64,000 nt of DNA, taken from NCBI GenBank assembly GCA_964503145.1, contig CAZCYV010000009.1, forward strand, positions 47,874-111,873, written 5' to 3'. The translations under genes and the position numbers were made by a program. The notes below the pieces were generated by a model, which was not told where the DNA came from, searched no databases, and saw nothing but the letters and a program-made list of their open reading frames with translations. Shown piece after piece: positions 1 through 64,000 of the stretch. This DNA is from an uncultured Anaerolinea sp. (GTDB taxonomy: Bacteria; Chloroflexota; Anaerolineae; Anaerolineales; UBA4823). Position 1 is the stretch's first letter. Every line of letters starts with the position of its first letter.

Positions 1-1
1 C

Positions 2-190
2 GATGCCATTGCCCGGCGCAGCGAGAACGCCGGTAAGCCGGTCCTGTTTGCGGTCACCCTGAAGGACGCTGTGGATCAGCTCGCCCGGCAGGTGCAGCCG
101 GGGGATGCGCTTCTGGTGCTTTCGGCTGGGGACGCCGATCAGATCACAGTCGAGTTGTCTCGGCGGTTGTCGGGAAGCTGGAAGGTCTAA
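2..190 (+). CDS. murC: 3' end of a Mur ligase gene, probably UDP-N-acetylmuramate--L-alanine ligase (partial, runs off window start)
   Basis: Open frame from the window edge to TAA at 188-190. Translation ...PGDALLVLSAGDADQITVEL... looks like a Mur-ligase C-terminal tail. Sits directly upstream of murB-ddl-ftsQAZ. Confidence 0.55.
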   Translation, partial: DAIARRSENAGKPVLFAVTLKDAVDQLARQVQPGDALLVLSAGDADQITVELSRRLSGSWKV

Positions 191-205
191 AAAACGGAGA
201 AAAGC

Positions 206-406
206 ATGGCTGAAGAAAAACGCACCTTCGAATCCGATGCGCAACTGCTTTCACCCCTGAAGCTGCAGGCGCGTCGCCCGAAAGCGAAAAAGCGCCCCGC
301 AGATCACCTGCCCGAAATTGAGGCGGATGAGCTTTCGGAGCACGCTTCGCTGCCCATCTCGCAAGAGTTAATCCTGCGTCTGATCAAGGTGTTGAAAGAG
401 ACATGA
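206..406 (+). CDS. small hypothetical protein (66 aa) between murC and murB
   Basis: ATG preceded by GGAGAA 6 nt upstream. Fills the murC-murB gap exactly, ending 4 nt before the murB start. Charged, K/R/E-rich sequence with no family I recognise. Confidence 0.4.
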   Translation: MAEEKRTFESDAQLLSPLKLQARRPKAKKRPADHLPEIEADELSEHASLPISQELILRLIKVLKET

Positions 407-410
407 TGGC

Positions 411-1382
411 ATGATCGCCCTGGGCCTACACGTGTTGGACCTGCATCTGTTGCGCACGAACTTCGGCAGCCGCCTGCAAGAGCAGGCGCCCCTGGCGCGG
501 CTCACCGCTGCGCGCCTGGGCGGACCTGCCGATGCGTTGTTGGAAGTCGAGAACTCGCAGGAGTTGATGGATGCGGTTCTGTTGGCCTGGGAGCAAGATT
601 GGCCTTTTATCGTCCTGGGCGGCGGCTCGAATGTCCTGATCAGCGACGCCGGGGTGCGCGGCCTGGTGATCCTGAACCGCGCCCGGCAGGTTCGCTTCGA
701 TGAGCAGGCCGAGCCGCCGACGGTTTGGGCCGAGTCGGGAGTTAACTTTGGCTTGCTGGCGCGCCAGGCGGCGCAGCGTGGCTTGGCAGGGCTGGAATGG
801 GCGGCCGGCATCCCGGGGACGCTGGGCGGCGCCGTGGTTGGCAACGCCGGGGCGCATGGCGGCGACATGGCGGGGAACTTGATCCTGGCCGAAATCTTGC
901 ACCTTCCCGATGACAGGCGGCAAGACAAGCCTGAGCTTCAGGTATGGCCGGTGGAGAAACTGGAATATGCCTATCGCAGCAGCGTCTTGAAACGCCAGGG
1001 CAGGACAGGCCGAAGTCGGCCCTCTGCGGTTGTCCTGGCGGCGCAGTTACGCTTAGAGCGCTCGGCGCCGGAGCAGGTGCAGGCCAGGATCGATGAGTTT
1101 GTGGCCTACCGCAAGCGCACTCAGCCGCCGGGGGCCAGCATGGGTTCGATGTTCAAAAACCCACCCGGCGATTACGCTGGCCGTTTGATCGAGGCCGCCG
1201 GCCTGAAAGGCGCCCGCGTGGGCGATGCGCAGATCAGCCCGGTGCACGCGAACTTTTTCATCAATTTGGGCAATGCCAGCGCCAGGGACATCCGTGCGTT
1301 GATCGAACTGGCGCAAGAGACGGTGCTGCGCAAGTTCGGCGTTGCCCTCGAACTGGAGATCGAACTGATCGGTGAATGGTGA
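411..1382 (+). CDS. murB: UDP-N-acetylenolpyruvoylglucosamine reductase
   Basis: 323 aa with the FAD-binding motif VLGGGSNVLISDAGVRGLVI, a MurB C-terminal domain, and dcw context. Confidence 0.9.
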   Translation: MIALGLHVLDLHLLRTNFGSRLQEQAPLARLTAARLGGPADALLEVENSQELMDAVLLAWEQDWPFIVLGGGSNVLISDAGVRGLVILNRARQVRFDEQAEPPTVWAESGVNFGLLARQAAQRGLAGLEWAAGIPGTLGGAVVGNAGAHGGDMAGNLILAEILHLPDDRRQDKPELQVWPVEKLEYAYRSSVLKRQGRTGRSRPSAVVLAAQLRLERSAPEQVQARIDEFVAYRKRTQPPGASMGSMFKNPPGDYAGRLIEAAGLKGARVGDAQISPVHANFFINLGNASARDIRALIELAQETVLRKFGVALELEIELIGEW

Positions 1383-2518
1383 TGCGAATGGGTGAGAAGT
1401 TGCGGGTTGGGGTGATTTTTGGCGGTCGTTCAGGGGAGCATGAGGTTTCCCTGATGTCGGCGCGCTCTGTGCTGGCCGCCTTCGACCCCGATAAGTACAT
1501 CGTCACTCAGATTGGCATCAGCCACGAGGGCGCCTGGCTGGTCGGCGATCGGGCTTTGGATGCTTTGCAATCTGGCGATCTGGGATTGCTTTCCCAGGCC
1601 GCCCTTTTGCCAGATCCGACTCATCCAGGCCTGCACACGCTGAGCCCGGCCGCGCCGGGCGAACTGCTGCAACACCTGACCGATCTGGACGTCGTCTTTC
1701 CGGTGCTGCATGGCACGTTCGGCGAGGATGGGGCGATTCAAGGCCTGTTCGAACTGGCCGATCTGGCTTATGTCGGCGCAGGCGTGCTTGGCTCTGCTCT
1801 CGGCATGGATAAAGCGCTGTTCAAGACGGTGATGCGCGCCAACGGTATCCCGGTGGTGGATTGGATCGTTGCCTCCCGCGCCGAGATTCAGGCTGACGTT
1901 CAGGCGGTCGTCGATCGGGCGCTCAAATTATCCGATTTCCCGTTGTTCATCAAGCCCGCCAACCTGGGTTCTTCCGTGGGCGTCACCCGCTGCATGACCC
2001 CGTCGGACGTGGTCGAGGGTCTGTACGAAGCCGCGCGTTTCGATCGCCGCGTGTTGGTCGAGCGAGGATTGGAACACCCCCGAGAGATCGAGGTGAGCGT
2101 TCTGGGCAACGATGCGCCGTTGGCCTCCGCGCCGGGCGAAATCTTGCCCAGTCGAGAGTTTTATTCGTACGAATCGAAGTATCTCGATGGCGCATCGGAA
2201 CTGCTCATCCCTGCGCCGATCTCCGGTGAATTGTCGCGGCGCATCCAATCCCTGGCGATCCAGGCTTATCGCGCCATCGATTGCGCCGGCATGGCCAGAG
2301 TGGATTTCTTGCTCAGCCAGGGCGACAATGGCTTGGAAGAACTGTACCTGGGTGAACTGAACACCATCCCAGGTTTTACTCAGATCAGCATGTATCCCAA
2401 ACTGTGGGAGCACAGTGGATTGTCTTATCCGGCGTTGATCGACCGATTGATACAACTGGCTCTGGAGCGCAAAGCCGAGCGCGATCGAACCGAACGGCGC
2501 TTCCACAGGGAGTCTTGA
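1376..2518 (+). CDS. ddl: D-alanine--D-alanine ligase
   Basis: N-terminus LRVGVIFGGRSGEHEVSL plus an ATP-grasp body. Overlaps the murB stop. The start could be ATG 1376, 1382 or 1388. Confidence 0.9.
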   Translation: MVMRMGEKLRVGVIFGGRSGEHEVSLMSARSVLAAFDPDKYIVTQIGISHEGAWLVGDRALDALQSGDLGLLSQAALLPDPTHPGLHTLSPAAPGELLQHLTDLDVVFPVLHGTFGEDGAIQGLFELADLAYVGAGVLGSALGMDKALFKTVMRANGIPVVDWIVASRAEIQADVQAVVDRALKLSDFPLFIKPANLGSSVGVTRCMTPSDVVEGLYEAARFDRRVLVERGLEHPREIEVSVLGNDAPLASAPGEILPSREFYSYESKYLDGASELLIPAPISGELSRRIQSLAIQAYRAIDCAGMARVDFLLSQGDNGLEELYLGELNTIPGFTQISMYPKLWEHSGLSYPALIDRLIQLALERKAERDRTERRFHRES

Positions 2519-2520
2519 CT

Positions 2521-3687
2521 ATGAGCAGGCGAGATGAGATGAAAGCCAACAACACACACGAGCGGGGCAGGGCAGCCCCATCGCGCCGCACGGATGAGAT
2601 CCGCCGCCGCCGCACGGCGCAATCTCATGCTGCCCGACAAAAAGAACGCCGCCAACGTTCCTCCTCTCTGCTGGGTGGCATCATGGGTCGTTCTGCGCCT
2701 GGCCGCCGCGCAAGCGCGGCGGTGGGCGCGCCGCCGGTGATGGCGCGGGGTTTCGCCGCCCGCACCTCGTCATCCGCCGCCCAGCGAGGATATAAGGCCC
2801 GCCGGCTGTACAATGTGAGCCTGAGCGCGCCGGGTGCAGAGATGCGCCTGCCCACGCTGCCACGCCTGGGCCTGGGCTGGCGCTCGGCTTCGTTTCTCTT
2901 GCTTGCTTTCTTGTTGGGCATCCTGTACTATTTCTGGACAGCGCCTGACTTTCAAGTAAAGGAGGCCAAAGTCAGCGGCCTTCAGCGCCTCACCCGTGCG
3001 GATGTCAACAGGGCGCTGGCCTTGCAGGGTCAGCCCGTGTTCACCCTGGATGCCGGCCAAATCCAGAACGAGTTGCTCGAGGCTTTCCCGGAATTTTCCC
3101 AGGTTGCGGCCCAGATCGAACTGCCCAACACCCTGGTGATCACGGTGACCGAACGCGTGCCGGTGTTGATCTGGCGCCAGGACGGGGCCTCGAAACTGGT
3201 GGATGCGCAGGGGATGACCTTCCCGGCGCGGGATGAGGCGGCGCTGAGCGCCTATCCGGTGATCGAGGCTGCCGGGGATCCTCCGCCGCTGCCCGGCGCA
3301 ATGGATCCGGCGACGATGGCGATCGACAGGCCGGTGGACATCGAGAAGGTGCTGGCCGACGGCCTGAAGTTGGGTCTGCCGCTGGAGGGCGAAGCGACGC
3401 CGTTCCTGGCGCCAGAGACCGTCGCTGCGTTATTGCAGATCATCGACCAGGCCCCGAATGGCGCCCAGGTCATCTATGAGCCGGCGCATGGATTTGGCTG
3501 GCTGGATCGTCGGGGCTGGAAGGTGTATTTTGGACATCTTCCCCCCGGTGAACCGCCTCAGATCGAGGCCAGGCTGCAGGTATATCGGGCGATATTAGAT
3601 CAGGTGAAAGCCGCCGGCGCAAAGCCGAGCGTGATCAGCGTGGAATATCTCCACGTACCTTATTATCAACTGGAGCCATCGGAGTAA
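2521..3687 (+). CDS. ftsQ: cell division protein FtsQ/DivIB-like (POTRA) with a long Arg-rich cytoplasmic N-terminus
   Basis: ATG 2521 lies just after the ddl stop; the ORF-track start at 2404 overlaps ddl. Single TM (SFLLLAFLLGILYYFW) followed by a POTRA-like FQVKEAKVSGLQRLTRADV. Position is between ddl and ftsA. Confidence 0.8.
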   Translation: MSRRDEMKANNTHERGRAAPSRRTDEIRRRRTAQSHAARQKERRQRSSSLLGGIMGRSAPGRRASAAVGAPPVMARGFAARTSSSAAQRGYKARRLYNVSLSAPGAEMRLPTLPRLGLGWRSASFLLLAFLLGILYYFWTAPDFQVKEAKVSGLQRLTRADVNRALALQGQPVFTLDAGQIQNELLEAFPEFSQVAAQIELPNTLVITVTERVPVLIWRQDGASKLVDAQGMTFPARDEAALSAYPVIEAAGDPPPLPGAMDPATMAIDRPVDIEKVLADGLKLGLPLEGEATPFLAPETVAALLQIIDQAPNGAQVIYEPAHGFGWLDRRGWKVYFGHLPPGEPPQIEARLQVYRAILDQVKAAGAKPSVISVEYLHVPYYQLEPSE

Positions 3688-3693
3688 TTGCCT

Positions 3694-4935
3694 ATGGAAG
3701 ACCAGCTATTGATTGGAATCGATGTTGGCACGACCAAGATCTGCACCCTGGTCGCCCGGGAGGAAGTCCAGGGGCAGTTGCGCATCCTGGGCGTTGGGAT
3801 CGAGCCTTCACAAGGGCTGCGCAAGGGCGTTGTCGTCGATCTGGAGGCCGCGGCGCAGGCCGTCGCCCGCTCGGTCGATAAAGCCGAGCGCACCTCCGGG
3901 GTGGAGATCCTTTCCGCCCTGGTCAGCCTGGCGGGTTCGAACGTCTCCTCGGTGAACAGCCGCGGCGTGGTAGGCGTGGCCGGCCGGGTGATCGACCATG
4001 ACGACGTCGCCCGCGCGGTTGACGCCGCCCGCGCCGTAGCCATCCCCCACAACCGGGAGATCGTCCATGTCATTCAGCGCAGCTTCGATGTGGATGGTCA
4101 GGACGGAATCCGCATGCCCATCGGCATGCATGGCTATCGCCTGGAGGTCGAGACGCACATCATCACGGCTACGGCCGCCTCGGTCGAAAACCTGCGCCAG
4201 TGCATCAGCGCGGCCGGGGTCGAGGTGGCCCAGTTTGTGCTCAACCCGTTGGCCTCCGCCGAGGTGGTGCTGAACGAGACCGAGCGCCAGATGGGTGTGG
4301 TGGTCTGCGATGTGGGCGGCGGCACCACCGATATGGCCATCTACGTAGATGGGGATGTCTGGCACACCGCCGTGCTGGCCATTGGCGGCAACCACATCAC
4401 CTCGGACATCGCCCAGGTGTTGCACCTGCCGAACTCTCAGGCCGAGGAGATCAAGTTGCAACATGGCCACGCCAACCCTGAAGAGATCGACCCGGCGCAG
4501 TACTTCAACATCCGCCCGTTTGGCGAAGACGATGTCGTTCAGATCGGGCATCAGGAGTTAGTGCACATCATCCACGCCCGCGTCGAAGAGATCTTCGGCA
4601 TGGTCGTCCAGGAGATCAAGCGTTCGGGCTACGATGGGTTGTTGCCGGCGGGGATGGTGCTCACCGGCGGCACCAGCCTCTTGCCGGGCATTCGCACGGT
4701 CGCCAGCCGGGTGCTGGGGGTGCCGGTGCGCATCGCCCAGCCCGAGCGATTGGTAGGTATGACCGACCGGCTGGAATCGCCGGCGTTCTCGACCAGCGTG
4801 GGTTTGCTGCGCTGGGCAACTTTAATGAGCGAGGTGGCGCCGCAAGGCGGCAAGCGCCGCCTGCGCGCCAGCACCCAGGGCAGCGGGCCGGACTGGGAAG
4901 GTGTCCGCAACTGGCTCAAACGGCTACTGCCCTGA
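3694..4935 (+). CDS. ftsA: cell division protein FtsA
   Basis: Actin-like ATPase motifs [15 protein letters not shown] and [16 protein letters not shown] sits 9 nt upstream of ATG 3694; TTG 3688 is an alternative start. Confidence 0.9.
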
Positions 4936-5021
4936 TCGGCTGTTCAAATGGAGACAGGCCGCCGTCAAAGGTAGAAAGAGCAATGCATCCGTCGAGTTTT
5001 TATGTTATGGAGGAGGAACCA

Positions 5022-6161
5022 ATGTCAACACACACCAATCCTTTACCCAACCAGGTCGAGTCCTTCGCCCGCATCAAAGTGGTGGGCGTAGGCGGCGGCG
5101 GTTGCAACGCCGTTGACCGCATGATCGATGAGGGCCTGCAGGGCGTCGATTTCGTTGCCATCAACACCGACGCTCAGGCGCTGATGCTCTCCAAGGCGTC
5201 GACCCGGGTGCGCGTGGGCGAAAAGCTCACCCGCGGCCTGGGCTCCGGCGGCGACCCTGAGGTGGGCCGCAAAGCCACCGAGGAGTCCGCAGAGGAGCTG
5301 TACGGCGTCCTGAAAGGCTCGGACATGGTCTTCATCACCGCTGGCATGGGCGGCGGAACCGGCACCGGCGGCGCCGCTGTGGTGGCGCAGATTGCCAAGG
5401 AGGTCGGCGCGCTGACCATTGGCGTGGTCACCCGACCGTTCACCTTCGAAGGCTCGCGCCGCATTCAGGCCGCCGAAACGGGCATCACCCGGCTCAAGGA
5501 GCAGGCCGACACCCTGATCGTTATCCCCAACGATCGCTTGCTGCAGATTGTGGACAAGCGCGCCAACCTGCAGGCGGCTTTCCGCATGGCGGATGACGTG
5601 CTGCGCCAGGGTGTGCAGGGCATCTCCGAACTGATCACCGTCCCTGGCCTGATCAACCTGGACTTCGCCGATGTGCGCACGATCATGTCCGAAGGCGGCG
5701 CGGCGCTGATGGCCGTCGGCACCGCCAAAGGCGAGGACGCGGCGCGCATCGCTGCCGAGCAGGCCATTTCCAGCCAGTTGCTGGACATCACCATCGACGG
5801 CGCGCGTGGCATCCTGTTCAACGTCACCGGCGGCCCCGATCTGACCCTGTTCGAGGTCAATCAGGCCGCGGCGATCATCAAGGAGACCGCGCATCCGGAT
5901 GTTAACCTGATCTTCGGCGCGGTGATCGATCCCGGCATGAAGGATGCAGTGCGCATTACGGTGATCGCTACGGGTTTTGAACGCACGGGCGTGCCGCGTC
6001 GGATCATGGAGTCCGCACCGAGCGAGTCGCGCCCGACTCCCATCGATCTGCCCGCCGAGCCGCAACCGGCGCGCCCGGCCCCTCGGGAATTCCAGCCGCG
6101 CTCCTTCAACACCGAAGATCTGGATATCCCGACCTTCTTGCGCAACCGCACCAACCGCTAG
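5022..6161 (+). CDS. ftsZ: cell division GTPase FtsZ
   Basis: Tubulin signature [13 protein letters not shown] and N-terminal [25 protein letters not shown] lies before ATG 5022; the ORF-track start at 4983 is probably too early. Confidence 0.93.
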
Positions 6162-6181
6162 ACGGGGCGGTTTGCTGGCCT

Positions 6182-6207
6182 CCCTGGCAGTGCTGCTCTT
6201 GCCAGGG
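6182..6207 (+). terminator. stem-loop just downstream of ftsZ
   Basis: CCCTGGCA (6182-6189) pairs with TGCCAGGG (6200-6207), starting 21 nt after the ftsZ stop. No clear U-tract. Confidence 0.45.
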
Positions 6208-6336
6208 GATGAATACAAACGCAAAGGATTGCCGGTTTTCTCCTCCCGGTGACCGCATCCTGTCTGCTTGCCCGGCGCCCGGTCGGCGCATGCTTCCCCA
6301 TATCTGCCTTCGCATGGTGAAGCGGGCGGCAGAGAC

Positions 6337-6369
6337 GTTGAGCCTGGCGCACATCGCGCCAGGCTCAAC
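6337..6369 (+). terminator. 14-bp perfect hairpin followed by a short T-run
   Basis: GTTGAGCCTGGCGC-acatc-GCGCCAGGCTCAAC, then ACTGGTTTCG. Confidence 0.45.
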
Positions 6370-6421
6370 ACTGGTTTCGAATAGCCGGAAAACTTTAAGG
6401 AATTTTCGGTACTCTCTCCCC

Positions 6422-6450
6422 TTGCCATAAACCCGAACCTGTGCTAGAAT
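6422..6450 (+). promoter_or_regulatory. sigma-70-like promoter for nrdR(-nrdJ)
   Basis: TTGCCA (6422-6427), a 17-nt spacer, then TAGAAT (6445-6450), about 85 nt upstream of the nrdR ATG. Confidence 0.6.
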
Positions 6451-6462
6451 GCACGTCACCTT

Positions 6463-6508
6463 GCCTAGATATATGGGTCTAAGATATATATACCCCCATA
6501 TATGGCGG
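6463..6508 (+). promoter_or_regulatory. tandem NrdR-box-like operators
   Basis: Three A/T palindromic cores flanked by G/C arms: CCTAGATATATGGG, AGATATATATACC and CCCCATATATGGCG. The outer cores are about 30 bp apart. They lie just downstream of the -10 and upstream of nrdR. Confidence 0.6.
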
Positions 6509-6535
6509 CTACATTTGTTCTATTGATGAGACTGC

Positions 6536-6985
6536 ATGCGCTGTCCATACTGTAAGAATCCGAACTCGAAAGTGATCGACACCTCGCATGATACTCGAGG
6601 CGGTGTGCGCCGCCGCCGTGAGTGCGAGGGCTGCGGCCAGCGCTTCAGCACCTATGAGCGCCCGATCCTGGCCACGCCGCTGATCATCAAGCAGGATGGC
6701 ACGCGCGAGGAGTTCGACCGCGAAAAGCTGATCCGCGGCATCCGCATCTCCTGCGCCAAGCGCCCCGTCTCCGCCGCCGATATCGAACGCCTGGTCGGCG
6801 AGATCGAATCGACCCTGCAGGCCATGGGCCGCGCCGAAGTTTCTTCGCGAGTGGTGGGGGATATGGTCATCGCCGGGCTAAAAGAGCTGGATCAAATCGC
6901 CTATATTCGCTACGCTATCGTCTATCTGGGATTAGACGACCTGAAATCCATCCGCAGCGAAATCGATCGCCTGCTCGAAGGCTAA
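6536..6985 (+). CDS. nrdR: transcriptional repressor NrdR (Zn ribbon + ATP-cone)
   Basis: [17 protein letters not shown]...[12 protein letters not shown] followed by an ATP-cone; 149 aa. Confidence 0.93.
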
Positions 6986-7085
6986 GCGCATCCAATGCCA
7001 CGGCCTTGCGGGGGAGGCTGGCTGCGGCATCGATGTTTGTCTGGAAGTTCGATTACTATTCTTAGAATCCGAGGGAGAGAATGAG

Positions 7086-10000
7086 ATGTTGAAACAAGTA
7101 AACGCTTCCGAAGAGCGCAACGGTTTGCTGCCCACTCCGCCCCTGCCCGCCGACCTGCCGCCGGTCTCGCTGACGGACAACGCCCGCCAGGTGTTGGTTC
7201 GTCGCTATGTGCGCCGCGGCAAGGACGGCCAGCCTGTGGAGACCGTCGAAGAAATGTTCTGGCGCGTGGCCTACCATGTCGCCGCCTGTGAGGCCGCCTG
7301 GGGCGAGCAGGTGCTGCCCCGCGCCCGCCAGTTTTACGAACTGCTCACCTCCAAGCGTTTCTTTCCCAACTCTCCCACTTTCACCGGCGCCGGGACGCCG
7401 CTGGGTCAACTCGCCGCCTGCTTCGTCCTGCCCATCAGCGACGACATGGGCCGCGATCCCGCCGGCATCTTCCAGACCCTGCGCGATGCGGCCCTGATCC
7501 AGCAAACCGGCGGCGGCAACGGTTTTTCCTTCTCCCGCCTGCGCCCCAAGGGCGCCCTGGTCAAATCCTCCGCCGGCCAGGCCACCGGCCCGGTCGGTTT
7601 TTTGCGCGTCTATGACAAAGCCTTCGGGGAGATCGCCCAGGGTGGCACGCGCAGGGGCGCCAACATGGCTGTGCTGCGCGTCGATCACCCCGATATCGAA
7701 GAATTCGTCACCTGCAAGACCGATGAGAATGCCATCACCAATTTCAACATCTCTGTGGGCATCACGGATGCTTTCATGGAGGCGGTTCGCAACAACGCCG
7801 ACTGGGATCTGCGCTTCCCGGATCTGGATGCCGAGGCTTATCGCGGCTTCAATGGCACTCTGGAGCAGGCTGAGGCCGCGGGCATTCCCATTAAAGTGTA
7901 TAAGACCGTGCGCGCCCGAGAACTGTTCGATAAGATCGTGCGCCAGGCGCACCACAACGGCGAGCCGGGCGTGCTCTTTTTGGATACCGCCAACCGTTCC
8001 AATCCCGTGCCGCATCTGTACCAGTTGGAAGCTACCAATCCGTGTTTCGTCGGTCAGACCCGCATTCCAACTGAATTTGGCCTGCTGACCATCGCCGAGC
8101 TGGCCCAGGCGGGCCTGGACGGCTATATCGCCGCCGATAACCGTGCCCAGGCGCAGGGAATGCCGAACGCCCAACCGGGCGTTGCTCTACGTCCGGCCTC
8201 TCCCGCCTGGCTGACTCGCCGGGATGCGCCGGTGTTTACCATCACTACCCGTATGGGCTATCAGGTTACGGCCACCGCCGATCACCGCTTCTTGACGCCC
8301 AATGGCTATGTGCCTCTCGAACACCTGCGCCCTGGGGATACCCTGCTTCTTCAGAGCGGCGAAGGCCCATGGAGTCGAGAAACCCGCCTCCCCAACTTCG
8401 AAGCGGTGGCAGAGAAGATGGCGGCAATGGCGCTCTCCGGCGATCGAGCCACCGATCATCTGGTACAACGGGCGGATTTCCAGCAGTTGTACGCCAATCT
8501 CCCCACCCGCTGGTCGCATGAGCTTGGCCTGGTGCTGGGCTGGCTGGTGGGGGACGGCTGGCTTTCGGAAACCAGCAATAGCCCAGTCGGGATGGTTTTC
8601 TCCAGCCCGGAAATGTTCGAAATGATCCATCAGCCTTTGGCCGAGTGGTTTGGCCCCGGCCATGTTCACGTGCGCGGCGAGTTGCTCCAGCTCACCTATG
8701 GCCGCTTGCCCTACGAGTTTTTCCGCTCACTTGGCGTACAGCCCGTGCGCGCGCCGGAAAAACGCCTGCCAGAGGCCATCTGGATTGCGCCGCGCCCGGC
8801 GGTGGTTGGCTTCCTGCAAGGTCTGTTCAGCGCCGATGGGACGGTTCAGGTCAACCGGCGCAAGGGAGATTGCACCATTCGCCTCGCCAGCAGCTCAAAA
8901 GGGCTGCTCCAGGATGTACAGATCCTGCTGAGCAATTTCGGCATCCTATCCCACGTTTACCACCGCCGCCCGGCTGGCCGCAAAGCCATGCCCGATGGGA
9001 AAGGCGACCAGGCAGAATATGCTTACCGCCCACAATATGAACTGGTTATCGGCAAAGCAAACCGCGATCGCTTTGCCGAGTTGATCGGTTTTGCCGACGT
9101 CGAAAAGCAAGCTCGTCTTCAGGCGTTCATCTCGGCAAAGAAACGCCGGTCGAACACCGAGCGTTTCACGGATGTAGTAAAGCATATCCGCCCGGCAGGT
9201 CGCGCCGATGTGTATGATTTATCCCAGCCGCAGACCAATAGCCTGATCGCTAATGGCTTCGTGGCGCATAATTGCGGCGAACAATTTTTAGGTCCATACG
9301 AAAATTGCTGCCTGGGCTCGGTCAACCTGGCGCAGCATTTTGGCCCGAACGGCGCGGTGGATTGGGAAAAGCTGCGCCAAAGCGTCGAGCTATCGACGAT
9401 TTTCCTGGATGATGTGGTGGAAGCCAACGCCTACGTGCCGGCGGTGCCGCAGCTTGCCCAGGCTGCACTCCGCGCCCGGCGCATTGGGCTGGGCATCATG
9501 GGGCTGGCCGACCTGATGTACCACGCCGGGGTGCGCTATGGTTCGCCTGAGGGCCAGGAATTCGCCTCCCAGGTGATGGAGTTCATCCGTTACCACTGCA
9601 TGAAGACCAGCATCGCTCTGGCCGAAAAGCGCGGGCCTTTCCCTGCCATCCAGGGCAGCCTGTATGACCCCCAGAACCTACGTTGGCAGCCGCCTCGGCC
9701 CCTGCTGCCTTACACCCGCGATTGGGGGCGACCGGCGGTGGATTGGGGCTCGATCCTGGATGGCATCCGCCGACACGGCATCCGTAACGCCGCTCAGACC
9801 ACCATCGCCCCCACAGGGACGATTGCCACGGTGGCTGGCTGTGAAGGCTACGGCTGCGAGCCGGTCTTTGCCCTGGCCTATATCCGCCACGTGAACGATA
9901 ACGGCAAGGACCTGAAGCTCACCTACGCCAGCCCGGCGTTTGAGAAGGCCTTGCTTGAAGCCGGCATCGACCCGCAGACGCGCCAGACGATCGTTGACCA

Positions 10001-10946
10001 TGTGATGGAAAAAGGCACCTGCCAGGGCCTGGAAGAAGTGCCCCAGGCAATCCGGCAGGTCTTTGTCGTCTCGCAGGATATCACCGCCGAGGAGCATGTG
10101 CGGCTGCAGGCGGCGCTGCAAGCCTTTGTAGATAACAGCCTGAGCAAGACGGTCAACTTCCCTGAGAGTGCCACCGAGGCCGATGTGGCCACGGCTTACC
10201 AGCTCGCCTGGGAGTTGGGCTGCAAGGGGATCACGGTTTACGTCACCGGCTCGCGCCAGAAGGTCGTCCTGGAGACCAAAGCCACCGCCCGCCAGAAGGG
10301 CGAGATCGTCGAGCCTGCCCCTGCTCTCCCATCTGAGCCGAAGCAATTGACCATCTGGCATGACAAAAAGAAACCGCGCCCACGACGCCTGCGCGGCCAC
10401 ACGATCAGCGTGGAGACCCCGCTGGGCAAGGCTTTCGTCACCGTGAACGAGAATGGCGGCGGGCAGCCTTTCGAAGTCTTCGTCAACACTTCCAAGGCTG
10501 GCTCGGACACTGCTGCGGTCTCCGAAGCGATTGGCCGTCTGATCTCCTATATCTTGCGCCTGGCGTCGCCGGTGGCCCCACGCGAGCGCTTGAAGGAAGT
10601 CTGGCGCCAGCTTTCCGGCATTGGCGGTGGGCGTTCGCTGGGCTTTGGCCCCAACCGGGTGCGTTCTCTGCCCGATGGCGTAGCGCAGGCATTGGCCGAA
10701 TACCTGGAAAACTCGAACGCCCAGGAGGATGACGAGGCTCAAGACGGCGATGAAGATGCCGCTGCTGACGGCAATGGCTTCAACATGCTGCAAGAAAGCG
10801 CGCGGCTATCGGACGCTGAGGCAGACGCCGGCTGGGCATCTCAGACGCACAAGATCGGCGATCTATGCCCGGAGTGTGGACAGGCCTCAGTCGTTAATGA
10901 AGAAGGCTGTCGCAAGTGCTATGCCTGTGGATATAGCGAGTGCTGA
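7086..10946 (+). CDS. nrdJ: adenosylcobalamin-dependent (class II) ribonucleotide reductase, intein-containing precursor
   Basis: 1286-aa ORF. The exteins carry class II RNR motifs, including TNP|CGEQ split by the intein. GGGAGAG RBS. The C-terminal tail is CPECG...[12 protein letters not shown]. Confidence 0.88.
8043..9272 (+). mobile_element. intein (410 aa) with a LAGLIDADG homing-endonuclease domain, inserted in nrdJ
   Basis: Starts with Cys (TGT 8043-8045) right after ...EATNP. Ends ...GFVAHN (AAT 9270-9272) and is followed by Cys+1 (TGC 9273). Block-B-like TATADHRF is present. Two LAGLIDADG-like motifs occur: [12 protein letters not shown] (about 8520-8565) and [15 protein letters not shown] (about 8808-8850). 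Confidence 0.88.
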
Positions 10947-10965
10947 TTAAGCTGCGTGCATCGGA

Positions 10966-11002
10966 AGCGCGCTGGCCGCTCGGCGCCGAGCGCCAGCGCG
11001 CT
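10966..11002. terminator. bidirectional hairpin between convergent nrdJ and the yihY-like gene
   Basis: AGCGCGCTGG(C)CGCTCGG-cg-CCGAGCGCCAGCGCGCT, a 17-bp stem with one bulge. Confidence 0.5.
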
Positions 11003-11019
11003 GAGAGCTTGGAACTTCG

Positions 11020-11955
11020 TCAATCGGAGGATTGGTGCGGCAGGCGCGGCCGGGTATCGCGTTCGATATCCAGGCGATGCAGGATGCGCGCGGCTCTCTT
11101 GGAAGGCACGACCTGTGAGCCGTAACGGTTGGCCAGTACCTGGGTGAGCTTGGCCCCGAACAGGACAATGTTCATCGAAAAATTGACCCACACCAGGATC
11201 AGGATCACCGAGCCGGTCGCTCCATACGCGCTGAACACCCCCACATTTCCCAGATACACCCCGAACAGAAAACCGCCGATCGTGAACAGCAGCGAAGTCG
11301 TTGCTGCGCCGATCAAAACATCCCGCCAGGCAGTTTGAGCGTCCGGCAGCATTTTGAAGATGATCGCGAACAGCATCAGAAAGCCCAGGAAAGCCAGGCC
11401 GAAATCGGCTTCGGGCAACTCCTTCACCAGCGACGGGGGCAAGAATTGTAGGAACTGGTTGATCGACACCACCAGCGTGCTGGCCACCATCAGCGCCAGC
11501 AGGATCACGATCACTACAAACACCATCATGAAAGACAGAAAGTGGGTGCGAAGAATAACGAATATCCCGTGCTTGGGGTGCGGCGCAATCCCCCACAAAA
11601 TGTTGATTGCCTTTTTCATATGCACGAAGACCATTGATGCGCCGATCAGTGTGAGCATCACTCCCATCGAGGCTGCCAGTCCGCTGCCTTTGGGAAAGTT
11701 TCCATTCTCGATTACGGTGCGCAGAGCAAGCGCCGTCTGGGGGCTGACGACGGTTGCCACTTCATCGACCAGCCGCTCCGTTACTGCTTTCTCGCTGAAG
11801 ATCATCCCTGTGACAGAGACTGCAATAAACAGCAGCGGCGCCATCGAGAAGGTTGTGTAAAATGAAAGAGCCGCTGCCAGCATGAAGCCATTCGCTTGTA
11901 CCCAGCCCTGGTAGATCTCTCTTAACAGGGAGAGCGTTTCCTTGGCGTATTTCAT
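11020..11955 (-). CDS. YihY/BrkB (ribonuclease BN-like) family membrane protein
   Basis: Multi-TM protein with the family-typical N-terminus FMLAAALSFYTTFSMAPLLFIAVSV. The start is taken at MKYAKE (ATG 11955) rather than the track start at 12048. Confidence 0.7.
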   Translation of the reverse strand: MKYAKETLSLLREIYQGWVQANGFMLAAALSFYTTFSMAPLLFIAVSVTGMIFSEKAVTERLVDEVATVVSPQTALALRTVIENGNFPKGSGLAASMGVMLTLIGASMVFVHMKKAINILWGIAPHPKHGIFVILRTHFLSFMMVFVVIVILLALMVASTLVVSINQFLQFLPPSLVKELPEADFGLAFLGFLMLFAIIFKMLPDAQTAWRDVLIGAATTSLLFTIGGFLFGVYLGNVGVFSAYGATGSVILILVWVNFSMNIVLFGAKLTQVLANRYGSQVVPSKRAARILHRLDIERDTRPRLPHQSSD

Positions 11956-12050
11956 GCTTTGTATTATACCCCTTCTCTGCGCTTGAACAAACCTGGTCGC
12001 TATGTTATAGTTAGCGCGCAATTCATCCTGCCTGAACGTGAGGTCCAACC

Positions 12051-12689
12051 ATGGCCAAACACATCATCGTCCTGGCCGGCAACATCGGCGCTGGGAAGAC
12101 GTCTCTGACCGAACTGTTGGGCGGGCGCCTGGGCTGGCAGACTGCCTTCGAGTCAGTGGCGGATAACCCCTACCTGCCCGATTTCTACGCCGACATGCGC
12201 TCCTGGTCCTTTCATTTGCAGATCTTTTTCCTGGGTCACCGCGCCCGTCAGTATCTGGAACTGGCCAATTCCCCCCAGTCTGCTATCCTGGATCGCAGCA
12301 TCTATGAGGACGCTTACATCTTCGCGCGCGCCTTGCATCATATGGGCAACCTGAGCGAGCGCGACTATCTGGCTTATCGAACGGTCTTTGATCTGATCGT
12401 GGCCAAGTTGCCGCCTCCGGACCTGCTCATCTACCTGCACGCGCCCGCCAGGGTGCTCATCGAGCGCATCCGTCGCCGCGGCCGGGCGATCGAAGGCGGC
12501 ATCACCCTGGAATATCTGACCTTGCTCGAATCGTTCTACGAGGACTGGCTGCGCAGCTTCGATGTCTGCCCGGTGTTGACCATCCGCACCGATGATCTGG
12601 ACTTCGTCCATAAGTCGCGCCATCTGGATATCGTCGTCGAGCGCATTCAAGATAAGCTCGCCGGGCGGGAGGAGCTGGTCTTCGAATAA
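12051..12689 (+). CDS. deoxynucleoside kinase (dCK/dGK family)
   Basis: P-loop GNIGAGKTSL, DRS-like LDRSIYEDA and an Arg-rich lid IERIRRRGRAIE; 212 aa. Confidence 0.85.
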   Translation: MAKHIIVLAGNIGAGKTSLTELLGGRLGWQTAFESVADNPYLPDFYADMRSWSFHLQIFFLGHRARQYLELANSPQSAILDRSIYEDAYIFARALHHMGNLSERDYLAYRTVFDLIVAKLPPPDLLIYLHAPARVLIERIRRRGRAIEGGITLEYLTLLESFYEDWLRSFDVCPVLTIRTDDLDFVHKSRHLDIVVERIQDKLAGREELVFE

Positions 12690-12712
12690 GTGCGCTGAAA
12701 AAGCCTGGCAAA

Positions 12713-12751
12713 AGCGATGAACAGCGGCCTACGCGGCCGCTGTTCATCGCT
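12713..12751. terminator. 17-bp perfect hairpin between convergent genes
   Basis: AGCGATGAACAGCGGCC-tacgc-GGCCGCTGTTCATCGCT. It abuts the stop codon of the minus-strand gene. Confidence 0.55.
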
Positions 12752-13746
12752 TAAAACAACATCTTCACTACGGTATCCACGATCAAGCCGAGCAGATACA
12801 GAATACCAAATTCGCGGTTGTGGTAGAACGCCGCAGCGACGAAATAATTCGGCCAGACATCCGGGAAATCGGCTGGCTTTTCGCTGGGCTTGGGGGCGCG
12901 GAAGATCGGGTACACTCTGGCGAAGGCGCGCAGCGCCGCCAGCACGATCAGCAGGACCGGCGTGAAGAAGCGGGTGATCACCAGGTAGATCGTAAAGAGA
13001 TATTGCAGAACCAGCATTCCCACGACGACCACGCGCGAGGTCTTTTCCCCCAATAACACCGGCAGCGTATGAATGCGCCTGGCTTTGTCCATCTCGAACT
13101 TGTCGATGTGCTTGCCGAAAATCACCCCGGTGACTCCCAGCGCGTAGGGTAGCCCGGCAATGACCACGTTCCAGTCCCAGTTGCCGGTGATCACGTAGTA
13201 GCCGCCGCCGATCATCAGCGGGCCCCAGACGATCAGCACGGCAATTTCTCCTAAGGCGATGTACTTGAGCGGCCAGGTGTAGAACAGCACGAAGAACGCG
13301 CCCAGCCCAAGCAAGAGCAACGTCAGCCCGCCGCGGGCGTACACCAGGATCGCCCCGCAGGCCAGGGCGATCAGCCCGGTGACTGCGGCGTAAGTCAGGA
13401 GTTGGCGTTTGGTCATCAGCCCATGCACCAACGGCTGCGGGCCATATTGGGCGCGATAGTAGTTGTCCTGATCCACGCCGCGGGTGTAATCGGTGTAGTC
13501 GTTGAGCAGGTTGTTGGCGGCATGCGCCATGATCAGCCCGAGGGTCATCAGGAACCAATACCAGAAGTTGAACTGCCGGCTCTGGATCGCCAGGATGCCG
13601 GCGATTGCGCCGGAGAGAAAGGTCATGATCAACACCGCGGCGCGGGTGGAGATGAGCCACTTCGAGATCACATCCAGTTGTTCCCACTCTTCTTTGCTGA
13701 CATGAGGGATCACCCGCAGAGCTTTACGCCACATGGCGACGTTCAT
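12751..13746 (-). CDS. UbiA-family prenyltransferase, MenA (1,4-dihydroxy-2-naphthoate polyprenyltransferase)-like
   Basis: Polytopic membrane protein with the Asp-rich motif NNLLNDYTDYTRGVD. The start is taken at MNVAMW (ATG 13746) with an AGGAGG RBS; the track start at 13803 overlaps the upstream gene. Confidence 0.7.
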   Translation of the reverse strand: MNVAMWRKALRVIPHVSKEEWEQLDVISKWLISTRAAVLIMTFLSGAIAGILAIQSRQFNFWYWFLMTLGLIMAHAANNLLNDYTDYTRGVDQDNYYRAQYGPQPLVHGLMTKRQLLTYAAVTGLIALACGAILVYARGGLTLLLLGLGAFFVLFYTWPLKYIALGEIAVLIVWGPLMIGGGYYVITGNWDWNVVIAGLPYALGVTGVIFGKHIDKFEMDKARRIHTLPVLLGEKTSRVVVVGMLVLQYLFTIYLVITRFFTPVLLIVLAALRAFARVYPIFRAPKPSEKPADFPDVWPNYFVAAAFYHNREFGILYLLGLIVDTVVKMLF

Positions 13747-13775
13747 CGAATTGCCTCCTGAACTTTTAGGAAATT

Positions 13776-14954
13776 TTATAAGACGGCGGCCAACGCACGG
13801 CATACCCGGTCGACTTGCTCTTCGCGCATCACGCTGGAGAACGGCAATGCCAGCCCGCGCCGCCCCAGGTCTTCGGTAATGGGAAAATCACCCTGCCGAT
13901 AGCCGAAGCGCTCGACCATATAGGGCTGCAGGTGGATGGGGATGAAATACGGGCGCGCCGGGATTCCCTGCTCGGCCAGGGCGCTGGCCAGGCGATCGCG
14001 ATCTATGCCGGGGGCCAGGCGCACCACATAGACGAACCACGAAACGCGCGTGGTGGTAGGGGCGATCTGCGGCGGCTCGACGCCGGGGATCTCGGCAAGG
14101 CGTTCCCGGTACCATCGTGCGACCTGCTCGCGCCGCGCCAAAAGCTCATCCAGGCGGGCCATCTGCACCCTGCCCAGCGCAGCGCTCATTTCGTCCATGC
14201 GATAGTTGTAGCCCAGGTGAGTGTGTTGCAACCAGGTATCGCCGGGGGCGCGGCCCTGGTTGCGCAGCGCGCGCATCAAGTCGGCGGCCGCATCGTCATC
14301 GGTGACGATCATCCCACCTTCGCCGGTGGTGATCTGCTTATTGGGATAGAAGGCGTACACTCCCATATCCCCCAGCGTGCCCGTTTTGCGCTTCTTGTAC
14401 TCCGCGCCCAGCGCTTCGCAGGCGTCTTCGATCACCTTGAGGCCGTATTCCTGGGCGGTGGCGCAGATCGGGTCGTAATCGGCCGGCTGGCCGAACACAT
14501 CCACCGGCAAGATCGCCTTCAATCTGCCCTGGCCCTGATAACCTTTGCGCGGCAGCCAGCGTTGCGCCGAGGCGGCCCCGTTGGTCAGGTCTGCTGCCGC
14601 CTGTCGGACGCTTTGTGGGTCGATGTTGCCGGTGAGCGGATCGACATCGACGAAAACCGGCACGGCGCGCTCGAACAGCAACACATTGGTCGAGGAGACG
14701 AAGGAAAACGGTGTGGTGATGACCAGGTCATCTTCGGCCACGCCCGCTGCTCGCACGCACAGGTGCAGCCCGGCGGTCCCCGAATTGACCCCGATGGCGT
14801 GCCGCCAGCCGGTGTGCTGGCGGAAGGCCGCTTCGAAGGCCTGGATCTCGCCGCCCATGCTCAGGTTCGGCGTGCGCAAAACCGCCGCCACCGCCTCACG
14901 CTCGGCGTCGCTCAGGTCGGGGGAAGACATCGGGACGGAATACTCAGGAGTCAA
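13776..14954 (-). CDS. DegT/DnrJ/EryC1/StrS-family PLP-dependent sugar aminotransferase (PglE/EpsN-like)
   Basis: 392 aa with the PLP-lysine context FYPNKQITTGEGGMIVTDD and a family-typical N-terminus. Confidence 0.88.
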   Translation of the reverse strand: MTPEYSVPMSSPDLSDAEREAVAAVLRTPNLSMGGEIQAFEAAFRQHTGWRHAIGVNSGTAGLHLCVRAAGVAEDDLVITTPFSFVSSTNVLLFERAVPVFVDVDPLTGNIDPQSVRQAAADLTNGAASAQRWLPRKGYQGQGRLKAILPVDVFGQPADYDPICATAQEYGLKVIEDACEALGAEYKKRKTGTLGDMGVYAFYPNKQITTGEGGMIVTDDDAAADLMRALRNQGRAPGDTWLQHTHLGYNYRMDEMSAALGRVQMARLDELLARREQVARWYRERLAEIPGVEPPQIAPTTTRVSWFVYVVRLAPGIDRDRLASALAEQGIPARPYFIPIHLQPYMVERFGYRQGDFPITEDLGRRGLALPFSSVMREEQVDRVCRALAAVL

Positions 14955-15005
14955 TCGTTTCTCCTTCTGGGGATGGTTGAATGATCGAGATGGATTGTTC
15001 GGGCG

Positions 15006-16136
15006 TCAGCGCCCATTTGGGGGCTTTTCGGGCCAGATGCTTCCTGCTTTGACGATGCTTTTCTCGGGCACGTCGGCCTTGACCGTTGCCCCGTTGCCGA
15101 TGCGCGCCCCCGTGCCGATCTTGACCTGCAGGTTGACCGTGGCGCCCATCCCCACCAGCGCCCCGGAGCCCACCTGCACCTCCCCTGCCAGGATCGCCCC
15201 CGGCGAAAGGTTCACATAATCGCCAAGCACGCAGTCGTGCGACACGATCGCCCCGGTATTGACGATGCTGCCGAAGCCCACCCGGGCCTCGCTGCCCACG
15301 TAAGCCTGGGCAAAGACCTGCACGCCCGGAGCGAGCACGGCGCTGGCCTCCACCACCGCGCTCGGATGCGCCAGCGCCGGGCAGACGAAGCCCGCTTCCG
15401 CCAGCCGCTGAAACACCCGAACGCGGCTTGCCAGGTTGCCGATCCCGCCGACGGCGTTCACGGCCAGGCGCACGCCTTGCTGATAAAGCTCCGGCAAGGC
15501 CTCCGCCCCGCCCAAGACGGGCAGACCCATGATGACCGTCCCTGCCGGGATGCCGTCATCGACGATGCCGACGATCCGGTAGGTGTTCAGTCGCCGCAGC
15601 AGATCGACCAGCGTCTTGCCATGCCCGCCGCCGCCATATACCACGATCGCCTGGGCGTCGAAGGCGCTGGTGGGGGCGGCCAACTCTAGATCTGCGGCCG
15701 ACCTGGGTTGCAAGCTGCGCACAACGCTTTCTGTAACCAGCCGGTCGGTGGGTAAAAGCTCGAGCGGCACGCCCAGTTGTCGCGCCAGCGCCAGGGCCGG
15801 GCGAGTGATGCGCAACCCGGCTGGAAGGTTTTCGTGGCCATCGGCTGTCTGGGCCCCTGCAGGCGTCTGCGCTTCGATGGCAGGCGGCTGCCAGTCGGGC
15901 TGTTCCGCGAGGTAACACAGCACCTCTCCCGCGCGCACCGTTTGCCCCGGCTGGCTGCGCAGACCGACGACGAAGCCCTCTGCCTCGGCGAGCAGGTCGG
16001 CGGTCGATTTGGTCGTCTCCAGGGTGCAAAGCGGTTCGTCCGCCGTCACATATTGACCTTCCTGGACGTGCAGCGCCGCCAGCAGCGCTTCCGGCTCGTT
16101 GGGGTTGAGCAAGGGGATGGTGACCGGAGTGGGCAT
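15006..16136 (-). CDS. fusion protein: lipoyl/biotinyl-attachment domain + E3/E1-binding (PSBD)-like segment + NeuD/PglD-type hexapeptide sugar N-acyltransferase
   Basis: aa 1-77 form an E2-like lipoyl domain with LETTKST; Lys43 is AAA at 16008-16010. aa about 108-140, ITRPALALARQLGVPLELL, are PSBD-like. aa about 163-376 carry VVYGGGGHGKTLVDLL plus left-handed beta-helix repeats with SHDCVLGD. Confidence 0.75.
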   Translation of the reverse strand: MPTPVTIPLLNPNEPEALLAALHVQEGQYVTADEPLCTLETTKSTADLLAEAEGFVVGLRSQPGQTVRAGEVLCYLAEQPDWQPPAIEAQTPAGAQTADGHENLPAGLRITRPALALARQLGVPLELLPTDRLVTESVVRSLQPRSAADLELAAPTSAFDAQAIVVYGGGGHGKTLVDLLRRLNTYRIVGIVDDGIPAGTVIMGLPVLGGAEALPELYQQGVRLAVNAVGGIGNLASRVRVFQRLAEAGFVCPALAHPSAVVEASAVLAPGVQVFAQAYVGSEARVGFGSIVNTGAIVSHDCVLGDYVNLSPGAILAGEVQVGSGALVGMGATVNLQVKIGTGARIGNGATVKADVPEKSIVKAGSIWPEKPPNGR

Positions 16137-16146
16137 ATTTCAGTTC

Positions 16147-17430
16147 CTATTCTCCCAAATCCAGGCTCAACTTGTACACCTGCGGTGCATTGGTAATGAG
16201 ATACACATATCCTTGTAAATCCAGCTTGATATCGAAGGCGTGTCCCTGATAGTCGTCGGGGATTAGTTTGATGTGTCGCCCTGTGTTGTCGAAGACTTCG
16301 ATCCCGTCCTGGTCGAGGATGTAGAGGCGTCCCTGTCCATCCACCGTCAGATCGGCCGGGCTATCCAGCAGCCCGGGGCCATCGCCTTTGCTGCCGAAGC
16401 GATCCACGAAATTGCCCTGTGAGTCGAATTGATACACCTGGTTTTGGCTCTCGTCGAGCAGGTAGATGTTGCCCAGTCCATCCACCGCCAGTCGGCTCAC
16501 CCGCGAGACCTCGCTCTTCTTGACCAAACCTTCGGTAATCTGCGCTTTGCGCCACAGCACCTGTCCATCGGGGCTGATCTTGATCAAATCCAGCTCGCCG
16601 GCAGCGATGTGCAGGGCGTAGATCATGTTGGCCGGGTCGACCGCTACGGCGCCATACCAGGTCTCTGGGAATTGGCGCATGATCTTTTGGAGCAGCGTCC
16701 CATCTGCAGCGTTGTAGATCAGGATGTCTCCGCGGCGCGCGACGAGCAGCCGCCCCTGATAATCGCTTGCCATGTCCGAGATGGTGATCAGGTCGGAATC
16801 GTCGGGTTCGACCTGGATCAGCCTCTGGAACTTGCCGTCTGCGTCGAAGCGCTGCAAACGCCCGTCCTGATATTCGGCGGTGTAGATGTTGCCATTCAGA
16901 TCAAGCGCCAGATGGCGCGCATCGTCGAACTGCCCTGGCCCGCCGCCCTTGGCGCCGAATTGCATGACGAAGCTGTAATCTGGGATGGGGCTGGGAGTGA
17001 TGAGCTGCGGCAGCGCGCTCTCCGTGACCACCGCCGGCAGAGTAGCGGCCTGCTGGCTGATGGATTGGCTGATGACGGCTGCAGTGGTGAACGCTCCGGC
17101 TGCGGCCAGCACGGAGACGACGATCCCGATCACCAGGAAGAAAAGCACCAGCCCTCCGATGATCGCAGCGATGGAACGATGGCTGCGTTGGGCCGCTTCG
17201 TAGGCTTCGCCGGTTTGCGCCTCCGCTGCGCCGGAGAGTTGGATGACCACGGCTGCCTGCCCTGTGCGGGGGTCGGGGCCTTTCTGCTTGCGATACTCTG
17301 GCGGGACCAGCACGTTGCTGCCGCAGTACTCGCAGCGCACAGAGGGATCGTCATCTGGCACCGGTAAAGAGGCTCCACAAGTTGGGCAATGAAAGAGCTG
17401 GGGGGAAGAAGATGGAGTCGTGCTGGTCAT
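16147..17430 (-). CDS. membrane protein: N-terminal zinc ribbon, one TM, extracytoplasmic NHL-repeat beta-propeller
   Basis: CPTCGASL...CEYCGS, then the TM IAAIIGGLVLFFLVIGIVVSVLAAAG. Repeated motifs follow: DxxGNIYxxE, GRLLVA, GNIYLLD, GRLYILD. Confidence 0.65.
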   Translation of the reverse strand: MTSTTPSSSPQLFHCPTCGASLPVPDDDPSVRCEYCGSNVLVPPEYRKQKGPDPRTGQAAVVIQLSGAAEAQTGEAYEAAQRSHRSIAAIIGGLVLFFLVIGIVVSVLAAAGAFTTAAVISQSISQQAATLPAVVTESALPQLITPSPIPDYSFVMQFGAKGGGPGQFDDARHLALDLNGNIYTAEYQDGRLQRFDADGKFQRLIQVEPDDSDLITISDMASDYQGRLLVARRGDILIYNAADGTLLQKIMRQFPETWYGAVAVDPANMIYALHIAAGELDLIKISPDGQVLWRKAQITEGLVKKSEVSRVSRLAVDGLGNIYLLDESQNQVYQFDSQGNFVDRFGSKGDGPGLLDSPADLTVDGQGRLYILDQDGIEVFDNTGRHIKLIPDDYQGHAFDIKLDLQGYVYLITNAPQVYKLSLDLGE

Positions 17431-17503
17431 GGTTAAGTCCTCAGGTACGAAATATGGATAAAAACACCGTCAGCAGCCAATTATATCCCCGATTGCGGGG
17501 CTC

Positions 17504-18517
17504 TTAACGCCGAGAGAGTTCACGGCAAACTTCCAGAATGCGCTCTGTGGAGGGCAGCGTCGCTTGCTCCAAAGGCCCGCTGGCCGGCACGGGCAAATCC
17601 AGGGCTGCCACCCGCCGGGCGGCCCGCAGGCGCGGCCCGAATACCTCCGCCGCCTGGGCGATCACCTCGGCCCCCCAGCCCAGGGTGAAAGCGCCCTCCT
17701 CGACGGTGACCAGACGGCCGGTCTGGGCTACCGAATCCCAAAGCGCATCCAGTTCGAACGGCGCAAGCCGGGTGAGGGCGATCAGTTCGACGAAGATTTC
17801 ATCTTCGTATGCCAGCCGCAGCAGCGCCTGCCTTGCCAGTTCGACCATATAGCCATAGGCGGCCAGCGTGAGCGAGGCCGGCGGAGCGCCGCGCAGCCTG
17901 AGCCTGTAGGACGGCGCAAAGGAGCCTGCTCTGGACAGGGTCTCGATCTCCAATTCCTCATTGGTCGAATCGTCCAGCACCGGCAGCAAATAGAGCAATT
18001 TGTTCTCCACAAACAGCGTCGGGTCTTGTCCTTCCAAGATGGCTTGCAACAGCAACTTTCCTGGCTGGCCGACAGCGCACGGCGCCAGCACCTGCAACCC
18101 TGGCGTTCCCAGGAAGTGCTTTTCCAGGGTCTGACTGTGGGTGGGGCCGTAGCCGCGCCGCCCGCCCATCGGCGTGCGGATCACCAACGGCGCGCGCACC
18201 TGCTCGTTGTACATGTAACGGAACTTGGCCGCGTGGTTGATCACCTGGTCGGCGGCCAGGGTCAGGAAGTCGCCGAACATGATCTCCACCACCGGGCGCA
18301 GGCCGCGTAGCGCCATCCCCGTCGCCACGCCGACGATGCCGGCCTCGGAGATGGGCGTGGTCAACACCCGTTTGGGGTAAGCCTGCGATAGCCCACGCGT
18401 CACCTTGAACGCCCCGCCGTAGGGATCGAGCACATCTTCGCCCAACAGGATCACCCGCTCGTCTTGGGAGAAAGCCTGGTGCAGAGCAGCGTTGAGGGAT
18501 TCGAGGACAGTGGTCAT
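17504..18517 (-). CDS. thiamine-diphosphate-dependent 2-oxoacid dehydrogenase E1 component, beta subunit
   Basis: 337 aa with ILLGEDVLDPYGGAFKVTRGL, ISEAGIVGVATGMALRGLRPVVEIMFGDF and a transketolase-C-like end. Confidence 0.88.
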   Translation of the reverse strand: MTTVLESLNAALHQAFSQDERVILLGEDVLDPYGGAFKVTRGLSQAYPKRVLTTPISEAGIVGVATGMALRGLRPVVEIMFGDFLTLAADQVINHAAKFRYMYNEQVRAPLVIRTPMGGRRGYGPTHSQTLEKHFLGTPGLQVLAPCAVGQPGKLLLQAILEGQDPTLFVENKLLYLLPVLDDSTNEELEIETLSRAGSFAPSYRLRLRGAPPASLTLAAYGYMVELARQALLRLAYEDEIFVELIALTRLAPFELDALWDSVAQTGRLVTVEEGAFTLGWGAEVIAQAAEVFGPRLRAARRVAALDLPVPASGPLEQATLPSTERILEVCRELSRR

Positions 18518-18520
18518 AGG

Positions 18521-19423
18521 TCAGGTGTTTGCCTGTTCGGGGAGCGGGTAGGGGTCGGCCAGGGCAAGCTGGAAGGCGCGCCGAATTTCGGCGTCGATCT
18601 GGGCTTCGATAGACAGACGAGCATCGGCATCCAGCCGCGCAGCCTGGATTTGCAGCGGGTCGCGCTCGCGGCGCAGCCGCTCGATTTCCTCTGGCGGCCG
18701 GGTATCGTCGCCCTTGGAATGCGGCCCGAAACGGCAAGTGTGCAGAATCAGGGCGCAGGGCGACTGCTCCTGGCGCACTTCTTCCAGCAGCGGCCCGGCG
18801 ACGCCGGCGATTTCCTCCACATCGCTGCTGAGCAACTCCCATGCGGGGATGCTGAAAGCCTGGAAGCGGCCCAGCAGGCTGCCCGCCAGCGCCAGTTCGA
18901 TCGGGGTGGTCTGGGCGATGTGGTTGTTTTCGACGACGAACAGGACAGGCGCCCGCCACAAGGAGGCCATGTTCAGCGTCTCGTACACCACGCCCTCGCC
19001 CAGTGTGCCATCTCCCAGGAAGGCCACCGTCGCCGAGCGGTTGCCTTTGAGCTTTTCCGCCAGCGCCATGCCCAGGGCCACCGGCGCGATGCCGCCCTGC
19101 ACGCCGTTGGAATAGAAGTTGCGCCAGTGCAAGTGCTGCGAGCCGCCGCGCCCGCCGCACACCCCGCTGGCTTTGCCCATCAGCTCGGCAAACAAGGCGC
19201 GCGGTTCGCCGCCATAGGCCAGGAAGTGACCGTGGCAGCGATGGTTGCTGAACACGATGTCATCGGCTTGCAAAGCGTGCAGCACGCCGACGGCGTCGGC
19301 TTCCTGCCCCAGATAAGTGTGGGTGGTGCCGAAGAACACCCCCTTGGGGAAGTTCTCCAGCACCGTTTCTTCGAAGCGGCGGATGCGGTACAGCCCGGCG
19401 TAAAATTCTTCTGCGGATGGCAT
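18521..19423 (-). CDS. thiamine-diphosphate-dependent 2-oxoacid dehydrogenase E1 component, alpha subunit
   Basis: TPP motif GDGTLGEGVVYETLNMASLWRAPVLFVVENN. The start is taken at MPSAEEF (ATG 19423, GGGAGA RBS). Its stop lies 3 nt before the E1beta ATG. Confidence 0.88.
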   Translation of the reverse strand: MPSAEEFYAGLYRIRRFEETVLENFPKGVFFGTTHTYLGQEADAVGVLHALQADDIVFSNHRCHGHFLAYGGEPRALFAELMGKASGVCGGRGGSQHLHWRNFYSNGVQGGIAPVALGMALAEKLKGNRSATVAFLGDGTLGEGVVYETLNMASLWRAPVLFVVENNHIAQTTPIELALAGSLLGRFQAFSIPAWELLSSDVEEIAGVAGPLLEEVRQEQSPCALILHTCRFGPHSKGDDTRPPEEIERLRRERDPLQIQAARLDADARLSIEAQIDAEIRRAFQLALADPYPLPEQANT

Positions 19424-19428
19424 GTGGC

Positions 19429-19911
19429 TTATCTCCCGGTATAGATTAACCGGAAGCGCTCGCACACCACCGGCATCTTTACCTGCGGCTGGCGTCCGAT
19501 TTTGGCGCAGACGCGGGAGAAAAACTGCCAGTGCGCCTCTCGCCAGTACCCTAACGACAGGTCGCCTTCGCCCTCGTCGGCTGCAAAATCTGCACCCACC
19601 TCATCATACGGCAGGATGCGCACTTCGCTGGTCTGGATGACGCATTGCGGCTCCCCATCAAAGCGGATGACCACGCTGTAGCCCCCCACCTGGGGCAACG
19701 CCTCGCCCTCCGCTTCGTACTCCCACAACAGCGAGGCGGTAGCGGTCTTCTTGCCCATTACGACCAGCTCGGCCAGCTTATCCGCCAGTTCTCTCGAATC
19801 GCCAAAGAACCACGCCTCGAAGGGCGTCTCCGCTTCGATTTCTGGGTGCGCCTGGCGGAAAGCCTGCCAGAAGGCGCGCACCGCTGATGTATCGGTGAAA
19901 GTCTCACTCAT
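19429..19911 (-). CDS. ASCH-domain protein
   Basis: 160 aa with AWFFGDS...LAELVVMGKKTATASLLWEYE...YWREAHWQFF, typical of ASCH/YqfB-like proteins. Its ATG overlaps the stop of the upstream PglC-like gene (ATGA). Confidence 0.7.
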   Translation of the reverse strand: MSETFTDTSAVRAFWQAFRQAHPEIEAETPFEAWFFGDSRELADKLAELVVMGKKTATASLLWEYEAEGEALPQVGGYSVVIRFDGEPQCVIQTSEVRILPYDEVGADFAADEGEGDLSLGYWREAHWQFFSRVCAKIGRQPQVKMPVVCERFRLIYTGR

Positions 19912-20537
19912 CCCTGTTCCTCGATCTCATTGCCCATGAATTCCTCCGCGGTGGCGTGCCCCGGCTGGCTGATCCCTTCCCGCTTGATCACCTTCCACAA
20001 AGTCATCCCCAGGATGCGCAGATCCAGCCAGAAGGACCAGTGGTCCACGTACCACACATCCAGCCGGAATTTGTCTTCCCAGGTCAGGGCGTTGCGCCCG
20101 TTCACCTGCGCCCAGCCGGTGATCCCCGGCAGCACGGCGTGGCGGCGGGCCTGCTCCGGCGAGTAGCGCCCCAAATACTGCATCAGCAGCGGGCGCGGCC
20201 CCACCAGGCTCATCTCGCCGCGCAGCACGTTGAACAGTTCAGGCAGTTCGTCCAGGCTGCTGGCCCGCAGGAAGCGCCCCAAACGGGTGAGCCGTTCGGC
20301 GTCTGGCAGGAGCTTCCCCTGCGCATCGCGCGCCTCGGTCATCGTGCGGAATTTGTAGATGTAGAAAGGCTTGCCAAAACGACCCGGTCGCAATTGGGTG
20401 AACAGCACCGGCGAGCCGTGCGCCAGCCGCACCGCCAGCGCGATCAGCAACAAGATAGGCGACAGCAGCACTAACCCGATGGCGGTCAGAGTCAGATCGA
20501 AGATGCGCTTGGAATACGGCACGCCTTGAGGCAACAT
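19908..20537 (-). CDS. small monotopic phosphoglycosyl transferase (bacterial sugar transferase, PglC/EpsL/WbaP-C-terminal type)
   Basis: 209 aa with an N-terminal reentrant helix, YIYKFRTM and SLVGPRPLL motifs. Confidence 0.88.
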   Translation of the reverse strand: MLPQGVPYSKRIFDLTLTAIGLVLLSPILLLIALAVRLAHGSPVLFTQLRPGRFGKPFYIYKFRTMTEARDAQGKLLPDAERLTRLGRFLRASSLDELPELFNVLRGEMSLVGPRPLLMQYLGRYSPEQARRHAVLPGITGWAQVNGRNALTWEDKFRLDVWYVDHWSFWLDLRILGMTLWKVIKREGISQPGHATAEEFMGNEIEEQG

Positions 20538-20560
20538 CTGCTGTAGCCTGCCTTTGCGGC

Positions 20561-23500
20561 TCAGGCGACCGCCTCGCCGACCCGCTCAGCGGGGAGCGCC
20601 GCTTCGACCTGGAGTTTATTCAAGACTTCGTAAAGCGTTTCCATCCAATCCAACGCCTCGTTGAACCCCAGCCACAGCGCCGCTTTGCCCACCCGCACCG
20701 ACGGCCCCAGATCGGGGAGATTCGCAGGCATCATGCCCTCTGGGTAGCGCAGCACGATTTGCTTGCCTTCCACGACGATCGAAGCCAGCCCGGCGCGCTC
20801 CGCCAGCAGCTTGATCTTGAGCTGATACAGCAGGTTCTTCACCGGCTCTGGCGGCGGGCCGAAGCGATCTTTGAATTCCTCCGCCAGCGCATCCAGCTCT
20901 GCTGGCGAGCGCATGTCCGCCATGCGCCGATACAACCCCAGGCGCACGTTCTTGTCAGCCACGTAATCTGAGGGGATTGCCACCGGCAGGGGCAATTCGA
21001 CGTTGACCGGGGTGAGTTGCAGGTTGAGCGTCGAGGGCATCGGCGCCGCCGGCAGCCCTTGCTCTTTGCGCAGGCGGCGCACGGCCTCCGCCAGCAGCGC
21101 GGTGTACAGGTGAAAGCCTACCGCAGCGATGTGCCCGTGCTGGCGCGTCCCCAGGATGTCGCCGGTGCCGCGGATCTCCAGGTCGCGCATGGCGATCGAA
21201 AAGCCGGCGCCGAGTTGGGTGTTCTCGGCGATCGTCTCCAGCCGCTGACGCCCCTCGTAAGTCGGCGATTTGCGATTGTGGCGGAAGAAGTAGGCGTAGG
21301 CGCGCTGCGCCCCGCGCCCCACCCGCCCGCGCAACTGGTAAAGCTGCGCCAGGCCAAAGGTGTCCGCACGGTCCACGATCAGCGTGTTGGCGTTGGGGAT
21401 GTCCAGCCCGGACTCGATGATCGAGGTGCACAGCAGGATATCCACTTCCCCATGCGAGAACTGCTCCATGCGCTTCGCCAGCTCGCTTTCCGCCATCTGT
21501 CCGTGCGCCACGGCGATGCGCGCTTCGGGCACCAGTTGCCTGAGATGGGAGAGCATCGCTTCGATCGTTTGCACCCGGTTATGGACGAAGAAGATCTGCC
21601 CGCCGCGCTCCAGCTCGCGCAGGATCGCCTGTTTGACCAGCTTGGGCGAATACGGGCCGACGTGGGTCACAATCGGCAGGCGCTCTTCTGGCGGCGTGTT
21701 GATGGTCGAAATATCGCGCACCCCGCTGAGGGCCATGTACAGGGTGCGTGGGATGGGCGTGGCGGTCAGGGTGAGCACGTCCACTTCGGTGCGCATCTTT
21801 TTCAACGCTTCTTTGTGCGTCACGCCGAAGCGTTGCTCTTCATCGATGATCAGCAACCCCAAATCCTTGAATTTCACATCCGAGGAGAGCAGGCGATGAG
21901 TGCCGATGACGATGTCCACCTGACCCTTCTCCAGGCGCGTGAGGATCTCCCGCTGTTGCTGCGGCGTGCGGAAGCGCGAGAGCATCTCCACCGTCACCGG
22001 GAAAGCCGCCAGCCGCTGGCTGAAGGTGTTGTAATGTTGCTGCGCCAGCACCGTGGTGGGCACCAGAATGGCGGTCTGCTTGCCGTCCAGCACTGCTTTG
22101 AACGCCGCCCGCAGCGCCACCTCCGTCTTGCCATAGCCCACATCGCCGCAGATCAGGCGGTCCATCGGACGTTTCGATTGCATGTCGCGCTTGACCTCGG
22201 CGATCACCCGCACCTGGTCTTCGGTTTCGATGTACGGGAAGCTGGCCTCCAACTCCTGCTGCCAGGCGTTGTCCTCCGCAAACGCGTAGCCCTCCACCAT
22301 GCTGCGCCTGGCGTACAATTCCAGCAGGTCTTCGGCCACCTCCTTCACGGCTTCTTTGACGTGGGATTTGACGCTCTTCCACTCCGGGCTTCCCAGGCGG
22401 CTCAGCGTGGGCGGACGGTTGTCTGGCCCGACGTAGCGCGTCAGCCGGTCTGCCTGATGGATGGGGACGAAAAGCTGCGCCTCGTCGGCGTATTCCACGC
22501 ACAGGTATTCCCGCTCGACGCCGTCGATGGCGCGGCGCACCAGCCCCAGGTAGCGCCCGATGCCATGATCGACGTGGACGACGTAATCCTGGATCTGCAG
22601 GTCGCTGTAACCCGCCTCCGGCGCTTCGGCCGCGGGTCGGGCGCGCTGACGCGGCTCAGGACGTCGCCAGCCGAAGATTTCGCCGTCGGTGAGCAGGTGA
22701 AATTGGCGGCCGTCTGGAGCTTTGTAGGACCAGCCCTCGCTCAGGCTGCCCTCGATGAAATCCAGCGGCGCCAGATCGGCCGGAGTCCTCTGCTCCTGCC
22801 AAAGTTCGCGCAGGCGCGCTGCCTGCCGCGAGACGATCACGACTCGCTCCTGCGCAGTCAGGCGCTCGCGGATGAACTCCATCACTGGTTTCAGCCGCCC
22901 GGCGAAGCGCGGCCCGGCCGAAAAGCGTTCGGCCAGATCCACCTGTATCTCTGCAGGCGGCACTCCTTCCACTTCGGTTGCGCTTCCATGCCCCAGGTCC
23001 AGCGTGGCGTGGGCGCTCAACGCCTCCTGAATTTCCTCCAGCGTCAGATATGGGATCGGGAAATCCGCCGGAAGCGTGCCCTCGCGGATAGAGTCCTGAC
23101 GCATCGCTACCGCCTGCTCCTCCACTTCGGTGATGGCGTCTGCGAGCGCCTGGCGGTCGTCCAGCACCACCAACGCCTGGCGCGGCAGGTAATCCAGCAG
23201 GCTGGCGGGCATCGGGTGCAGCACGGGGATGTAGAACTCCGAGTTGTAATCTCCTGCTTGTTCGAGGTTCGCCTGCGGGTTGGTCAGAAACTCGCGCGCC
23301 GGGGTGATCAGCAGGCGTTGCAGCGGTCCTACATCGGTTGACTTGACGGTGCGCTGGGTGGCAGGATCGAAACGGCGGATGGTCTCGATTTCGTCGCCGA
23401 AAAATTCCAGCCGCAGCGGTTGCGCCTCCGCCGGAGGCCACAGATCCAACAACCCACCCCGCCGGGCGAATTGCCCCGGCGCGATGACGATGTTGGCGCT

Positions 23501-24013
23501 TTCATAGCCCAGCATGAGGCAGGCGCGCGCCAGGTCGTCCAGTGTCGAGGTCTGTCCCACCTTCAGCGTGCGCGAGGCCTTGAGAAAATCTCGCCGCGGC
23601 AGGGTGCGGGTCATCACGGCGCGCGCTGGCGCCACCAGCAAGGGCGGCCGGGATGGCTGAGGCGCGCCGGGGATGTGGTAGGTAGCCAGCGCTGTCAGGG
23701 CTGCCAGCCGGTCTTGTCGGGTGGACTCGCCCCAGGCCGCCGGTTCATAGAAGAGCGGCGTTGGCTCTGGGAATGGCAGCCGGCGCGCCTCCGGCGCCCA
23801 CAGGCCGAGTTCCTCCATCAGCGTCAGGGCATGGTCGGCGCGGTCGGTGATCAGCAATATTGGCTGGTTCGCCGCCCGCTGCAAGGCGGCCAGCATCGGC
23901 AGGCGCGCCGAGCGGCGCAGCCCCAGCGCAGGGATCGCCCGGCGCGCCTGAAGCGCCTCGAGCAGCGCCCGGGCGGGCGGAAGCAGTTCTTCTAGCAGCG
24001 CGTCCAAAGTCAT
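20561..24013 (-). CDS. mfd: transcription-repair coupling factor
   Basis: 1150 aa with a CarD-like segment, helicase motifs GDVGYGKTEVALRA and DEEQRFGV, and a TRCF C-terminus. Confidence 0.93.
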   Translation of the reverse strand: MTLDALLEELLPPARALLEALQARRAIPALGLRRSARLPMLAALQRAANQPILLITDRADHALTLMEELGLWAPEARRLPFPEPTPLFYEPAAWGESTRQDRLAALTALATYHIPGAPQPSRPPLLVAPARAVMTRTLPRRDFLKASRTLKVGQTSTLDDLARACLMLGYESANIVIAPGQFARRGGLLDLWPPAEAQPLRLEFFGDEIETIRRFDPATQRTVKSTDVGPLQRLLITPAREFLTNPQANLEQAGDYNSEFYIPVLHPMPASLLDYLPRQALVVLDDRQALADAITEVEEQAVAMRQDSIREGTLPADFPIPYLTLEEIQEALSAHATLDLGHGSATEVEGVPPAEIQVDLAERFSAGPRFAGRLKPVMEFIRERLTAQERVVIVSRQAARLRELWQEQRTPADLAPLDFIEGSLSEGWSYKAPDGRQFHLLTDGEIFGWRRPEPRQRARPAAEAPEAGYSDLQIQDYVVHVDHGIGRYLGLVRRAIDGVEREYLCVEYADEAQLFVPIHQADRLTRYVGPDNRPPTLSRLGSPEWKSVKSHVKEAVKEVAEDLLELYARRSMVEGYAFAEDNAWQQELEASFPYIETEDQVRVIAEVKRDMQSKRPMDRLICGDVGYGKTEVALRAAFKAVLDGKQTAILVPTTVLAQQHYNTFSQRLAAFPVTVEMLSRFRTPQQQREILTRLEKGQVDIVIGTHRLLSSDVKFKDLGLLIIDEEQRFGVTHKEALKKMRTEVDVLTLTATPIPRTLYMALSGVRDISTINTPPEERLPIVTHVGPYSPKLVKQAILRELERGGQIFFVHNRVQTIEAMLSHLRQLVPEARIAVAHGQMAESELAKRMEQFSHGEVDILLCTSIIESGLDIPNANTLIVDRADTFGLAQLYQLRGRVGRGAQRAYAYFFRHNRKSPTYEGRQRLETIAENTQLGAGFSIAMRDLEIRGTGDILGTRQHGHIAAVGFHLYTALLAEAVRRLRKEQGLPAAPMPSTLNLQLTPVNVELPLPVAIPSDYVADKNVRLGLYRRMADMRSPAELDALAEEFKDRFGPPPEPVKNLLYQLKIKLLAERAGLASIVVEGKQIVLRYPEGMMPANLPDLGPSVRVGKAALWLGFNEALDWMETLYEVLNKLQVEAALPAERVGEAVA

Positions 24014-24016
24014 GCT

Positions 24017-24601
24017 CTACACCGCTCCGTTATAACGGTTCATCGCCGCCTCCAGCCCCTCGACGACGAAGACCAGCGCCGCTTCGGCCGCCCGATCCAG
24101 GACCGGCCCCAGGAGTTCCCTTTCGCCGGCCGAAAAATCTTGCAGCACGTAGTCTGCGGCGTCCATCCGCCCCGGCGGCCGGCCAATCCCCAACCGTAAG
24201 CGGGGGAATTCCTGGGTTCCCAGCCGCTCGATGATCGAGGCCATCCCTTTTTGCCCTGCCGAACCTCCGCCCGGGCGCAGCCTGAGTGTGCCCAGCGGCA
24301 GGTCCACGTCGTCGTAGGCGATCAGCAGGTTGCTCAGCGGGACTTTGTAAAAGCGCACCAACGCTCCCACCGCCTGGCCGGACAGATTCATGAACGTTTG
24401 CGGCTTTGCCAGCACGATCCGCCGCCCCTGGTGTTCGCCCTTGGTCACCAGCGCTTTGGACTCCAGGCGCGAGAACTTCACCCCCAGGCGCTCGGCCAGC
24501 CGGTCTGCCAGCATGAAGCCGATGTTGTGGCGGTTGTAGCGGTAATGCGGGCCAGGGTTTCCCAGCCCGACGATCAGATAAGGGAAATTGTCCTCGACCA
24601 T
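24017..24601 (-). CDS. pth: peptidyl-tRNA hydrolase
   Basis: LIVGLGNPGPHYRYNRHNIGF; 194 aa. Ends 3 nt before the mfd start. Confidence 0.93.
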   Translation of the reverse strand: MVEDNFPYLIVGLGNPGPHYRYNRHNIGFMLADRLAERLGVKFSRLESKALVTKGEHQGRRIVLAKPQTFMNLSGQAVGALVRFYKVPLSNLLIAYDDVDLPLGTLRLRPGGGSAGQKGMASIIERLGTQEFPRLRLGIGRPPGRMDAADYVLQDFSAGERELLGPVLDRAAEAALVFVVEGLEAAMNRYNGAV

Positions 24602-24613
24602 TTTTTTCGCGCT

Positions 24614-25312
24614 TCAATCGGGCGGCCGCCTCAACCGTCGCAGCATCCCGTACAGGCTCGCCAGCGCAAAGATCCCGACCACCGCAAGCCCGCCCTGGAG
24701 CATGCTGCTCAGCACCTGCGCCCGGCTCAGGATGGCGGGGTTGGGCGGCAGCGGCGTGGAAGTCGGCGGGCGCGGAGTTCCTGTCGGGGCGGGCGTAGCG
24801 CTGGGGATCGGCGTGTCCTGCGGCAGCGGGGTGGGGCTGGGGGTGACCGGGGTTGGCGTATCGCTTTCGATTGCCGTGTAGTTGCGCACCCGCAACCCGG
24901 CCGCCAGAGCGGTCTGCTGCGATCCATCAGCCAGTCTGATGGTCAGCCGCAGGGTGTACACCCCGTCGCTGATCTGGCTGGTGTCCCACTGCGTCAGCGC
25001 CTGGCCCGTAACCGGCTGGCTGCCCTGAAAGATCGGGAACCAGGTGCCGGTCGGGTCACTGGCATAAGCAAAGGTTAGTTCGAGCGCTTCGAAGCCCTCG
25101 ACCGGCGTGTCCACCACGATCGGCACGGCGCCCTGCAGCGCCTGGCCCGGGAGCGGCGACAGTATGGCGGCCGAATGCGGCGCTGTCTCAGGAGCGCTCG
25201 CCGGCGGCGTCGGGCTGGCCGTCGCCTGCGCCTGGAAAGCGCGCGCTGGCGCCGCCCACAGACAGGCCAGCGCCGCCAGGCAAAACCCCAGGAAGCTCAA
25301 ACATCGCCGCAT
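24614..25312 (-). CDS. secreted hypothetical protein: signal peptide, Ig-like domain, Pro/Thr linker, C-terminal TM anchor
   Basis: Signal peptide MRRCLSFLGFCLAALACLWAAPARA, a PT-rich stretch TPTPVTPSPTPLPQDTPIPSATPAPTGTPRPPTSTP, and a terminal TM followed by RRLRRPPD. Confidence 0.55.
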   Translation of the reverse strand: MRRCLSFLGFCLAALACLWAAPARAFQAQATASPTPPASAPETAPHSAAILSPLPGQALQGAVPIVVDTPVEGFEALELTFAYASDPTGTWFPIFQGSQPVTGQALTQWDTSQISDGVYTLRLTIRLADGSQQTALAAGLRVRNYTAIESDTPTPVTPSPTPLPQDTPIPSATPAPTGTPRPPTSTPLPPNPAILSRAQVLSSMLQGGLAVVGIFALASLYGMLRRLRRPPD

Positions 25313-25387
25313 CGCAAAGATTTAGTTTAACACGGAGCGCGGCGCTGGTCAACCGCCCCGCGTTTGCGGTTTATGATCCATCGTTAA

Positions 25388-25416
25388 TTGACATTTCAGG
25401 CCATATTAGTTACAAT
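25388..25416 (+). promoter_or_regulatory. sigma-70-like promoter of the gcvT-like operon
   Basis: TTGACA (25388-25393), a 17-nt spacer, then TACAAT (25411-25416). Confidence 0.6.
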
Positions 25417-25474
25417 TCCCTCGTCTGCTGGGGGAGCTCCCGCCAGCCGTAATCCATCCTTTGTTGGAGCGCCG

Positions 25475-26677
25475 ATGCCCCTGCCCACTCCCTTTCACCC
25501 CCGCCAGGCCGCCGCCATGGAAAGCCATGAATGGCGCAATTGGGCCGGTTACCTGGCCGCGGCGGTTTACGAGCCCGGCCACGAGCGCGAATATTTCGCC
25601 ATCCGCAACGCCGCGGCGCTGATCGACGTCTCGCCGCTGTTCAAGTATTCCTTTCGCGGTCCGCAGGCGCTGGCGGCGCTGAACCGTATCGTCACCCGCG
25701 ACCTCAGCCGCTGCGCCGTCGGCCAGGTGATCTACACCCCCTGGTGCGACGACGACGGCCAGGTGATCGACGACGGCACACTGCACCGCCTGGCAGACGA
25801 CGAATTCCTGCTCACCTCGGCAGAACCCTGCCTGGCCTGGCTGCAGGACGCCGCCTATGGCCTGGAGGTGCGCATCCGCGATCGCTCGGCGGAGCTGGCG
25901 GCGGTCGCCGTACAGGGGCCGCTCAGCCGCCAACTGCTCAAAGAAGTGGTGCAGGGCGCCGACCTGGACGGGCTGCGCTATTACCGCCTGACGCGGGGTA
26001 GTTTTCGCGCCTCCGGCGGCGAATTCCCGCTGACCATCTCCCGCACCGGCTACACCGGCGACCTGGGTTACGAGCTTTGGCTGGCGCCGGAAGCCGCCCC
26101 CGCCCTCTGGGAGCGGCTGCTCGCCGCCGGCGAAGGCTATGGGGCGCTGCCCGCCGGCATCGCCGCCCTCGACATCGCCCGCATCGAAGCCGGTCTGATC
26201 ATGCTCCAGGTGGATTACATCTCCTCCCGCCTGGCGCTGATCGAGGAGCAGAAATCTTCGCCCTACGAGCTGGGGCTGGGCTGGGCGGTGGCGCTGGACA
26301 AGCCGCACTTCATCGGCCGCCGGGCGCTGCTGGCGGAAGCGCAGCGCATCCCGGAATGGGTCTTGACCGGCGTGGAGGTGGACTGGCAGGCCCTGAGCGC
26401 CCTCTATGCCGCGGTCGGGCTGGCCCCTCAGGTCGCCGGGCGCGCCTCGCGCCAGGCCGCGCCGATCTATCAGGGGCGGCGCCAGGTCGGTTACGCCACC
26501 AGCCACACCTTTTCGCCGCTGCTCAAGAAATATATCGCCCTGGCGATCCTCAAACCGCAGGCGGCTACTGCCGGCGCGGAGCTGGAATTCGAAGTGACCG
26601 TGGAGCATGTCCGCCGCCGGGCGCGGGCGCGCCCGACGCCGCTGCCGTTCTTTAACCCGCCGCGCAAACGGGATTGA
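25475..26677 (+). CDS. aminomethyltransferase-family (GcvT/DmdA-like) folate-binding protein
   Basis: About 400 aa with the GcvT fold signature (FAIRNAAALIDVSPLFKY..., ISRTGYTGDLGYELW). The start is taken at MPLPTPF (ATG 25475), downstream of the promoter. Confidence 0.8.
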   Translation: MPLPTPFHPRQAAAMESHEWRNWAGYLAAAVYEPGHEREYFAIRNAAALIDVSPLFKYSFRGPQALAALNRIVTRDLSRCAVGQVIYTPWCDDDGQVIDDGTLHRLADDEFLLTSAEPCLAWLQDAAYGLEVRIRDRSAELAAVAVQGPLSRQLLKEVVQGADLDGLRYYRLTRGSFRASGGEFPLTISRTGYTGDLGYELWLAPEAAPALWERLLAAGEGYGALPAGIAALDIARIEAGLIMLQVDYISSRLALIEEQKSSPYELGLGWAVALDKPHFIGRRALLAEAQRIPEWVLTGVEVDWQALSALYAAVGLAPQVAGRASRQAAPIYQGRRQVGYATSHTFSPLLKKYIALAILKPQAATAGAELEFEVTVEHVRRRARARPTPLPFFNPPRKRD

Positions 26678-26695
26678 GCAGAAAGGAAAACGAAA

Positions 26696-28273
26696 GTGCA
26701 GGATTACGACGCCATTGTGATCGGCGGCGGGCATAACGGCCTGGTCAACGCCGCCTATCTGGCCAGGGCTGGCAAAAGGGTGCTGCTCCTGGAACGCCGC
26801 CCGCTGCTGGGCGGGGCCACGGCGACCGAGGAGATCGTCCCGGGCTTCAAATTCACCGTTTTCTCCTACGTCGTCAGCCTGCTGCGCCCCGAAATCGTGC
26901 GTGAACTGAACCTGCCCGCCCACGGGCTGACGGTGCTGCCGCTGGAAAGCACCCTCTCGCCCACCCCAGAGGGCGGTTTTCTCTTCCGCGACGGCGATCA
27001 CTACCGCACCTATCAGTCCATTGCCCGCTTTTCGCCGCGCGATGCCGACGCCTACGCCGATTACAGCCGCACGATGTATTTCATGGCCAAAGCGGTCAAG
27101 ACCGTCCTGGGGATCATCCCGCCGGACCCGGCCAGCTTTCACCCCGCCGACCTGCTGGGGCTGGCGCGGCTGGCGCGGGAATACCTGAACCTGCCCGCCG
27201 AGCAGTTCCACACCCTGGCGCGGCTGATGACGATGAGCGCAGCCGACTTCGTGGAGCGCTGGTTCGAATCCGAGCCGCTGCGGGGGACGCTCTCGGCCAG
27301 CGGGATCATCGGTACCTTCTTAGGCCCGCGCTCGCCCGGCACCGCCTATGTCCTGCTGCATCACTATATGGGCGAGATCGACGGCGTATTCCGCGCCTGG
27401 GGTTTCGCCAAGGGCGGCACGGGGGCCATCGCCGCGGCGATCGCCAGCGCGGCGCGCGCCCTGGGCGTCGAGATCCGCACCGAGGCGGAGGTCGCCCAGG
27501 TGCTGGTGCGCGACGGGCGCGCCTACGGCGTGGCGCTGGCCAACGGTGACGAAATCCATGCCCGGCGCATCGTCTCCAGCCTCGACCCGCGCCAGACCTT
27601 CGAGCGCTTTATCGAGCCGCGCTGGCTGCCGCCGGAGACGCTCGCCGACGTGCGCCGCTATCTCTACCGCGGCTCCTCCGGCAAGGTCAACCTGGCGCTG
27701 GATGGCCTGCCGGAGCTGGCCTGCTGGCCCGGCCGTGGGCGGCACCTGGCCGGGGCGATCTCGATCAGCCCCAGCGTGAAATACATCGAACAGGCCTACG
27801 ATCACGCCAAATACGGCGCTTTCTCCCCCCGCCCTTACATCGACATCATTCTGCCCTCGATGATCGACCCTGACATGGCTCCGCCCGGCAAGCATGTGAT
27901 GTCGTGCTTCGTGCAATACGCCCCCTACCACCTGCGCCAGGGGACGTGGGACGAACAGCGCGAAGCTTTCGGCGAGGCGGTGATCGACACCCTGAGCGAA
28001 TATTTCCCCAACCTGCGTTCGCTGATCGTCGGCAAACAGGTGCTCACCCCGCTCGATATCGAGCGCCGCACCGGCCTGACGGAGGGCAACATCTTCCAGG
28101 GCGAGCTCAGCCTTTCGCAGCTCTTCTTCCTGCGCCCGGCGCCCGGGCTGGCGCAATACAAGACGCCGGTGCGCGGCTATTATCAGTGCGGCTCGGCCTC
28201 ACATCCGGGCGGAGGGATCACCGGCGCGCCGGGTAGGCTGGCGGCGCTCGCCATTTTGAAGGATTGGAACTGA
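26696..28273 (+). CDS. FAD-dependent oxidoreductase, phytoene-desaturase (CrtI/COG1233) superfamily, PYROXD2-like
   Basis: GTG start. Dinucleotide-binding YDAIVIGGGHNGLVNAAYLARAGKRVLLLERRPLLGGA and a C-terminal GSASHPGGGITGAPG. Confidence 0.8.
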   Translation: MQDYDAIVIGGGHNGLVNAAYLARAGKRVLLLERRPLLGGATATEEIVPGFKFTVFSYVVSLLRPEIVRELNLPAHGLTVLPLESTLSPTPEGGFLFRDGDHYRTYQSIARFSPRDADAYADYSRTMYFMAKAVKTVLGIIPPDPASFHPADLLGLARLAREYLNLPAEQFHTLARLMTMSAADFVERWFESEPLRGTLSASGIIGTFLGPRSPGTAYVLLHHYMGEIDGVFRAWGFAKGGTGAIAAAIASAARALGVEIRTEAEVAQVLVRDGRAYGVALANGDEIHARRIVSSLDPRQTFERFIEPRWLPPETLADVRRYLYRGSSGKVNLALDGLPELACWPGRGRHLAGAISISPSVKYIEQAYDHAKYGAFSPRPYIDIILPSMIDPDMAPPGKHVMSCFVQYAPYHLRQGTWDEQREAFGEAVIDTLSEYFPNLRSLIVGKQVLTPLDIERRTGLTEGNIFQGELSLSQLFFLRPAPGLAQYKTPVRGYYQCGSASHPGGGITGAPGRLAALAILKDWN

Positions 28274-28274
28274 G

Positions 28275-29888
28275 ATGATGGCGCAAAACCGTTTCGATGT
28301 GATCATCATCGGCGGCGGACACAACGGGCTGACCGCCGCGGCAAGCCTGGCGCAGGCCGGGTTGAAGCCGCTGGTGGTCGAACGCCGGCGGGTGCTGGGG
28401 GGCGCGGCGGCCACGGAGGAGGTCTTCCCCGGCTTCCAGGTGAACACCGGCGCCGGCGATGTCGGCCTGTTCCGGCCTGAAATCATCCGCCAGCTACAAC
28501 TGGAAAGCTACGGCCTGCGTTTCCTGGAAAGCCCGGCGCAGTGCGTGACGCTGCTGCCAGATGGCGGGTCATTGACGCTGTGGCGCGATCCGCAGCGAGC
28601 GCAGCAGGAGATCGCCCGCTTCTCGTCCGCCGACGCGCGGCGTTACGCCGATTTCCTGGCCTGGCTGGAGGCCGCCCGCCGCGCCCTGCGGCCGTTTTTG
28701 CTGACCGCGCCGCCGAACCTGCCGGGGGCGCGCCTGGATGAACTCGCCCCCTGGTTCGGGCCGGCGCTGGGGCTGCGGCGGCTGGGGCGGCGCAGAATGA
28801 TGGATTTGTTGCGGGCGCTGCCGATGGCGGCTGAGGACTGGCTGGCTGAATGGTTCGAACTGCCGGCGCTCAAGGCTTCGCTGGCCGCGCTTGGCCTGCG
28901 CGGGGCGCGCCTGGGGCCTAAGGCCCCCGGTACGACCTTTCTGCTGCTCTACCATGCCCTCGGCGGGCGGGCGGGCGAGTTTGTCTCCAGCCGCTTCGTA
29001 CAGGGGGGCAGCGGGGCGCTCTCCCAGGCGCTGGCCGCCGCCGCCCGCAGCCACGGCGCTGAAATCGTGACCGGCCTGGGAGCGGCGCAGGTGCTGGTGC
29101 GCGAAGGCCGCGCCGTCGGCGTGGCGCTGGAGGATGGCCTCGAGGTCTTTGCGCGGGCGGTGATCTCGAACGCCGACCCGCGGCGCACCTTCCTCGATCT
29201 GGTCGGGCCGCAACACCTGGAAGTGCGTTTCGTCCGCGATGTGCGCCTGCTGCGCTTCCAGCCCAGCCTGGCGCGCCTGCTGTTGACCACCGCCGGCCTG
29301 CCGCGCTTCCGCGCCTTTGCGGCGGGGCCTCCTGAGGGCGAGAAGGCCGCGCTGGGAGGGCATCTGCTCACCGCCTGCGACCTGGAAACGCTGGAACGCG
29401 CCGCCGACGCGGCGAAATATGGGCAATTGCCGTCTGCGCCGGCGCTCGACCTGTTGATCCCGACGGTGTTAGACCCCTCTCTGGCGCCCGCCGGCAAACA
29501 CCTGCTGAGCGTGGATATCGCCTTCGTCCCTGCCGAACCCCGACAGGGGAGCTGGGAGCAGCTCCGCCTGCCGCTGGCAGAGCAGGTCATCTCGCTGCTC
29601 GAAACGTTGGCGCCCGGCCTGCGGTCGTCCATCGAGAATTGCGAAGTGATCACCCCGCAGGATTACGCCGAGGAATACAGCCTGCCGGACGGCGATCCCT
29701 ATCACGGCCAAATGGGGCTGGATCAGTTCTTTTTCATGCGCCCGCTTCCCGGCTGGGCGCGCTACCGCACCCCCCTGACGGGGTTGTACCTGGGCGGCTC
29801 TGGGGCGCACCCTGGCGGCGGCGTCACCGGCGCGCCGGGCTTCCTGGCTGCCCAGGCCGTATTGCAAGATTTGAAGGAGTTGCGATGA
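28275..29888 (+). CDS. second FAD-dependent oxidoreductase of the same CrtI/PYROXD2-like family (tandem paralog)
   Basis: FDVIIIGGGHNGLTAAASLAQAGLKPLVVERRRVLGGA and C-terminal GGSGAHPGGGVTGAPG. Starts 1 nt after the previous stop. Confidence 0.8.
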   Translation: MMAQNRFDVIIIGGGHNGLTAAASLAQAGLKPLVVERRRVLGGAAATEEVFPGFQVNTGAGDVGLFRPEIIRQLQLESYGLRFLESPAQCVTLLPDGGSLTLWRDPQRAQQEIARFSSADARRYADFLAWLEAARRALRPFLLTAPPNLPGARLDELAPWFGPALGLRRLGRRRMMDLLRALPMAAEDWLAEWFELPALKASLAALGLRGARLGPKAPGTTFLLLYHALGGRAGEFVSSRFVQGGSGALSQALAAAARSHGAEIVTGLGAAQVLVREGRAVGVALEDGLEVFARAVISNADPRRTFLDLVGPQHLEVRFVRDVRLLRFQPSLARLLLTTAGLPRFRAFAAGPPEGEKAALGGHLLTACDLETLERAADAAKYGQLPSAPALDLLIPTVLDPSLAPAGKHLLSVDIAFVPAEPRQGSWEQLRLPLAEQVISLLETLAPGLRSSIENCEVITPQDYAEEYSLPDGDPYHGQMGLDQFFFMRPLPGWARYRTPLTGLYLGGSGAHPGGGVTGAPGFLAAQAVLQDLKELR

Positions 29889-31018
29889 ACGAGGCGATTT
29901 ATCTCCCGGCTCCCCAGGTCTTCCAGGCAGGGGCATGCACCCTGCCCGGCCGCTATTACACCGACCCCGGCATCTTTGCCCAAGAAATGGAACGCATTTA
30001 CGGCCGCCGCTGGCTCTGCGCCGGACGAAGCGCCCTGATCGAGCGCCCTGGCCAGTACACCCAGGTGGAAATCGGCGTCGAAAGCCTGATCCTGACCCGC
30101 GCCGCCGACGGCAAAGCGCGGGCGTTCTTCAACGTTTGCCGCCATCGCGGCACGCGCTTGTGCGATTCGCCGGAAACGCGCACCGCCAACAGCATCCAAT
30201 GCCCCTATCACGCCTGGACCTACGCCCTGGACGGGCGGCTGATCGGCGCGCCGCTGATGGACGAAGCGCCCGGTTTCCGCAAAGAGGATCACGGCCTGCA
30301 CCCCGCCGCCCTGGCGGAGTGGGAAGGCTTCCTGTTCGTCAACCTGCAGCCGCAGGCGGCGCCCTTTGAGAGCGATTTTGCCCCGCTGGCGGAGAAGTTT
30401 TCCGCCTGGGGGCTGCCCGGCCTGCGCGCCCTGCGCCGCCAGGAGTACGACGTGCGCGCCAACTGGAAGCTGATCGTCCAGAATTATTCCGAATGCTACC
30501 ACTGCCCGCTGATCCATCCTGACCTTGCGGCGCGCTCGCCCTATCGCAGCGGGCGCAACGATCTGTACCGCGGCCCCTTCCTGGGCGGCTACATGGAGTT
30601 GAACGAGCAGTACGGCAGCCTGACGTTGAGCGGCCGCGCCTGCGCCCCGCCGTTGCCGGGGGTCGCTGCCGAAGACCACGCCCGCGTGTATTATTACTCG
30701 ATCTTTCCCAACCTGCTGCTCAGCCTGCACCCCGATTACGTCATGGCGCACACCCTGTGGCCCCAGGCGCCCGACCGCACGCGCATCGTCTGCGAGTGGC
30801 TCTTCGACCCCGCCCAGCAGGGCCAGCCCGGCTTCAATCCCGATGACGCAGCCGGCTTTTGGGATATGACCAACCGCCAGGACTGGCGCGTGTGCGAGCT
30901 TTCACAGCAAGGGGTCAGCTCGCGCGCCTACGCCCCCTCGCCCTACGCCCCTGGCGAGGCGCTGCTGGCGGCCTTCGATGAGGAATACCTGCGGGCGCTG
31001 GAAGGAGAGGCGGCGTAA
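29885..31018 (+). CDS. Rieske [2Fe-2S] non-heme-iron oxygenase, alpha-subunit type
   Basis: Rieske motif CRHRGTRL...CPYHAW and iron site NYSECYHCPLIHPDL. ATG 29885 overlaps the upstream stop (ATGA); the track start at 29639 overlaps the previous gene. Confidence 0.82.
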   Translation: MNEAIYLPAPQVFQAGACTLPGRYYTDPGIFAQEMERIYGRRWLCAGRSALIERPGQYTQVEIGVESLILTRAADGKARAFFNVCRHRGTRLCDSPETRTANSIQCPYHAWTYALDGRLIGAPLMDEAPGFRKEDHGLHPAALAEWEGFLFVNLQPQAAPFESDFAPLAEKFSAWGLPGLRALRRQEYDVRANWKLIVQNYSECYHCPLIHPDLAARSPYRSGRNDLYRGPFLGGYMELNEQYGSLTLSGRACAPPLPGVAAEDHARVYYYSIFPNLLLSLHPDYVMAHTLWPQAPDRTRIVCEWLFDPAQQGQPGFNPDDAAGFWDMTNRQDWRVCELSQQGVSSRAYAPSPYAPGEALLAAFDEEYLRALEGEAA

Positions 31019-31166
31019 CCGGCGCGCTTGCTATCGCCCCGAACGGCCGAGAATCACCCCGCCAGCCGCCAGCGGAGGTGTGCAATATCCCGGCTGTGTA
31101 GCCTGGTCCAATCGGGCAAGACGGATCAAACGACGATGGCAGCTCCACAATAAAAGAATTGCGCGC

Positions 31167-31673
31167 TCAGCGCCGCTCAGCGCCGGCCAGCGCCTGTTCG
31201 ATGTCCCTAACCCGGTGATAGGCCGAGTGCCCGTCCAGGTCATACGGCCACTCCGGGTTGCGCTCCCGGCCGCTGAACCACTCCTCCGGCGCCGCCCTCA
31301 GCGTTGCCAGCAGTTCCTCCTGCACCTGCCGGTGCCAGGCCAGCACTTCCTGCGGCGAACGCTCGCGCCAGCGCAGATAAACCAGACGGTTGCTCTCCGT
31401 CTCGTTCAGCCCACGCTCCTCGGCCGGCGGGCGCTCCCCCCGGGCCCTGCGCGCCACCCCTGCCTTCCAATGCGTGATGTGCGCCAGCGCATCCTTCACC
31501 GTCCAAGGATCCTTCGTCTCCGGGCGGGGCAAGGGCCGTTCCCACTCCTCCGCCGATAGCCCCGCCACCAGCCTATCCAGCAACTCGAACTCCCGGACGG
31601 CGCGTTCGATCACTTCATCACGGTTATGACGCATCAACATCTGCGGCCTCCTGGCGGTCCAATCCATTATCAC
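31167..31673 (-). CDS. DinB-superfamily four-helix-bundle protein (ClbS/DfsB- or MDMPI_N-like)
   Basis: 168 aa with WTVKDALAHITHW and a C-terminal H..YH..R pattern. The family assignment is tentative. Confidence 0.4.
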   Translation of the reverse strand: MIMDWTARRPQMLMRHNRDEVIERAVREFELLDRLVAGLSAEEWERPLPRPETKDPWTVKDALAHITHWKAGVARRARGERPPAEERGLNETESNRLVYLRWRERSPQEVLAWHRQVQEELLATLRAAPEEWFSGRERNPEWPYDLDGHSAYHRVRDIEQALAGAERR

Positions 31674-31731
31674 TTCAAATCAAGCATATCTGCTTCTACG
31701 TCCTATGCAAGATTATAGCACGTCAAACAAA

Positions 31732-31753
31732 CAGGCGGGGTTGTCCCCGCCTG
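31732..31753 (-). terminator. GC-rich hairpin
   Basis: CAGGCGGGG-ttgt-CCCCGCCTG, between two minus-strand genes. Confidence 0.4.
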
Positions 31754-31771
31754 CCTATCCATGCGCTGAGA

Positions 31772-31804
31772 AGGTGCAACGCACTTCGCAAGTGCGTTGC
31801 ACCT
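31772..31804 (-). terminator. 14-15-bp perfect hairpin immediately downstream of the esterase-like gene
   Basis: AGGTGCAACGCACT-tcgca-AGTGCGTTGCACCT, 10 nt after the stop at 31814. Confidence 0.55.
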
Positions 31805-31813
31805 GAGCGTCCT

Positions 31814-33529
31814 CTACGGCCTGTGCGCTTCCACCCACTCCCCGGCGATCTGCACGAACTCGCTCATGCTCAGATTCTGATCCGGGTTGCTCGGGCTGGC
31901 GCCGCGCCAGCAGTGCGGCTTGCGGAAGCCGAAATCGAACTGGATGTTCGCCGGCGGGTTGGCCGACTTGACGAACTCCCACAACAGGTAGGTGGCCTCG
32001 TTCAGATAGTACGTGTCCATCATCCCGTTGGTCACCGTGAGCTGCCCATCCAGCAGCGGCGCCAGCGTCGCCCAATTCTGCTGAATGTAGTAGTTCAGGT
32101 CGTAGTGCTGCTTCCAGTACTCGGCCACCGAATGGTCGATCGCCCCGCTGAGCGGATCCCACACCGGCAACGGATATCCATCCGGCCCCAACGGGCTATA
32201 CACCGCTTCCCAGATGTCCCACTGTCCGCCGGAGCGGTCGTTAGTGCCCATCGCCAGCTCCCAGTTGTTCTCCTGCTTGATCGTGAAGCGCAGGTTGCCG
32301 TCCGGATCGCGGGCGCTGGGGCGCTCCACCTTGATCCAATCGTAGAAGGTGTAATAGGCGTTTTCGTCCTCGTACACGTTCACCAGTTGGTGGTAATGGA
32401 AGTCCACTGCGTCGGGACACCATGCCCAGGTGCCGCCGAAGAAATCGGGGTGGAACACCTTCATCGCCAGCGCCTCCCAGCCGCCGGTAGAGCCCCCAGC
32501 CACCACCCGCGCCCACGGCTCGCGGATGATGCGGAAGTGCTCCTCAATGTAAGGGATCAACTCGTTCATAATCGCCTGACCGTACGGCCCCACGTTGGCC
32601 GAATCGACCGAGTACGAGGTGTCGTAGTAGGGGTTGGCATCGCGGATGGTCACGGCGATGAAGCGCGGCGCGCTCTCCGAATTCCAGAAGTTGTAGAAGG
32701 AATTGCCCACGCGGAAGCCGAGCGGCGCGCTGCCGCCGGGGAAGTGCCCCTGCTGGTAGATCACCGGGTAGTACTGGTCGGGGTTCTCGTTGTAGCCCTT
32801 GGGCAGCAGGATGTTGGCCCCGATGTACATCGGCTGTCCCCAAAACTCGGACAGCACCTGGCTCTGGATCTTAATGTATTTGACCCAATCGGTGTCGCGC
32901 GGGTTGCCCTGTTGCAGCACCTCGCCCGGCTGCAGCGGCTCATCCGGCTGGATGACCTCGGTCAGGTCGAGGGTGAACCGCCCACCGCGGTTGGGGTCGA
33001 TGTACAGGCGCTGCACCTGGCTGTAGGCGTTGCCGGGCGATTCCCACTGCCATTGGCCGTCGCCGGCGTCCTGGTGCATATAGACCGTGAAGCCATCCGC
33101 CCGCTGGAAGGTGGTGTACACCGTCAGGAAGGCTTGCACGGAGTACTCCCTTGCAGGCAGTTCGGCCAGTTGCGCCAGCGGATAGCCGATCACCTCGGGA
33201 TCGCGATCCTTGAGCAGGATCGGCTTTTGCGGGGAGAAGCCAAACACGTTTTTGCCCCAGAAGGGCGCGCCGGTCACGTCGATCTGCTCGCGCGGCTCGC
33301 TGTCGTCGTCCTGGCTCACGATCACATACAGCCGGCCGTTGACGGGCACTTGCAGCCCCAGCCCGGCGATTCCCTGGGCGGCTTGCTCGGTCAGGCGCAC
33401 CATGAACACGAACGGCGCGCCCTTGGCGGGCAGCCCGCTGGCGCTCCCAAACGTGCTGAGCAGCAACAGCGCCGGGATCAACCCCAGGCGCATAAAGACT
33501 TTGCTGTATCGGGAAAACAGGCTGAACAT
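31814..33529 (-). CDS. secreted alpha/beta-fold 'putative esterase' family protein (enterochelin-esterase-like)
   Basis: Signal peptide MFSLFSRYSKVFMRLGLIPALLLLSTFGSASG, core GGSTGGWEALAMKVFHPDFFGG, and a GGAGA RBS. Confidence 0.6.
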   Translation of the reverse strand: MFSLFSRYSKVFMRLGLIPALLLLSTFGSASGLPAKGAPFVFMVRLTEQAAQGIAGLGLQVPVNGRLYVIVSQDDDSEPREQIDVTGAPFWGKNVFGFSPQKPILLKDRDPEVIGYPLAQLAELPAREYSVQAFLTVYTTFQRADGFTVYMHQDAGDGQWQWESPGNAYSQVQRLYIDPNRGGRFTLDLTEVIQPDEPLQPGEVLQQGNPRDTDWVKYIKIQSQVLSEFWGQPMYIGANILLPKGYNENPDQYYPVIYQQGHFPGGSAPLGFRVGNSFYNFWNSESAPRFIAVTIRDANPYYDTSYSVDSANVGPYGQAIMNELIPYIEEHFRIIREPWARVVAGGSTGGWEALAMKVFHPDFFGGTWAWCPDAVDFHYHQLVNVYEDENAYYTFYDWIKVERPSARDPDGNLRFTIKQENNWELAMGTNDRSGGQWDIWEAVYSPLGPDGYPLPVWDPLSGAIDHSVAEYWKQHYDLNYYIQQNWATLAPLLDGQLTVTNGMMDTYYLNEATYLLWEFVKSANPPANIQFDFGFRKPHCWRGASPSNPDQNLSMSEFVQIAGEWVEAHRP

Positions 33530-33627
33530 GGAATTTTCTCCTAAATGCTAACGAATGACCGCAGACAGCTCTGAATCGACCGTCATTCTATTCGTGATCA
33601 GCGGGAACGGCCCTCCTTCCTTGAAAA

Positions 33628-33663
33628 AAACGAGTGATATTCGGAGAAACGAGTGATATTCGG
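33628..33663. repeat. direct repeat, 17-nt unit AAACGAGTGATATTCGG x2 with a 19-bp period
   Basis: Identical copies at 33628-33644 and 33647-33663, in the 372-bp divergent intergenic region. Confidence 0.9.
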
Positions 33664-33857
33664 TTGATGCAGTTGGTGGAATGCCAGCGTGATGTCCGGT
33701 GACAGACAAGGATTGGACAGCCGCTTGAGACTTGCGCAGCAGCGCAGACCTTGAGCTGCATTAATTATACATTAGAGAAATTCCCTGTCAACGACGGACT
33801 CGGGTTCGATCACTCGATTGCCCCGTTTCCCTCCAATGTTTCTCGAACAAAGACTCT

Positions 33858-33886
33858 TTGACAACCACGCCCTTGCATGTTAAACT
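33858..33886 (+). promoter_or_regulatory. sigma-70-like promoter of mtnA
   Basis: TTGACA (33858-33863), a 17-nt spacer, then TAAACT (33881-33886), 15 nt before the ATG. Confidence 0.55.
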
Positions 33887-33901
33887 CAATTCGCTAAGTC
33901 C

Positions 33902-34954
33902 ATGCGCACGCTCGAATGGGTTTCAACGCACAATACGCTGGTGATGATCGATCAGCGGCTCTTGCCGGGCGAATTTCGCCAGGTCGAGTACACCGATTAT
34001 CGCCAGGTGGCCGCCGCCATCCGCGACATGGTGGTGCGCGGCGCGCCGGCCATCGGCGCTGCCGCTGCCTTTGGCCTGGCGCTGGCGGCGCGCAACTCAT
34101 CCGCCTACAGCCTGGCCGGGTTGCGCGCCGACCTGGAGCAGGCTGCCGCCGTCTTGCAGGCGGCGCGCCCCACCGCGGTCAACCTGTCCTGGGCGCTGCG
34201 GCGGGTGTTGCAGCGCGCCGCAGCCTACTCCGGCGCGCCCGACGGCCTGCGGGAAGCGGTGCTGGATGAAGCCCAGCGCATCGCCGACGAAGATGTGGCC
34301 ATCAACCTGGCCATGGCCCGCCACGGCGCCGACCTGATTGCCGATGGCGACACCGTGATTCACCACTGCAACACCGGCGCTCTGGCCGCCGTGGATTGGG
34401 GTACCGCTCTGGGGGTGATCCGTATGGCGCACGAGCAGGGCAAGCGCGTGCATGTGCTGGTGGACGAGACCCGCCCGCGCCTGCAAGGCGCCCGCCTGAC
34501 CGCCTGGGAGCTGAGCCGCTATGGCATCTCTTACGAGATCATCGTCGATGGCGCTGCGGGCTACTTCCTGCGCACCGGCAGGGCGCAGAAGGTGTTCTTC
34601 GGCGCCGACCGCGTGGCGGCCAACGGCGATGTGGCCAACAAGATCGGCACCTATATGCTCGCCCTGGCCGCCCACGATAACGCCGTCCCGGCCTACGCCG
34701 TCGTGCCCACCTCCACCATCGACCTCTCCCTGGCCTCCGGCGACCAGATTCCCATCGAAGAGCGCAGCCCGGCGGAAGTGCTCGATCTGCAGGCCGCCGG
34801 CCAGCCGGTCGCCCCGCCCGGCGCCGCCGCCCGCAACCCCGCCTTTGATGTCACCCCGGCCCGCTTGATCTCGGCCATCGTCACCGAGAACGGCGTGGTC
34901 TTTCCCCCGTTTTCCGAGAATTTGCCCCGAGCAGTCAGCGGTAAATTGGGGTAA
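33902..34954 (+). CDS. mtnA: S-methyl-5-thioribose-1-phosphate isomerase (eIF-2B-related family)
   Basis: [18 protein letters not shown]...[19 protein letters not shown] and CNTGALA...[18 protein letters not shown]; 350 aa. Confidence 0.88.
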
Positions 34955-34976
34955 AATAGCTTTTCGTGGTTCGGCT

Positions 34977-37246
<2,270 letters not shown>

Positions 37247-37249
37247 ACC

Positions 37250-38401
37250 ATGTTTTTCGACCGCGCCCAGCTCGAAGAAATCGAAGAACAGAGCCTGGCG
37301 CCATACGCCTGCCACAGTCGCCGCTCCAAGGGCCGTGAATACCCGGAAGACGAGCCGGAGTACCGCACGGCCTTTCAGCGCGACCGCGACCGCATCCTGC
37401 ATACCACCGCCTTCCGCCGCCTGGAATACAAGACCCAGGTGTTCATCAACTACGAGGGTGATTACTACCGCACGCGCCTGACGCACACCCTGGAGGTCTC
37501 GCAGCTTGGGCGCACCATCGCCCGCGCCCTGGGCGCCAACGAAGACCTGGTGGAAGCCATCTGCCTGGCGCACGACCTGGGCCACAGCGCCTTCGGCCAC
37601 GCCGGAGAAGTGGCCCTGGCGCGCCTGATGAAGGACTACGGCGGCTTCGACCACAACAAGCAATCCTTGCGCATCGTCACCATCCTGGAGCGGCGCTATC
37701 CCGATTTCCCCGGCCTGAACCTGACCTGGGAATTGCGCGAGGGCATCGTCAAGCACGAATCAGAATACGATGTCGCCGACGCCAGCCAGTACAACCCGGA
37801 GCTGCGCGGCCACCTGGAGGCGCAGATCGCCAACGTCGCCGACGAACTGGCCTACACCGCCCACGACCTGGACGACGGCCTGCGCTCGGGCATGCTCACC
37901 CCGGCGATGCTCGAGGGCGTCACCTTGTGGGAGATCCTGGTCGAGAGCGTCGGCCTGGAATCGGCTGTTCTGGACGACCTGGCGCGCCACCGCCTGATCC
38001 GCCGCCTGATCGGCATGGAGGTCAGCGACCTGGTGCACACCACCCACGAGCGCCTGCGCGAAAGCCGCGTCCGCTCGGTGGAGGAGCTGCAGAGCCTGCC
38101 CTATAACATCATCAGCTACAGCGAAGACATGCACCGCCGCAACCGCCAGCTCAAGGATTTCCTCTACGCCAGGCTCTACCGCCACCCGCGGGTGGTGCGC
38201 ATGCAGGTCAAGTCGGAGCGCATCATCACCGATCTGTTCAACGCTTTCCGCGCCGAGCCGGAAATCCTGCCACGCCAGTTCCAGCAGCAGGCGGAGGTCT
38301 TTGGCCTGGAGCGCGTCATCTGCGATTATATTGCCGGGATGACCGATCGTTACGCTATCGAAGAACATCAGAAGCTGTTCGATCCGCTGATCAAGCCCTG
38401 A
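37250..38401 (+). CDS. dGTPase-like HD-domain triphosphohydrolase
   Basis: FQRDRDRILHTTAFRRLEYKTQV, RLTHTLEV and LAHDLGHSAFGH; 383 aa. Confidence 0.85.
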   Translation: MFFDRAQLEEIEEQSLAPYACHSRRSKGREYPEDEPEYRTAFQRDRDRILHTTAFRRLEYKTQVFINYEGDYYRTRLTHTLEVSQLGRTIARALGANEDLVEAICLAHDLGHSAFGHAGEVALARLMKDYGGFDHNKQSLRIVTILERRYPDFPGLNLTWELREGIVKHESEYDVADASQYNPELRGHLEAQIANVADELAYTAHDLDDGLRSGMLTPAMLEGVTLWEILVESVGLESAVLDDLARHRLIRRLIGMEVSDLVHTTHERLRESRVRSVEELQSLPYNIISYSEDMHRRNRQLKDFLYARLYRHPRVVRMQVKSERIITDLFNAFRAEPEILPRQFQQQAEVFGLERVICDYIAGMTDRYAIEEHQKLFDPLIKP

Positions 38402-38433
38402 TCGAACGGCACTGTATCTAAGGAGGTTGGTTG

Positions 38434-38901
38434 ATGGGTGAGCCGATATATTTGACTGCCGAGGGCGCAGAACGCCTGCGCGCCGAGTTAGCTCAGTTGA
38501 AAGGCCCAGAGCGCGAAGCCATGGCCAGGCGCCTGCGCGCCGCTGTTTCGCAGGGCGACCTTTCCGAGAACGCCGATTATCACAAGGCCAAGGAAGACCA
38601 GGCCTTTCTGGAGGGGCGCATCCAGGAGCTGGAATATCTGCTGAAAAACGCCATCATCATCGAGGCCGGCGCCGGACGGCGCGAGCAGGTGGAGGTCGGC
38701 GCCACCGTCACCGTCCAGGAAGAAGACTATGATCCTGAGACCTACTATATTGTCGGCGCCAAAGAAGCCGACCCGCGCAACGGGCGCATCTCCAACGAAT
38801 CGCCCATCGGCCGCGCCCTGATGGGGGCGCGCCCAGGGGATGTGGTCGTCGCCGACACCCCCGGCGGCCAGGTGCGCCTGAAGATCATCAAGATCGAATG
38901 A
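38434..38901 (+). CDS. greA: transcription elongation factor GreA
   Basis: AAGGAGG RBS 7 nt before ATG 38434. LTAEGAERLRAELAQL...ENADYHKAKEDQ. Confidence 0.9.
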   Translation: MGEPIYLTAEGAERLRAELAQLKGPEREAMARRLRAAVSQGDLSENADYHKAKEDQAFLEGRIQELEYLLKNAIIIEAGAGRREQVEVGATVTVQEEDYDPETYYIVGAKEADPRNGRISNESPIGRALMGARPGDVVVADTPGGQVRLKIIKIE

Positions 38902-38989
38902 GGGTTCGGGGGAAGAATTCCATGGAGTGTTGAATGCAAAAACTGGCGGCCCGAAGGTCGCCAGTTTTTTGTTCAACCCCCGTTGGGGT

Positions 38990-39970
38990 TTATTTCTGCC
39001 AGACTGCCAGCTCCAGCAACAGGTTATCGAAGACGCTCTTTGGCGGCAGGGGGCTTTTCTCGTCATAGGCCATGTTGACCACCCGCGCCACCATGGTCAG
39101 CGTCTGGGTCTCCAGCACGAATTCCTTGTCCGGCGCAGCCAGCTCCAGCTCGCCTTTGGCGCGCAGCCGCTGGCTGATGGCGCCATCGGTGTAGGCGTGC
39201 TCGCTCATCAACACTTTGGTCACCGTCTGGATGTCGTTCTTGTCGAACAGCCAGACCTCGAAGGCGGTCACCTTCTTTGGGTCGCCCACGCCCAGGGTCT
39301 CCGAAATGCTCACCCCACACTCGCCCAGGAATTCACCGTTGGGGGCGTCGATGCTGAAGGAGTCGTCGAACAGGTCATCGCCCAGCTTGTAAGATGCCAG
39401 GAACTGCGCCACCGGCGGCGCCTGCTCGGTATCCACCGTGTAATCCGTCATGCGGGCGGCCTTGCGCGCCTCCGCCGCCTGCATCGCCGGGGTCGGCCCC
39501 AGGCTCTCCGTCCGTGGGGCGCGCCCGCGCAGCAGGAAGACCGCCCCCAGGACGATCACCACCAGCAGGATCAGGCAGACCACCCCGATCAACAGGTAGA
39601 GCCAGTTCAGCCCCTGCGCCTTGGCCGGCTGCGGGGTTAGCGCCACCACGTTGGTGTTGAAGGAGGCGATGGCATCGTCGCTCAAGGGCGCCGGATTTTG
39701 CATCACTCGCCCCAGCGCCTCTGACCCCGCCTCGCCCAGCGCGGCGAAGCGCTCCTGGGCGGTAGCCGCGTCGCCGTTCAAGCTGTATAATTCGATGGAC
39801 ATGCGCAGGAACTTATCCTGCCACTCCGGGCTCAGGGCGGCGGGTGTCGCATCGACCCACTCCACTGGCCACAGCCACCAGCCCAGGATGACCAGGCCGA
39901 ACAACGTTCCGATCACCAGACCGGCGATGAGCATCGCCGTGGGGTTTTTGAACAATTGCCGAATGTTCAT
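38990..39970 (-). CDS. hypothetical two-TM membrane protein with an unrecognised C-terminal soluble domain
   Basis: GGGAG RBS before ATG 39970 (MNIRQLF). TMs are AMLIAGLVIGTLFGLVILGWWLW and WLYLLIGVVCLILLVVIVLGAVFLL. No family recognised. Confidence 0.55.
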   Translation of the reverse strand: MNIRQLFKNPTAMLIAGLVIGTLFGLVILGWWLWPVEWVDATPAALSPEWQDKFLRMSIELYSLNGDAATAQERFAALGEAGSEALGRVMQNPAPLSDDAIASFNTNVVALTPQPAKAQGLNWLYLLIGVVCLILLVVIVLGAVFLLRGRAPRTESLGPTPAMQAAEARKAARMTDYTVDTEQAPPVAQFLASYKLGDDLFDDSFSIDAPNGEFLGECGVSISETLGVGDPKKVTAFEVWLFDKNDIQTVTKVLMSEHAYTDGAISQRLRAKGELELAAPDKEFVLETQTLTMVARVVNMAYDEKSPLPPKSVFDNLLLELAVWQK

Positions 39971-40080
39971 CGTTTCACTCCCTGTTGGATTCTGATTCCT
40001 GTTCCGCAATCTGATCGCCTGTCTGGCGATGAGTTGGCCAGCGGGCGGAGCCTCCGTATGGATATCGCCTATCTGTTCTA

Positions 40081-40109
40081 ATTTTAGACCATAGTGGCAA
40101 AAAATGCAA
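40081..40109 (-). promoter_or_regulatory. sigma-70-like promoter (minus strand) for the 38990-39970 gene
   Basis: On the minus strand, TTGCAT (40109-40104), a 17-nt spacer, then TAAAAT (40086-40081), within a local AT-rich patch. Confidence 0.55.
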
Positions 40110-40222
40110 CTATTTTTTCAGATTGGCCTTTCGCGGCGCTCTTTTTTTACTGGCCGCTGGGGCTGTCGCCATGCTGGCTACATCTCATCGGGTGCAAGAC
40201 TCATGCCGATTATCCAAATCGC

Positions 40223-42553
40223 TCACGCGGCGTCGGCCATTTCGTCCACCACCACCTGATCCAGCGGGAACCGCTCCTCGCATTGCAGGCACTGGGCGTT
40301 CTGCTTGTCGGCGATCACCAGCAAGCCGCCGCATTCCGGGCAGGGGCGCGGCAAGGGCTGCTTCCAGGAGGTGAAATCACAATCGGGGTAATTAGCGCAG
40401 CCATAGAAGACGCGCCCTTTGCGCGTCTTGCGGATGACGATCTCGCCGCCATCCTTGGGGCAGGTCACGCCGATCTTCTCCAGCCAGGCTTCGGTGTAAC
40501 GGCAATCGGGGAAGTTGCTGCAACTAATGAACTTGCCATAGCGCCCCCAGCGGATCACCAGCTCGTGGCCGCACTCCGGGCACTCCCGTCCGATCGGCTC
40601 CGGGCCAACGTTGTGCTCGGGCATTTTCTCCTCGGCCGCAACCACCTTTTGGGAGAAGGGCTGGTAGAACTCGCGTATCACCTTCACCCAGTCTAGTTCG
40701 CCGGCGGCGATGCGGTCCAACTCGGCCTCCATCTGCGCGGTGAAGCCCACGTCCAGGATGTCCGGGAAGTGCTCGATGAGCAGGTCGTTGACCAGTACGC
40801 CGGTCTCGGTGGGCGTCAGGCGCTTGCCATCCCGCACCACATAGCCGCGCTGCTGCAGCGTCCCCAGGATCGGCGCGTAAGTGGACGGGCGGCCGATGCC
40901 GTATTCCTCCAGGGCGCGCACCAGCGTGGCTTCCGAATAGCGCGGCGGCGGCTGGGTAAAATGCTGTTCGGGCAGCAGCCGCTCCAGTTTCTGCGCCTGG
41001 CCTTCGCTCAGTTCGGCGGGGATGCGCGCCGTCTCCTCTTCCTCGCCCTTCTGATCCTCATCGCGGGCCTCCTCGTACACGATCAGGAAGCCGGGGAAGA
41101 CCACTACCGAACCCGAAGCGCGGAACAGATAGGTGTTGGCGCCGTGTACGCCGGCCACCTCCACCGAGAGCGTATCATACACCGCCGGCGCCATCTGCGA
41201 AGCGACGAAGCGCTGCCAGATGAGCTGATACAGCCGGAACTGGTCGCGGTTGAGGTGCTCTTTCAAGGCCTCCGGCTGGCGCAGCACCGAGGTAGGGCGG
41301 ATGGCTTCGTGGGCTTCCTGCGCGCCCACAGCTTTGGTCTTGTACTTCGGCGGCGTCTCGGGGACGAATTTGGCCCCGTAGCGCTCGCCGATGAACTGGC
41401 GCGCTTCGGCCTGCGCCAGCTCGGCCACGTTGGTCGAGTCGGTGCGCATATAGGTGATCAGGCCCACTGCGCCGCCCTGGCCGATGTCGATGCCTTCGTA
41501 GAGTTGCTGCGCCAGGGCCATCGTGCGCCGGGCGGTGTAACCCAGGCGGCGCGAGGCCTCCTGCTGCAGGGTGCTGGTGATGAATGGGGCGGCGGGATTA
41601 CGCCGCCGCTCGCCGCGCTTGATCCTGGCGATAGTATAGCTGGCGGCCTCCAGCTCCTCCAGGATCGGGCGCACCGCCTCCTCGCTCTCCAGCACCGGGT
41701 CGGCGTCGTTGATCTTCGCCAGGCGGGCGATGAACGTCTGCTGCTCGGCCGGGGGGCGACCGTTTTCGGGGCGGAACTCGGCGGCGATGGTCCAGTATTC
41801 TTGCGGTGTGAAGGCCTCGATTTCGCGCTCGCGCTCGACGACCAGCCGCAGCGCCACCGATTGCACCCGCCCCGCCGACAGGCGGCTGCGTACCTTGCGC
41901 CACAGCAGCGGGCTGAGGTTGTAGCCCACCAGGCGGTCGAGCACCCGCCGCGCCTGCTGCGCATCCACCAGCGCCATATCGATGCCCCGCGAATGCGAGA
42001 AGGCCTCGGCAATCGCCGGCTCGGTGATCTCGTGGAAGACCACCCGCCGGGTCACCTTGGGGTCGATGCGCGCCGATTCCATCAGGTGCCAGGCAATCGC
42101 CTCGCCTTCGCGGTCGGGGTCGGTGGCCAGGTAAACCTCGGCGGCCTGGTCGGCCAGGCTCTTGATCTCTTTCACCACGGCGCGCTTTTCATTCGGCACG
42201 CGGTATTTGGGGGCGAAATCGTTGTCCACATCCACCGATAGCTGCGAGCGCAGCAGATCGCGCACATGTCCCACCGAGGCTTTGACCGTGTAATCCTTGC
42301 CCAGGAAGCGCCCCACGGTGCGCGCCTTGGCCGGCGATTCGACGATCACCAGCTTGCCGGAGCGTTTCTTGCCGCGCTCGTCCGGGCTAGGCGGCGTCAG
42401 CCCTTCATGCGCTTCGGTGCGCCCCATGCGGAACAGGGTCGTGCCGCAGACCGGGCAGGCGCCGCGGGTGGCCGGCGCCCCGCTCTGGGTGAACACCGCC
42501 TGAGGATCGACGATTTCGCGCTTGGTTTTGCATTTCACACAGTAAGCTTCCAC
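40223..42553 (-). CDS. topA: DNA topoisomerase I with an extra N-terminal zinc ribbon and three C-terminal zinc ribbons
   Basis: Toprim LVIVESPAKA and active-site LITYMRTDS. C-terminal CPECG...C..FPDC repeats. The N-terminus is CVKCKTK...CPVCGTTLFRMG. Confidence 0.93.
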   Translation of the reverse strand: MEAYCVKCKTKREIVDPQAVFTQSGAPATRGACPVCGTTLFRMGRTEAHEGLTPPSPDERGKKRSGKLVIVESPAKARTVGRFLGKDYTVKASVGHVRDLLRSQLSVDVDNDFAPKYRVPNEKRAVVKEIKSLADQAAEVYLATDPDREGEAIAWHLMESARIDPKVTRRVVFHEITEPAIAEAFSHSRGIDMALVDAQQARRVLDRLVGYNLSPLLWRKVRSRLSAGRVQSVALRLVVEREREIEAFTPQEYWTIAAEFRPENGRPPAEQQTFIARLAKINDADPVLESEEAVRPILEELEAASYTIARIKRGERRRNPAAPFITSTLQQEASRRLGYTARRTMALAQQLYEGIDIGQGGAVGLITYMRTDSTNVAELAQAEARQFIGERYGAKFVPETPPKYKTKAVGAQEAHEAIRPTSVLRQPEALKEHLNRDQFRLYQLIWQRFVASQMAPAVYDTLSVEVAGVHGANTYLFRASGSVVVFPGFLIVYEEARDEDQKGEEEETARIPAELSEGQAQKLERLLPEQHFTQPPPRYSEATLVRALEEYGIGRPSTYAPILGTLQQRGYVVRDGKRLTPTETGVLVNDLLIEHFPDILDVGFTAQMEAELDRIAAGELDWVKVIREFYQPFSQKVVAAEEKMPEHNVGPEPIGRECPECGHELVIRWGRYGKFISCSNFPDCRYTEAWLEKIGVTCPKDGGEIVIRKTRKGRVFYGCANYPDCDFTSWKQPLPRPCPECGGLLVIADKQNAQCLQCEERFPLDQVVVDEMADAA

Positions 42554-42564
42554 TGAGATACCTC

Positions 42565-43677
42565 CTAGGTCGAGTAGTCGGCCTTTGGTTCGAAGACCGC
42601 CACATAGTTCATCCCGCCCACCTGGCGCACCAGCCCCTTCAGCTCCATCAGCGTCAGCGCCGCCGAGACCTGCTCGATGGACATTTCCGCCCGGGCGCGG
42701 ATTTCGTCCACATGCACCGGTTCGTGCCCCAGGATTGCGTATAGCTTAGCCTCGGTGGCGTCCCCTGGCAGGACGGCGCGCGCTGCTTGCTGCTGGCTCA
42801 CCTGGTTCAGGCCGAGCCGCGTCAGCAGGTCGGACACATTCAAGAAGATTTGCGCCCCTTCGGCGATCAGGCGGTTGGTGCCCTTGCTCTGTGGGGCATA
42901 GATGCTCCCCGGCACGGCGAACACCGGCCGCCCCTGCTCGCTGGCAAAGTTGGCCGTGATCAGCGCGCCGCTGCTCTCCCCGGCTTCGACCACCACCACC
43001 GCCTGCGACAGGCCAGAGATGATACGGTTGCGCGGCGGGAAATTGACCGCTTCGGGCGGCGTGCCGGGCGGGTAATCGCTCACCAGCGCCCCCTGCTGGC
43101 ATAGTTGCTCCGCCAGGCGGCGATGTTCGGGCGGATAGACGATATCCACGCCGTTGCCCAGCACCGCCAGCGTCCTGCCCCCGGCTTTCAGCGCCGCCTG
43201 GTGCGCGGCGGCGTCGATGCCCCGCGCCAGCCCGCTCACCACGCTGACGCCGCGCTGCGCCAGGGCTGCCGCCAGCTCGCCGGCCACCTGGCGGCCGTAG
43301 GCCGTCGCCCGTCGCGTCCCCACGATGGCGATGCACCACTGATCCGCTTCGCTGATCTCGCCGCGCAGGTACAGCACCGGCGGCGGCTGGTCGATCTCCT
43401 TCAGGCGGCGCGGGTAGGCGGGGTCCTCCCAGGTCAGCACGCGGATGTCCTGACGCTGAACGGCCTCCCACATTTGCTCATCCACGCCCTCCTGGCGCGC
43501 CTTCACCACGCCTTCAACCAGCCGGGCGCTCAGCCCGGCGGCCTCCAGCTCCTCCGGCGTCGCCTCCCAGGCGGTCTGCGCGTCGCCGAAATACGCCAGC
43601 AGGGCGCGCATCCTGGCGGAGCCGATGCCGCGCACCAGGTTGAAGGCAATCCAGTAGCGCAGGGTTTCGTCTTGCAT
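42565..43677 (-). CDS. dprA: DNA-processing protein DprA/Smf
   Basis: SGLARGIDAAAHQAAL, a Rossmann-like core and a C-terminal winged-helix tail; 370 aa. Confidence 0.88.
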   Translation of the reverse strand: MQDETLRYWIAFNLVRGIGSARMRALLAYFGDAQTAWEATPEELEAAGLSARLVEGVVKARQEGVDEQMWEAVQRQDIRVLTWEDPAYPRRLKEIDQPPPVLYLRGEISEADQWCIAIVGTRRATAYGRQVAGELAAALAQRGVSVVSGLARGIDAAAHQAALKAGGRTLAVLGNGVDIVYPPEHRRLAEQLCQQGALVSDYPPGTPPEAVNFPPRNRIISGLSQAVVVVEAGESSGALITANFASEQGRPVFAVPGSIYAPQSKGTNRLIAEGAQIFLNVSDLLTRLGLNQVSQQQAARAVLPGDATEAKLYAILGHEPVHVDEIRARAEMSIEQVSAALTLMELKGLVRQVGGMNYVAVFEPKADYST

Positions 43678-43698
43678 GTGAGTCTGGTTTGGATGGGG

Positions 43699-44229
43699 TC
43701 AGATCAATCCAGGCAGCAGGTGGGCGCGGATCAGCCGGTTTTCCAGGTCGATCTCCTGGATGACCGACTGGATGGCGGGCAGCAGGATTTCGCCGCCCTC
43801 GCCGCGCACTACGTACACGTCATTGGCCGCGGTGCTCAGGATTTCGTGAACCGTTCCCAGCTCCTGGCCTTCGTCGCTGACCACGCGCAGCCCCAACAAC
43901 TGGTGGTGATAGTACTCTCCCTCGGGCAAAGGGGGGCGGTCGGCGGCGGTGACGTACACCAGGGCGTTGCGCAGCGCGCCCACCGCTTCAGGGGTGTCGT
44001 AGCCCTCGAAGGCCAGCAACAGCCCCTTGCCGTGCGTCCGGCGGCTGCGGATGCGCAGGCGTTGGCGCTGCTCGCCGACATACACGCTCACCCCGCGCGC
44101 CAGGCGCTCCGGGAAGTCGGTGATCACCTCCAGCAGCATTTCGCCGCGCACCCCGTGCGGATGGCGCAGCTTGCCGACCACCAAGAATTCAGGCTCACCG
44201 ACCGGCGGCGAGCCTGCTCCCTGCTCCAT
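43699..44229 (-). CDS. rimM: 16S rRNA processing protein RimM
   Basis: The start is taken at MEQGAG (ATG 44229). VVGKLRHPHGVRGEML and a PRC-barrel C-terminus. Context is rpsP-KH-rimM. Confidence 0.85.
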   Translation of the reverse strand: MEQGAGSPPVGEPEFLVVGKLRHPHGVRGEMLLEVITDFPERLARGVSVYVGEQRQRLRIRSRRTHGKGLLLAFEGYDTPEAVGALRNALVYVTAADRPPLPEGEYYHHQLLGLRVVSDEGQELGTVHEILSTAANDVYVVRGEGGEILLPAIQSVIQEIDLENRLIRAHLLPGLI

Positions 44230-44278
44230 TGACCTGTTTTTATTCACTCTGGGTGTGCTCACGGAGCCGCAGCGGCGA

Positions 44279-44515
44279 TCAATCCGGCTCGACGATATCC
44301 AGGGTGACGCGCTTGCCTTCCTGGGCGGCGGCCACGCGCAGCAGGGTGCGAATCGCCCCGGCGACGCGCCCGCTCTTGCCAATGATCCGCCCCATATCCT
44401 CTTTGGCCACCTGCAGGCTCAGGATCACCTGCGCCCCGCGGCGGTACTGGGTGACGCGGACCTGGGTCGGGTCATCCACCAGGGAGCGGGCGATGAATTC
44501 TACCAGCTCTTGCAC
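44279..44515 (-). CDS. KH-domain RNA-binding protein (YlqC/UPF0109 family)
   Basis: 78 aa with GRIIGKSGRVAGAIRTLL. Confidence 0.85.
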   Translation of the reverse strand: MQELVEFIARSLVDDPTQVRVTQYRRGAQVILSLQVAKEDMGRIIGKSGRVAGAIRTLLRVAAAQEGKRVTLDIVEPD

Positions 44516-44575
44516 AGCTCACCTCCCAAGAAAGCCCGTGTCCGGGCTCTGGATCAGCTTCGCCGCTCGGGGTGT

Positions 44576-44929
44576 CTATTTCCGGGCGGTGCGTTCGGTT
44601 TTGGGGTTGACGTTGCGCGCCGCCTCGGCTGCGCTGGCCTCGGCCAGCAGGGTCTGCAGGTCTTCACCCTTCTTGAAGCGCTCGTAACGTTCGAGGGTGC
44701 CGGCGCTGCGGAAGATCTTCACTACCGATTCGCTGGGCTGGGCGCCTTTGCTCAGCCAGTCGAACACGCGATCCTCTTTGATCTGGATCGTCGCCGGTTC
44801 GGTGCGCGGGTTGTACATGCCCAGGATTTCCAGGAAACGCCCATCTCGCTGGGCTTCTTTGTCCGCCGCTACGATGCGGTAGCTGGGCTGCCCCTTTAAT
44901 CCCGTTCTGCGTAGTCTTAAACGTACCAT
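44576..44929 (-). CDS. rpsP: 30S ribosomal protein S16 (with a C-terminal extension)
   Basis: MVRLRLRRTGLKGQPSYRIVAADKEAQRDGRFLEILGMYNP. Confidence 0.92.
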   Translation of the reverse strand: MVRLRLRRTGLKGQPSYRIVAADKEAQRDGRFLEILGMYNPRTEPATIQIKEDRVFDWLSKGAQPSESVVKIFRSAGTLERYERFKKGEDLQTLLAEASAAEAARNVNPKTERTARK

Positions 44930-44974
44930 GAAACTGATCTCCTTACGAAACTGAGTTCACGAAATTTAGTCCGA

Positions 44975-46297
44975 TCATCCAAACATCCGCGGCAACCCGC
45001 GCATGCCAGATTTCTTCAGGGTCTTGAACAGCTTCTGCGCCTCGCGGAACTGCTTCAGCATGCGGTTCACGTCTTGCACTTCGGTGCCCGAACCGCGGGC
45101 GATGCGCCGACGGCGCGAAGCGTTCAGGATGTCCGGCCGACGGCGTTCCTCGCGGGTCATCGAGTTGATGATCGCCTCGGTCAGCTTGAGTTGCCTCTCG
45201 GCGTCTTGCGGCGAGATCTGCCGCGCCATCTGCCCCAGGCCGCCAGGGAGCATCTCCAGGATCTGCCCCAGGGGGCCCATCTTGCGCAACTGGCGCAACT
45301 GGTCGGCGAAATCCTGCAGGGTGAATTCGCCGGACATCATCTTCTCGGCCTGCTCGCGGGCCACCTTTTCGTCGTAGGCGGCCTCGGCGCGCTCGATCAG
45401 GCCCAGGATGTCGCCCATCCCCAGGATGCGCCCGGCCAGGCGCTGGGGATCGTAGGCCTCGATGGCGTCCAGCGCTTCGCCGGTGCCCAGGAACTTGATC
45501 GGCACGCCGGTCACCGAGCGGATCGAGATCGCCGCGCCGCCGCGGGCGTCGCCTTCGATCTTGGTCAGAAACAGTCCGGTGAGCGGCACCACTTCACGGA
45601 AGCCTTTGGCGATGTTCACCGCCTCCTGGCCGATCATCGAGTCCACCACCAGCAGCACTTCTGCCGGGTTGACCTTGCTCTGGATGGCGCGCAGCTCGTC
45701 CATCAGCGCCTGGTCGAGCTGGGAGCGGCCGGCGGTGTCCAGGATGACCACGCTGTAGCCGCCTTTTTGCGCCTGCTCCACCGCCCGACGCGCCAGATCG
45801 GGCGGCTTCACCCCTGGCTCGTACACCACGGGCACGTTGAGGCGCTCGCCCAGCGTCTCCAACTGGCGCACGGCCGCCGGACGGTAGGGGTCGCACGCCA
45901 CCAGCATCACCCGCTCGCCCTGTGAGCGCAGCAACCGCGCCAGCTTGCCGGCGGCGGTGGTCTTGCCCGAGCCTTGCAGCCCCACCAGCATCAGGGTGCG
46001 CGGTCGCGGCCCGCTCAGGTTCAGCCGCTCCGCCGGGCCGAGCGTCTGGATCAGTTCCTCGTGGACGATCTTCACCACCTGCTGGCCCGGGTTGAGCGCC
46101 TTCGAGACCTCCTGCCCCACGGCGCGCTCGCGCACCCGCCCGACGAAATCCTTTACCACGCCGTAATTGACGTCGGCTTCCAGCAGCGCCAGGCGCACCT
46201 CGCGCATCGCCGCGTCGACATCCGACTCGGACAGCTTGCCGCGTCGACGCAGGCCGTTGAAGACATCTTCCAGGCGTTGGGTCAAGTTCTCAAACAC
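44975..46297 (-). CDS. ffh: signal recognition particle protein Ffh
   Basis: GLQGSGKTTAAGKLA, DTAGR and a Met-rich M domain; 440 aa. Confidence 0.93.
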   Translation of the reverse strand: MFENLTQRLEDVFNGLRRRGKLSESDVDAAMREVRLALLEADVNYGVVKDFVGRVRERAVGQEVSKALNPGQQVVKIVHEELIQTLGPAERLNLSGPRPRTLMLVGLQGSGKTTAAGKLARLLRSQGERVMLVACDPYRPAAVRQLETLGERLNVPVVYEPGVKPPDLARRAVEQAQKGGYSVVILDTAGRSQLDQALMDELRAIQSKVNPAEVLLVVDSMIGQEAVNIAKGFREVVPLTGLFLTKIEGDARGGAAISIRSVTGVPIKFLGTGEALDAIEAYDPQRLAGRILGMGDILGLIERAEAAYDEKVAREQAEKMMSGEFTLQDFADQLRQLRKMGPLGQILEMLPGGLGQMARQISPQDAERQLKLTEAIINSMTREERRRPDILNASRRRRIARGSGTEVQDVNRMLKQFREAQKLFKTLKKSGMRGLPRMFG

Positions 46298-46568
46298 GAA
46301 ACTGAATTTTAGCCTGTAAGCCGCGTTCGGTCAAGGTTTTTAACAAACCATATTAGATGAAACGCTCGCAGTCAACGGCGGCATCTGGCATGTCTGCGCT
46401 TATGCCGAGCGCAGCCGGAGCATACGCACAGCCGAGGTCCGGCGCCTTTCGGCTGCGCAGAGAACGCTCCGTTCAGGGTGCCGGGCGTAACTATTCCCTT
46501 GTAGAAGTGTTCTGTGTTTGGAACGATAAGATCAATCGAAATCCGCAATTCCGCCCGGAGGAAACCAT

Positions 46569-47417
46569 ATGCCCAAAGTTGCCCTGGTGACCGATAGCAC
46601 TTCTTATATCCCCCCAGAGTATATCCGCCAATACGATATCAGCGTTGCTCCCCAAATCTTGATCTGGGGCGAGGAGACTTTTCAAGACGGCGTGGACATT
46701 CAGCCCGATGAGTTCTACACTCGCCTGAAGACGGCCAGGATCATGCCCTCCACCTCCCAGGCCACGCCCGGTACCTTCCATAAGATCTTTAGCAACCTGC
46801 TGGAACAGGATTATCAGGTGCTGGCCATCTTGATCTCCGAGAAGCTCTCCGGCACCATCGCCTCGGCGATCCAGGCGCGCGAAAACTTCCCCGGCGCGCC
46901 GATCGAGATCGTCGATTCGTACACCACCGCCATGGCGATGGGCTTCCAGGTGCTCAGCGTCGCCCGCGCTGCTGCCGAGGGCGCCACGCTGGCCGAGTGC
47001 AAGGCGCTGGCCGAAGAGGCCCGCAAGCACACCGGCGTGGTCTTCGCTGTGGATACGCTGGAATTCCTGCATCGCGGCGGGCGCATCGGCGGCGGCAGCC
47101 GCTTCCTGGGCACAGCCTTGAACATCAAGCCCATCCTGGAAGTGGTCAACGGGCGCGTCGAAGCGGTCGAGCGCGTGCGCACGCGCCAGAAATCTTTGGA
47201 TCGCCTGCTGGACCTGGTGCAGGAGCGCATCGCCGGCCGCACGCCGGTGCGCCTGGCCACGCTCCACGCCCAGGCGCCCGAAGAAGCCCAGAAGTTGCTG
47301 GAGATGGGCGGCAAACGCTTCGACGCTATCGAGAGCATTTTCTCCGAGGTCAGCCCGGTGGTGGGCACCCACGCCGGCCCCGGCACCGTCGGCCTGGCCT
47401 TCATGGCCGGGATGTAG
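46569..47417 (+). CDS. DegV-family fatty-acid-binding protein
   Basis: VALVTDSTSYIP..., 282 aa, with a GGAGGAAACC RBS. Confidence 0.88.
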   Translation: MPKVALVTDSTSYIPPEYIRQYDISVAPQILIWGEETFQDGVDIQPDEFYTRLKTARIMPSTSQATPGTFHKIFSNLLEQDYQVLAILISEKLSGTIASAIQARENFPGAPIEIVDSYTTAMAMGFQVLSVARAAAEGATLAECKALAEEARKHTGVVFAVDTLEFLHRGGRIGGGSRFLGTALNIKPILEVVNGRVEAVERVRTRQKSLDRLLDLVQERIAGRTPVRLATLHAQAPEEAQKLLEMGGKRFDAIESIFSEVSPVVGTHAGPGTVGLAFMAGM

Positions 47418-47433
47418 CCAGTTTTAAGTTACA

Positions 47434-47478
47434 ATAGAGGGGCTGTTGGATGCTGCCTGCATCCCGCAGCCCCTCTAT
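47434..47478 (+). terminator. compound hairpin followed by a T-rich tract, downstream of degV
   Basis: ATAGAGGGGCTG-tt-GGATGC-tgcct-GCATCC-cg-CAGCCCCTCTAT, then TTTCAATT. Confidence 0.65.
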
Positions 47479-47561
47479 TTCAATTCTGCCCACCGGCGCA
47501 GCGGCGGAAAAACAACCCAAACGTGCTGCGTCCTGAATGCGCCGGAGGCGAACCTGATGGT

Positions 47562-48395
47562 ATGCCCGATTTTCCCACGCTCACCTTCCTGCCGGTCGAG
47601 TGTCTGCTCATCCACGAGCGGCACGACGACCAGCGCGCCTATCCCTTGATCCTGCGCATCCGCGCCAGCGGTGTGTTCCGCAATCCGCCGATCGTCTCGC
47701 CGCTGGGCGATGGCAGTGGGTGTTACATGGTGCTGGATGGCGCCAATCGCGTCACCGCCCTGCGCCAGATGGGCTTCCCGCACGCTCTGGTGCAGGTGGT
47801 GCAGCCGGATGATCCGGGCCTGACCTTGCAGACCTGGAACCATGTCGTCTGGGAGATGAACGCCGCTCGCTTCATGAACCATCTGCGCCGCATCCCTGGC
47901 CTGCGCCTGGCGCCCTTGCAGGTTGCTGACGTTCAGCCGAACCTGGAGCAGGAGTGTGGGCTGGCGCAGGTGGTCAGCGCCCGCGGCCGCTCCTACGCCG
48001 TCTGCGCCCCCGCCTCTGACCTGGAGGCGCGCGTCCACCTGCTGAATGAGCTGGTGGACAGCTACAAAGACCGGGCGCGCTTCGACCGCACCAGCCTGCG
48101 CGACGCCCGCCAGTTGCTCGAAATCTACCCCTCCTTCTGTGGCCTGGTGATCTTCCCCAGCTTCGAGATCGACGATCTGCTGCGCCTGGCAGGGCGGGGC
48201 TACCTGCTGCCGGCGGGCGTCACCCGCTTCACGATCTCGCCTCGCGCCCTGCACCTGGACTATCCCCTGGAGGAACTGGCGGCAGACAAGCCGTTGCAGG
48301 ACAAGAACCAGGCCCTGCACCGCTGGATTCAACAGCGCCTGGCGCATAAAGGGGTGCGCTACTACGCCGAGGCCACCTACCTTTTCGACGAATGA
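47562..48395 (+). CDS. ParB/Srx-fold N-terminal-domain protein of unknown function
   Basis: LLIHERHDD...GVFRNPPIVSPL...YMVLDGANRVTALRQMG aligns by eye with the ParB N-domain pattern (xxPxxxR...IxAGERRxRA). The start is ATG 47562 or GTG 47523; both have weak RBS spacing. Confidence 0.5.
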   Translation: MPDFPTLTFLPVECLLIHERHDDQRAYPLILRIRASGVFRNPPIVSPLGDGSGCYMVLDGANRVTALRQMGFPHALVQVVQPDDPGLTLQTWNHVVWEMNAARFMNHLRRIPGLRLAPLQVADVQPNLEQECGLAQVVSARGRSYAVCAPASDLEARVHLLNELVDSYKDRARFDRTSLRDARQLLEIYPSFCGLVIFPSFEIDDLLRLAGRGYLLPAGVTRFTISPRALHLDYPLEELAADKPLQDKNQALHRWIQQRLAHKGVRYYAEATYLFDE

Positions 48396-48459
48396 CGACC
48401 CCTAAGGGGCGTGGAGCGAAGCACACATCCTCAATATCCCTGAATGACCCCGGAGTTTT

Positions 48460-48855
48460 ATGGACATCTTCTTTGCCGATCCATCGGAAGTACCCTTGCC
48501 GCCCGACGAGGTGCGCATCCGTGAGTTGAACGTGGAAGTTTCCCCCGAGGGGAAGCGCCTGCGCGTCTATCTGGAGGTCGATCCCTTTCAGCGGCGGCCC
48601 AACGCCGAGCTGGCCTTGTTCGATCGGGATGGCCGCGAGGTCTCCAGCGTGAGCATCATCGAGAGCATGACCCGCAAGATGGAGCTGGTGATGCACGTGC
48701 GCGACGCTGCCCCCGGCGCCTGCACCTTGCAGGCGACGCTGTACTACGCCTCGCTGCCCGAATCCGCCGCCAGCCCCGAGGAAGCGGCCGGCTCGCTCGA
48801 GATCGAGCGCCATATCGTCGACGCACGCCAGGTGGCCTTCGAGATCCCTGCATGA
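48460..48855 (+). CDS. hypothetical protein (131 aa), translationally coupled to the ABC exporter
   Basis: GGAG RBS 4 nt before the ATG. Its stop overlaps the ABC-1 start (ATGA at 48852-48855). No family recognised. Confidence 0.5.
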   Translation: MDIFFADPSEVPLPPDEVRIRELNVEVSPEGKRLRVYLEVDPFQRRPNAELALFDRDGREVSSVSIIESMTRKMELVMHVRDAAPGACTLQATLYYASLPESAASPEEAAGSLEIERHIVDARQVAFEIPA

Positions 48856-50594
48856 GAACCCTGCTGCGCCTGGGGCCTTTCCTGAGGCCTTACCGCTTGC
48901 AGGCTGTCCTGGCGCTGGGCGTCACCCTGGCGCTGGCCGGTCTGCTGTTGCTGGTGCCGGCGATCATCCGCCAGGTGATCGACGTGGGCCTGATGCAGGG
49001 GGATCGGCGTTTCCTGGCCGGGGCGGCGCTGGCGATCCTGGGCATCGGCGCGCTGCGCGCGGCGCTGATCTACGCCCAGCGTTATCTGGGCGAATGGCTC
49101 GCCAGCCACATCGGCTACGACCTGCGCAACCGGCTGTACGATCACATCCAGCATCTGCCCTTCAGCTTCCATGACCACACCCAAACCGGGCAGTTGATCA
49201 GCCGTTGCATCGAAGACGTGCGCGCCGTGGAGCGCTTCACCGGCTTCGGCCTGATCGAGTTGATCCGCCTGGGGCTGCTCATGCTGGGCATCATTGGCCT
49301 GCTCTTCTGGCAGTCGCCGCGCCTGGCGGCCATCGCCCTGCTGCCGATGATCCCGCTGGTGGGGATCACCACCGCCTTTGGCCGGCGCGTGGGCGATTAC
49401 TTCATGAAGGTGGACATCGCCCTGGGCGATCTATCATCGCAGGTGCAGGAAAACGTCACCGGCGTGCAGGTGGTGCGCGCTTTCGCCCGCGAGCCCTACG
49501 AGATCGACCGCTTCGCGGTCAAGAATCGCACCCTGTATAAGGCGCGGATCAAGGTGGTCAGCATCTTCTCGCGGGTGATGCCCACCACCCATTTCCTGGT
49601 GGCCAGCGGCACGATCCTGATCCTGTGGTTTGGCGGCAACATGGTGTTGCGCGGCGAGATGACCGTCGGCGAGATGGTAGCCTTCAACGGCTATCTGCTG
49701 CTGCTGGCGGCGCCGGCGCAGCAACTCACCTGGCTGGTCAACGCCGCCGGCGAAGCCGTCGCCGGACTGCAGCGCAGCTTCGAAATCCTGGATCTGCAGC
49801 CAGAGATCACCAGCCCGCCGGCGGCGATCGCTCTGCCCAACCTGCAAGGGCGGGTCGAGTTCGAGCACGTCAGCCTGCATTACCCCGACCAGACCATCCC
49901 CGCGCTGGAGGGGATCGACCTGTGCGTGGAGCCGAATCAGGTGGTCGCCTTGATCGGCCCCACCGGTTCGGGCAAGACCTCGCTGGTCAACCTGATCCCC
50001 CGCTTCTACGACCCCAGCCAGGGGGTGGTGCGGGTGGACGGGGTGGACGTGCGCCAGATGGACCTGATCGCCCTGCGCCGCCGCATCGGCATCGTGCTGC
50101 AAACCTCGCTGCTCTTCTCCACCACGATCGCCGAGAACATCGCCTACGGGCGGCCCGACGCTGCCCAGGAGGAGATCGAAGCCGCTGCCCGCGCCGCCCA
50201 GGCGCACGAGTTCATCACCCAGCTTCCCGACGGCTACCAGACCGTGGTCGGCGAGCGCGGCGTCACCCTCTCTGGCGGCCAGCGCCAGCGGGTGGCCATC
50301 GCCCGCGCCCTGCTGATGGACCCGCGCATCCTCATCCTGGACGACTCCACCTCCAGCGTGGACACCGAGACCGAGCGCCTGATCCAGCAGGCGCTGGAGA
50401 AGCTGATGGAAGGCCGCACCACTTTCGTCATCGCCCAGCGCCTGTCCACCGTGCGCCGCGCCGACCTGATCCTGGTGATGCAGGACGGGCGCATTGTGGA
50501 GCGCGGGACGCACCAGGAATTGCTGGCCCAGGGTGGGCTGTACCGCGAGATTTACGAGTTGCAGCTTCGGCAGCAGGAAAGGCTGGTCACCTAG
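48852..50594 (+). CDS. ABC exporter half-transporter (TMD-NBD), degenerate-site subunit
   Basis: Six-TM domain plus an NBD. Walker A GPTGSGKTS, signature LSGGQRQR, and Walker B ILILDD with Asp in place of the catalytic Glu. Confidence 0.88.
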   Translation: MRTLLRLGPFLRPYRLQAVLALGVTLALAGLLLLVPAIIRQVIDVGLMQGDRRFLAGAALAILGIGALRAALIYAQRYLGEWLASHIGYDLRNRLYDHIQHLPFSFHDHTQTGQLISRCIEDVRAVERFTGFGLIELIRLGLLMLGIIGLLFWQSPRLAAIALLPMIPLVGITTAFGRRVGDYFMKVDIALGDLSSQVQENVTGVQVVRAFAREPYEIDRFAVKNRTLYKARIKVVSIFSRVMPTTHFLVASGTILILWFGGNMVLRGEMTVGEMVAFNGYLLLLAAPAQQLTWLVNAAGEAVAGLQRSFEILDLQPEITSPPAAIALPNLQGRVEFEHVSLHYPDQTIPALEGIDLCVEPNQVVALIGPTGSGKTSLVNLIPRFYDPSQGVVRVDGVDVRQMDLIALRRRIGIVLQTSLLFSTTIAENIAYGRPDAAQEEIEAAARAAQAHEFITQLPDGYQTVVGERGVTLSGGQRQRVAIARALLMDPRILILDDSTSSVDTETERLIQQALEKLMEGRTTFVIAQRLSTVRRADLILVMQDGRIVERGTHQELLAQGGLYREIYELQLRQQERLVT

Positions 50595-50595
50595 C

Positions 50596-52392
50596 ATGGC
50601 GCAGGTTGCTCCACCCGTCGAAGAAACGCTGCTCAAAGGCTACGATCCGCAGGTCGTGCGCCGCCTGGCGGCTTACTTCCGCCCCTACACGGCGCAGTTG
50701 CTGGTCTCGCTGGTATTGATGATGTTTAACTCGGCTGCCGCCGTCGCCGGGCCGTACCTGGTGAAGATGGCCATCGACTCGGGCATCGACGCCGGCGACC
50801 CCGCAGCGTTGCGGCGCACCGTGCTGCTCTACCTGCTGGCGATCTGCGTGCAGTGGCTGTCGATCTTCCTGCGGGTCAACATCATGGTGCGCATGGGGCA
50901 GTCGATCATCTACGACCTGCGGGCGCAGCTTTTCGAGCATCTGCAATCGCTCTCGCTGAGCTTCTATAGCCGCTTCAGCGTCGGCCGGGTGATCACCCGG
51001 GTGATCAACGACGTCGGCGTGCTGCGCGAGTTCATCATCTGGGCCATGCTGGCCATCGCCCGCGATTTGTTCACCCTGATCGGCATCCTGATCGCCATGC
51101 TCAGCCTGAACCTGCGCCTGTCGCTGCTCACCTTCACCGTGCTGCCGGTGATGGCGCTGATCACCGTCGCCTTCCGCCGCCGCGCCCGCGAGAACTACCG
51201 CCGCGTGCGCCAGGCGATTAGCTGGGTGAACTCGGTGCTGGCGGAGAACATCAACGGGGTGCGCGTGGTGCAGGCTTTCTCACGCCAGGCGCACAACTAC
51301 GCCTATTTCCGCGACCAGGTGAACCGCAATAACCTGGACACCAACCTGCAGGCCGCTCGTGTGGCGGCCTCCTTCCCCGCGGCGATCGATTTCCTGGGCG
51401 CGGTGGCCGTCGCCCTGGTGATCTGGCTGGGTGGGCGGGCGGTCTTGGGCGGCGAGGCGGCCTCCGGCGGCGCCATCACCCCCGGCGTGCTGGTGGCCTT
51501 CGTGTTGTACATCGAGCGCTTCTTCGAGCCGATCCGCGACCTGAGCCAGCGCTACGACTCCTTCCAATCCACCATGGCCGGCGGCGAGCGCATCTTCGCC
51601 CTGCTGGACACCCCTGCCGAAGTCCAGGACGCCCCCGATGCGATCGAACTGCCGCCCATCCGCGGCGAGGTGCGCTTCGAGAACGTCTCTTTCCACTACA
51701 GCGACGACCCCACGCTGGTGCTGGATGGCATCAATCTGGTGGTCCCCGCCGGGACGACCGTGGCGCTGGTGGGCAAGACCGGCGCCGGCAAGTCCACCCT
51801 GGTCAAGCTGGTCAGCCGCTTCCACGACCCCACCCAGGGGCGCATCACCATCGACGGCTACGACCTGCGCCGGGTCACCCAGGCCAGCCTGCGGCGCCAG
51901 ATGGGCATCGTGCTGCAAGATCCCTTCCTGTTCTCCGGCACGGTGGCCGAGAACATCCGCTTCGGCCGCCTGGAGGCCAGCGACGCCGAGGTCGAAGCCG
52001 CCGCCCGGGCGGTGGGCGCGCATGATTTCATCGTGAAGCTGCGCCACGGCTACGATACGCCGGTGGAGGAGGGCGGCGTGGTGCTCTCGGTGGGGCAGCG
52101 CCAGCTCATCTCCTTCGCCCGCGCCCTGCTGGCCGACCCGCGCATCCTGATCCTCGACGAAGCCACTTCCAGCGTGGACACCCAGACCGAGCGCCTGATC
52201 CAGAAGGCGCTGGAGAAGCTGCTCAAAGGGCGCACCTCTTTCGTCATCGCCCACCGCCTGTCCACCGTGGTCAACGCCGACCGCATCGTGGTTATCGAAG
52301 ACGGGCGCATCGTCGAGCAGGGCGCGCACCCCGAACTGCTCGCCCTGGGCGGCGTCTATGCCCAGCTCTACCGCACCGGATTCGATGCCTGA
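50596..52392 (+). CDS. ABC exporter half-transporter (TMD-NBD), consensus-site subunit
   Basis: ATG 50596 lies 1 nt after the ABC-1 stop. Walker A GKTGAGKST and Walker B ILILDEATSSVD, with a deviant signature LSVGQRQL. Confidence 0.88.
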   Translation: MAQVAPPVEETLLKGYDPQVVRRLAAYFRPYTAQLLVSLVLMMFNSAAAVAGPYLVKMAIDSGIDAGDPAALRRTVLLYLLAICVQWLSIFLRVNIMVRMGQSIIYDLRAQLFEHLQSLSLSFYSRFSVGRVITRVINDVGVLREFIIWAMLAIARDLFTLIGILIAMLSLNLRLSLLTFTVLPVMALITVAFRRRARENYRRVRQAISWVNSVLAENINGVRVVQAFSRQAHNYAYFRDQVNRNNLDTNLQAARVAASFPAAIDFLGAVAVALVIWLGGRAVLGGEAASGGAITPGVLVAFVLYIERFFEPIRDLSQRYDSFQSTMAGGERIFALLDTPAEVQDAPDAIELPPIRGEVRFENVSFHYSDDPTLVLDGINLVVPAGTTVALVGKTGAGKSTLVKLVSRFHDPTQGRITIDGYDLRRVTQASLRRQMGIVLQDPFLFSGTVAENIRFGRLEASDAEVEAAARAVGAHDFIVKLRHGYDTPVEEGGVVLSVGQRQLISFARALLADPRILILDEATSSVDTQTERLIQKALEKLLKGRTSFVIAHRLSTVVNADRIVVIEDGRIVEQGAHPELLALGGVYAQLYRTGFDA

Positions 52393-52448
52393 ACATTTGC
52401 GCGCTGCCTGGTTGAAGGTATTGGTATAATGGGGGAGGGGAGATAGCG

Positions 52449-52685
52449 ATGCATGCAGCGACAAACGTAGCCACGGTTGACCGGCGTAAGTGCACACACA
52501 ACGTGACGATCCTGAGCGTGATAGGTCAGATTGCCGCTCGGTTTAAGCCTCAACGCATCATCCTGTTTGGCTGCTACGATCATAACCAGCCGCGTCCGGA
52601 AAGCAACGTCGATCTGCTGGTAGTCATGGACACGCCTACTCAAGGGAGGTGGCAGACTGCTACGAGGCAAAAGCTGCCTTTTTAA
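52449..52685 (+). pseudogene. short, probably truncated or degenerate MNT-type nucleotidyltransferase fragment
   Basis: The 78-aa ORF has IILFGCYDHNQPRPESNVDLLVVMD, where the canonical pattern is LFGSxARG...DxDLLVV. Only 17 aa follow the DxD strand. No HepT/HEPN partner lies next to it. Confidence 0.35.
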
Positions 52686-52776
52686 TTGGCTGTTGTTGTG
52701 CGGCGATTCACACCGCCGGAGCTTAGCGAATGTCCGGGATGATACTTAAGAGTACATGTTGGGTAAGACGCTCATC

Positions 52777-54573
52777 CTATTTCACGATCTCAATATCGCT
52801 GATGAAGAGTGAGCCGCTTGGCGACTGGTCAAACAACACTGCGACCTCCTGAATCGCAGACAGATCGACGCCGGTGAAATCACGCAGAAGCAACCGGATC
52901 GATGTCAACGGGACGCGACCGGTGAACAAACCGCCCTCAAAGGGTTCGTTATCCTGCAACTCGCCTTGCGGGAATTGCAGTGCAGGCTCCTTTTGCCTGG
53001 TCTGCACTGTCGCAGAGTTGCCTTGGTCATCCGTCAGGCGAACCGAAAACGCCTGAAAGCTGTCTGGATTATTGAGCGGTGAGAGCGGATCGACCGCAGC
53101 GCGCAGGCTCACAGCGGTGAACTGGTTCAGGTCGCCTGCCTGCGGCAGCGAAAAGCGCAACTCCCCACCTGCTTGCGACCAGGAGAGAACGAGCATCGCC
53201 GGATTGCCGGGAATGGTCAGGTTGACGCGTTTACACGGCTCGCTGCCCGGTTTCACCATCGGAGTGTAATAGCCTGCTTCACAATAGAAGGCTGTGACAG
53301 CAACGGCGCTCACACTTCCCCCGGCGAGGTTGGTTTCCAGCTCTTTATCGCTTGCCGGCAGCAGCAACGGCAGTCGGTTTGGTTTTGACGCCAGGGCGGC
53401 TACCCTGGAGGGCAAGCCGTATAACTCGCCCGGCGCCGGCGCGCTCAAATCCATTCCCAGCCGGGAGACTGCTGCGCCCTCCAACCCGGTATCCTGGCTG
53501 AAGATCGTCTCCAGGAAATCTAGCGCATAGCTGCTGAGGAAGTCGCGCTGCGTCTCTGGTTCGAGCAGCGGTTCGCAATCCGGTCGTTCTGGGCGCGCTG
53601 CGGCTTCATTGTGCAGGATCTCGTTGAAGGAATTATGGTTGGCATGTTCCAGCCAGATGGACGAAGCCCAAGCGTTCTGCTCTGGGTCGAGGCGGGTAAT
53701 CTCATAAAAGAGCTGACCTTCCTGAAGAAATACGTCGTCATCGCAAGCTGGCAAGATCACAGCCAACGGGAGACGTGCTCCGCCAGCTCCACCGATATTT
53801 GCCGACGGCGCAACCAGCAAAAGGCCAGATACCGGGCCATATCCATGTTTTGCATAGGCGTCCAGTGAGTCCAGCCTCGCATTTTGGATCAGCCAAAAAG
53901 CACCTTCGCCGCCCTGCGAGTGGCCGATAAAAGCCAGCCGGCTCAAATCGGTGCGACCTTTCAGCTCTACCCCAAAATTATTCAAGCCTCCGCTCGATGC
54001 CTCAGCCAGTGCCTTCAGATGCAGATCGACCAATTGATCCAGGCGTTCATTCGGAATCGGCTCGCCAAACCCAAGTGTGTACTCTGCATTGATATTGAGC
54101 GATAGCGCCACGTAGCCCTGATCGGCCAGCCTGCGCACTAGGTAATCGAAACCTCGATAATTGGGCTGTTCCACCTCGGGATCACACGGCCAGCGGTCCA
54201 GCATGTCTTCTTCTGTAAAAGGGCAGCCAAGATGGTTCCCGTGCAGGATGACGACCACCGGGTACGGAGCATCCTTTCCGCTTGGCACAGCGATCAGGCC
54301 ATTCAAGCGCACCGGCATGTTGTGGAAACGGCTGTCTTTCGGAAACAGCGACTGGGTTATCGTCGTCTCGCCCAAATTGTATTCCACCGCGACCGGCGGG
54401 CTTCTCGTCTCGATGGTCACAGCCGTGGGCGTCGGTTGGATGGTTTCGCGAAGCGGCGCAGCGAATGGCGTGGCGGTTGGCGCCTGGAGCGGGTTCACAG
54501 CCGCAGGTGAACAACTCCCCAGGATGAGCGCAAGGGCTACAAGGATGAGGGACTTTCTAATGAATTCGGGCAC
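52777..54573 (-). CDS. lipoprotein alpha/beta hydrolase (serine esterase/lipase type) with a C-terminal beta-sandwich (CBM-like) domain
   Basis: GGAGG sits 7 nt before GTG 54573. Lipobox LALILGSC and nucleophile elbow FIGHSQGGEGAF, with VVVILHGNH upstream. Confidence 0.65.
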   Translation of the reverse strand: MPEFIRKSLILVALALILGSCSPAAVNPLQAPTATPFAAPLRETIQPTPTAVTIETRSPPVAVEYNLGETTITQSLFPKDSRFHNMPVRLNGLIAVPSGKDAPYPVVVILHGNHLGCPFTEEDMLDRWPCDPEVEQPNYRGFDYLVRRLADQGYVALSLNINAEYTLGFGEPIPNERLDQLVDLHLKALAEASSGGLNNFGVELKGRTDLSRLAFIGHSQGGEGAFWLIQNARLDSLDAYAKHGYGPVSGLLLVAPSANIGGAGGARLPLAVILPACDDDVFLQEGQLFYEITRLDPEQNAWASSIWLEHANHNSFNEILHNEAAARPERPDCEPLLEPETQRDFLSSYALDFLETIFSQDTGLEGAAVSRLGMDLSAPAPGELYGLPSRVAALASKPNRLPLLLPASDKELETNLAGGSVSAVAVTAFYCEAGYYTPMVKPGSEPCKRVNLTIPGNPAMLVLSWSQAGGELRFSLPQAGDLNQFTAVSLRAAVDPLSPLNNPDSFQAFSVRLTDDQGNSATVQTRQKEPALQFPQGELQDNEPFEGGLFTGRVPLTSIRLLLRDFTGVDLSAIQEVAVLFDQSPSGSLFISDIEIVK

Positions 54574-54608
54574 CAATATCCTCCTGCGCGCAGCGGTCCG
54601 TAGTCGGA

Positions 54609-55334
54609 TTAACCTCCCAGCGGGATAGCGACCAGCGTCAGAGCCATCGCTACCGACATCAACAGCAAGCCGGTCTTCCACGGGTTTGCCCCGGTGTATC
54701 TTCCCCAATGGAATCCCGCGATGAAGAGCATCAGGAACGACGCGAGGATCGAGAGGCGAATGGCCAACTCGTAGTTGTGTCGCAGCGCCAAAAGTGGCAT
54801 GAACGAAGGGATCACGGCAACGACCGCCACCAGCACATGCCCCAACGCGCCGGTGAAATCCTCGCTCTTGAAGCCGATGCTGCGCGGCTGGCTGTCCCGC
54901 AGATGGACGAGAATGCTGCGATACAGCGCCTGGCGTTCGTTTTCGCCGGTAATCGGCTCGAGCAAGTAGTCCATGTCCCCGGCGATGACGTCCACCGCCT
55001 CTTGTTCTGTCCCGGCCGCCTGAATGTCTTTCAGCAGGCGATGTCTCTCGCCGCGCTCGAACAAGGAAAGCAGGGCGTACATGATCCCGTCGATGATGCC
55101 CCAGGCCAAAATTGCACCCAGCGCGCCTTTCAACAGCTCATCGACGATGTTGGAGGAGATGGGCTGTTCGAGCGTATCAGAAATCCAGAACAGTTTGAAG
55201 GCCAGTGTAAATGTCAGAAAGATCAGGATGCTGAATATCGTCTCGGACAGCCCATCGATTGGGTCGATCAGGCTTTCCAGGAAACTGTTTTTGGAGCTAA
55301 GCATGCGCCGCAGACGGAAAGTCTTCTCTTTCAT
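54609..55334 (-). CDS. five-TM membrane protein with VIT1/CCC1-like topology
   Basis: Two TMs, an approximately 70-aa acidic helical cytoplasmic insert, then three TMs. Its ATG overlaps the upstream stop (ATGA at 55331-55334). The family call is tentative. Confidence 0.45.
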   Translation of the reverse strand: MKEKTFRLRRMLSSKNSFLESLIDPIDGLSETIFSILIFLTFTLAFKLFWISDTLEQPISSNIVDELLKGALGAILAWGIIDGIMYALLSLFERGERHRLLKDIQAAGTEQEAVDVIAGDMDYLLEPITGENERQALYRSILVHLRDSQPRSIGFKSEDFTGALGHVLVAVVAVIPSFMPLLALRHNYELAIRLSILASFLMLFIAGFHWGRYTGANPWKTGLLLMSVAMALTLVAIPLGG

Positions 55335-57859
55335 CTGGCTTCGATCAAATAGAAGACCAGGCTGCCGCTTGGGGAGTTCAGGGTGATGGTGTTTTCCCGA
55401 ATCATCGCCACGTTCGCCTGTTGCAGCGCAGCCAAATATTCCTGCTCCTGCTCCATGATATCTTGGGGGCAACGGAGTCGGCCGCTGCGAAGTCGCCCGA
55501 TGGCAATCGTGTACGTGCCATCCTCATTTGCAGTGGCCGTGTAGTCTCCGTGATACGCATTGCAGCCTGCAAATCCGGCCAGCTCGCCCGCCTTGAATTG
55601 CAGCGTAATGGCCGTGCCGGGCGCCAGTGGCTGGGTGTTGATCGTCGATAGCGTCCAGACATCGGTTTCCAGGCGCGCATCTATCGTAATGCGGGTCGTG
55701 GCGTAGCTGCTCAGGCCGTCCGCATCGGTGACAAAAACGGCGACTTCGTAATCGCCGGCGCGATCGTAGATCGCCGAGATGCTGGAATCCGGCGAGGCCG
55801 GCAGATTCACGCCGTTGCCCAGGCTCCAGCTAAAGGAGACAATCGGGCTGCTCCCCGGCTGGGAGGCGGAAGCGTCGAACTCGACCGGCTCGCCGATGAA
55901 ACCCTGTCCCGGACCGGCTATGTTGGCTTGCGGCGGCAGCGAAGGGGGCGGCGGTTCCGGGGTCGCGGTCGGCTGCTCGGGCGTGGGTACGGGCGTGTAG
56001 GTCGGCTGCGGAGGCGGCGGTGGCGGCGGTGGCGTTGCGGTGGGCGGCGCGGCGGTGGGTGTGGGCAAGGGCAAGATATGGATCTGCCCGGCGTTCGATC
56101 CAGTTTGACCGCGCTGGTCGGTCACCGCCAGGCGAACGTTGTATGCGCCCGGGTTGCGGTAAGTGTGTTGGACGACGACCCCGCTGGCAGTCGTCCCGTC
56201 GCCGAAATCCCAGCTCCAGGAGACCAGCGGCGCCTGCCCGCTGGAGGCCGAGCCATCGAACACGACCACCTGGCCGACCTGCGCTTGGGGCATCATCTGG
56301 ATGACGGCCTGCGGCGGGGTGACCGCTTCGGAGCGATCCAACGGGTAGAGCGAGTAGTTCAGGAAGCCAGCATCGCCGGCAATCTGCAACGCGGTATCGG
56401 CCACAAAATAGCTGCGAGCGGAGCGCAGGATCGCAATCATCGCCGCTTCTTGTTGCTGTAAGGCGGGGTCAGGACAGGCGCCGGGGCCAAGATTGAGGTT
56501 GGTGATGCTGATCTGATTGAAGTTGGTTTGATAGTTGGCGCTCAGGTCTTTGCAGCCAGTATAACCGACCAAAGTGCCATTCGGATTGAACAGGGTGTGC
56601 GCTTCCTGAACGCCTGCGCTGCTGCGCGCATCGTTATAAGCCACCAGATACCAGTTACGCTCGATCAGCAGCGGGCGCTGATCAATCTGCGATTGCGTTG
56701 CCGTAGGCGCCAGCACGGTCGCTGTGCTGCTCGCTATCGGAGTCTCAGTGAGAGATGGGCCTCTTACAGCGTCGCCCAGCCACAAGGACCAGGTCGCGTA
56801 CAGGCATAGCAACGCCAGCACGACGATCCCAGAAACCAATGTCCAAGTTGGGATCAGCCCTCTGACGATCAAAGTCCCGTCGAGCGTTTGGGGTGGCTGA
56901 CCGGCGACCTGCACATTGACCGTGTAAGGATAGCCCTTTTCGCCTCCGAACAACGGACGGCGGGCGGGCCGGGCGCGATATTCCAGTTCCACGGCCTCAC
57001 CGCTCGGCGCATTGATCTGCTGAGGCTCGTTTGGCTCGAAGCGCAGCGAATCCTGCGGGCTGTCCCAGTTGACCCGGAAGGTCGTCGGAATATTCGAGAG
57101 ATTATGGATCCACACCTTCGCCGGCAGGTTTTGGTCTGGCTGGGCCGCTTCGAGGGCGCTCTCGAACGCAATGAACGCTGCGACGGTCAGCGTGCAGTCG
57201 ATGGTGATGGTTTGATCGGGGGCCTCCTGGCTGGCGACCAGGATGCGAAACGGATATCTGCCAGCGCGTGCGCTGGGGTCGCGCGGCGGCTGGACAATCA
57301 ACCGTGCGTCGCGTATTTCGCCTGGCTGCAACCTGATCATCGATTCGGGGGCGCTGACCCATCCCGACGGCGCGCCCTCGGCGGTCAGCCTGAGGGCATC
57401 TGCGGCGAAACCCTGGTTGATCAATACCACCGGGATTTCCAGCTTTTCGCCTGCCGTGACCGCGTATTGCACGCCATTCAGCAGGACGCCGATGCGCCCT
57501 TTGACTTCGAGACCTGCCACCGTCAGGGCGACCTGCGCCTGAGCGGTCTGGGAAGGGGCAATTGTGCTGGTCGCCTGAAGCTTCAGGGTGTATCGCCCGA
57601 TCTGAACGTTCGGCGGCATTGGCGGTCTGATCGTCAGCAGGATCTGTCGCTGCTCACCAGGTTGGAGCAATGCCACCGGCTGCTCTGTGGACACCCAGAC
57701 CAGCGGTATCCCTTCGATGCCGATTCTCAACTGGTCTGGCGTGCTGCCGCGATTAATGAGAGTCACAGGGATTTCCAATATCTCGCCTGGCGCGATGGAA
57801 TACTGGCTGGCGGGCGTGGTGAGCACAATCGTTTCTTGATCAGCGCTGTTCATATCCAA
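55331..57859 (-). CDS. large membrane-anchored protein: 3 CARDB/NEW3-like repeats, TM, META, 2 PKD, META
   Basis: 842 aa. PKD motifs WDFGDGT...HTY and FSWSLGNG. META-like NWYLVAY...GCKDLSANY and VWTLSTI...GCNAYHGDY. Internal TM IVVLALLCLYATWSLWL and a PT/poly-Pro linker. Confidence 0.7.
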   Translation of the reverse strand: MDMNSADQETIVLTTPASQYSIAPGEILEIPVTLINRGSTPDQLRIGIEGIPLVWVSTEQPVALLQPGEQRQILLTIRPPMPPNVQIGRYTLKLQATSTIAPSQTAQAQVALTVAGLEVKGRIGVLLNGVQYAVTAGEKLEIPVVLINQGFAADALRLTAEGAPSGWVSAPESMIRLQPGEIRDARLIVQPPRDPSARAGRYPFRILVASQEAPDQTITIDCTLTVAAFIAFESALEAAQPDQNLPAKVWIHNLSNIPTTFRVNWDSPQDSLRFEPNEPQQINAPSGEAVELEYRARPARRPLFGGEKGYPYTVNVQVAGQPPQTLDGTLIVRGLIPTWTLVSGIVVLALLCLYATWSLWLGDAVRGPSLTETPIASSTATVLAPTATQSQIDQRPLLIERNWYLVAYNDARSSAGVQEAHTLFNPNGTLVGYTGCKDLSANYQTNFNQISITNLNLGPGACPDPALQQQEAAMIAILRSARSYFVADTALQIAGDAGFLNYSLYPLDRSEAVTPPQAVIQMMPQAQVGQVVVFDGSASSGQAPLVSWSWDFGDGTTASGVVVQHTYRNPGAYNVRLAVTDQRGQTGSNAGQIHILPLPTPTAAPPTATPPPPPPPPQPTYTPVPTPEQPTATPEPPPPSLPPQANIAGPGQGFIGEPVEFDASASQPGSSPIVSFSWSLGNGVNLPASPDSSISAIYDRAGDYEVAVFVTDADGLSSYATTRITIDARLETDVWTLSTINTQPLAPGTAITLQFKAGELAGFAGCNAYHGDYTATANEDGTYTIAIGRLRSGRLRCPQDIMEQEQEYLAALQQANVAMIRENTITLNSPSGSLVFYLIEAR

Positions 57860-57906
57860 TTCTTCTCTTCTACTTCTGCACCTTTTCGGTTTTTAGCCGG
57901 GTGGAT

Positions 57907-57933
57907 AACAGGGCAGGTTTCAACTGCCCTGTT
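57907..57933 (-). terminator. hairpin downstream of the DUF1269-like gene
   Basis: AACAGGGCAG-gtttcaa-CTGCCCTGTT. Confidence 0.45.
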
Positions 57934-58023
57934 ACCCCTGCTGCTTCATCTTCCAGTGATCATCGCAGCGATCGAAGCATAGACCCTCGGTAAATCCCCG
58001 ATGACGAAGGAGCACCCCGGCGA

Positions 58024-58524
58024 TTACTCCTCAGCAAAGGCGGCCATAAGCTGCTCTTCCTGTTCCTTGGTCAGATTGGAGGCGATCAGCTCGAACTCGA
58101 AACCCTTGAGCTCGGCGAGCACCTTGTCCTGCACGGCGTCGGTGGTCATCAAGAACAGCGCCGAGGTGCCCTCGGTGACCTTTTCACGGGTTTGTTTGAT
58201 GAAATCATCGCTGATGCCGTAATCGGCCATCTTACCGCTCAGGGCGCCTATCGCCGCGCCTACAGCCAGGCCGAAAAAGGGCACGAAGAAGATCAGGCCG
58301 AAGAGCATGCCCCAGAAGGCGCCCTGCATGGCGCCCACCCCTGCCAGGTTGACCAGTTGCTTGGTCTTGGGTTTGCTCTTGCCGGCAGGCCAGGTGACGA
58401 TGGCGGCGTCCACGATCTTGATCAGCGCCATCTTCTGCAGGGATTGAATCTTTTCCAGCATCTGAGCAGCCCCCTCGGGGGTGTTGAACTTGAGTACAGT
58501 CAGTGTTGTCATTTCTCTCTCCAA
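58024..58524 (-). CDS. DUF1269-family membrane protein
   Basis: 166 aa with Gly-rich TMs GAMQGAFWGMLFGLIFFVPFFGLAVGAAIGALSG flanked by soluble halves, as in DUF1269. Confidence 0.6.
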   Translation of the reverse strand: MEREMTTLTVLKFNTPEGAAQMLEKIQSLQKMALIKIVDAAIVTWPAGKSKPKTKQLVNLAGVGAMQGAFWGMLFGLIFFVPFFGLAVGAAIGALSGKMADYGISDDFIKQTREKVTEGTSALFLMTTDAVQDKVLAELKGFEFELIASNLTKEQEEQLMAAFAEE

Positions 58525-58662
58525 ATAGTAAAGTTGATGTCATTAGTTGTGCCTGGTTGGTGCTCGTTACGCGATCATCCGTTCATCCGTTAAACCGATA
58601 CCTCCTTGCCTCACATAAACATCACCATGGCTACATACTCCCAAAGCGGCGCCAATTTTTAT

Positions 58663-59448
58663 TCATGGCGCCAGGTTCAGCCTCTGTTGCAGGTCGATCA
58701 GGGCTTTCTGCGGGGTCTGAAGCAAGCCGACGTTCGAGCGATCCAGATCGACGATCACCAAAAAGACGACCGAGACAATTATCACTACCATGATCAACGC
58801 CAGGAGATTGTGCTTTTCCCGATAACTGTCGTACACGCCGATCAGTACCATGGTCAAAAAAGCCACCAGGTAGAGGCCCAGCATCATGATCGACGGAACG
58901 CGCCAGCCTAGCTCGGCGTTGATGCGGTCGCTGTGCAGATCGATGACTTGATTCAAAGCCGAGAGATACAAGGCCATTGTCGGTCCAGCATCTATCTTTT
59001 TTACAATTTCTTCCGCATCCAACCACAGTTCATCATGGATCTCTTCCGATCGGGCAATCGCCATTGCCGTAGCCGACCGATCGAGCGCCTTGAGGCGCAT
59101 ATCGACATATTCACGTAGGAGCTCGCGCGACATACCATCGTAAGGCTCAGGCAGATAACCGGCGCGCAGGTAGGCGGTGCCAATAGCGTTGGCTTCGACC
59201 ACGATCAATTGCCGTCTCTGGTTAAAATTCCCAACCGCGATATTGGTGACAAACGCCAGCAGGAAGCCCAATAGCGCCAAGGCGGCGCCAACCACTGCGC
59301 CAACGCCTGCTTCAGCTTGATCCGGCCAGCGCTTCTGGATCAGCTTTCCCAGGCGGAAGCCTGTTTCAGCAGACAGGAACAAGAAGGCCATCGTTAGAAG
59401 ATAAACAGACCAGATCGGTAACAAATCCAATGGTTGGTTGTATCCCAT
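58663..59448 (-). CDS. DUF4239-like membrane protein
   Basis: 261 aa with RRQLIVVEANAIGTAYLRAGYLPEP, remembered as DUF4239-typical. TMs at both ends. Confidence 0.45.
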   Translation of the reverse strand: MGYNQPLDLLPIWSVYLLTMAFLFLSAETGFRLGKLIQKRWPDQAEAGVGAVVGAALALLGFLLAFVTNIAVGNFNQRRQLIVVEANAIGTAYLRAGYLPEPYDGMSRELLREYVDMRLKALDRSATAMAIARSEEIHDELWLDAEEIVKKIDAGPTMALYLSALNQVIDLHSDRINAELGWRVPSIMMLGLYLVAFLTMVLIGVYDSYREKHNLLALIMVVIIVSVVFLVIVDLDRSNVGLLQTPQKALIDLQQRLNLAP

Positions 59449-59572
59449 CTTTTTATCCCCTCGCTTCGAAAGAGCGAGATATGGTCAGCTGGAAGGAGTG
59501 GTCGCCGTACACGTTGCAAGAGGGTACAAGCGACCACTCACTATCCGGTAGATTGCAGCAAGGCCCTCCGAA

Positions 59573-61999
59573 TTACTGGATTGTGATCGTCACCGTATCC
59601 ATTGAGGTCTGGCCATAGAAGTCCACTACGGTCAGGGTAACCGTATAGACCCCTGGGGCGGCAAAGACGTGCTCGACCAGGACTCCCTCGGAGGTGGTGC
59701 CATCACCGAAGTTCCAGGTATAGCCAGCCAGCCAGCCAGCCGGGCTTGAGTCGCTGGCGTCGAAGATGATCACCTCGCCCGCCAGCCCCTGTTCCGGGGC
59801 AGAGATCACCGCCTGGGGCGGTGTCTCCGCTGGCAGCGTGGCGATCGGCGGCATAGGCTCCGCTGTGGGCGGGGCAGGCTCAGGCGTCGGCGTTGGCGGC
59901 TCAGGGGTCACAGTGGGCAGCGGCTCAGGGGTCACAGTGGACGGCGGCTCAGGGGTCACAGTAGCCGGCGGCTCTGGCGTTTCGGTAGGCGGCGGCTCGA
60001 TCGGCAGGACGGGCGCCGGCCGGTTGTAGTACACCAGCAGGCCGCCAAGGGTGCCGATCACAAGCTGGTTGTTGACTTGTGAGATGCGGTTGGCCGTTTC
60101 CAGCATCGCCAGGTAGGACGATTCCTGCTCCATCACACCGGGCGGCTCGGCGCAGAACACCTTGGTCGTCACCGCCGGCCCCACCTGGAAATAGCTCAGG
60201 ATGGGGGACGTGTAAGTGTTGCAGCCGGCGGTGCCGCGCAAGGTGCCGGAGCCGCCATCCGGATTGATGGCAAAATCGGCGGTGATGGTGGTGCCTGGCC
60301 GCAAGGGGATATTGCGCATCGAGACCAGCCACCAGCGGGTGCCGTTCAGGGCGGTGAGCGGCCCGCCGCTGGGCGGCGCCTCGGGCACGAAGGCGGTGTA
60401 GTTGAGCATCTGGCCATCGCCGTAGAAAATCTGCAAGGTATCGCCCAGGATGCGATATCTTTGGGCGCTATCCAGCGCCAGGTAATACTGCATTTCCTGC
60501 TCAGGCAGCCCGGCGGGGCAGCCTGGGTTGTTCGTCCGGGCGGGGAGATTGATCTTGATCTCTTTCAGGCTGGCGGCGTACACGGCGTTGTAATCGTTGC
60601 AGCCGGTCCCGCCCACGATCAGCCCCGAGGGGACGCCCGGCTGGCGCACGAACTGGGCGGTGAAATCCGCTCCGGCCACCGGCGCCTGTGGGTTGCTCAC
60701 CGGACCCAGGGCGGTCAGCCGCCAGTTTGTGCCCTCCAGGGGAGCGCGGTTGGCGACAAAAGTCAGCAGGCCTTTCTCGGAGGTGATAATCAGGGTCTGG
60801 CCAAACACCTGGTAACTTTGGGCGGCCCTCAGCAACTCTAGATAGGTCGCCTCGGTCTGCATGACGGTCTCTGGGCAGCGCACTTTGGTCGAAGCCAGCT
60901 CTGTGACGGTCAAGCGGTCCTCTTCGACGGTGTAGCCGCCGCGATAATTGTTGCACATCGCCACCCCGCCGACCGCTCCCTGCCCAGGCTTGGCCTCCGG
61001 GTCGAACAGGGCAGTCGTGGGCACCAGGCCGACGGTGTTGCGCACCCCGTTCATCGTCACCAGGGTCCACAGGGTGTTCTCCAGCGTCAGGCTGCGCGAG
61101 GTATAGACCAGCACCCCACCATCGTAGGTTATTTTCAGCCTTGCGCCCTCGATCTGGTAGGTCTTGGCGCTTGACAGGGCCTTTAGATAAGCCGCCTCTT
61201 GTTCCATGCCCTGGGTGCAGGCCATCATGGTCGAGATCGCTTGCTCGATTTTAATCTGGTTATCCTGCAGGGTGTAGCTGGCGACGTAATTGTTACATCC
61301 GGATGTTCCGCTGAGATTGCCCTGCTCGCCGAAGATCGCTGTGATGATCACGCCGCTTTCGACCTCAGTGGGGTTGTTCGGATCGCCCATGCTTTCCAGC
61401 ACCCATACCGTGTCCACCAGGGGCGTCTCCCCTGCGACGAAGACCAGCTTGCGCTCGGCACCGTCGCCCACTGCGTAGAAGACCTCCAGCCGGCCTTCGG
61501 GGGTGAAGGCAATCCGTTGGGCGCCTTCCAGGGCCGCCAGCACGGCGGCTTCCTGGTTCATGCCGCGCTCGCAGAACATCATTGTCGAGGCAATCGGACC
61601 GCTGACGGTGAGTTGGTCGCCGGCGAGTTCGTAGGCGGTGGTGTAATTGTTACAGCCGCCCGATCCGCTGAGCGTTCCATCGGAGGAAAACAGCGCAGTG
61701 ACGACAGTGCCTTCTTCTACTACAGCCGGGTTGGCTGCATTCCCAAAAGCCACCAGCAGCCAAAGCCTGTCCACTAATTGGGACGCCAGATCGGCGGTCG
61801 GCTGGGGCGTGGGAGCGACTTCTTCGGTCGGCTCCGGCTCGGGGGTAGCTGTGGCCGCCGGGGGCGGCTGGGTCGGTGGAGCGGGCGGCTCTGTGGGCGG
61901 CGGGGCCGGTCGGCAGGCAGCCATCAGCAGGGTAAATATCACGATCAAGCTACTCCACCATATCATACGTGTCTCTTTCATCCCTAACGCACCTTTCAT
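59573..61999 (-). CDS. lipoprotein with five tandem META (HslJ-like) domains, a PT-repeat linker and a C-terminal PKD domain
   Basis: Lipobox LLMAAC. A W-L-x...GCNNY...C...EQEAxYLxAL unit of about 105-110 aa occurs five times. The C-terminus has WNFGDGT...HVF. The start could be ATG 61999, 61981 or 61966. Confidence 0.7.
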   Translation of the reverse strand: MKGALGMKETRMIWWSSLIVIFTLLMAACRPAPPPTEPPAPPTQPPPAATATPEPEPTEEVAPTPQPTADLASQLVDRLWLLVAFGNAANPAVVEEGTVVTALFSSDGTLSGSGGCNNYTTAYELAGDQLTVSGPIASTMMFCERGMNQEAAVLAALEGAQRIAFTPEGRLEVFYAVGDGAERKLVFVAGETPLVDTVWVLESMGDPNNPTEVESGVIITAIFGEQGNLSGTSGCNNYVASYTLQDNQIKIEQAISTMMACTQGMEQEAAYLKALSSAKTYQIEGARLKITYDGGVLVYTSRSLTLENTLWTLVTMNGVRNTVGLVPTTALFDPEAKPGQGAVGGVAMCNNYRGGYTVEEDRLTVTELASTKVRCPETVMQTEATYLELLRAAQSYQVFGQTLIITSEKGLLTFVANRAPLEGTNWRLTALGPVSNPQAPVAGADFTAQFVRQPGVPSGLIVGGTGCNDYNAVYAASLKEIKINLPARTNNPGCPAGLPEQEMQYYLALDSAQRYRILGDTLQIFYGDGQMLNYTAFVPEAPPSGGPLTALNGTRWWLVSMRNIPLRPGTTITADFAINPDGGSGTLRGTAGCNTYTSPILSYFQVGPAVTTKVFCAEPPGVMEQESSYLAMLETANRISQVNNQLVIGTLGGLLVYYNRPAPVLPIEPPPTETPEPPATVTPEPPSTVTPEPLPTVTPEPPTPTPEPAPPTAEPMPPIATLPAETPPQAVISAPEQGLAGEVIIFDASDSSPAGWLAGYTWNFGDGTTSEGVLVEHVFAAPGVYTVTLTVVDFYGQTSMDTVTITIQ
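59877..59993. repeat. 24-bp tandem repeat (3 near-identical + 2 degenerate units) inside the coding region
   Basis: GGCTCAGGGGTCACAGTGG-nnnnn occurs at 59898, 59922 and 59946. On the minus strand it encodes the (T)VTPEPPx octapeptide repeats. Confidence 0.9.
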
Positions 62000-62063
62000 A
62001 CTCTTAGATCTCCTTGTGATTTTCGAACTTAAAACCCTGATCCAAAGCAGGCATACGAACAAT

Positions 62064-63308
62064 CTAACGGTTGGCAGCCTCGGGGTCGCTTGACGGTGTC
62101 ACTTCCGCGGCCTCCTTTCTTAGATAAGCGGAAATGTTTTTGACCGCCGTTAAGGCCATTTGGCCGATATTTTGGCCTGCCTGCTGCTCATCAGCGATCA
62201 ACCCCAATTCCTTCAAGTCTATGCGACCTTGCTGATCGAGGATTTCCAGGTCGGATCGTAGTAAGTATTTGGTATAGACATCGATGCTGGTCACCAGCAA
62301 GATCATCACCACCGGGCCATACAGCGCGCCAATGATGCCCATCACCCCCAGGCCGCCCAGTACGCTCAAAATGACCAGTGCCGGGTTGAGCTGTGCGCCC
62401 TTGGGGATCAAGCGATGCCGCAAGAGGGTGTCCAGGTTGGTCACTATCACCAGGAAGGCCACGATCACGAATATCCCTTGCCACACATTTCCGTTGACGA
62501 TCAAGATGAGCCCCACTGGCCAGGCTATCAGGGAGACGCCAATCAGCGGCACCAACGATAGCAGCATTGAGAGCAGGGTCAGGAACAGGACGAAGGGCAC
62601 GCCAGCGATCCATAGAATCAGGCCCATTGTCAGGCCCTGGGCGATGGCGATGATGAAGTTGCCCTTGAACATGGCTTTGATCATGATGTCGATCTTATCC
62701 ATGAATAACTGGGTGATCTCTGGCGGGAAGGGCACGATATCCAGAATGTCCTGCTTGCCAGGGCGCTTGTAGCGCGGCAGAAGGACGTAGATGATCACCA
62801 GCACCACCAGCCCGTTCACGAAAATGCCCGGTAGCGAACGCCCCAGACTGATCAGGACGCCGCGCAGCCAGGTGGCGAGCCAGGAGGTGACCTGGGCGAT
62901 GGTCTCGGCGAGCTGGATCTCTTCCAGGTGCACGTTTCCCGAGGTGAACGAGCGTATCACCCGCTCTAGCCAGCCGTTCACCCCGCCCAGCGAAAGATCC
63001 AGGGTGGTGATATCCAGGCCGCTGAACAGTATGGTCGCCTGACTGACGGCGCCGCCGACGATCACCACTGCCGGAATGGCGATCAGCAGGATAAAGATGA
63101 GCATGGTCAGCCCGGTGGCCTTTATTTCGCTGCCGTTGATCCACCTTCTGGCCAACACCCAGTTGTACAGCGGCTTCAACAGGATCACCAGAGCGACCGC
63201 CAGCAAGATGGCCTGCACGAATTGCCACACCAGGATCAGCGCCAGGATGGCCAGGACGGCCACCATGCTGAAGAAAAAGATCCGTTGCCTTAAGAAACGC
63301 CCACGCAT
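62064..63308 (-). CDS. AI-2E family transporter (PerM/UPF0118)
   Basis: 414 aa, about 8 TMs, with a family-typical layout and a C-terminal soluble tail. Confidence 0.75.
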   Translation of the reverse strand: MRGRFLRQRIFFFSMVAVLAILALILVWQFVQAILLAVALVILLKPLYNWVLARRWINGSEIKATGLTMLIFILLIAIPAVVIVGGAVSQATILFSGLDITTLDLSLGGVNGWLERVIRSFTSGNVHLEEIQLAETIAQVTSWLATWLRGVLISLGRSLPGIFVNGLVVLVIIYVLLPRYKRPGKQDILDIVPFPPEITQLFMDKIDIMIKAMFKGNFIIAIAQGLTMGLILWIAGVPFVLFLTLLSMLLSLVPLIGVSLIAWPVGLILIVNGNVWQGIFVIVAFLVIVTNLDTLLRHRLIPKGAQLNPALVILSVLGGLGVMGIIGALYGPVVMILLVTSIDVYTKYLLRSDLEILDQQGRIDLKELGLIADEQQAGQNIGQMALTAVKNISAYLRKEAAEVTPSSDPEAANR

Positions 63309-63316
63309 TGGATTGT

Positions 63317-63904
63317 TTACCTGAGATTGACGTAACGTCCCCGCACCCTGCGGATCTCAAATTGCGCCAGGATTCCGGTGATCAGGAAAGTCACGAAGAC
63401 CATGAAAATCGGCGCAGAGAACGGGATGCGAGCGGACAGGTAGTCTGGGCCAACGCCCCACGTCTGCGGAAAGAGATGGGTCAGGCCCAGCAGAATCGCA
63501 TACGCGCCGGACAGCGTGGTGGCCAGTATGATCACCCAATCTCCCATGCGGTTGCCAAAGAAACCCACCAAGCCGGCGCCGGCGATCAGGGCGACGAGGC
63601 TCAGGAAATCTGGCAAGCGCACAGGAAGTAGCGACAGGACGACCATCGCCAGCGTAGCCCCCAGGAGCACGCCGGCGAAATGGAGCACCATTTTGACCAG
63701 CAGGTAGCCAGCTAAGGCAGCGACCCCACCCACCACCAGGCTGATCAGCAGGCGAGTCGCCGATGGCTGAGATGAAAGTAACCACATTGACAGTTGGAAA
63801 CCCAACACAAACCCTCCCACGGCCAGCGCAAAGCGAAACAACCGACCGCCGTACACCAGCAGAAACACCCCGGAAGCGATCAGTAAAATATCCAGCAGGA
63901 ACAT
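63317..63904 (-). CDS. polytopic membrane protein, DUF4203-like
   Basis: 195 aa with 6-7 TMs and an N-terminal GVFLLVYGGRLFRFALAVGGFVLGF. The family call is tentative. Confidence 0.4.
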   Translation of the reverse strand: MFLLDILLIASGVFLLVYGGRLFRFALAVGGFVLGFQLSMWLLSSQPSATRLLISLVVGGVAALAGYLLVKMVLHFAGVLLGATLAMVVLSLLPVRLPDFLSLVALIAGAGLVGFFGNRMGDWVIILATTLSGAYAILLGLTHLFPQTWGVGPDYLSARIPFSAPIFMVFVTFLITGILAQFEIRRVRGRYVNLR

Positions 63905-64000
63905 GGTTTTTCTCCTTTCGTGCGCGGCTTATGCCTTCACGAATTGGGCGGCGCCCGCCACAGCAGCAGGCTCTCCCTAGGGGGGCCGTGGGCTTAACGG

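Follow-up and report, generated by a model that had tools for sequence, protein, structure and literature searches.

A widespread, uncharacterized bacterial gene module linking 2-oxoacid dehydrogenase-like E1 subunits to a lipoyl–NeuD-type acyltransferase fusion protein

Background

The E2 subunits of the PDH, OGDH and BCKDH complexes combine an N-terminal lipoyl domain, its acceptor lysine lying in a beta-turn, with flexible linkers, a PSBD and a CAT-like core (PF00198, with the motif DHRxxDG) whose acceptor is CoA, and a heteromeric E1alpha/beta pair is encoded next door. The module described here shares the lipoyl domain, the linkers, a PSBD-like segment and the adjacent E1 pair, with E3 and lipoate ligase genes at some loci; it differs in that the CAT-like core is missing from the fusion protein, a left-handed beta-helix amino-sugar N-acyltransferase stands in its place, and a sugar amine is predicted as acceptor. 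That transferase belongs to the NeuD family (TIGR03570: PglD, the PglB acetyltransferase domain, PerB, VioB and WeeI), of which the C-terminal 210 aa of the fusion are a full member. The characterized PglD/PerB-type enzymes use acetyl-CoA, the fold family forms trimers in solved structures, and those characterized enzymes found among the matches are stand-alone chains of ~195–220 aa. The fusion family keeps the genomic partners of such systems (DegT, a PglC-type transferase, a 4,6-dehydratase and NeuB), whereas an N-terminal extension of ~160 residues, made up of the lipoyl and PSBD-like parts, and the linkage to E1 set it apart.

Partial parallels come from three other systems. AcoC-type acetoin dehydrogenase E2 proteins (NF011457) likewise have a lipoyl domain, joined in their case to an alpha/beta-hydrolase fold that the fusion lacks; they are catabolic, passing acetyl to CoA, and by analogy would be a precedent for a catalytic-domain swap behind a lipoyl arm. 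LpxA and LpxD, both of which appear among the sequence and fold matches of the fusion, are left-handed beta-helix acyltransferases whose acyl donor is not CoA but a thioester arm tethered to a protein (acyl-ACP), and are a precedent for beta-helix acyltransferases served by a carrier-protein arm; they use phosphopantetheine on a free-standing ACP and act on lipid A precursors, whereas the fusion has its own lipoyl domain. Tetrahydroisoquinoline and scleric acid biosynthesis use QncN/QncL/QncM (and SclQ1-4), a system in which a glycolicacyl group is loaded onto a lipoyl arm by an E1-like ThDP enzyme (PMC6335953). These proteins resemble the present module in loading a lipoyl arm for biosynthesis outside central metabolism; they retain an E2-type acyltransferase domain, and the acyl group goes on to an ACP that serves an NRPS, while the module has no E2 core and a predicted sugar-amine acceptor, and the 7 inspected gene tables of fusion contexts list no ACP.

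Organization of the locus

The window, i.e., the whole 64-kb stretch of DNA analyzed, carries on its minus strand seven ORFs in the order PglC-like, ASCH, E1alpha, E1beta, Zn-ribbon/NHL, the 376-aa fusion and DegT (Table 1). An earlier sequence-only reading had given this order with the same coordinates, and all seven were recovered together with domain matches. The tight spacing it described is present at PglC/ASCH (an ATGA overlap), E1alpha/E1beta (3 nt) and NHL/fusion (10 nt), but not between E1beta and NHL (73 nt) or between the fusion and DegT (51 nt). Similarly, its E1alpha ORF at 18521–19465 exists and matches PF00676, but the start is most likely the ATG at 19423, 5 nt past the ASCH stop, rather than the GTG at 19465; the TPP motif that it regarded as intact (GDG...NN) is conserved. 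Its further statement that the window lacks an E2 catalytic domain and an E3 agrees with Pfam scans of 30 further window ORFs, which returned no E2 core, E3 or LplA, with tblastn searches using E3 and LplA queries, which found no match in the 64 kb, and with a DHRxxDG motif scan of the window, which found no E2-core signature.

Table 1. Coordinates of the module and its component features in the window
Feature	Position	Strand	Evidence or remark
DegT/PseC/LegC-type sugar aminotransferase, 392 aa	13776..14954	-	PF01041, E=5e-113
Fusion protein, 376 aa: lipoyl, PSBD-like segment, NeuD/PglD-type N-acyltransferase	15006..16136	-	
NeuD/PglD/PerB-type domain, aa 163-370: Rossmann-like nucleotide-sugar-binding part and left-handed beta-helix	15027..15650	-	
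His300 codon, predicted catalytic base (SHDC)	15237..15239	-	aligns with His of PerB DHDC
PSBD-like two-helix segment, aa 105-142	15711..15824	-	family profile vs PDB; AlphaFold model
Lipoyl domain, aa 1-80	15897..16136	-	PF00364, E=2e-10 (aa 16-76)
Lys43 codon AAA, predicted lipoylation site	16008..16010	-	codon verified; context LETTKST
Zn-ribbon/transmembrane/NHL beta-propeller protein, 427 aa	16147..17430	-	NHL, SBBP, DUF5128 propeller matches
E1beta (pyrimidine-binding and C-terminal domains)	17504..18517	-	PF02779 and PF02780
E1alpha (ThDP-binding subunit)	18521..19423	-	PF00676, E=8.7e-50; mechanical ORF starts at GTG 19465
ASCH-domain protein, 160 aa	19429..19911	-	PF04266, E=4.6e-24
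PglC-type polyprenyl-phosphate phosphoglycosyl transferase, small, 209 aa	19908..20537	-	PF02397 full length, E=1.5e-66

The core unit comprises E1alpha, E1beta and the fusion protein. The ASCH gene, found in only 3/80 related loci, is a lineage-specific accessory outside the core module, and the Zn-ribbon/NHL gene (only 10/80 relatives, plus locus L163), whose translation displays a CxxC...CxxC motif and a hydrophobic helix, is an accessory gene inserted between those for E1beta and the fusion. The DegT protein scores 288 bits against the PseC model and 282 bits against the LegC-family model, below the cutoff in both cases; neither a 4,6-dehydratase nor NeuB gave a tblastn match within the 64-kb window.

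Architecture of the fusion protein

The AlphaFold model of the fusion (mean pLDDT 92) has three folded parts separated by two disordered linkers (aa 93-100 and 146-155), an E2-like layout. Its lipoyl domain matches that of Azotobacter vinelandii E2o (1ghj, 1.7e-5), is covered at aa 3-80 by the AcoC-type NCBIfam model NF011457 and is related by Foldseek to BCCP (5gua) and to the PDH lipoyl domain L2 (3crk_C). Lys43 occupies the hairpin turn between model strands 35-40 and 45-49 and, along with Glu40, is invariant in 96 diverse family members with identities down to 28%. Given that PF00364 spans biotinyl as well as lipoyl domains and that the fold matches include a BCCP structure, one might suppose that the barrel carries biotin and that the module is a carboxyl-transfer system. 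The biotinyl motif is A/V-M-K-M, unlike the E-T-T/S-K of the fusion; E2 lipoyl domains are the best sequence matches, the ligase encoded nearby at some loci is LplA-type, and the partners are E1 and E3, with no carboxylase subunits, all of which makes biotin extremely improbable.

In the segment that follows, the model has helices at 112-121 and 136-141 (pLDDT 85-94). When the family profile was compared with the PDB, E2 PSBDs made up 15 of the 23 matches (7qjm_A, 1e-4; 6zzl, 5e-4; 1w4i, 1.6e-3), the best of them being a chain named alpha/beta-hydrolase with a PSBD-type segment; the alignment holds only if 3 residues are deleted from the GxGxxG loop. Pfam detected no PSBD in the fusion sequence from the window, and PF02817 was matched weakly by 3/32 family members. 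With profile-level E-values of 1e-4 to 0.2 and the shortened loop, the linker segment can be called PSBD-like with weak confidence.

The C-terminal domain scores 177.4 bits against the NeuD model, above the cutoff of 160.8, and shows PglD_N (8.7e-12, aa 164-245) as well as Hexapep. It is matched in sequence by the PglB acetyltransferase domain (4m98, 2e-29) and PerB (4ea7, 1.6e-28) and in fold by PerB (target-normalized TM-score 0.90), the PglB acetyltransferase domain, PglD and VioB. His300 and Gly318, 18 residues further on, are nearly invariant across the family; the corresponding PerB histidine is read as His141 from the titles of entries 4eaa/4eab. Thus, of the three parts assigned by the sequence-only reading, the lipoyl domain with Lys43 encoded by AAA in LETTKST was verified by profile, sequence and fold matches, and the NeuD/PglD-type transferase by its family score, its PerB/PglB matches and the catalytic histidine; the PSBD had sequence support only from the family profile, alongside a confidently modeled two-helix element, and was not found by Pfam on the fusion itself.

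This domain also bears on whether CoA is bypassed. The lipoylated, E1-loaded arm might serve a CoA relay, in which CoA, bound or free, first receives the acyl group from a beta-helix domain acting as an E2 would and the resulting acyl-CoA is then used for the sugar, or cellular acyl-CoA might be used with the arm only raising the local supply. The NeuD domain is complete and above its family cutoff, and it superposes on CoA-bound PerB/PglD structures (target-normalized TM-scores 0.84-0.90) with no indication of a lost CoA cleft; being full length and resembling an ordinary CoA-dependent enzyme, the domain may well still have that cleft. Against this, we know of no NeuD/PglD family member that acylates CoA, the relay adds a step without evident benefit, and a strict, ancient fusion of arm and transferase is what would be expected of direct delivery. 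An E1-coupled system of this kind without CoA bypass is, in our estimate, rather unlikely.

The E1 subunits

The closest solved structure to E1alpha is human PDH E1alpha (1.4e-38), and those closest to E1beta are 1ik6 and 1um9_B. E1alpha reaches 229 bits against TIGR03182, under the cutoff of 394; the E1 falls below the PDH equivalog cutoffs and is therefore not a housekeeping PDH E1. E1-like pairs also occur in branched-sugar pathways. This, together with the sub-cutoff scores, raises the alternative that E1alpha/beta act on the sugar itself, with the fusion barrel as an unmodified structural or docking domain; they might, for instance, attach a two-carbon branch to a 4-keto sugar, the role proposed for PDH-E1-like pairs in antibiotic deoxysugar pathways. 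It is hard to square with the invariance of Glu40 and Lys43 at the hairpin tip and with the lipoate ligase and E3 genes adjoining the fusion in several loci. Moreover, every E1 requires the H128beta-equivalent histidine to donate a proton in the half-reaction that acylates the lipoyl group, whereas ThDP enzymes do not universally need it (PMC2663715). In the family's E1beta this residue, His127 (THSQ), is invariant along with the cofactor-activating Glu (ISE) in 60/60 sequences, and the HSK histidine of E1alpha is invariant in 51/51; the histidines on which reductive acylation of lipoamide depends are thus retained throughout, and sugar modification by E1 appears improbable.

Phyletic spread and conserved gene neighborhoods

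The lipoyl–NeuD architecture comprises 643 clusters (clustered at 50% identity, E<=1e-30) in Chloroflexota, Bacteroidota, Omnitrophota and Eremiobacterota, and is an old family. The co-occurrence survey, named beforehand as a possible refutation, found E1beta immediately upstream of the fusion in 77/80 species genomes, E1 in the same position in 60/60 assessable metagenome contigs, and E1 linkage in 6/7 individually inspected distant contexts, including Omnitrophota and Bacteroidota-like contigs; the members without a neighboring E1 are those of loci L019, L049, L067 and L086. Fusion and E1 are co-conserved almost without exception, in members as distant as ~30% identity and in several phyla. 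A lipoate-protein ligase adjoins the fusion in six loci, in five of them with an E3-type dihydrolipoamide dehydrogenase (L083, L111, L132, L133 and L142) and in the short locus L130 alone; the L083 E3 contains GGTCLNRGCIPTK and HAHPTLSE, which we take to be the redox-disulfide and His-Glu signatures of that enzyme. PF00198 is absent from all 7 distant context tables inspected, and across 2.19 Mb of fusion loci DHRxxDG was found in no real ORF.

The contexts include bacillosamine-type and nonulosonic-acid clusters. DegT adjoins the fusion in 48/80 Anaerolineae loci and is present in 29/80 metagenome loci, a PglC-type gene lies nearby in 41/80 and 14/80, respectively, and 4,6-dehydratase, NeuB and CMP-transferase genes also recur across phyla. 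This recurrence, along with the conserved nucleotide-sugar-binding PglD_N domain and catalytic His, weighs against an alternative central-metabolism complex, i.e., a variant pyruvate/2-oxoacid dehydrogenase in which the beta-helix is an E2 core making acyl-CoA and the glycan genes are incidental. Such a complex would fit an E1 closest to PDH E1 and a window that is otherwise a housekeeping region; on balance we regard it as very improbable.

Proposed mechanism and biological implications

It is reasonably likely that E1alpha, E1beta and the fusion form a 2-oxoacid-dehydrogenase-like machine whose E2 core has been replaced by an amino-sugar N-acyltransferase, with transfer from arm to sugar. 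Lipoate ligase would lipoylate Lys43; the ThDP-dependent E1, kept near the fusion by the PSBD-like segment, would decarboxylate a 2-oxoacid and reductively acylate the lipoyl arm, which would swing into the active site of the left-handed beta-helix. There His300 may deprotonate the 4-amino group of a nucleotide-linked 4-amino-4,6-dideoxy-hexosamine, an acceptor presumably made by the DegT aminotransferase, and the acyl group would pass from the dihydrolipoyl thioester onto the sugar amine, E3 then re-oxidizing the arm. At the locus in the window the PglC-like enzyme would next load the N-acylated sugar onto polyprenyl phosphate, while in other lineages it may feed the synthesis of legionaminic/pseudaminic-type nonulosonic acids. 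Since the closest match to the E1 is PDH E1, acetyl derived from pyruvate is the default guess for the acyl group; a group other than acetyl is no less plausible. If the group is simply acetyl, an advantage over acetyl-CoA is not evident.

The interpretation offered by the sequence-only reading, an E1-loaded arm feeding sugar N-acylation, is supported; of the three refutations it named, two could be run computationally, and neither went against it. The module's proteins bear only generic database names, and a full-text literature search returned no paper describing an E1 plus lipoyl–NeuD module. The pairing of E1 with the lipoyl–NeuD fusion is a widespread, uncharacterized bacterial gene module, one that probably uses a 2-oxoacid, not acyl-CoA, as the direct source of the acyl group in N-acylating cell-surface sugars.

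Gene neighborhood of the lipoyl-acyltransferase fusion

Between mfd and a gene for a UbiA-family prenyltransferase, seven co-directional ORFs are encoded on the minus strand of the window, and were assigned with Pfam and NCBIfam (see table). The sequence-only reading had described these genes as tightly spaced or overlapping, and this stands for the three junctions it placed correctly, namely the ATGA overlap of the PglC and ASCH genes and the separations of 3 nt between E1alpha and E1beta and of 10 nt between the NHL and fusion genes. It does not hold for the interval of 73 nt from E1beta to NHL or that of 51 nt from the fusion to DegT. Its account of the E1alpha gene can also be corrected, in that the ATG at 19423 is the probable start codon. 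The E1beta-NHL interval holds the short inverted repeat CCCCGCAATCGGGG and a promoter-like site (TTAAGA, 16 nt, TATAAT; 10/12 matches), with two such sites in the region against 1.1 expected, which is not above chance.

The 64-kb window has no E3, lipoate ligase (LplA), E2 core, 4,6-dehydratase or NeuB, which confirms the earlier claim that an E2 catalytic core and E3 are absent from it. From a bacillosamine-type set it encodes the aminotransferase, the acyltransferase (the fusion itself) and PglC; all four activities are encoded in five related loci (L087, L105, L109, L150 and L160), among them L087, where PglC, DegT and a PglF-like dehydratase complete the set alongside a fused E1 and the fusion.

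The remainder of the window is ordinary chromosome, with murB-ddl-ftsQAZ, class II ribonucleotide reductase, mfd, pth, topA, dprA, ffh and ABC exporters. The reductase-like ORF (1286 aa) has an apparent intein-like insertion, read by eye (...FVAHNCGEQ...). Elsewhere, two adjoining genes of the CrtI-like flavin amine-oxidase family followed by the alpha subunit of a Rieske ring-hydroxylating oxygenase are possibly a carotenoid-modification cluster, and two large secreted-type proteins are made up of repeated META and PKD domains.

Coordinates of the features discussed, in the window and in related loci (L handles: species genomes or metagenome contigs)
Feature	Source	Position	Strand	Matches
mfd	window	20561-24013		
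PglC-type phosphoglycosyl transferase	window	19908-20537	-	PF02397, 1.5e-66
ASCH protein	window	19429-19911	-	PF04266
E1alpha (ORF)	window	18521-19465	-	PF00676, 8.7e-50
E1beta	window	17504-18517	-	PF02779, PF02780
Promoter-like site	window	17480-17507	-	
Zn-ribbon/TM/NHL propeller protein	window	16147-17430	-	NHL, SBBP, DUF5128
Fusion, 376 aa	window	15006-16136	-	PF00364, PF17836, PF00132, TIGR03570
Lys43 codon (AAA)	window	16008-16010	-	
DegT/PseC/LegC-type aminotransferase	window	13776-14954	-	PF01041, 5e-113
UbiA/MenA-like prenyltransferase	window	12751-13803	-	
Class II ribonucleotide reductase-like ORF	window	7086-10946	+	
CrtI-like genes and Rieske oxygenase	window	26696-31018	+	
META/PKD proteins	window	55331-57859; 59573-62062	-	
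E1, LplA, E3 and fusion	L083	1-4825		
E1, LplA, E3 and fusion	L111	2713-8105		
E1, LplA, E3 and fusion	L132	3-5044		
E1, LplA, E3 and fusion	L133	7930-13408		
E1, LplA, E3 and fusion	L142	8037-14616		
E1, LplA and fusion, without E3	L130	414-1936		
Fusion	L082	10001-11155		
Plain PglD-like gene, 205 aa	L082	12409-13026		
Fusion	L086	10001-11038		
Zn-ribbon/TM/NHL gene	L163	1843-3204		

Domain architecture of the fusion

The proposal of an N-terminal lipoyl domain was borne out, with Lys43 as the predicted acceptor: PF00364 (biotin/lipoyl) matches aa 16-76 (E=2e-10), aa 4-93 align to the N-terminus of SucB-type E2s (NF004309, 3e-9), and lipoyl domains of E2 and E3BP are recovered among solved structures (1ghj at 1.7e-5, 2dnc and 1gjx). 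The codon of Lys43 is as first read. With 96 family members as input, AlphaFold gave a model (mean pLDDT 92) in which a beta-barrel (aa 1-80), a two-helix element (112-121 and 136-141) and the NeuD fold are separated by disordered linkers at 93-100 and 146-155, and in which Lys43 sits in a beta-hairpin turn between the strands 35-40 and 45-49. Both Glu40 and Lys43 are invariant across the alignment of the 96 family proteins, and Foldseek matches the N-terminal part to E2 models, BCCP and the L2 lipoyl domain of PDH. The domains are confidently modeled, but the pTM is 0.63, and therefore the placement of the arm relative to the active site is not informative.

The least secure assignment in the fusion is the linker segment, which had been likened to a peripheral-subunit-binding domain (PSBD). 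The Pfam E3_binding model (PF02817) has no match to the window protein, and matches the corresponding segments in only 3 of 32 relatives, at E about 0.04. With no usable Pfam match, a family profile of the linker region was relied on instead, and this does find the PSBDs of E2 chains among PDB sequences (7qjm_A at 1e-4, 6zzl at 5e-4, 1w4i at 1.6e-3, and further 2btg, 2eq9_C, 2cyu, 1w4h, 1bal and others). PSBDs account for 15 of its 23 hits at E<=1, ranging from 1e-4 to 0.2, and the aligned PSBD hits shown require a 3-residue deletion in the GxGxxG loop. The region is modeled as a confident two-helix element. The segment is rated only as PSBD-like.

The C-terminal part, earlier assigned to the NeuD/PglD type, is just that: TIGR03570 (NeuD), the cutoff of which is 160.8 bits, matches aa 164-362 with 177.4 bits, PglD_N (PF17836) and hexapeptide (PF00132) domains are present, and the solved structures matched by sequence include the acetyltransferase domain of PglB (4m98, 2e-29) and PerB (1.6e-28), along with VioB and PglD. 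Foldseek superimposes it on PerB with a target-normalized TM-score of 0.90 (rmsd 2.3), with further matches to the PglB acetyltransferase domain, PglD, VioB and WeeI. In the alignment to PerB, His300 (SHDC) falls on the histidine of the catalytic motif DHDC and Gly318, 18 residues downstream, on the glycine of ALAG, and we take the two to be the catalytic and the oxyanion-hole residue, respectively; His300, Ser299 and Gly318 are nearly invariant in the 96-protein alignment. Thus, by score, fold and catalytic residues, the fusion is a true member of the NeuD family. It shares with E2 dihydrolipoyl acyltransferases the lipoyl domain with its lysine in the hairpin turn, but is not an E2, because the defining CAT-like catalytic core is missing: there is no PF00198 match in the fusion, and the DHRxxDG motif occurs in no real ORF of the window or of 167 loci (2.19 Mb).

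Spread of the family and linkage to E1 genes

A word-indexed search recovered at least 120 clusters with 63-100% identity to the fusion, all with PF00364 and PF17836, and an exhaustive representative search recovered 643 clusters (50% identity) at E<=1e-30; of the best 150, about 100 are full-length three-part proteins (29-60% identity). The source labels point to Chloroflexota/Anaerolineae, Omnitrophota and Eremiobacterota, as well as to MAGs of Bacteroidales, Chitinophagaceae and Polaribacter; the clusters looked up by name had MAG labels only, none of them being that of a cultured strain whose glycan is known. The family is thus large, old and unannotated. Two relatives of 552 aa (P0027 and P0053) have extra PF04480 and PF18741 domains besides the lipoyl and NeuD ones.

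Gene linkage was assessed by tblastn with the window proteins in the best 80 species-representative genomes, all from Chloroflexota. E1beta adjoins the fusion in 74 of these 80 loci, with a partial E1beta in three further ones (77/80), and E1alpha does so in 66, DegT in 48 and PglC in 41; L019, L049 and L067 have no E1 within the available flanks. A metagenome scan was seeded with a distant clade of the fusion and its loci were read with a protein panel; wherever 700 nt or more precede the fusion, which is so in 60 loci, the gene directly upstream is an E1. The co-conservation that the sequence-only reading had required of the fusion and the E1 genes is therefore observed, and the counts identify E1 plus the fusion as the invariant core. 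Among individually inspected loci, the E1 gene adjoins the fusion in L084 and L085, and no E1 was found within the available flanks of the fusion in L086.

The UbiA-like gene directly follows DegT in the window and is found in the same position in 30 of the 80 loci, with mfd on the opposite flank in 24. ASCH (3/80) and NHL (10/80) were considered as parts of the machine and rejected, being lineage-specific passengers; a Zn-ribbon/TM/NHL gene between E1beta and the fusion was also seen in one metagenome locus, L163.

The genomic context is repeatedly that of glycan synthesis. In L081, the module of E1 and fusion lies within a nonulosonic-acid cluster with a dehydratase, DegT, NeuB, a NeuC-like epimerase and a CMP-transferase, and in L082, from Omnitrophota, the fusion is accompanied by a plain PglD-like gene, three DegT genes and NeuB. 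This recurrent context, together with the conserved nucleotide-sugar-binding domain, makes it improbable that the module is a variant complex of central metabolism.

The E1 enzymes and their occasional partners

The claim of an intact ThDP motif (GDG...NN) in the window E1alpha proved correct, and the motif is strongly conserved in the E1s encoded next to fusions. The window E1s further carry the cofactor-activating glutamate and, in both subunits, the histidine that serves to acylate lipoamide reductively. The histidine of the HSK motif is invariant in all 51 E1alpha proteins encoded next to fusions, as are the glutamate (ISE) and the THSQ histidine (His127 in the window protein) in all 60 E1beta proteins. 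In the Geobacillus stearothermophilus enzyme, for which catalytic residues rather than specificity determinants are given, H128beta and H271alpha act in reductive acetylation, and all E1s, but not other ThDP enzymes, are expected to have a histidine at the beta position (PMC2663715). The closest solved structures are of the PDH type (human E1alpha at 1.4e-38; 1ik6 and 1um9 for E1beta), but the scores lie well below the PDH equivalog cutoffs (229.3 against 393.85 of TIGR03182 for E1alpha, 208.5 against 321 of NF006667 for E1beta), and pyruvate is therefore not established as the substrate. The two subunits are separate genes in Anaerolineae and fused into one polypeptide in 37 of the 65 metagenome-panel loci with E1, being split or partial in 28; the fused form (~640-690 aa, directly upstream of the fusion) is typical of Bacteroidota-like and other distant clades (examples within L085-L090 and L094-L096).

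In L083, genes for E1beta, E1alpha, LplA, E3 and the fusion come in this order, with glycosyltransferases and a flippase beyond them. The fusion likewise has LplA and E3 as neighbors in four further loci, and LplA alone in the short locus L130 (see table). Pfam detects the catalytic and C-terminal domains of LplA and the Pyr_redox_2 and Pyr_redox_dim domains of E3, and these loci stand inside polysaccharide or nonulosonic-acid clusters. The L083 E3 contains GGTCLNRGCIPTK and HAHPTLSE, which are recognizable as dihydrolipoamide dehydrogenase signatures.

Together with the E1 residues, these partners speak for a functional lipoyl arm. That biotin takes the place of lipoate is highly improbable, given the acceptor motif, the LplA-type ligase and the E1 and E3 partners. 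A sugar-branching E1 beside an unmodified barrel is only slightly less doubtful than a role in central metabolism: the invariant E1beta histidine argues against a purely carboligating activity, and the invariant lysine and the LplA and E3 neighbors also speak against this alternative.

A proposed reaction and its precedents

The most economical reading is a cycle of the 2-oxoacid dehydrogenase type with a changed final acceptor, and we infer that the module works like such a complex with its transferase module swapped. E1 would decarboxylate a 2-oxoacid and acylate the lipoyl group on Lys43, the arm would carry the thioester into the beta-helix active site, His300 would activate the 4-amino group of the DegT product, and, upon release of the N-acyl sugar, E3 would re-oxidize the arm. 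The sequence-only reading had proposed this direct transfer as a bypass of CoA or a way to install an unusual acyl group; a relay through CoA by way of the intact NeuD cleft seems unlikely, albeit the least so among the alternatives.

The plain PglD-like gene beside the fusion in L082, and the cost of retaining E1, and sometimes LplA and E3, where acetyl-CoA would do, both hint at a second, different acyl group. It is plausible, though short of probable, that E1, a trimeric beta-helix core with lipoyl arms and E3 form a self-contained complex, which acts as a 2-oxoacid:amino-sugar N-acyltransferase independently of CoA and transfers an acyl group other than acetyl (such as glycolyl, lactyl, glyceroyl, propionyl or a branched one), derived from a 2-oxoacid or ketose, to the 4-amino group of bacillosamine-type sugars, the later N7 of legionaminic and pseudaminic acids.

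Protein-tethered thioesters are established donors for the beta-helix acyltransferases LpxA and LpxD, which use acyl-ACP and are among the sequence and fold matches of the fusion. In AcoC-type E2s, the lipoyl arm is joined to an alpha/beta-hydrolase fold; the AcoC-type model NF011457 matches the lipoyl domain of the fusion, with 7qjm_A being among the hits of its PSBD profile. A lipoyl-borne acyl group is diverted to biosynthesis by QncN/QncL/QncM, which hands it to an ACP (PMC6335953). That system has an E2-type acyltransferase domain and a partner ACP, whereas the fusion loci have no E2 core, and no ACP is listed among the genes of seven inspected fusion contexts. The AcoC-type E2s and the Qnc system are the closest precedents.

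In the full-text literature searched, which lacks many subscription papers, no account was found of a lipoyl-NeuD/PglD protein, or of pathways to bacillosamine or nonulosonic acids that include E1 genes. Papers on the nonulosonic acids of Tannerella forsythia do not mention E1, ThDP or lipoyl genes, and no link between the module and N-glyceroyl or N-glycolyl decorations is drawn from them.

Implications

Lipoate is known from only a few enzyme systems, namely three 2-oxoacid dehydrogenases, acetoin dehydrogenase and glycine cleavage, and the donors known for sugar N-acylation are acyl-CoA, acyl-ACP, ATP-grasp or formyl-folate ones. A module conserved in several phyla that passes acyl groups from lipoyl to amino-sugars would, if true, join these two fields. 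It would also offer a route for placing chosen acyl groups on glycans out of cheap 2-oxoacids, and would correct the annotation of these proteins: where the listed clusters are named, the name is simply that of a sugar acetyltransferase ("NeuD/PglB/VioB", "EpsM" or the like). If the CoA-independent, non-acetyl reading is right, the few classes of lipoate-dependent systems would gain another one, and some orphan N-acyl decorations without known genes would be explained. Knowledge of the enzymes that modify nonulosonic acids has been called scarce (PMC5378307, 2017), and the family would, if the proposal holds, be a concrete candidate for the source of unexplained N-acyl groups on bacterial surface sugars.

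Follow-up and report, generated by a model that had tools for sequence, protein, structure and literature searches.

Operon organisation

The window analysed here is a 64-kb stretch of DNA from an uncultured Anaerolinea sp. Read from its sequence, it contains four tightly packed genes on the plus strand, encoding a GcvT-like folate protein, two flavoproteins (here FlvA and FlvB) and a Rieske oxygenase, downstream of one sigma-70-like promoter (Table 1). The promoter matches the consensus at 11 of 12 positions and is the best, and the sole 11/12, site between 24500 and 32000, a region in which two promoter-like sites were observed against 0.7 ± 1.0 in shuffled sequences. Coordinate 25388 belongs to the − 35 box (and is also the TTG of a mechanically called open reading frame) and is not the start of a coding sequence. 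The GcvT-like gene starts at the downstream ATG, with similarity to the folate domain of TMAO demethylase beginning at residue 5; the protein has 400 residues in the NCBI copy and 386 in the JGI call.

The GTG start of FlvA follows the end of the GcvT-like gene after 18 nt, a single nucleotide separates FlvA from FlvB, and the TGA of FlvB overlaps the ATG of the Rieske gene as ATGA. This promoter and these spacings had been described in the first-pass annotation and all are present in the sequence; its statement that a cognate reductase or ferredoxin gene is lacking also holds across the called genes, which cover positions ~ 1–60000 of the window. None of the four proteins reaches a curated equivalog cut-off in NCBIfam, and the AlphaFold model is poor (pLDDT 61).

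Table 1 Features of the operon (positions within the window)
Feature	Position	Strand	Details and basis
Sigma-70-like promoter	25388–25416	+	TTGACA 25388–25393, 17-nt spacer, TACAAT 25411–25416
GGAG ribosome-binding site	25466–25469	+	5 nt ahead of ATG 25475; read in sequence
GcvT-like tetrahydrofolate-binding protein, 400 aa	25475–26677	+	Pfam, NCBIfam and PDB matches
FlvA, PYROXD2-type FAD flavoprotein, 525 aa	26696–28273	+	Pfam Amino_oxidase and NAD_binding_8; PYROXD2 alignment
FlvB, FlvA paralog, 537 aa	28275–29888	+	41% identity to FlvA; FAD motifs kept
Rieske non-haem-iron oxygenase alpha subunit, 377 aa	29885–31018	+	Pfam Rieske and Ring_hydroxyl_A

The GcvT-like folate protein

In Pfam the first protein matches GCV_T (207 bits) and GCV_T_C (49 bits). 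Its top NCBIfam match is the C-terminal folate domain of TMAO demethylase (Tdm) at 283 bits, with GcvT at 209 and SoxA at 161 bits; the cut-offs for housekeeping GcvT are not reached. The top PDB match is likewise the folate domain of Tdm (9q5a, 184 bits), with which it aligns end to end over Tdm residues 411–784 and better than with true T-proteins. The motifs IDVSPL, GQVIDDG and TGYTGDLGYE of the T-protein and Tdm are all kept. Nothing in it corresponds to the catalytic N-terminal half of Tdm (profile positions 1–387), and we therefore regard the protein as a C1-capture module only, predicted to trap a methyl-derived C1 unit. The S-methyl substrate (DMSP) that the first-pass annotation had allowed is without support, as the DmdA model gives only 113 bits against a cut-off of 410.

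The protein also matches the folate domains of the DMGDH, SARDH, DMGO and nicotine-pathway MABO enzymes (1pj5, 101 bits; 4p9s, 71 bits). These combine an FAD N-methylamine dehydrogenase with a GcvT-type tetrahydrofolate (THF) domain to give 5,10-methylene-THF, much as envisaged here. They differ in that their flavin domain is of the DAO family and is fused to the folate domain in a single chain, whereas the flavoproteins of the window are PYROXD2/CrtI-like, paired paralogs and unfused to GcvT; no such fusion was found among the best 120 matches.

The flavoproteins FlvA and FlvB

The two flavoproteins are tandem paralogs, as first proposed, being 41% identical over 526 residues. Their resemblance to PYROXD2, originally noticed at the N-termini, is real and extends over the full length, with identities to mouse PYROXD2 of 39% for FlvA (E = 3e-128) and 37% for FlvB (E = 4e-104). 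A neighbour-joining tree (calculated, like that of the Rieske proteins below, without support values) places FlvA and PYROXD2 in one clade and FlvB in a separate clade. Of 119 columns conserved in FlvA, 96 are identical in four mammalian PYROXD2 sequences and 39 are kept in FlvB, including the FAD-binding glycines and the C-terminal HPGGG motif. Family signature residues, among them Y58, S61, W235, Y218, F405 and N465, are common to FlvA and PYROXD2 and lost in FlvB. On these comparisons FlvA is the apparent bacterial counterpart of human PYROXD2, with similarity at the level of orthology, and FlvB is evidently a fast-evolving paralog of FlvA. We predict that FlvA is an N-methylamine dehydrogenase and that FlvB is a second amine dehydrogenase or a partner subunit.

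The Rieske oxygenase

Both motifs reported in the first-pass annotation, CRHRG...CPYHAW and ECYHCPLIHP, are present in the Rieske protein; in the alignment with Stc2 the latter falls on the iron-site motif ECYHCSSNHP. Residues H206, H211 and D333 align with H204, H209 and D360 of Stc2; the 2-His-1-Asp iron site and the bridging Glu of the ECYHC motif are kept, as in Stc2 and CntA. The protein groups with quaternary-amine and N-demethylating oxygenases and not with aromatic ring dioxygenases: the NCBIfam model for GbcA gives 207 bits (cut-off 670) against 91 for the top aromatic model, and in the PDB Stc2 (174 bits) and CntA (143 bits) exceed all aromatic enzymes (≤ 119 bits). We assign it to the GbcA/Stc2/CntA group as a predicted hydroxylase of quaternary or cationic N-methyl groups.

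Its closest solved relatives, Stc2 (3vca) and CntA (6y8j), share with it the CxH/CxxH Rieske motif, the iron motif N-x-x-E-C-Y-H-C-x-x-x-H-P, the C-terminal Asp ligand and the lack of a linked beta-subunit gene. The likeness has limits: the top-scoring aligned stretch is restricted to residues 19–219, the catalytic domain is diverged (43 bits) and the protein is shorter (377 residues compared with 391–412). A further difference is the lack of a linked partner reductase, and none was found adjoining the Rieske gene in any locus examined.

Conservation and gene neighbourhood

This is a real and widely conserved bacterial operon. Among 80 metagenome loci centred on FlvA, 55 of 56 have a second, FlvB-type flavoprotein gene 3' of FlvA and 33 of 37 have a GcvT gene no more than 2.5 kb upstream. 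A Rieske gene accompanies this triad in 8 of the 80, or 3 of the 22 in which both flanks are long enough to judge. In the set centred on the Rieske gene, 15 of 80 genome loci hold the complete cluster side by side and six more contigs, which are truncated, hold portions of it; no triad is found within 8 kb of most Rieske orthologs. Individual look-ups found all four genes with 5/6 other homologs. The four-gene linkage spans at least eight phylum-level lineages, including Gemmatimonadota, Acidobacteriota, Marinimicrobia, Bacteroidota and Eisenbacteria, in three different gene orders (gene calls in the fetched loci were crude, relying on a GC3 filter).

Thus, the four genes of the first-pass annotation are co-conserved, but the Rieske gene is not a fixed member: the conserved core is the triad GcvT–FlvA–FlvB and the Rieske gene is an accessory present in a minority of loci. 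In the neighbour-joining tree, Rieske genes from the cluster branch among those that occur alone, and the two kinds are therefore taken as one orthogroup. Since each mostly occurs without the other, the Rieske protein and the triad may not always share one pathway.

Recurrent neighbours are PurU, amino-acid permeases (15 + 5 loci), ArgE/DapE deacylases, citrulline/arginine-type hydrolases, class-III transaminases (8 loci), Xaa-Pro-dipeptidase-like amidohydrolases (8 loci) and N-methyltryptophan oxidase. A PurU equivalog lies immediately 3' of FlvB in seven loci, and an N-methyl-L-tryptophan oxidase equivalog adjoins Rieske pairs. One locus (L159) is a tight seven-gene operon of permease, ArgE/DapE deacylase, ADI/DDAH-like hydrolase, GcvT, FlvA, FlvB and Rieske genes, and another (L157) apparently holds the same operon, judged from gene lengths alone; a CtlX citrulline hydrolase lies upstream of GcvT in L081. 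The neighbouring genes point to THF-linked catabolism of N-methyl amino acids, and the sets vary by lineage, indicating different substrates.

A proposed pathway

We found no published description of this operon in the literature. Our preferred reading, to which we give a probability of about 0.65, is that it encodes THF-coupled oxidative N-demethylation of an N-methylated amino acid or betaine. The stepwise oxidative demethylation suggested in the first-pass annotation is thus supported, and Rieske grouping, synteny and carotenoid context were all checked without any of them speaking against it. All catalytic steps and the substrate are our proposal, built on the observed domain families, orthology-level similarity to PYROXD2, gene linkage and neighbours.

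The Rieske oxygenase would hydroxylate a methyl group on a nitrogen without a free lone pair, for example a quaternary trimethylammonium, using two electrons from a reductase encoded elsewhere, and the product would collapse to a tertiary amine and a C1 unit. FlvA and FlvB, acting sequentially or as a heteromer, would then use FAD to dehydrogenate the tertiary and subsequently the secondary N-methylamine to iminium ions. The GcvT-like protein would bind THF and take up the carbon of the iminium ion or of formaldehyde to form 5,10-methylene-THF, as do the folate domains that are fused into dimethylglycine and sarcosine dehydrogenases, SoxA and TMAO demethylase. In related loci PurU would recycle the folate.

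The leading substrate candidates are the methyl-lysines and glycine betaine. We tentatively place Nε-tri-, di- and mono-methyl-lysine or related methylated basic amino acids first and glycine betaine (followed by dimethylglycine and sarcosine) second, neither with high probability. Other amino-acid betaines (hercynine, hypaphorine, stachydrine, N-terminally methylated dipeptides) are possible at lower odds, and free tri- or dimethylamine is rather doubtful.

Alternative explanations

Could the flavoproteins instead serve the Rieske protein? FlvA and/or FlvB would then be the missing reductase, and the operon a three-component oxygenase with a folate protein. For Anaerolinea thermophila and Fervidobacterium, a 2017 survey named a nearby 'phytoene dehydrogenase' as putative Rieske oxygenase reductase (PMC5209329). 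No locus examined links a canonical reductase or ferredoxin to this Rieske family, and the Rieske start codon overlaps the FlvB stop codon. We nevertheless consider the electron-transfer role put forward in the first-pass annotation unlikely, as a nearby Rieske gene is missing from most triads and a nearby Flv gene from most Rieske orthologs, and amine oxidation, not a reductase role, accounts for the linkage to PurU and GcvT. Pfam finds a single dinucleotide-binding region in each Flv protein, and flavoproteins of the CrtI/amine-oxidase type are not known to carry an NAD(P)H domain of their own. Mammals have PYROXD2 yet, as far as we know, no Rieske oxygenase of the GbcA/Stc2/CntA group. Less probable again is O-demethylation of methoxylated aromatics or ring hydroxylation by a LigM/DesA-like THF O-demethylase and a VanA-like Rieske protein. 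LigM and DesA are in the GcvT family, but match weakly (57 and 51 bits, far below Tdm, GcvT and SoxA), and although the Pfam catalytic-domain model is named after ring-hydroxylating enzymes, GbcA, Stc2 and CntA outscore every aromatic enzyme. The surroundings hold amino-acid permeases, peptidases and transaminases, with no beta subunit and no genes of aromatic catabolism. The least probable alternative is that FlvA and FlvB are CrtI/CrtO-type carotenoid or isoprenoid desaturases or ketolases beside GcvT and Rieske genes by coincidence. They share the broad FAD-binding fold superfamily of CrtI, CrtO and CrtD, carry the database name 'phytoene dehydrogenase-like', have CrtO beta-carotene ketolase as their top NCBIfam match (293 and 279 bits) and have CrtI (4dgk) and CrtD (4rep) as nearest solved structures by sequence. 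These scores are, however, far under the cut-offs (1000 for CrtO; 238 for crtI_fam, observed 116–124), CrtI is a distant match (E = 2e-18) compared with PYROXD2 (E about 1e-128), and the linkage to GcvT is near-universal. The Pfam families and clusters most often met in ~ 170 related loci include no carotenoid gene, whether phytoene synthase, cyclase or another.

A more specific and more plausible proposal, though still a minority one, is that the Rieske protein acts as glycine betaine monooxygenase and the flavoproteins as dehydrogenases of dimethylglycine (FlvA) and sarcosine (FlvB), ending in glycine. Betaine is abundant in soils, three oxidoreductases would equal its three methyl groups, GbcA is the top NCBIfam model for the Rieske protein and JGI labels many of its orthologs 'glycine betaine catabolism A'. 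Near the cluster there are glycine-cleavage P-protein genes (GcvP1/P2) and an MttB-family gene in L086, and an OpuAC-type ABC transporter in L087. The Pseudomonas pathway (GbcAB, DgcAB, SoxBDAG) is similar in that three N-methyl groups are removed oxidatively and stepwise, the quaternary amine is the target of a Rieske oxygenase of the same subgroup, the C1 unit passes to a GcvT-like folate domain in SoxA and purU is often linked. In the window operon, by contrast, the later steps would fall to two PYROXD2/CrtI-type flavoproteins, with neither DgcAB nor a DAO-family sarcosine oxidase involved; the folate protein is a polypeptide of its own, a linked GbcB-type reductase is missing and the Rieske protein, far under the cut-off, is not a GbcA equivalog. 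The deacylases, citrulline/arginine-type hydrolases, transaminases and dipeptidase-like amidohydrolases are superfluous for betaine, and a BCCT transporter was seen in no locus. The genetics of PYROXD2 favour methyl-lysines, N-methylpipecolate and tri- or dimethylamine, and the mQTL studies consulted give no link of its locus to dimethylglycine or sarcosine (PMC5780481, PMC3169529, PMC8109053).

Relation to human PYROXD2

PYROXD2 differs from FlvA in being a single mitochondrial gene whose product has an N-terminal extension, and we know of no operon partners or FlvB-type paralog for it. No member of the family has a known reaction or solved structure, and PYROXD2 therefore cannot yet define the function of FlvA; the operon gives the human protein a testable function. 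[quoted passage not shown] The missense variant rs2147896 accounts for ~ 50% of the variance of plasma N6-methyllysine and 48% of that of N6,N6-dimethyllysine, and shows association with trimethyllysine and N-methylpipecolate as well (PMC8109053; PMC5780481). Strong control of N6-methyl-lysines, trimethylamine and dimethylamine by human variants at this locus fits the N-demethylation reading. The variant residue, 461, sits within the motif F-x-Q-Y-x-P-Y, which is invariant from FlvA to PYROXD2.

Layout and surroundings of the operon

The operon consists of a GcvT-like gene, the gene for a PYROXD2-type FAD flavoprotein (FlvA), that for its tandem paralog (FlvB) and a Rieske oxygenase gene. The consensus-like promoter and the tight gene spacing described in the first-pass annotation were both found again. 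The promoter is the sole 11/12 match between 24500 and 32000, a stretch with 2 promoter-like sites against 0.7 ± 1.0 in shuffles. The start assigned to the feature, 25388, is that of the −35 box and not of the first coding sequence, whose ATG at 25475 follows a GGAG. This start codon is supported by homology to the TMAO demethylase Tdm from residue 5 on and by the NCBI copy of the protein, which also has 400 residues.

Features of the operon and its surroundings in the window
Feature	Position	Strand	Remarks
Promoter	TTGACA 25388-25393, TACAAT 25411-25416	+	17-nt spacer; read in the sequence
GcvT-like gene	25475-26677	+	400 aa; 18-nt gap before FlvA
FlvA	26696-28273	+	525 aa; 1-nt gap before FlvB
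FlvB	28275-29888	+	537 aa; ATGA overlap with Rieske gene
Rieske gene	29885-31018	+	377 aa; last gene of the operon
ORF upstream of the operon	24614-25312	-	232 aa; divergent; no Pfam match
Promoter-like site of this ORF	25352-25324		TTGACC, 17-nt spacer, TAAACT; weaker
DinB_2/MDMPI_N protein gene	~31167-31640	-	convergent with the end of the Rieske gene
mtnA (IF-2B family), PfkB kinase, S-adenosylhomocysteine hydrolase	33902-37362	+	3 kb downstream of the operon
Ribonucleotide reductase large subunit	7086-10946	+	1286 aa; intein with LAGLIDADG homing-endonuclease domain

The neighbouring genes are housekeeping genes, with mfd, pth and an unknown ORF on the opposite strand on the upstream side, and a DinB-family gene, an esterase and mtnA-pfkB-ahcY downstream. 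The region of mtnA and the hydrolase comprises methyl-cycle and methionine-salvage genes. The remaining annotated window holds the dcw cell-division cluster, ribonucleotide reductase (with the NrdR gene immediately upstream of the large subunit gene), SRP genes and ABC exporters. Among the called genes, which cover roughly positions 1-60000, there is no reductase, ferredoxin or betaine transporter, in agreement with the earlier statement that a cognate reductase or ferredoxin gene is missing; gcvH and gcvP are likewise absent from this range. A riboswitch or leader RNA ahead of the operon was rejected, no Rfam family matching at gathering score anywhere in the window and no inverted repeat being present in the 168-nt intergenic region upstream.

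FlvA and FlvB resemble PYROXD2

Both flavoproteins are FAD proteins of the amine-oxidase/CrtI superfamily and, at 41% identity to each other, are tandem paralogs as originally described. Aligned over its full length with mouse PYROXD2 (545 columns), FlvA shows 39% identity (E = 3e-128); FlvB shows 37% (E = 4e-104), which confirms the resemblance noted at first. The mammalian sequences carry the name PYROXD2 in NCBI and UniRef. The nearest solved structure by sequence, CrtI (4dgk), gives an E value of only 2e-18. CrtO is the top NCBIfam model, with 292.8 bits for FlvA and 278.9 for FlvB against a cut-off of 1000, and crtI_fam gives 115.6 and 124.2 against 238.1. On sequence grounds, we assign both proteins to the PYROXD2 family, to which they are clearly closer than to CrtI. 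The closest relatives of FlvA among the matches listed are 73-75% identical and labelled Chloroflexi or Anaerolineales.

In a neighbour-joining tree of 55 sequences without bootstrap or other support values, PYROXD2, represented by mammalian sequences only, falls inside the FlvA-type superclade, and the FlvB proteins form a separate clade with longer branches. The signature columns, 119 in all, were those with at least 93% conservation among 28 FlvA-type proteins. Four PYROXD2 sequences, all mammalian, have the identical residue at 96 of them, and 22 FlvB proteins keep only 39 at a level of at least 90%. FlvB retains the FAD-binding glycines, E33 and the C-terminal HPGGG motif and has lost Y58, S61, Y218, W235, F405 and N465.

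A structural argument for the function of the flavoproteins was dropped. The model was poor (pLDDT 61, pTM 0.54), and Foldseek returned CrtD and CrtI, then NicA2 and MAO-type amine oxidases, at TM-scores of 0.3-0.4 and rmsd of 16-17 Å, to which we give no weight. A Rosetta-stone fusion of FlvA with GcvT was also rejected, none being present in the best 120 matches of a concatenated FlvA+GcvT query. In one metagenome protein of 1037 residues (P0246), FlvA (residues 1-498, C-terminal FAD motif missing) runs into a complete FlvB. We regard this protein as a probable artefact of assembly or of a frameshift, as it comes from a single 4.3-kb contig and lacks the FAD motif of FlvA; a natural fusion, if it were one, would favour a heteromer. 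Full-text literature searches found neither a published description of the gene cluster nor a reaction assigned to PYROXD2.

The Rieske and GcvT-like proteins

The Rieske protein contains Rieske (PF00355, 60.5 bits) and Ring_hydroxyl_A (PF00848, 171 bits) domains, and C85, H87, C106 and H109 are invariant in 23 Rieske orthologs. Its iron motif NYSECYHCPLIHP and D333 align with the stachydrine demethylase Stc2 (3vca) such that H206, H211 and D333 correspond to H204, H209 and D360, which we take to be the iron ligands of Stc2. With the cluster motif and a 2-His-1-carboxylate site both present, it is predicted to be the alpha subunit of a Rieske non-haem-iron oxygenase. The GbcA equivalog NF058607 is the best-scoring model although its 206.8 bits lie below the cut-off of 670, and exceeds the top aromatic model (207 against 91 bits). 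Among PDB sequences, Stc2 (174 bits), 3n0q (168) and the carnitine oxygenase CntA (143) rank ahead of the aromatic dioxygenases, none of which is above 119. The protein is therefore not grouped with the aromatic ring dioxygenases, and its earlier placement with the betaine and carnitine enzymes stands; it falls in the quaternary-amine and N-demethylase subgroup, outside the GbcA equivalog itself. A linked reductase for it was looked for and rejected. No GbcB-type reductase is present in the window or among the commonest neighbour families of about 60 related loci, and no reductase-type family is among the 25 commonest for 125 neighbours of clustered loci or for 131 neighbours of lone Rieske genes, for which no reductase recurs as a neighbour.

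The GcvT-like protein is a member of the GcvT/aminomethyltransferase superfamily, with PF01571 at 207.2 bits (cut-off 25.6) and PF08669 at 48.9 bits (cut-off 25.9). Its top NCBIfam and PDB match is the C-terminal folate domain of Tdm (283 bits; 9q5a, 184 bits), ahead of true T-proteins (209 bits; 1woo, 139 bits), SoxA (161), DMGO (101) and LigM/DesA (57 and 51). The Tdm model is matched at profile positions 388-760 of 763 only, and its cut-off is 1100. The housekeeping GcvT models (TIGR00528, 151 against 235.9; NF001567, 209 against 300) and the DmdA equivalog (NF009133, 112.6 against 410) are missed as well. Because it falls under every curated cut-off, the protein is neither a housekeeping T-protein nor Tdm. 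It shares the motifs IDVSPL, GQVIDDG and TGYTGDLGYE with both, but its 400 residues lack the N-terminal catalytic domain of full Tdm.

Conservation of the gene cluster

Relatives of the Rieske protein number in the thousands at 45-70% identity. Of 80 genome loci centred on them, 15 have all four genes side by side, and a further 6 truncated contigs hold part of the cluster. These loci belong to Gemmatimonadota, Longimicrobiales, Acidobacteriota (Vicinamibacterales and others), Thermoanaerobaculia, Marinimicrobia, Eisenbacteria and Bacteroidota, and two archaeal MAG contigs carry the Rieske gene with one Flv gene. The cluster occurs in three gene orders, so that linkage has been kept through rearrangement, and it is collinear in 5 of 6 further homologs looked up. 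Cluster-linked and lone Rieske genes are intermixed and follow taxonomy in a neighbour-joining tree without support values, from which we take them to be one orthogroup.

From the other side, we surveyed 80 metagenome loci with FlvA orthologs of 58-68% identity, in which our gene calls are crude. Where there is room for it, FlvA is followed by another Flv gene in the same orientation in 55 of 56 loci (the script gave 54, and L125, whose two Flv genes overlap, was added). Within 2.5 kb upstream of FlvA, 33 of 37 loci have a GcvT-like gene, which is co-directional in 12 and divergent in 21. FlvA has an adjoining Rieske ortholog in only 8 of 80, a count in which short flanks leave absence under-determined. 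As the Flv pair and GcvT are near-constant and the Rieske gene is not, the conserved functional unit is the triad of GcvT, FlvA and FlvB, with the Rieske oxygenase as an add-on. Co-conservation of the four genes was thus found, and the proposed four-gene unit holds for the linkage; the constant core is smaller by the Rieske gene. The operon has a very wide distribution among bacteria of soils, hot springs and the sea, which include Chloroflexota, Acidobacteriota, Gemmatimonadota, Marinimicrobia and Bacteroidota.

Genes found near the triad are an amino-acid permease (15 loci), a class-III transaminase (8), a Xaa-Pro-dipeptidase-like amidohydrolase (8), an S58 peptidase (3) and, immediately 3' of FlvB, the formyl-THF deformylase PurU above its equivalog cut-off (7). 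THF-linked N-demethylation operons, such as the sox and nicotine mabO-folD-purU clusters, typically have PurU as a companion. Around the four-gene clusters there are permeases (5 loci), Amidohydro_3 proteins (5), TonB-dependent receptors (4), and M20 and S51 peptidases. In one marine locus (L159), permease, ArgE/DapE deacylase, ADI/DDAH-like hydrolase, GcvT, FlvA, FlvB and Rieske genes abut as a seven-gene operon; a second (L157) has the same gene order and lengths, judged without a Pfam scan. In a third (L041) a hydrolase with a Pfam profile similar to that of the L159 enzyme abuts GcvT, and in a fourth (L081) the place upstream of GcvT is taken by the citrulline-utilisation hydrolase CtlX. 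DDAH at this place was rejected: the strong Pfam DDAH_eukar match in L081 is a CtlX equivalog, and L159 has an ADI/DDAH-like hydrolase without further classification. The idea of dimethylarginine as a feed for the pathway was dropped for this reason.

Proposed reaction and alternatives

A flavin amine dehydrogenase can act only on a nitrogen with a lone pair, which tertiary and secondary amines have and quaternary amines do not. For the quaternary ones, the established catalysts are Rieske enzymes of the GbcA/Stc2/CntA group. The anatomy of the operon fits a THF-coupled oxidative N-demethylation, of which we infer every step. From these properties of the two enzyme classes, the Rieske enzyme would remove the first methyl group and FlvA and FlvB the next two, each C1 unit being trapped on THF by GcvT. 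FlvB, the near-constant companion of FlvA, evolves faster, which is compatible with either a second-step enzyme of other specificity or a heteromeric partner. The general chemistry is known; the enzyme family predicted to perform it and its stand-alone folate partner are new.

The flavoproteins could instead be the reductase of the Rieske oxygenase, as a 2017 table suggests in naming a neighbouring 'phytoene dehydrogenase' as possible reductase, the sole related mention that we found (PMC5209329). In that source the Rieske oxygenase of Anaerolinea thermophila UNI-1, a cultured member of the Chloroflexota, lies apparently three genes from the 'phytoene dehydrogenase' (BAJ63376, BAJ63379), so that this strain may carry a related cluster. 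The triad occurs independently of the Rieske gene, which contradicts a reductase role of the flavoproteins, and we consider such a role unlikely. Aromatic or O-demethylation is contradicted by both the score ranking and the neighbours of the operon and is very improbable. We give hardly any credence to a carotenoid function of the flavoproteins, which both family scores and gene context contradict: their crtI_fam and CrtO scores lie below the cut-offs, and no carotenoid gene is among the commonest neighbour families of any locus examined, so that the carotenogenic context considered earlier was not found.

Substrates and the human protein

PYROXD2 is a mitochondrial protein, and variants at its locus are among the strongest human metabolite QTLs. 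The missense variant rs2147896 (p.Met461Thr) explains ~50% of the variance of plasma N6-methyllysine and 48% of that of N6,N6-dimethyllysine, and the locus is also associated with trimethyllysine, N2-acetyl methyl-lysines and N-methylpipecolate (PMC8109053; PMC5780481). Urinary trimethylamine and plasma dimethylamine are higher with lower PYROXD2 expression (PMC3169529). The associated metabolites belong precisely to the classes of tertiary and secondary N-methylamines. The variant residue, 461, is part of a motif, F-x-Q-Y-x-P-Y, that is invariant from bacterial FlvA through PYROXD2 and whose Phe is missing from FlvB. Biallelic PYROXD2 variants cause a severe infantile mitochondrial disorder (PMC8777681), and the function of the protein is still treated as unclear there and in a paper of July 2026 (PMC13352909).

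The operon adds independent gene-association evidence, in that the bacterial counterpart of PYROXD2 almost always has a folate C1-trapping protein as its neighbour, often PurU as well and sometimes a quaternary-amine Rieske oxygenase. This context points to a predicted FAD-dependent, folate-coupled N-demethylation of tertiary and secondary methylamines as the PYROXD2-type reaction. Bacterial context and human metabolite associations thus converge independently on a predicted N-demethylase function for PYROXD2 and FlvA, and the operon would provide methylated amino acids and betaines with a route not recognised before.

This may well be a family with several substrate specificities. The human data agree with methyl-lysines and related basic amino acids as substrates, and so do several neighbours, namely the permease, the ArgE/DapE deacylase, the arginine/citrulline-type hydrolases and the transaminase. 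In favour of glycine betaine are the top Rieske model, the GcvP and MttB genes nearby and the match of three oxidoreductases to three methyl groups. Neighbours of the MTOX (N-methyl-L-tryptophan oxidase), TDO (tryptophan 2,3-dioxygenase) and EgtD types agree with other amino-acid betaines, and both the likeness to Tdm and the QTLs for trimethylamine and dimethylamine agree with free methylamines.

An ε-alkyl-lysine demethylating activity (EC 1.5.3.4) was described in rat kidney in the 1960s, and to our knowledge no gene has been assigned to it. A more far-reaching, tentative proposal, to which we give a chance of roughly one in four, is that FlvA is the bacterial PYROXD2 ortholog, that the PYROXD2 family is the gene behind this orphan flavoenzyme of N6-methyl-lysine, and that the operon converts free Nε-trimethyl-lysine to lysine. 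The Rieske enzyme would then take tri- to dimethyl-lysine and FlvA and FlvB would take di- via monomethyl-lysine to lysine, with the methyl carbons conserved on tetrahydrofolate through the GcvT-like protein. If so, the operon would belong to a broader system by which bacteria salvage basic amino acids methylated after translation, which would explain the linked permease, deacylase and citrulline/arginine-type hydrolases.

Other arrangements in related loci

Near the cluster, L086 carries genes for an IclR regulator, an M20 peptidase, GcvP1/P2 and an MttB-family protein, and L087 those for an IclR regulator and an EgtD-EgtB fusion (11208-13559, -; Methyltransf_33 + DinB_2 + FGE-sulfatase), beside which DUF8230 and an OpuAC ABC transporter adjoin the cluster. 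In L089 the next gene after the Rieske gene, in the same orientation, is a DinB_2 gene (7831-8550, +). Together with the DinB_2/MDMPI_N gene of the window, the L087 and L089 neighbours may hint at hercynine or ergothioneine, or be coincidence. Two unrelated marine lineages have queuosine genes beside the cluster (L041:680-3627, L081:9134-9913); in a Marinimicrobia locus, QueC, a radical-SAM protein, a PTPS-family protein and QueF are directly upstream of hydrolase-GcvT-FlvA-FlvB-Rieske. A Vut_1-family transporter immediately follows the Rieske gene in a Saprospiraceae locus.

In Eremiobacterota and some Gemmatimonadaceae (L013, L015, L016, L026, L043, L053; for example L026:5332-6594 - and L026:6581-7597 -), the Rieske gene stands beside a Rieske paralog of 37-40% identity and the gene for an N-methyl-L-tryptophan oxidase equivalog (318.7 bits; cut-off 257), with a single FlvA-type flavoprotein a few kb away. 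The arrangement looks like an alternative demethylation cassette. In Verrucomicrobia (L008, L014, L020, L029, L060, L072), a lone Rieske gene is flanked by tryptophan 2,3-dioxygenase, DUF5069 and Amidohydro_2 genes and, from reading the sequence only, kynurenine monooxygenase-like and 3-hydroxyanthranilate dioxygenase-like genes. This context may reflect a link to a tryptophan-derived betaine or lineage-specific synteny. A conserved protein of ~499 residues without a Pfam match is encoded 3' of FlvB in five loci (L108:7165-8661 (+), with cluster mates in L094, L096, L114 and L117), in four of them directly after PurU.
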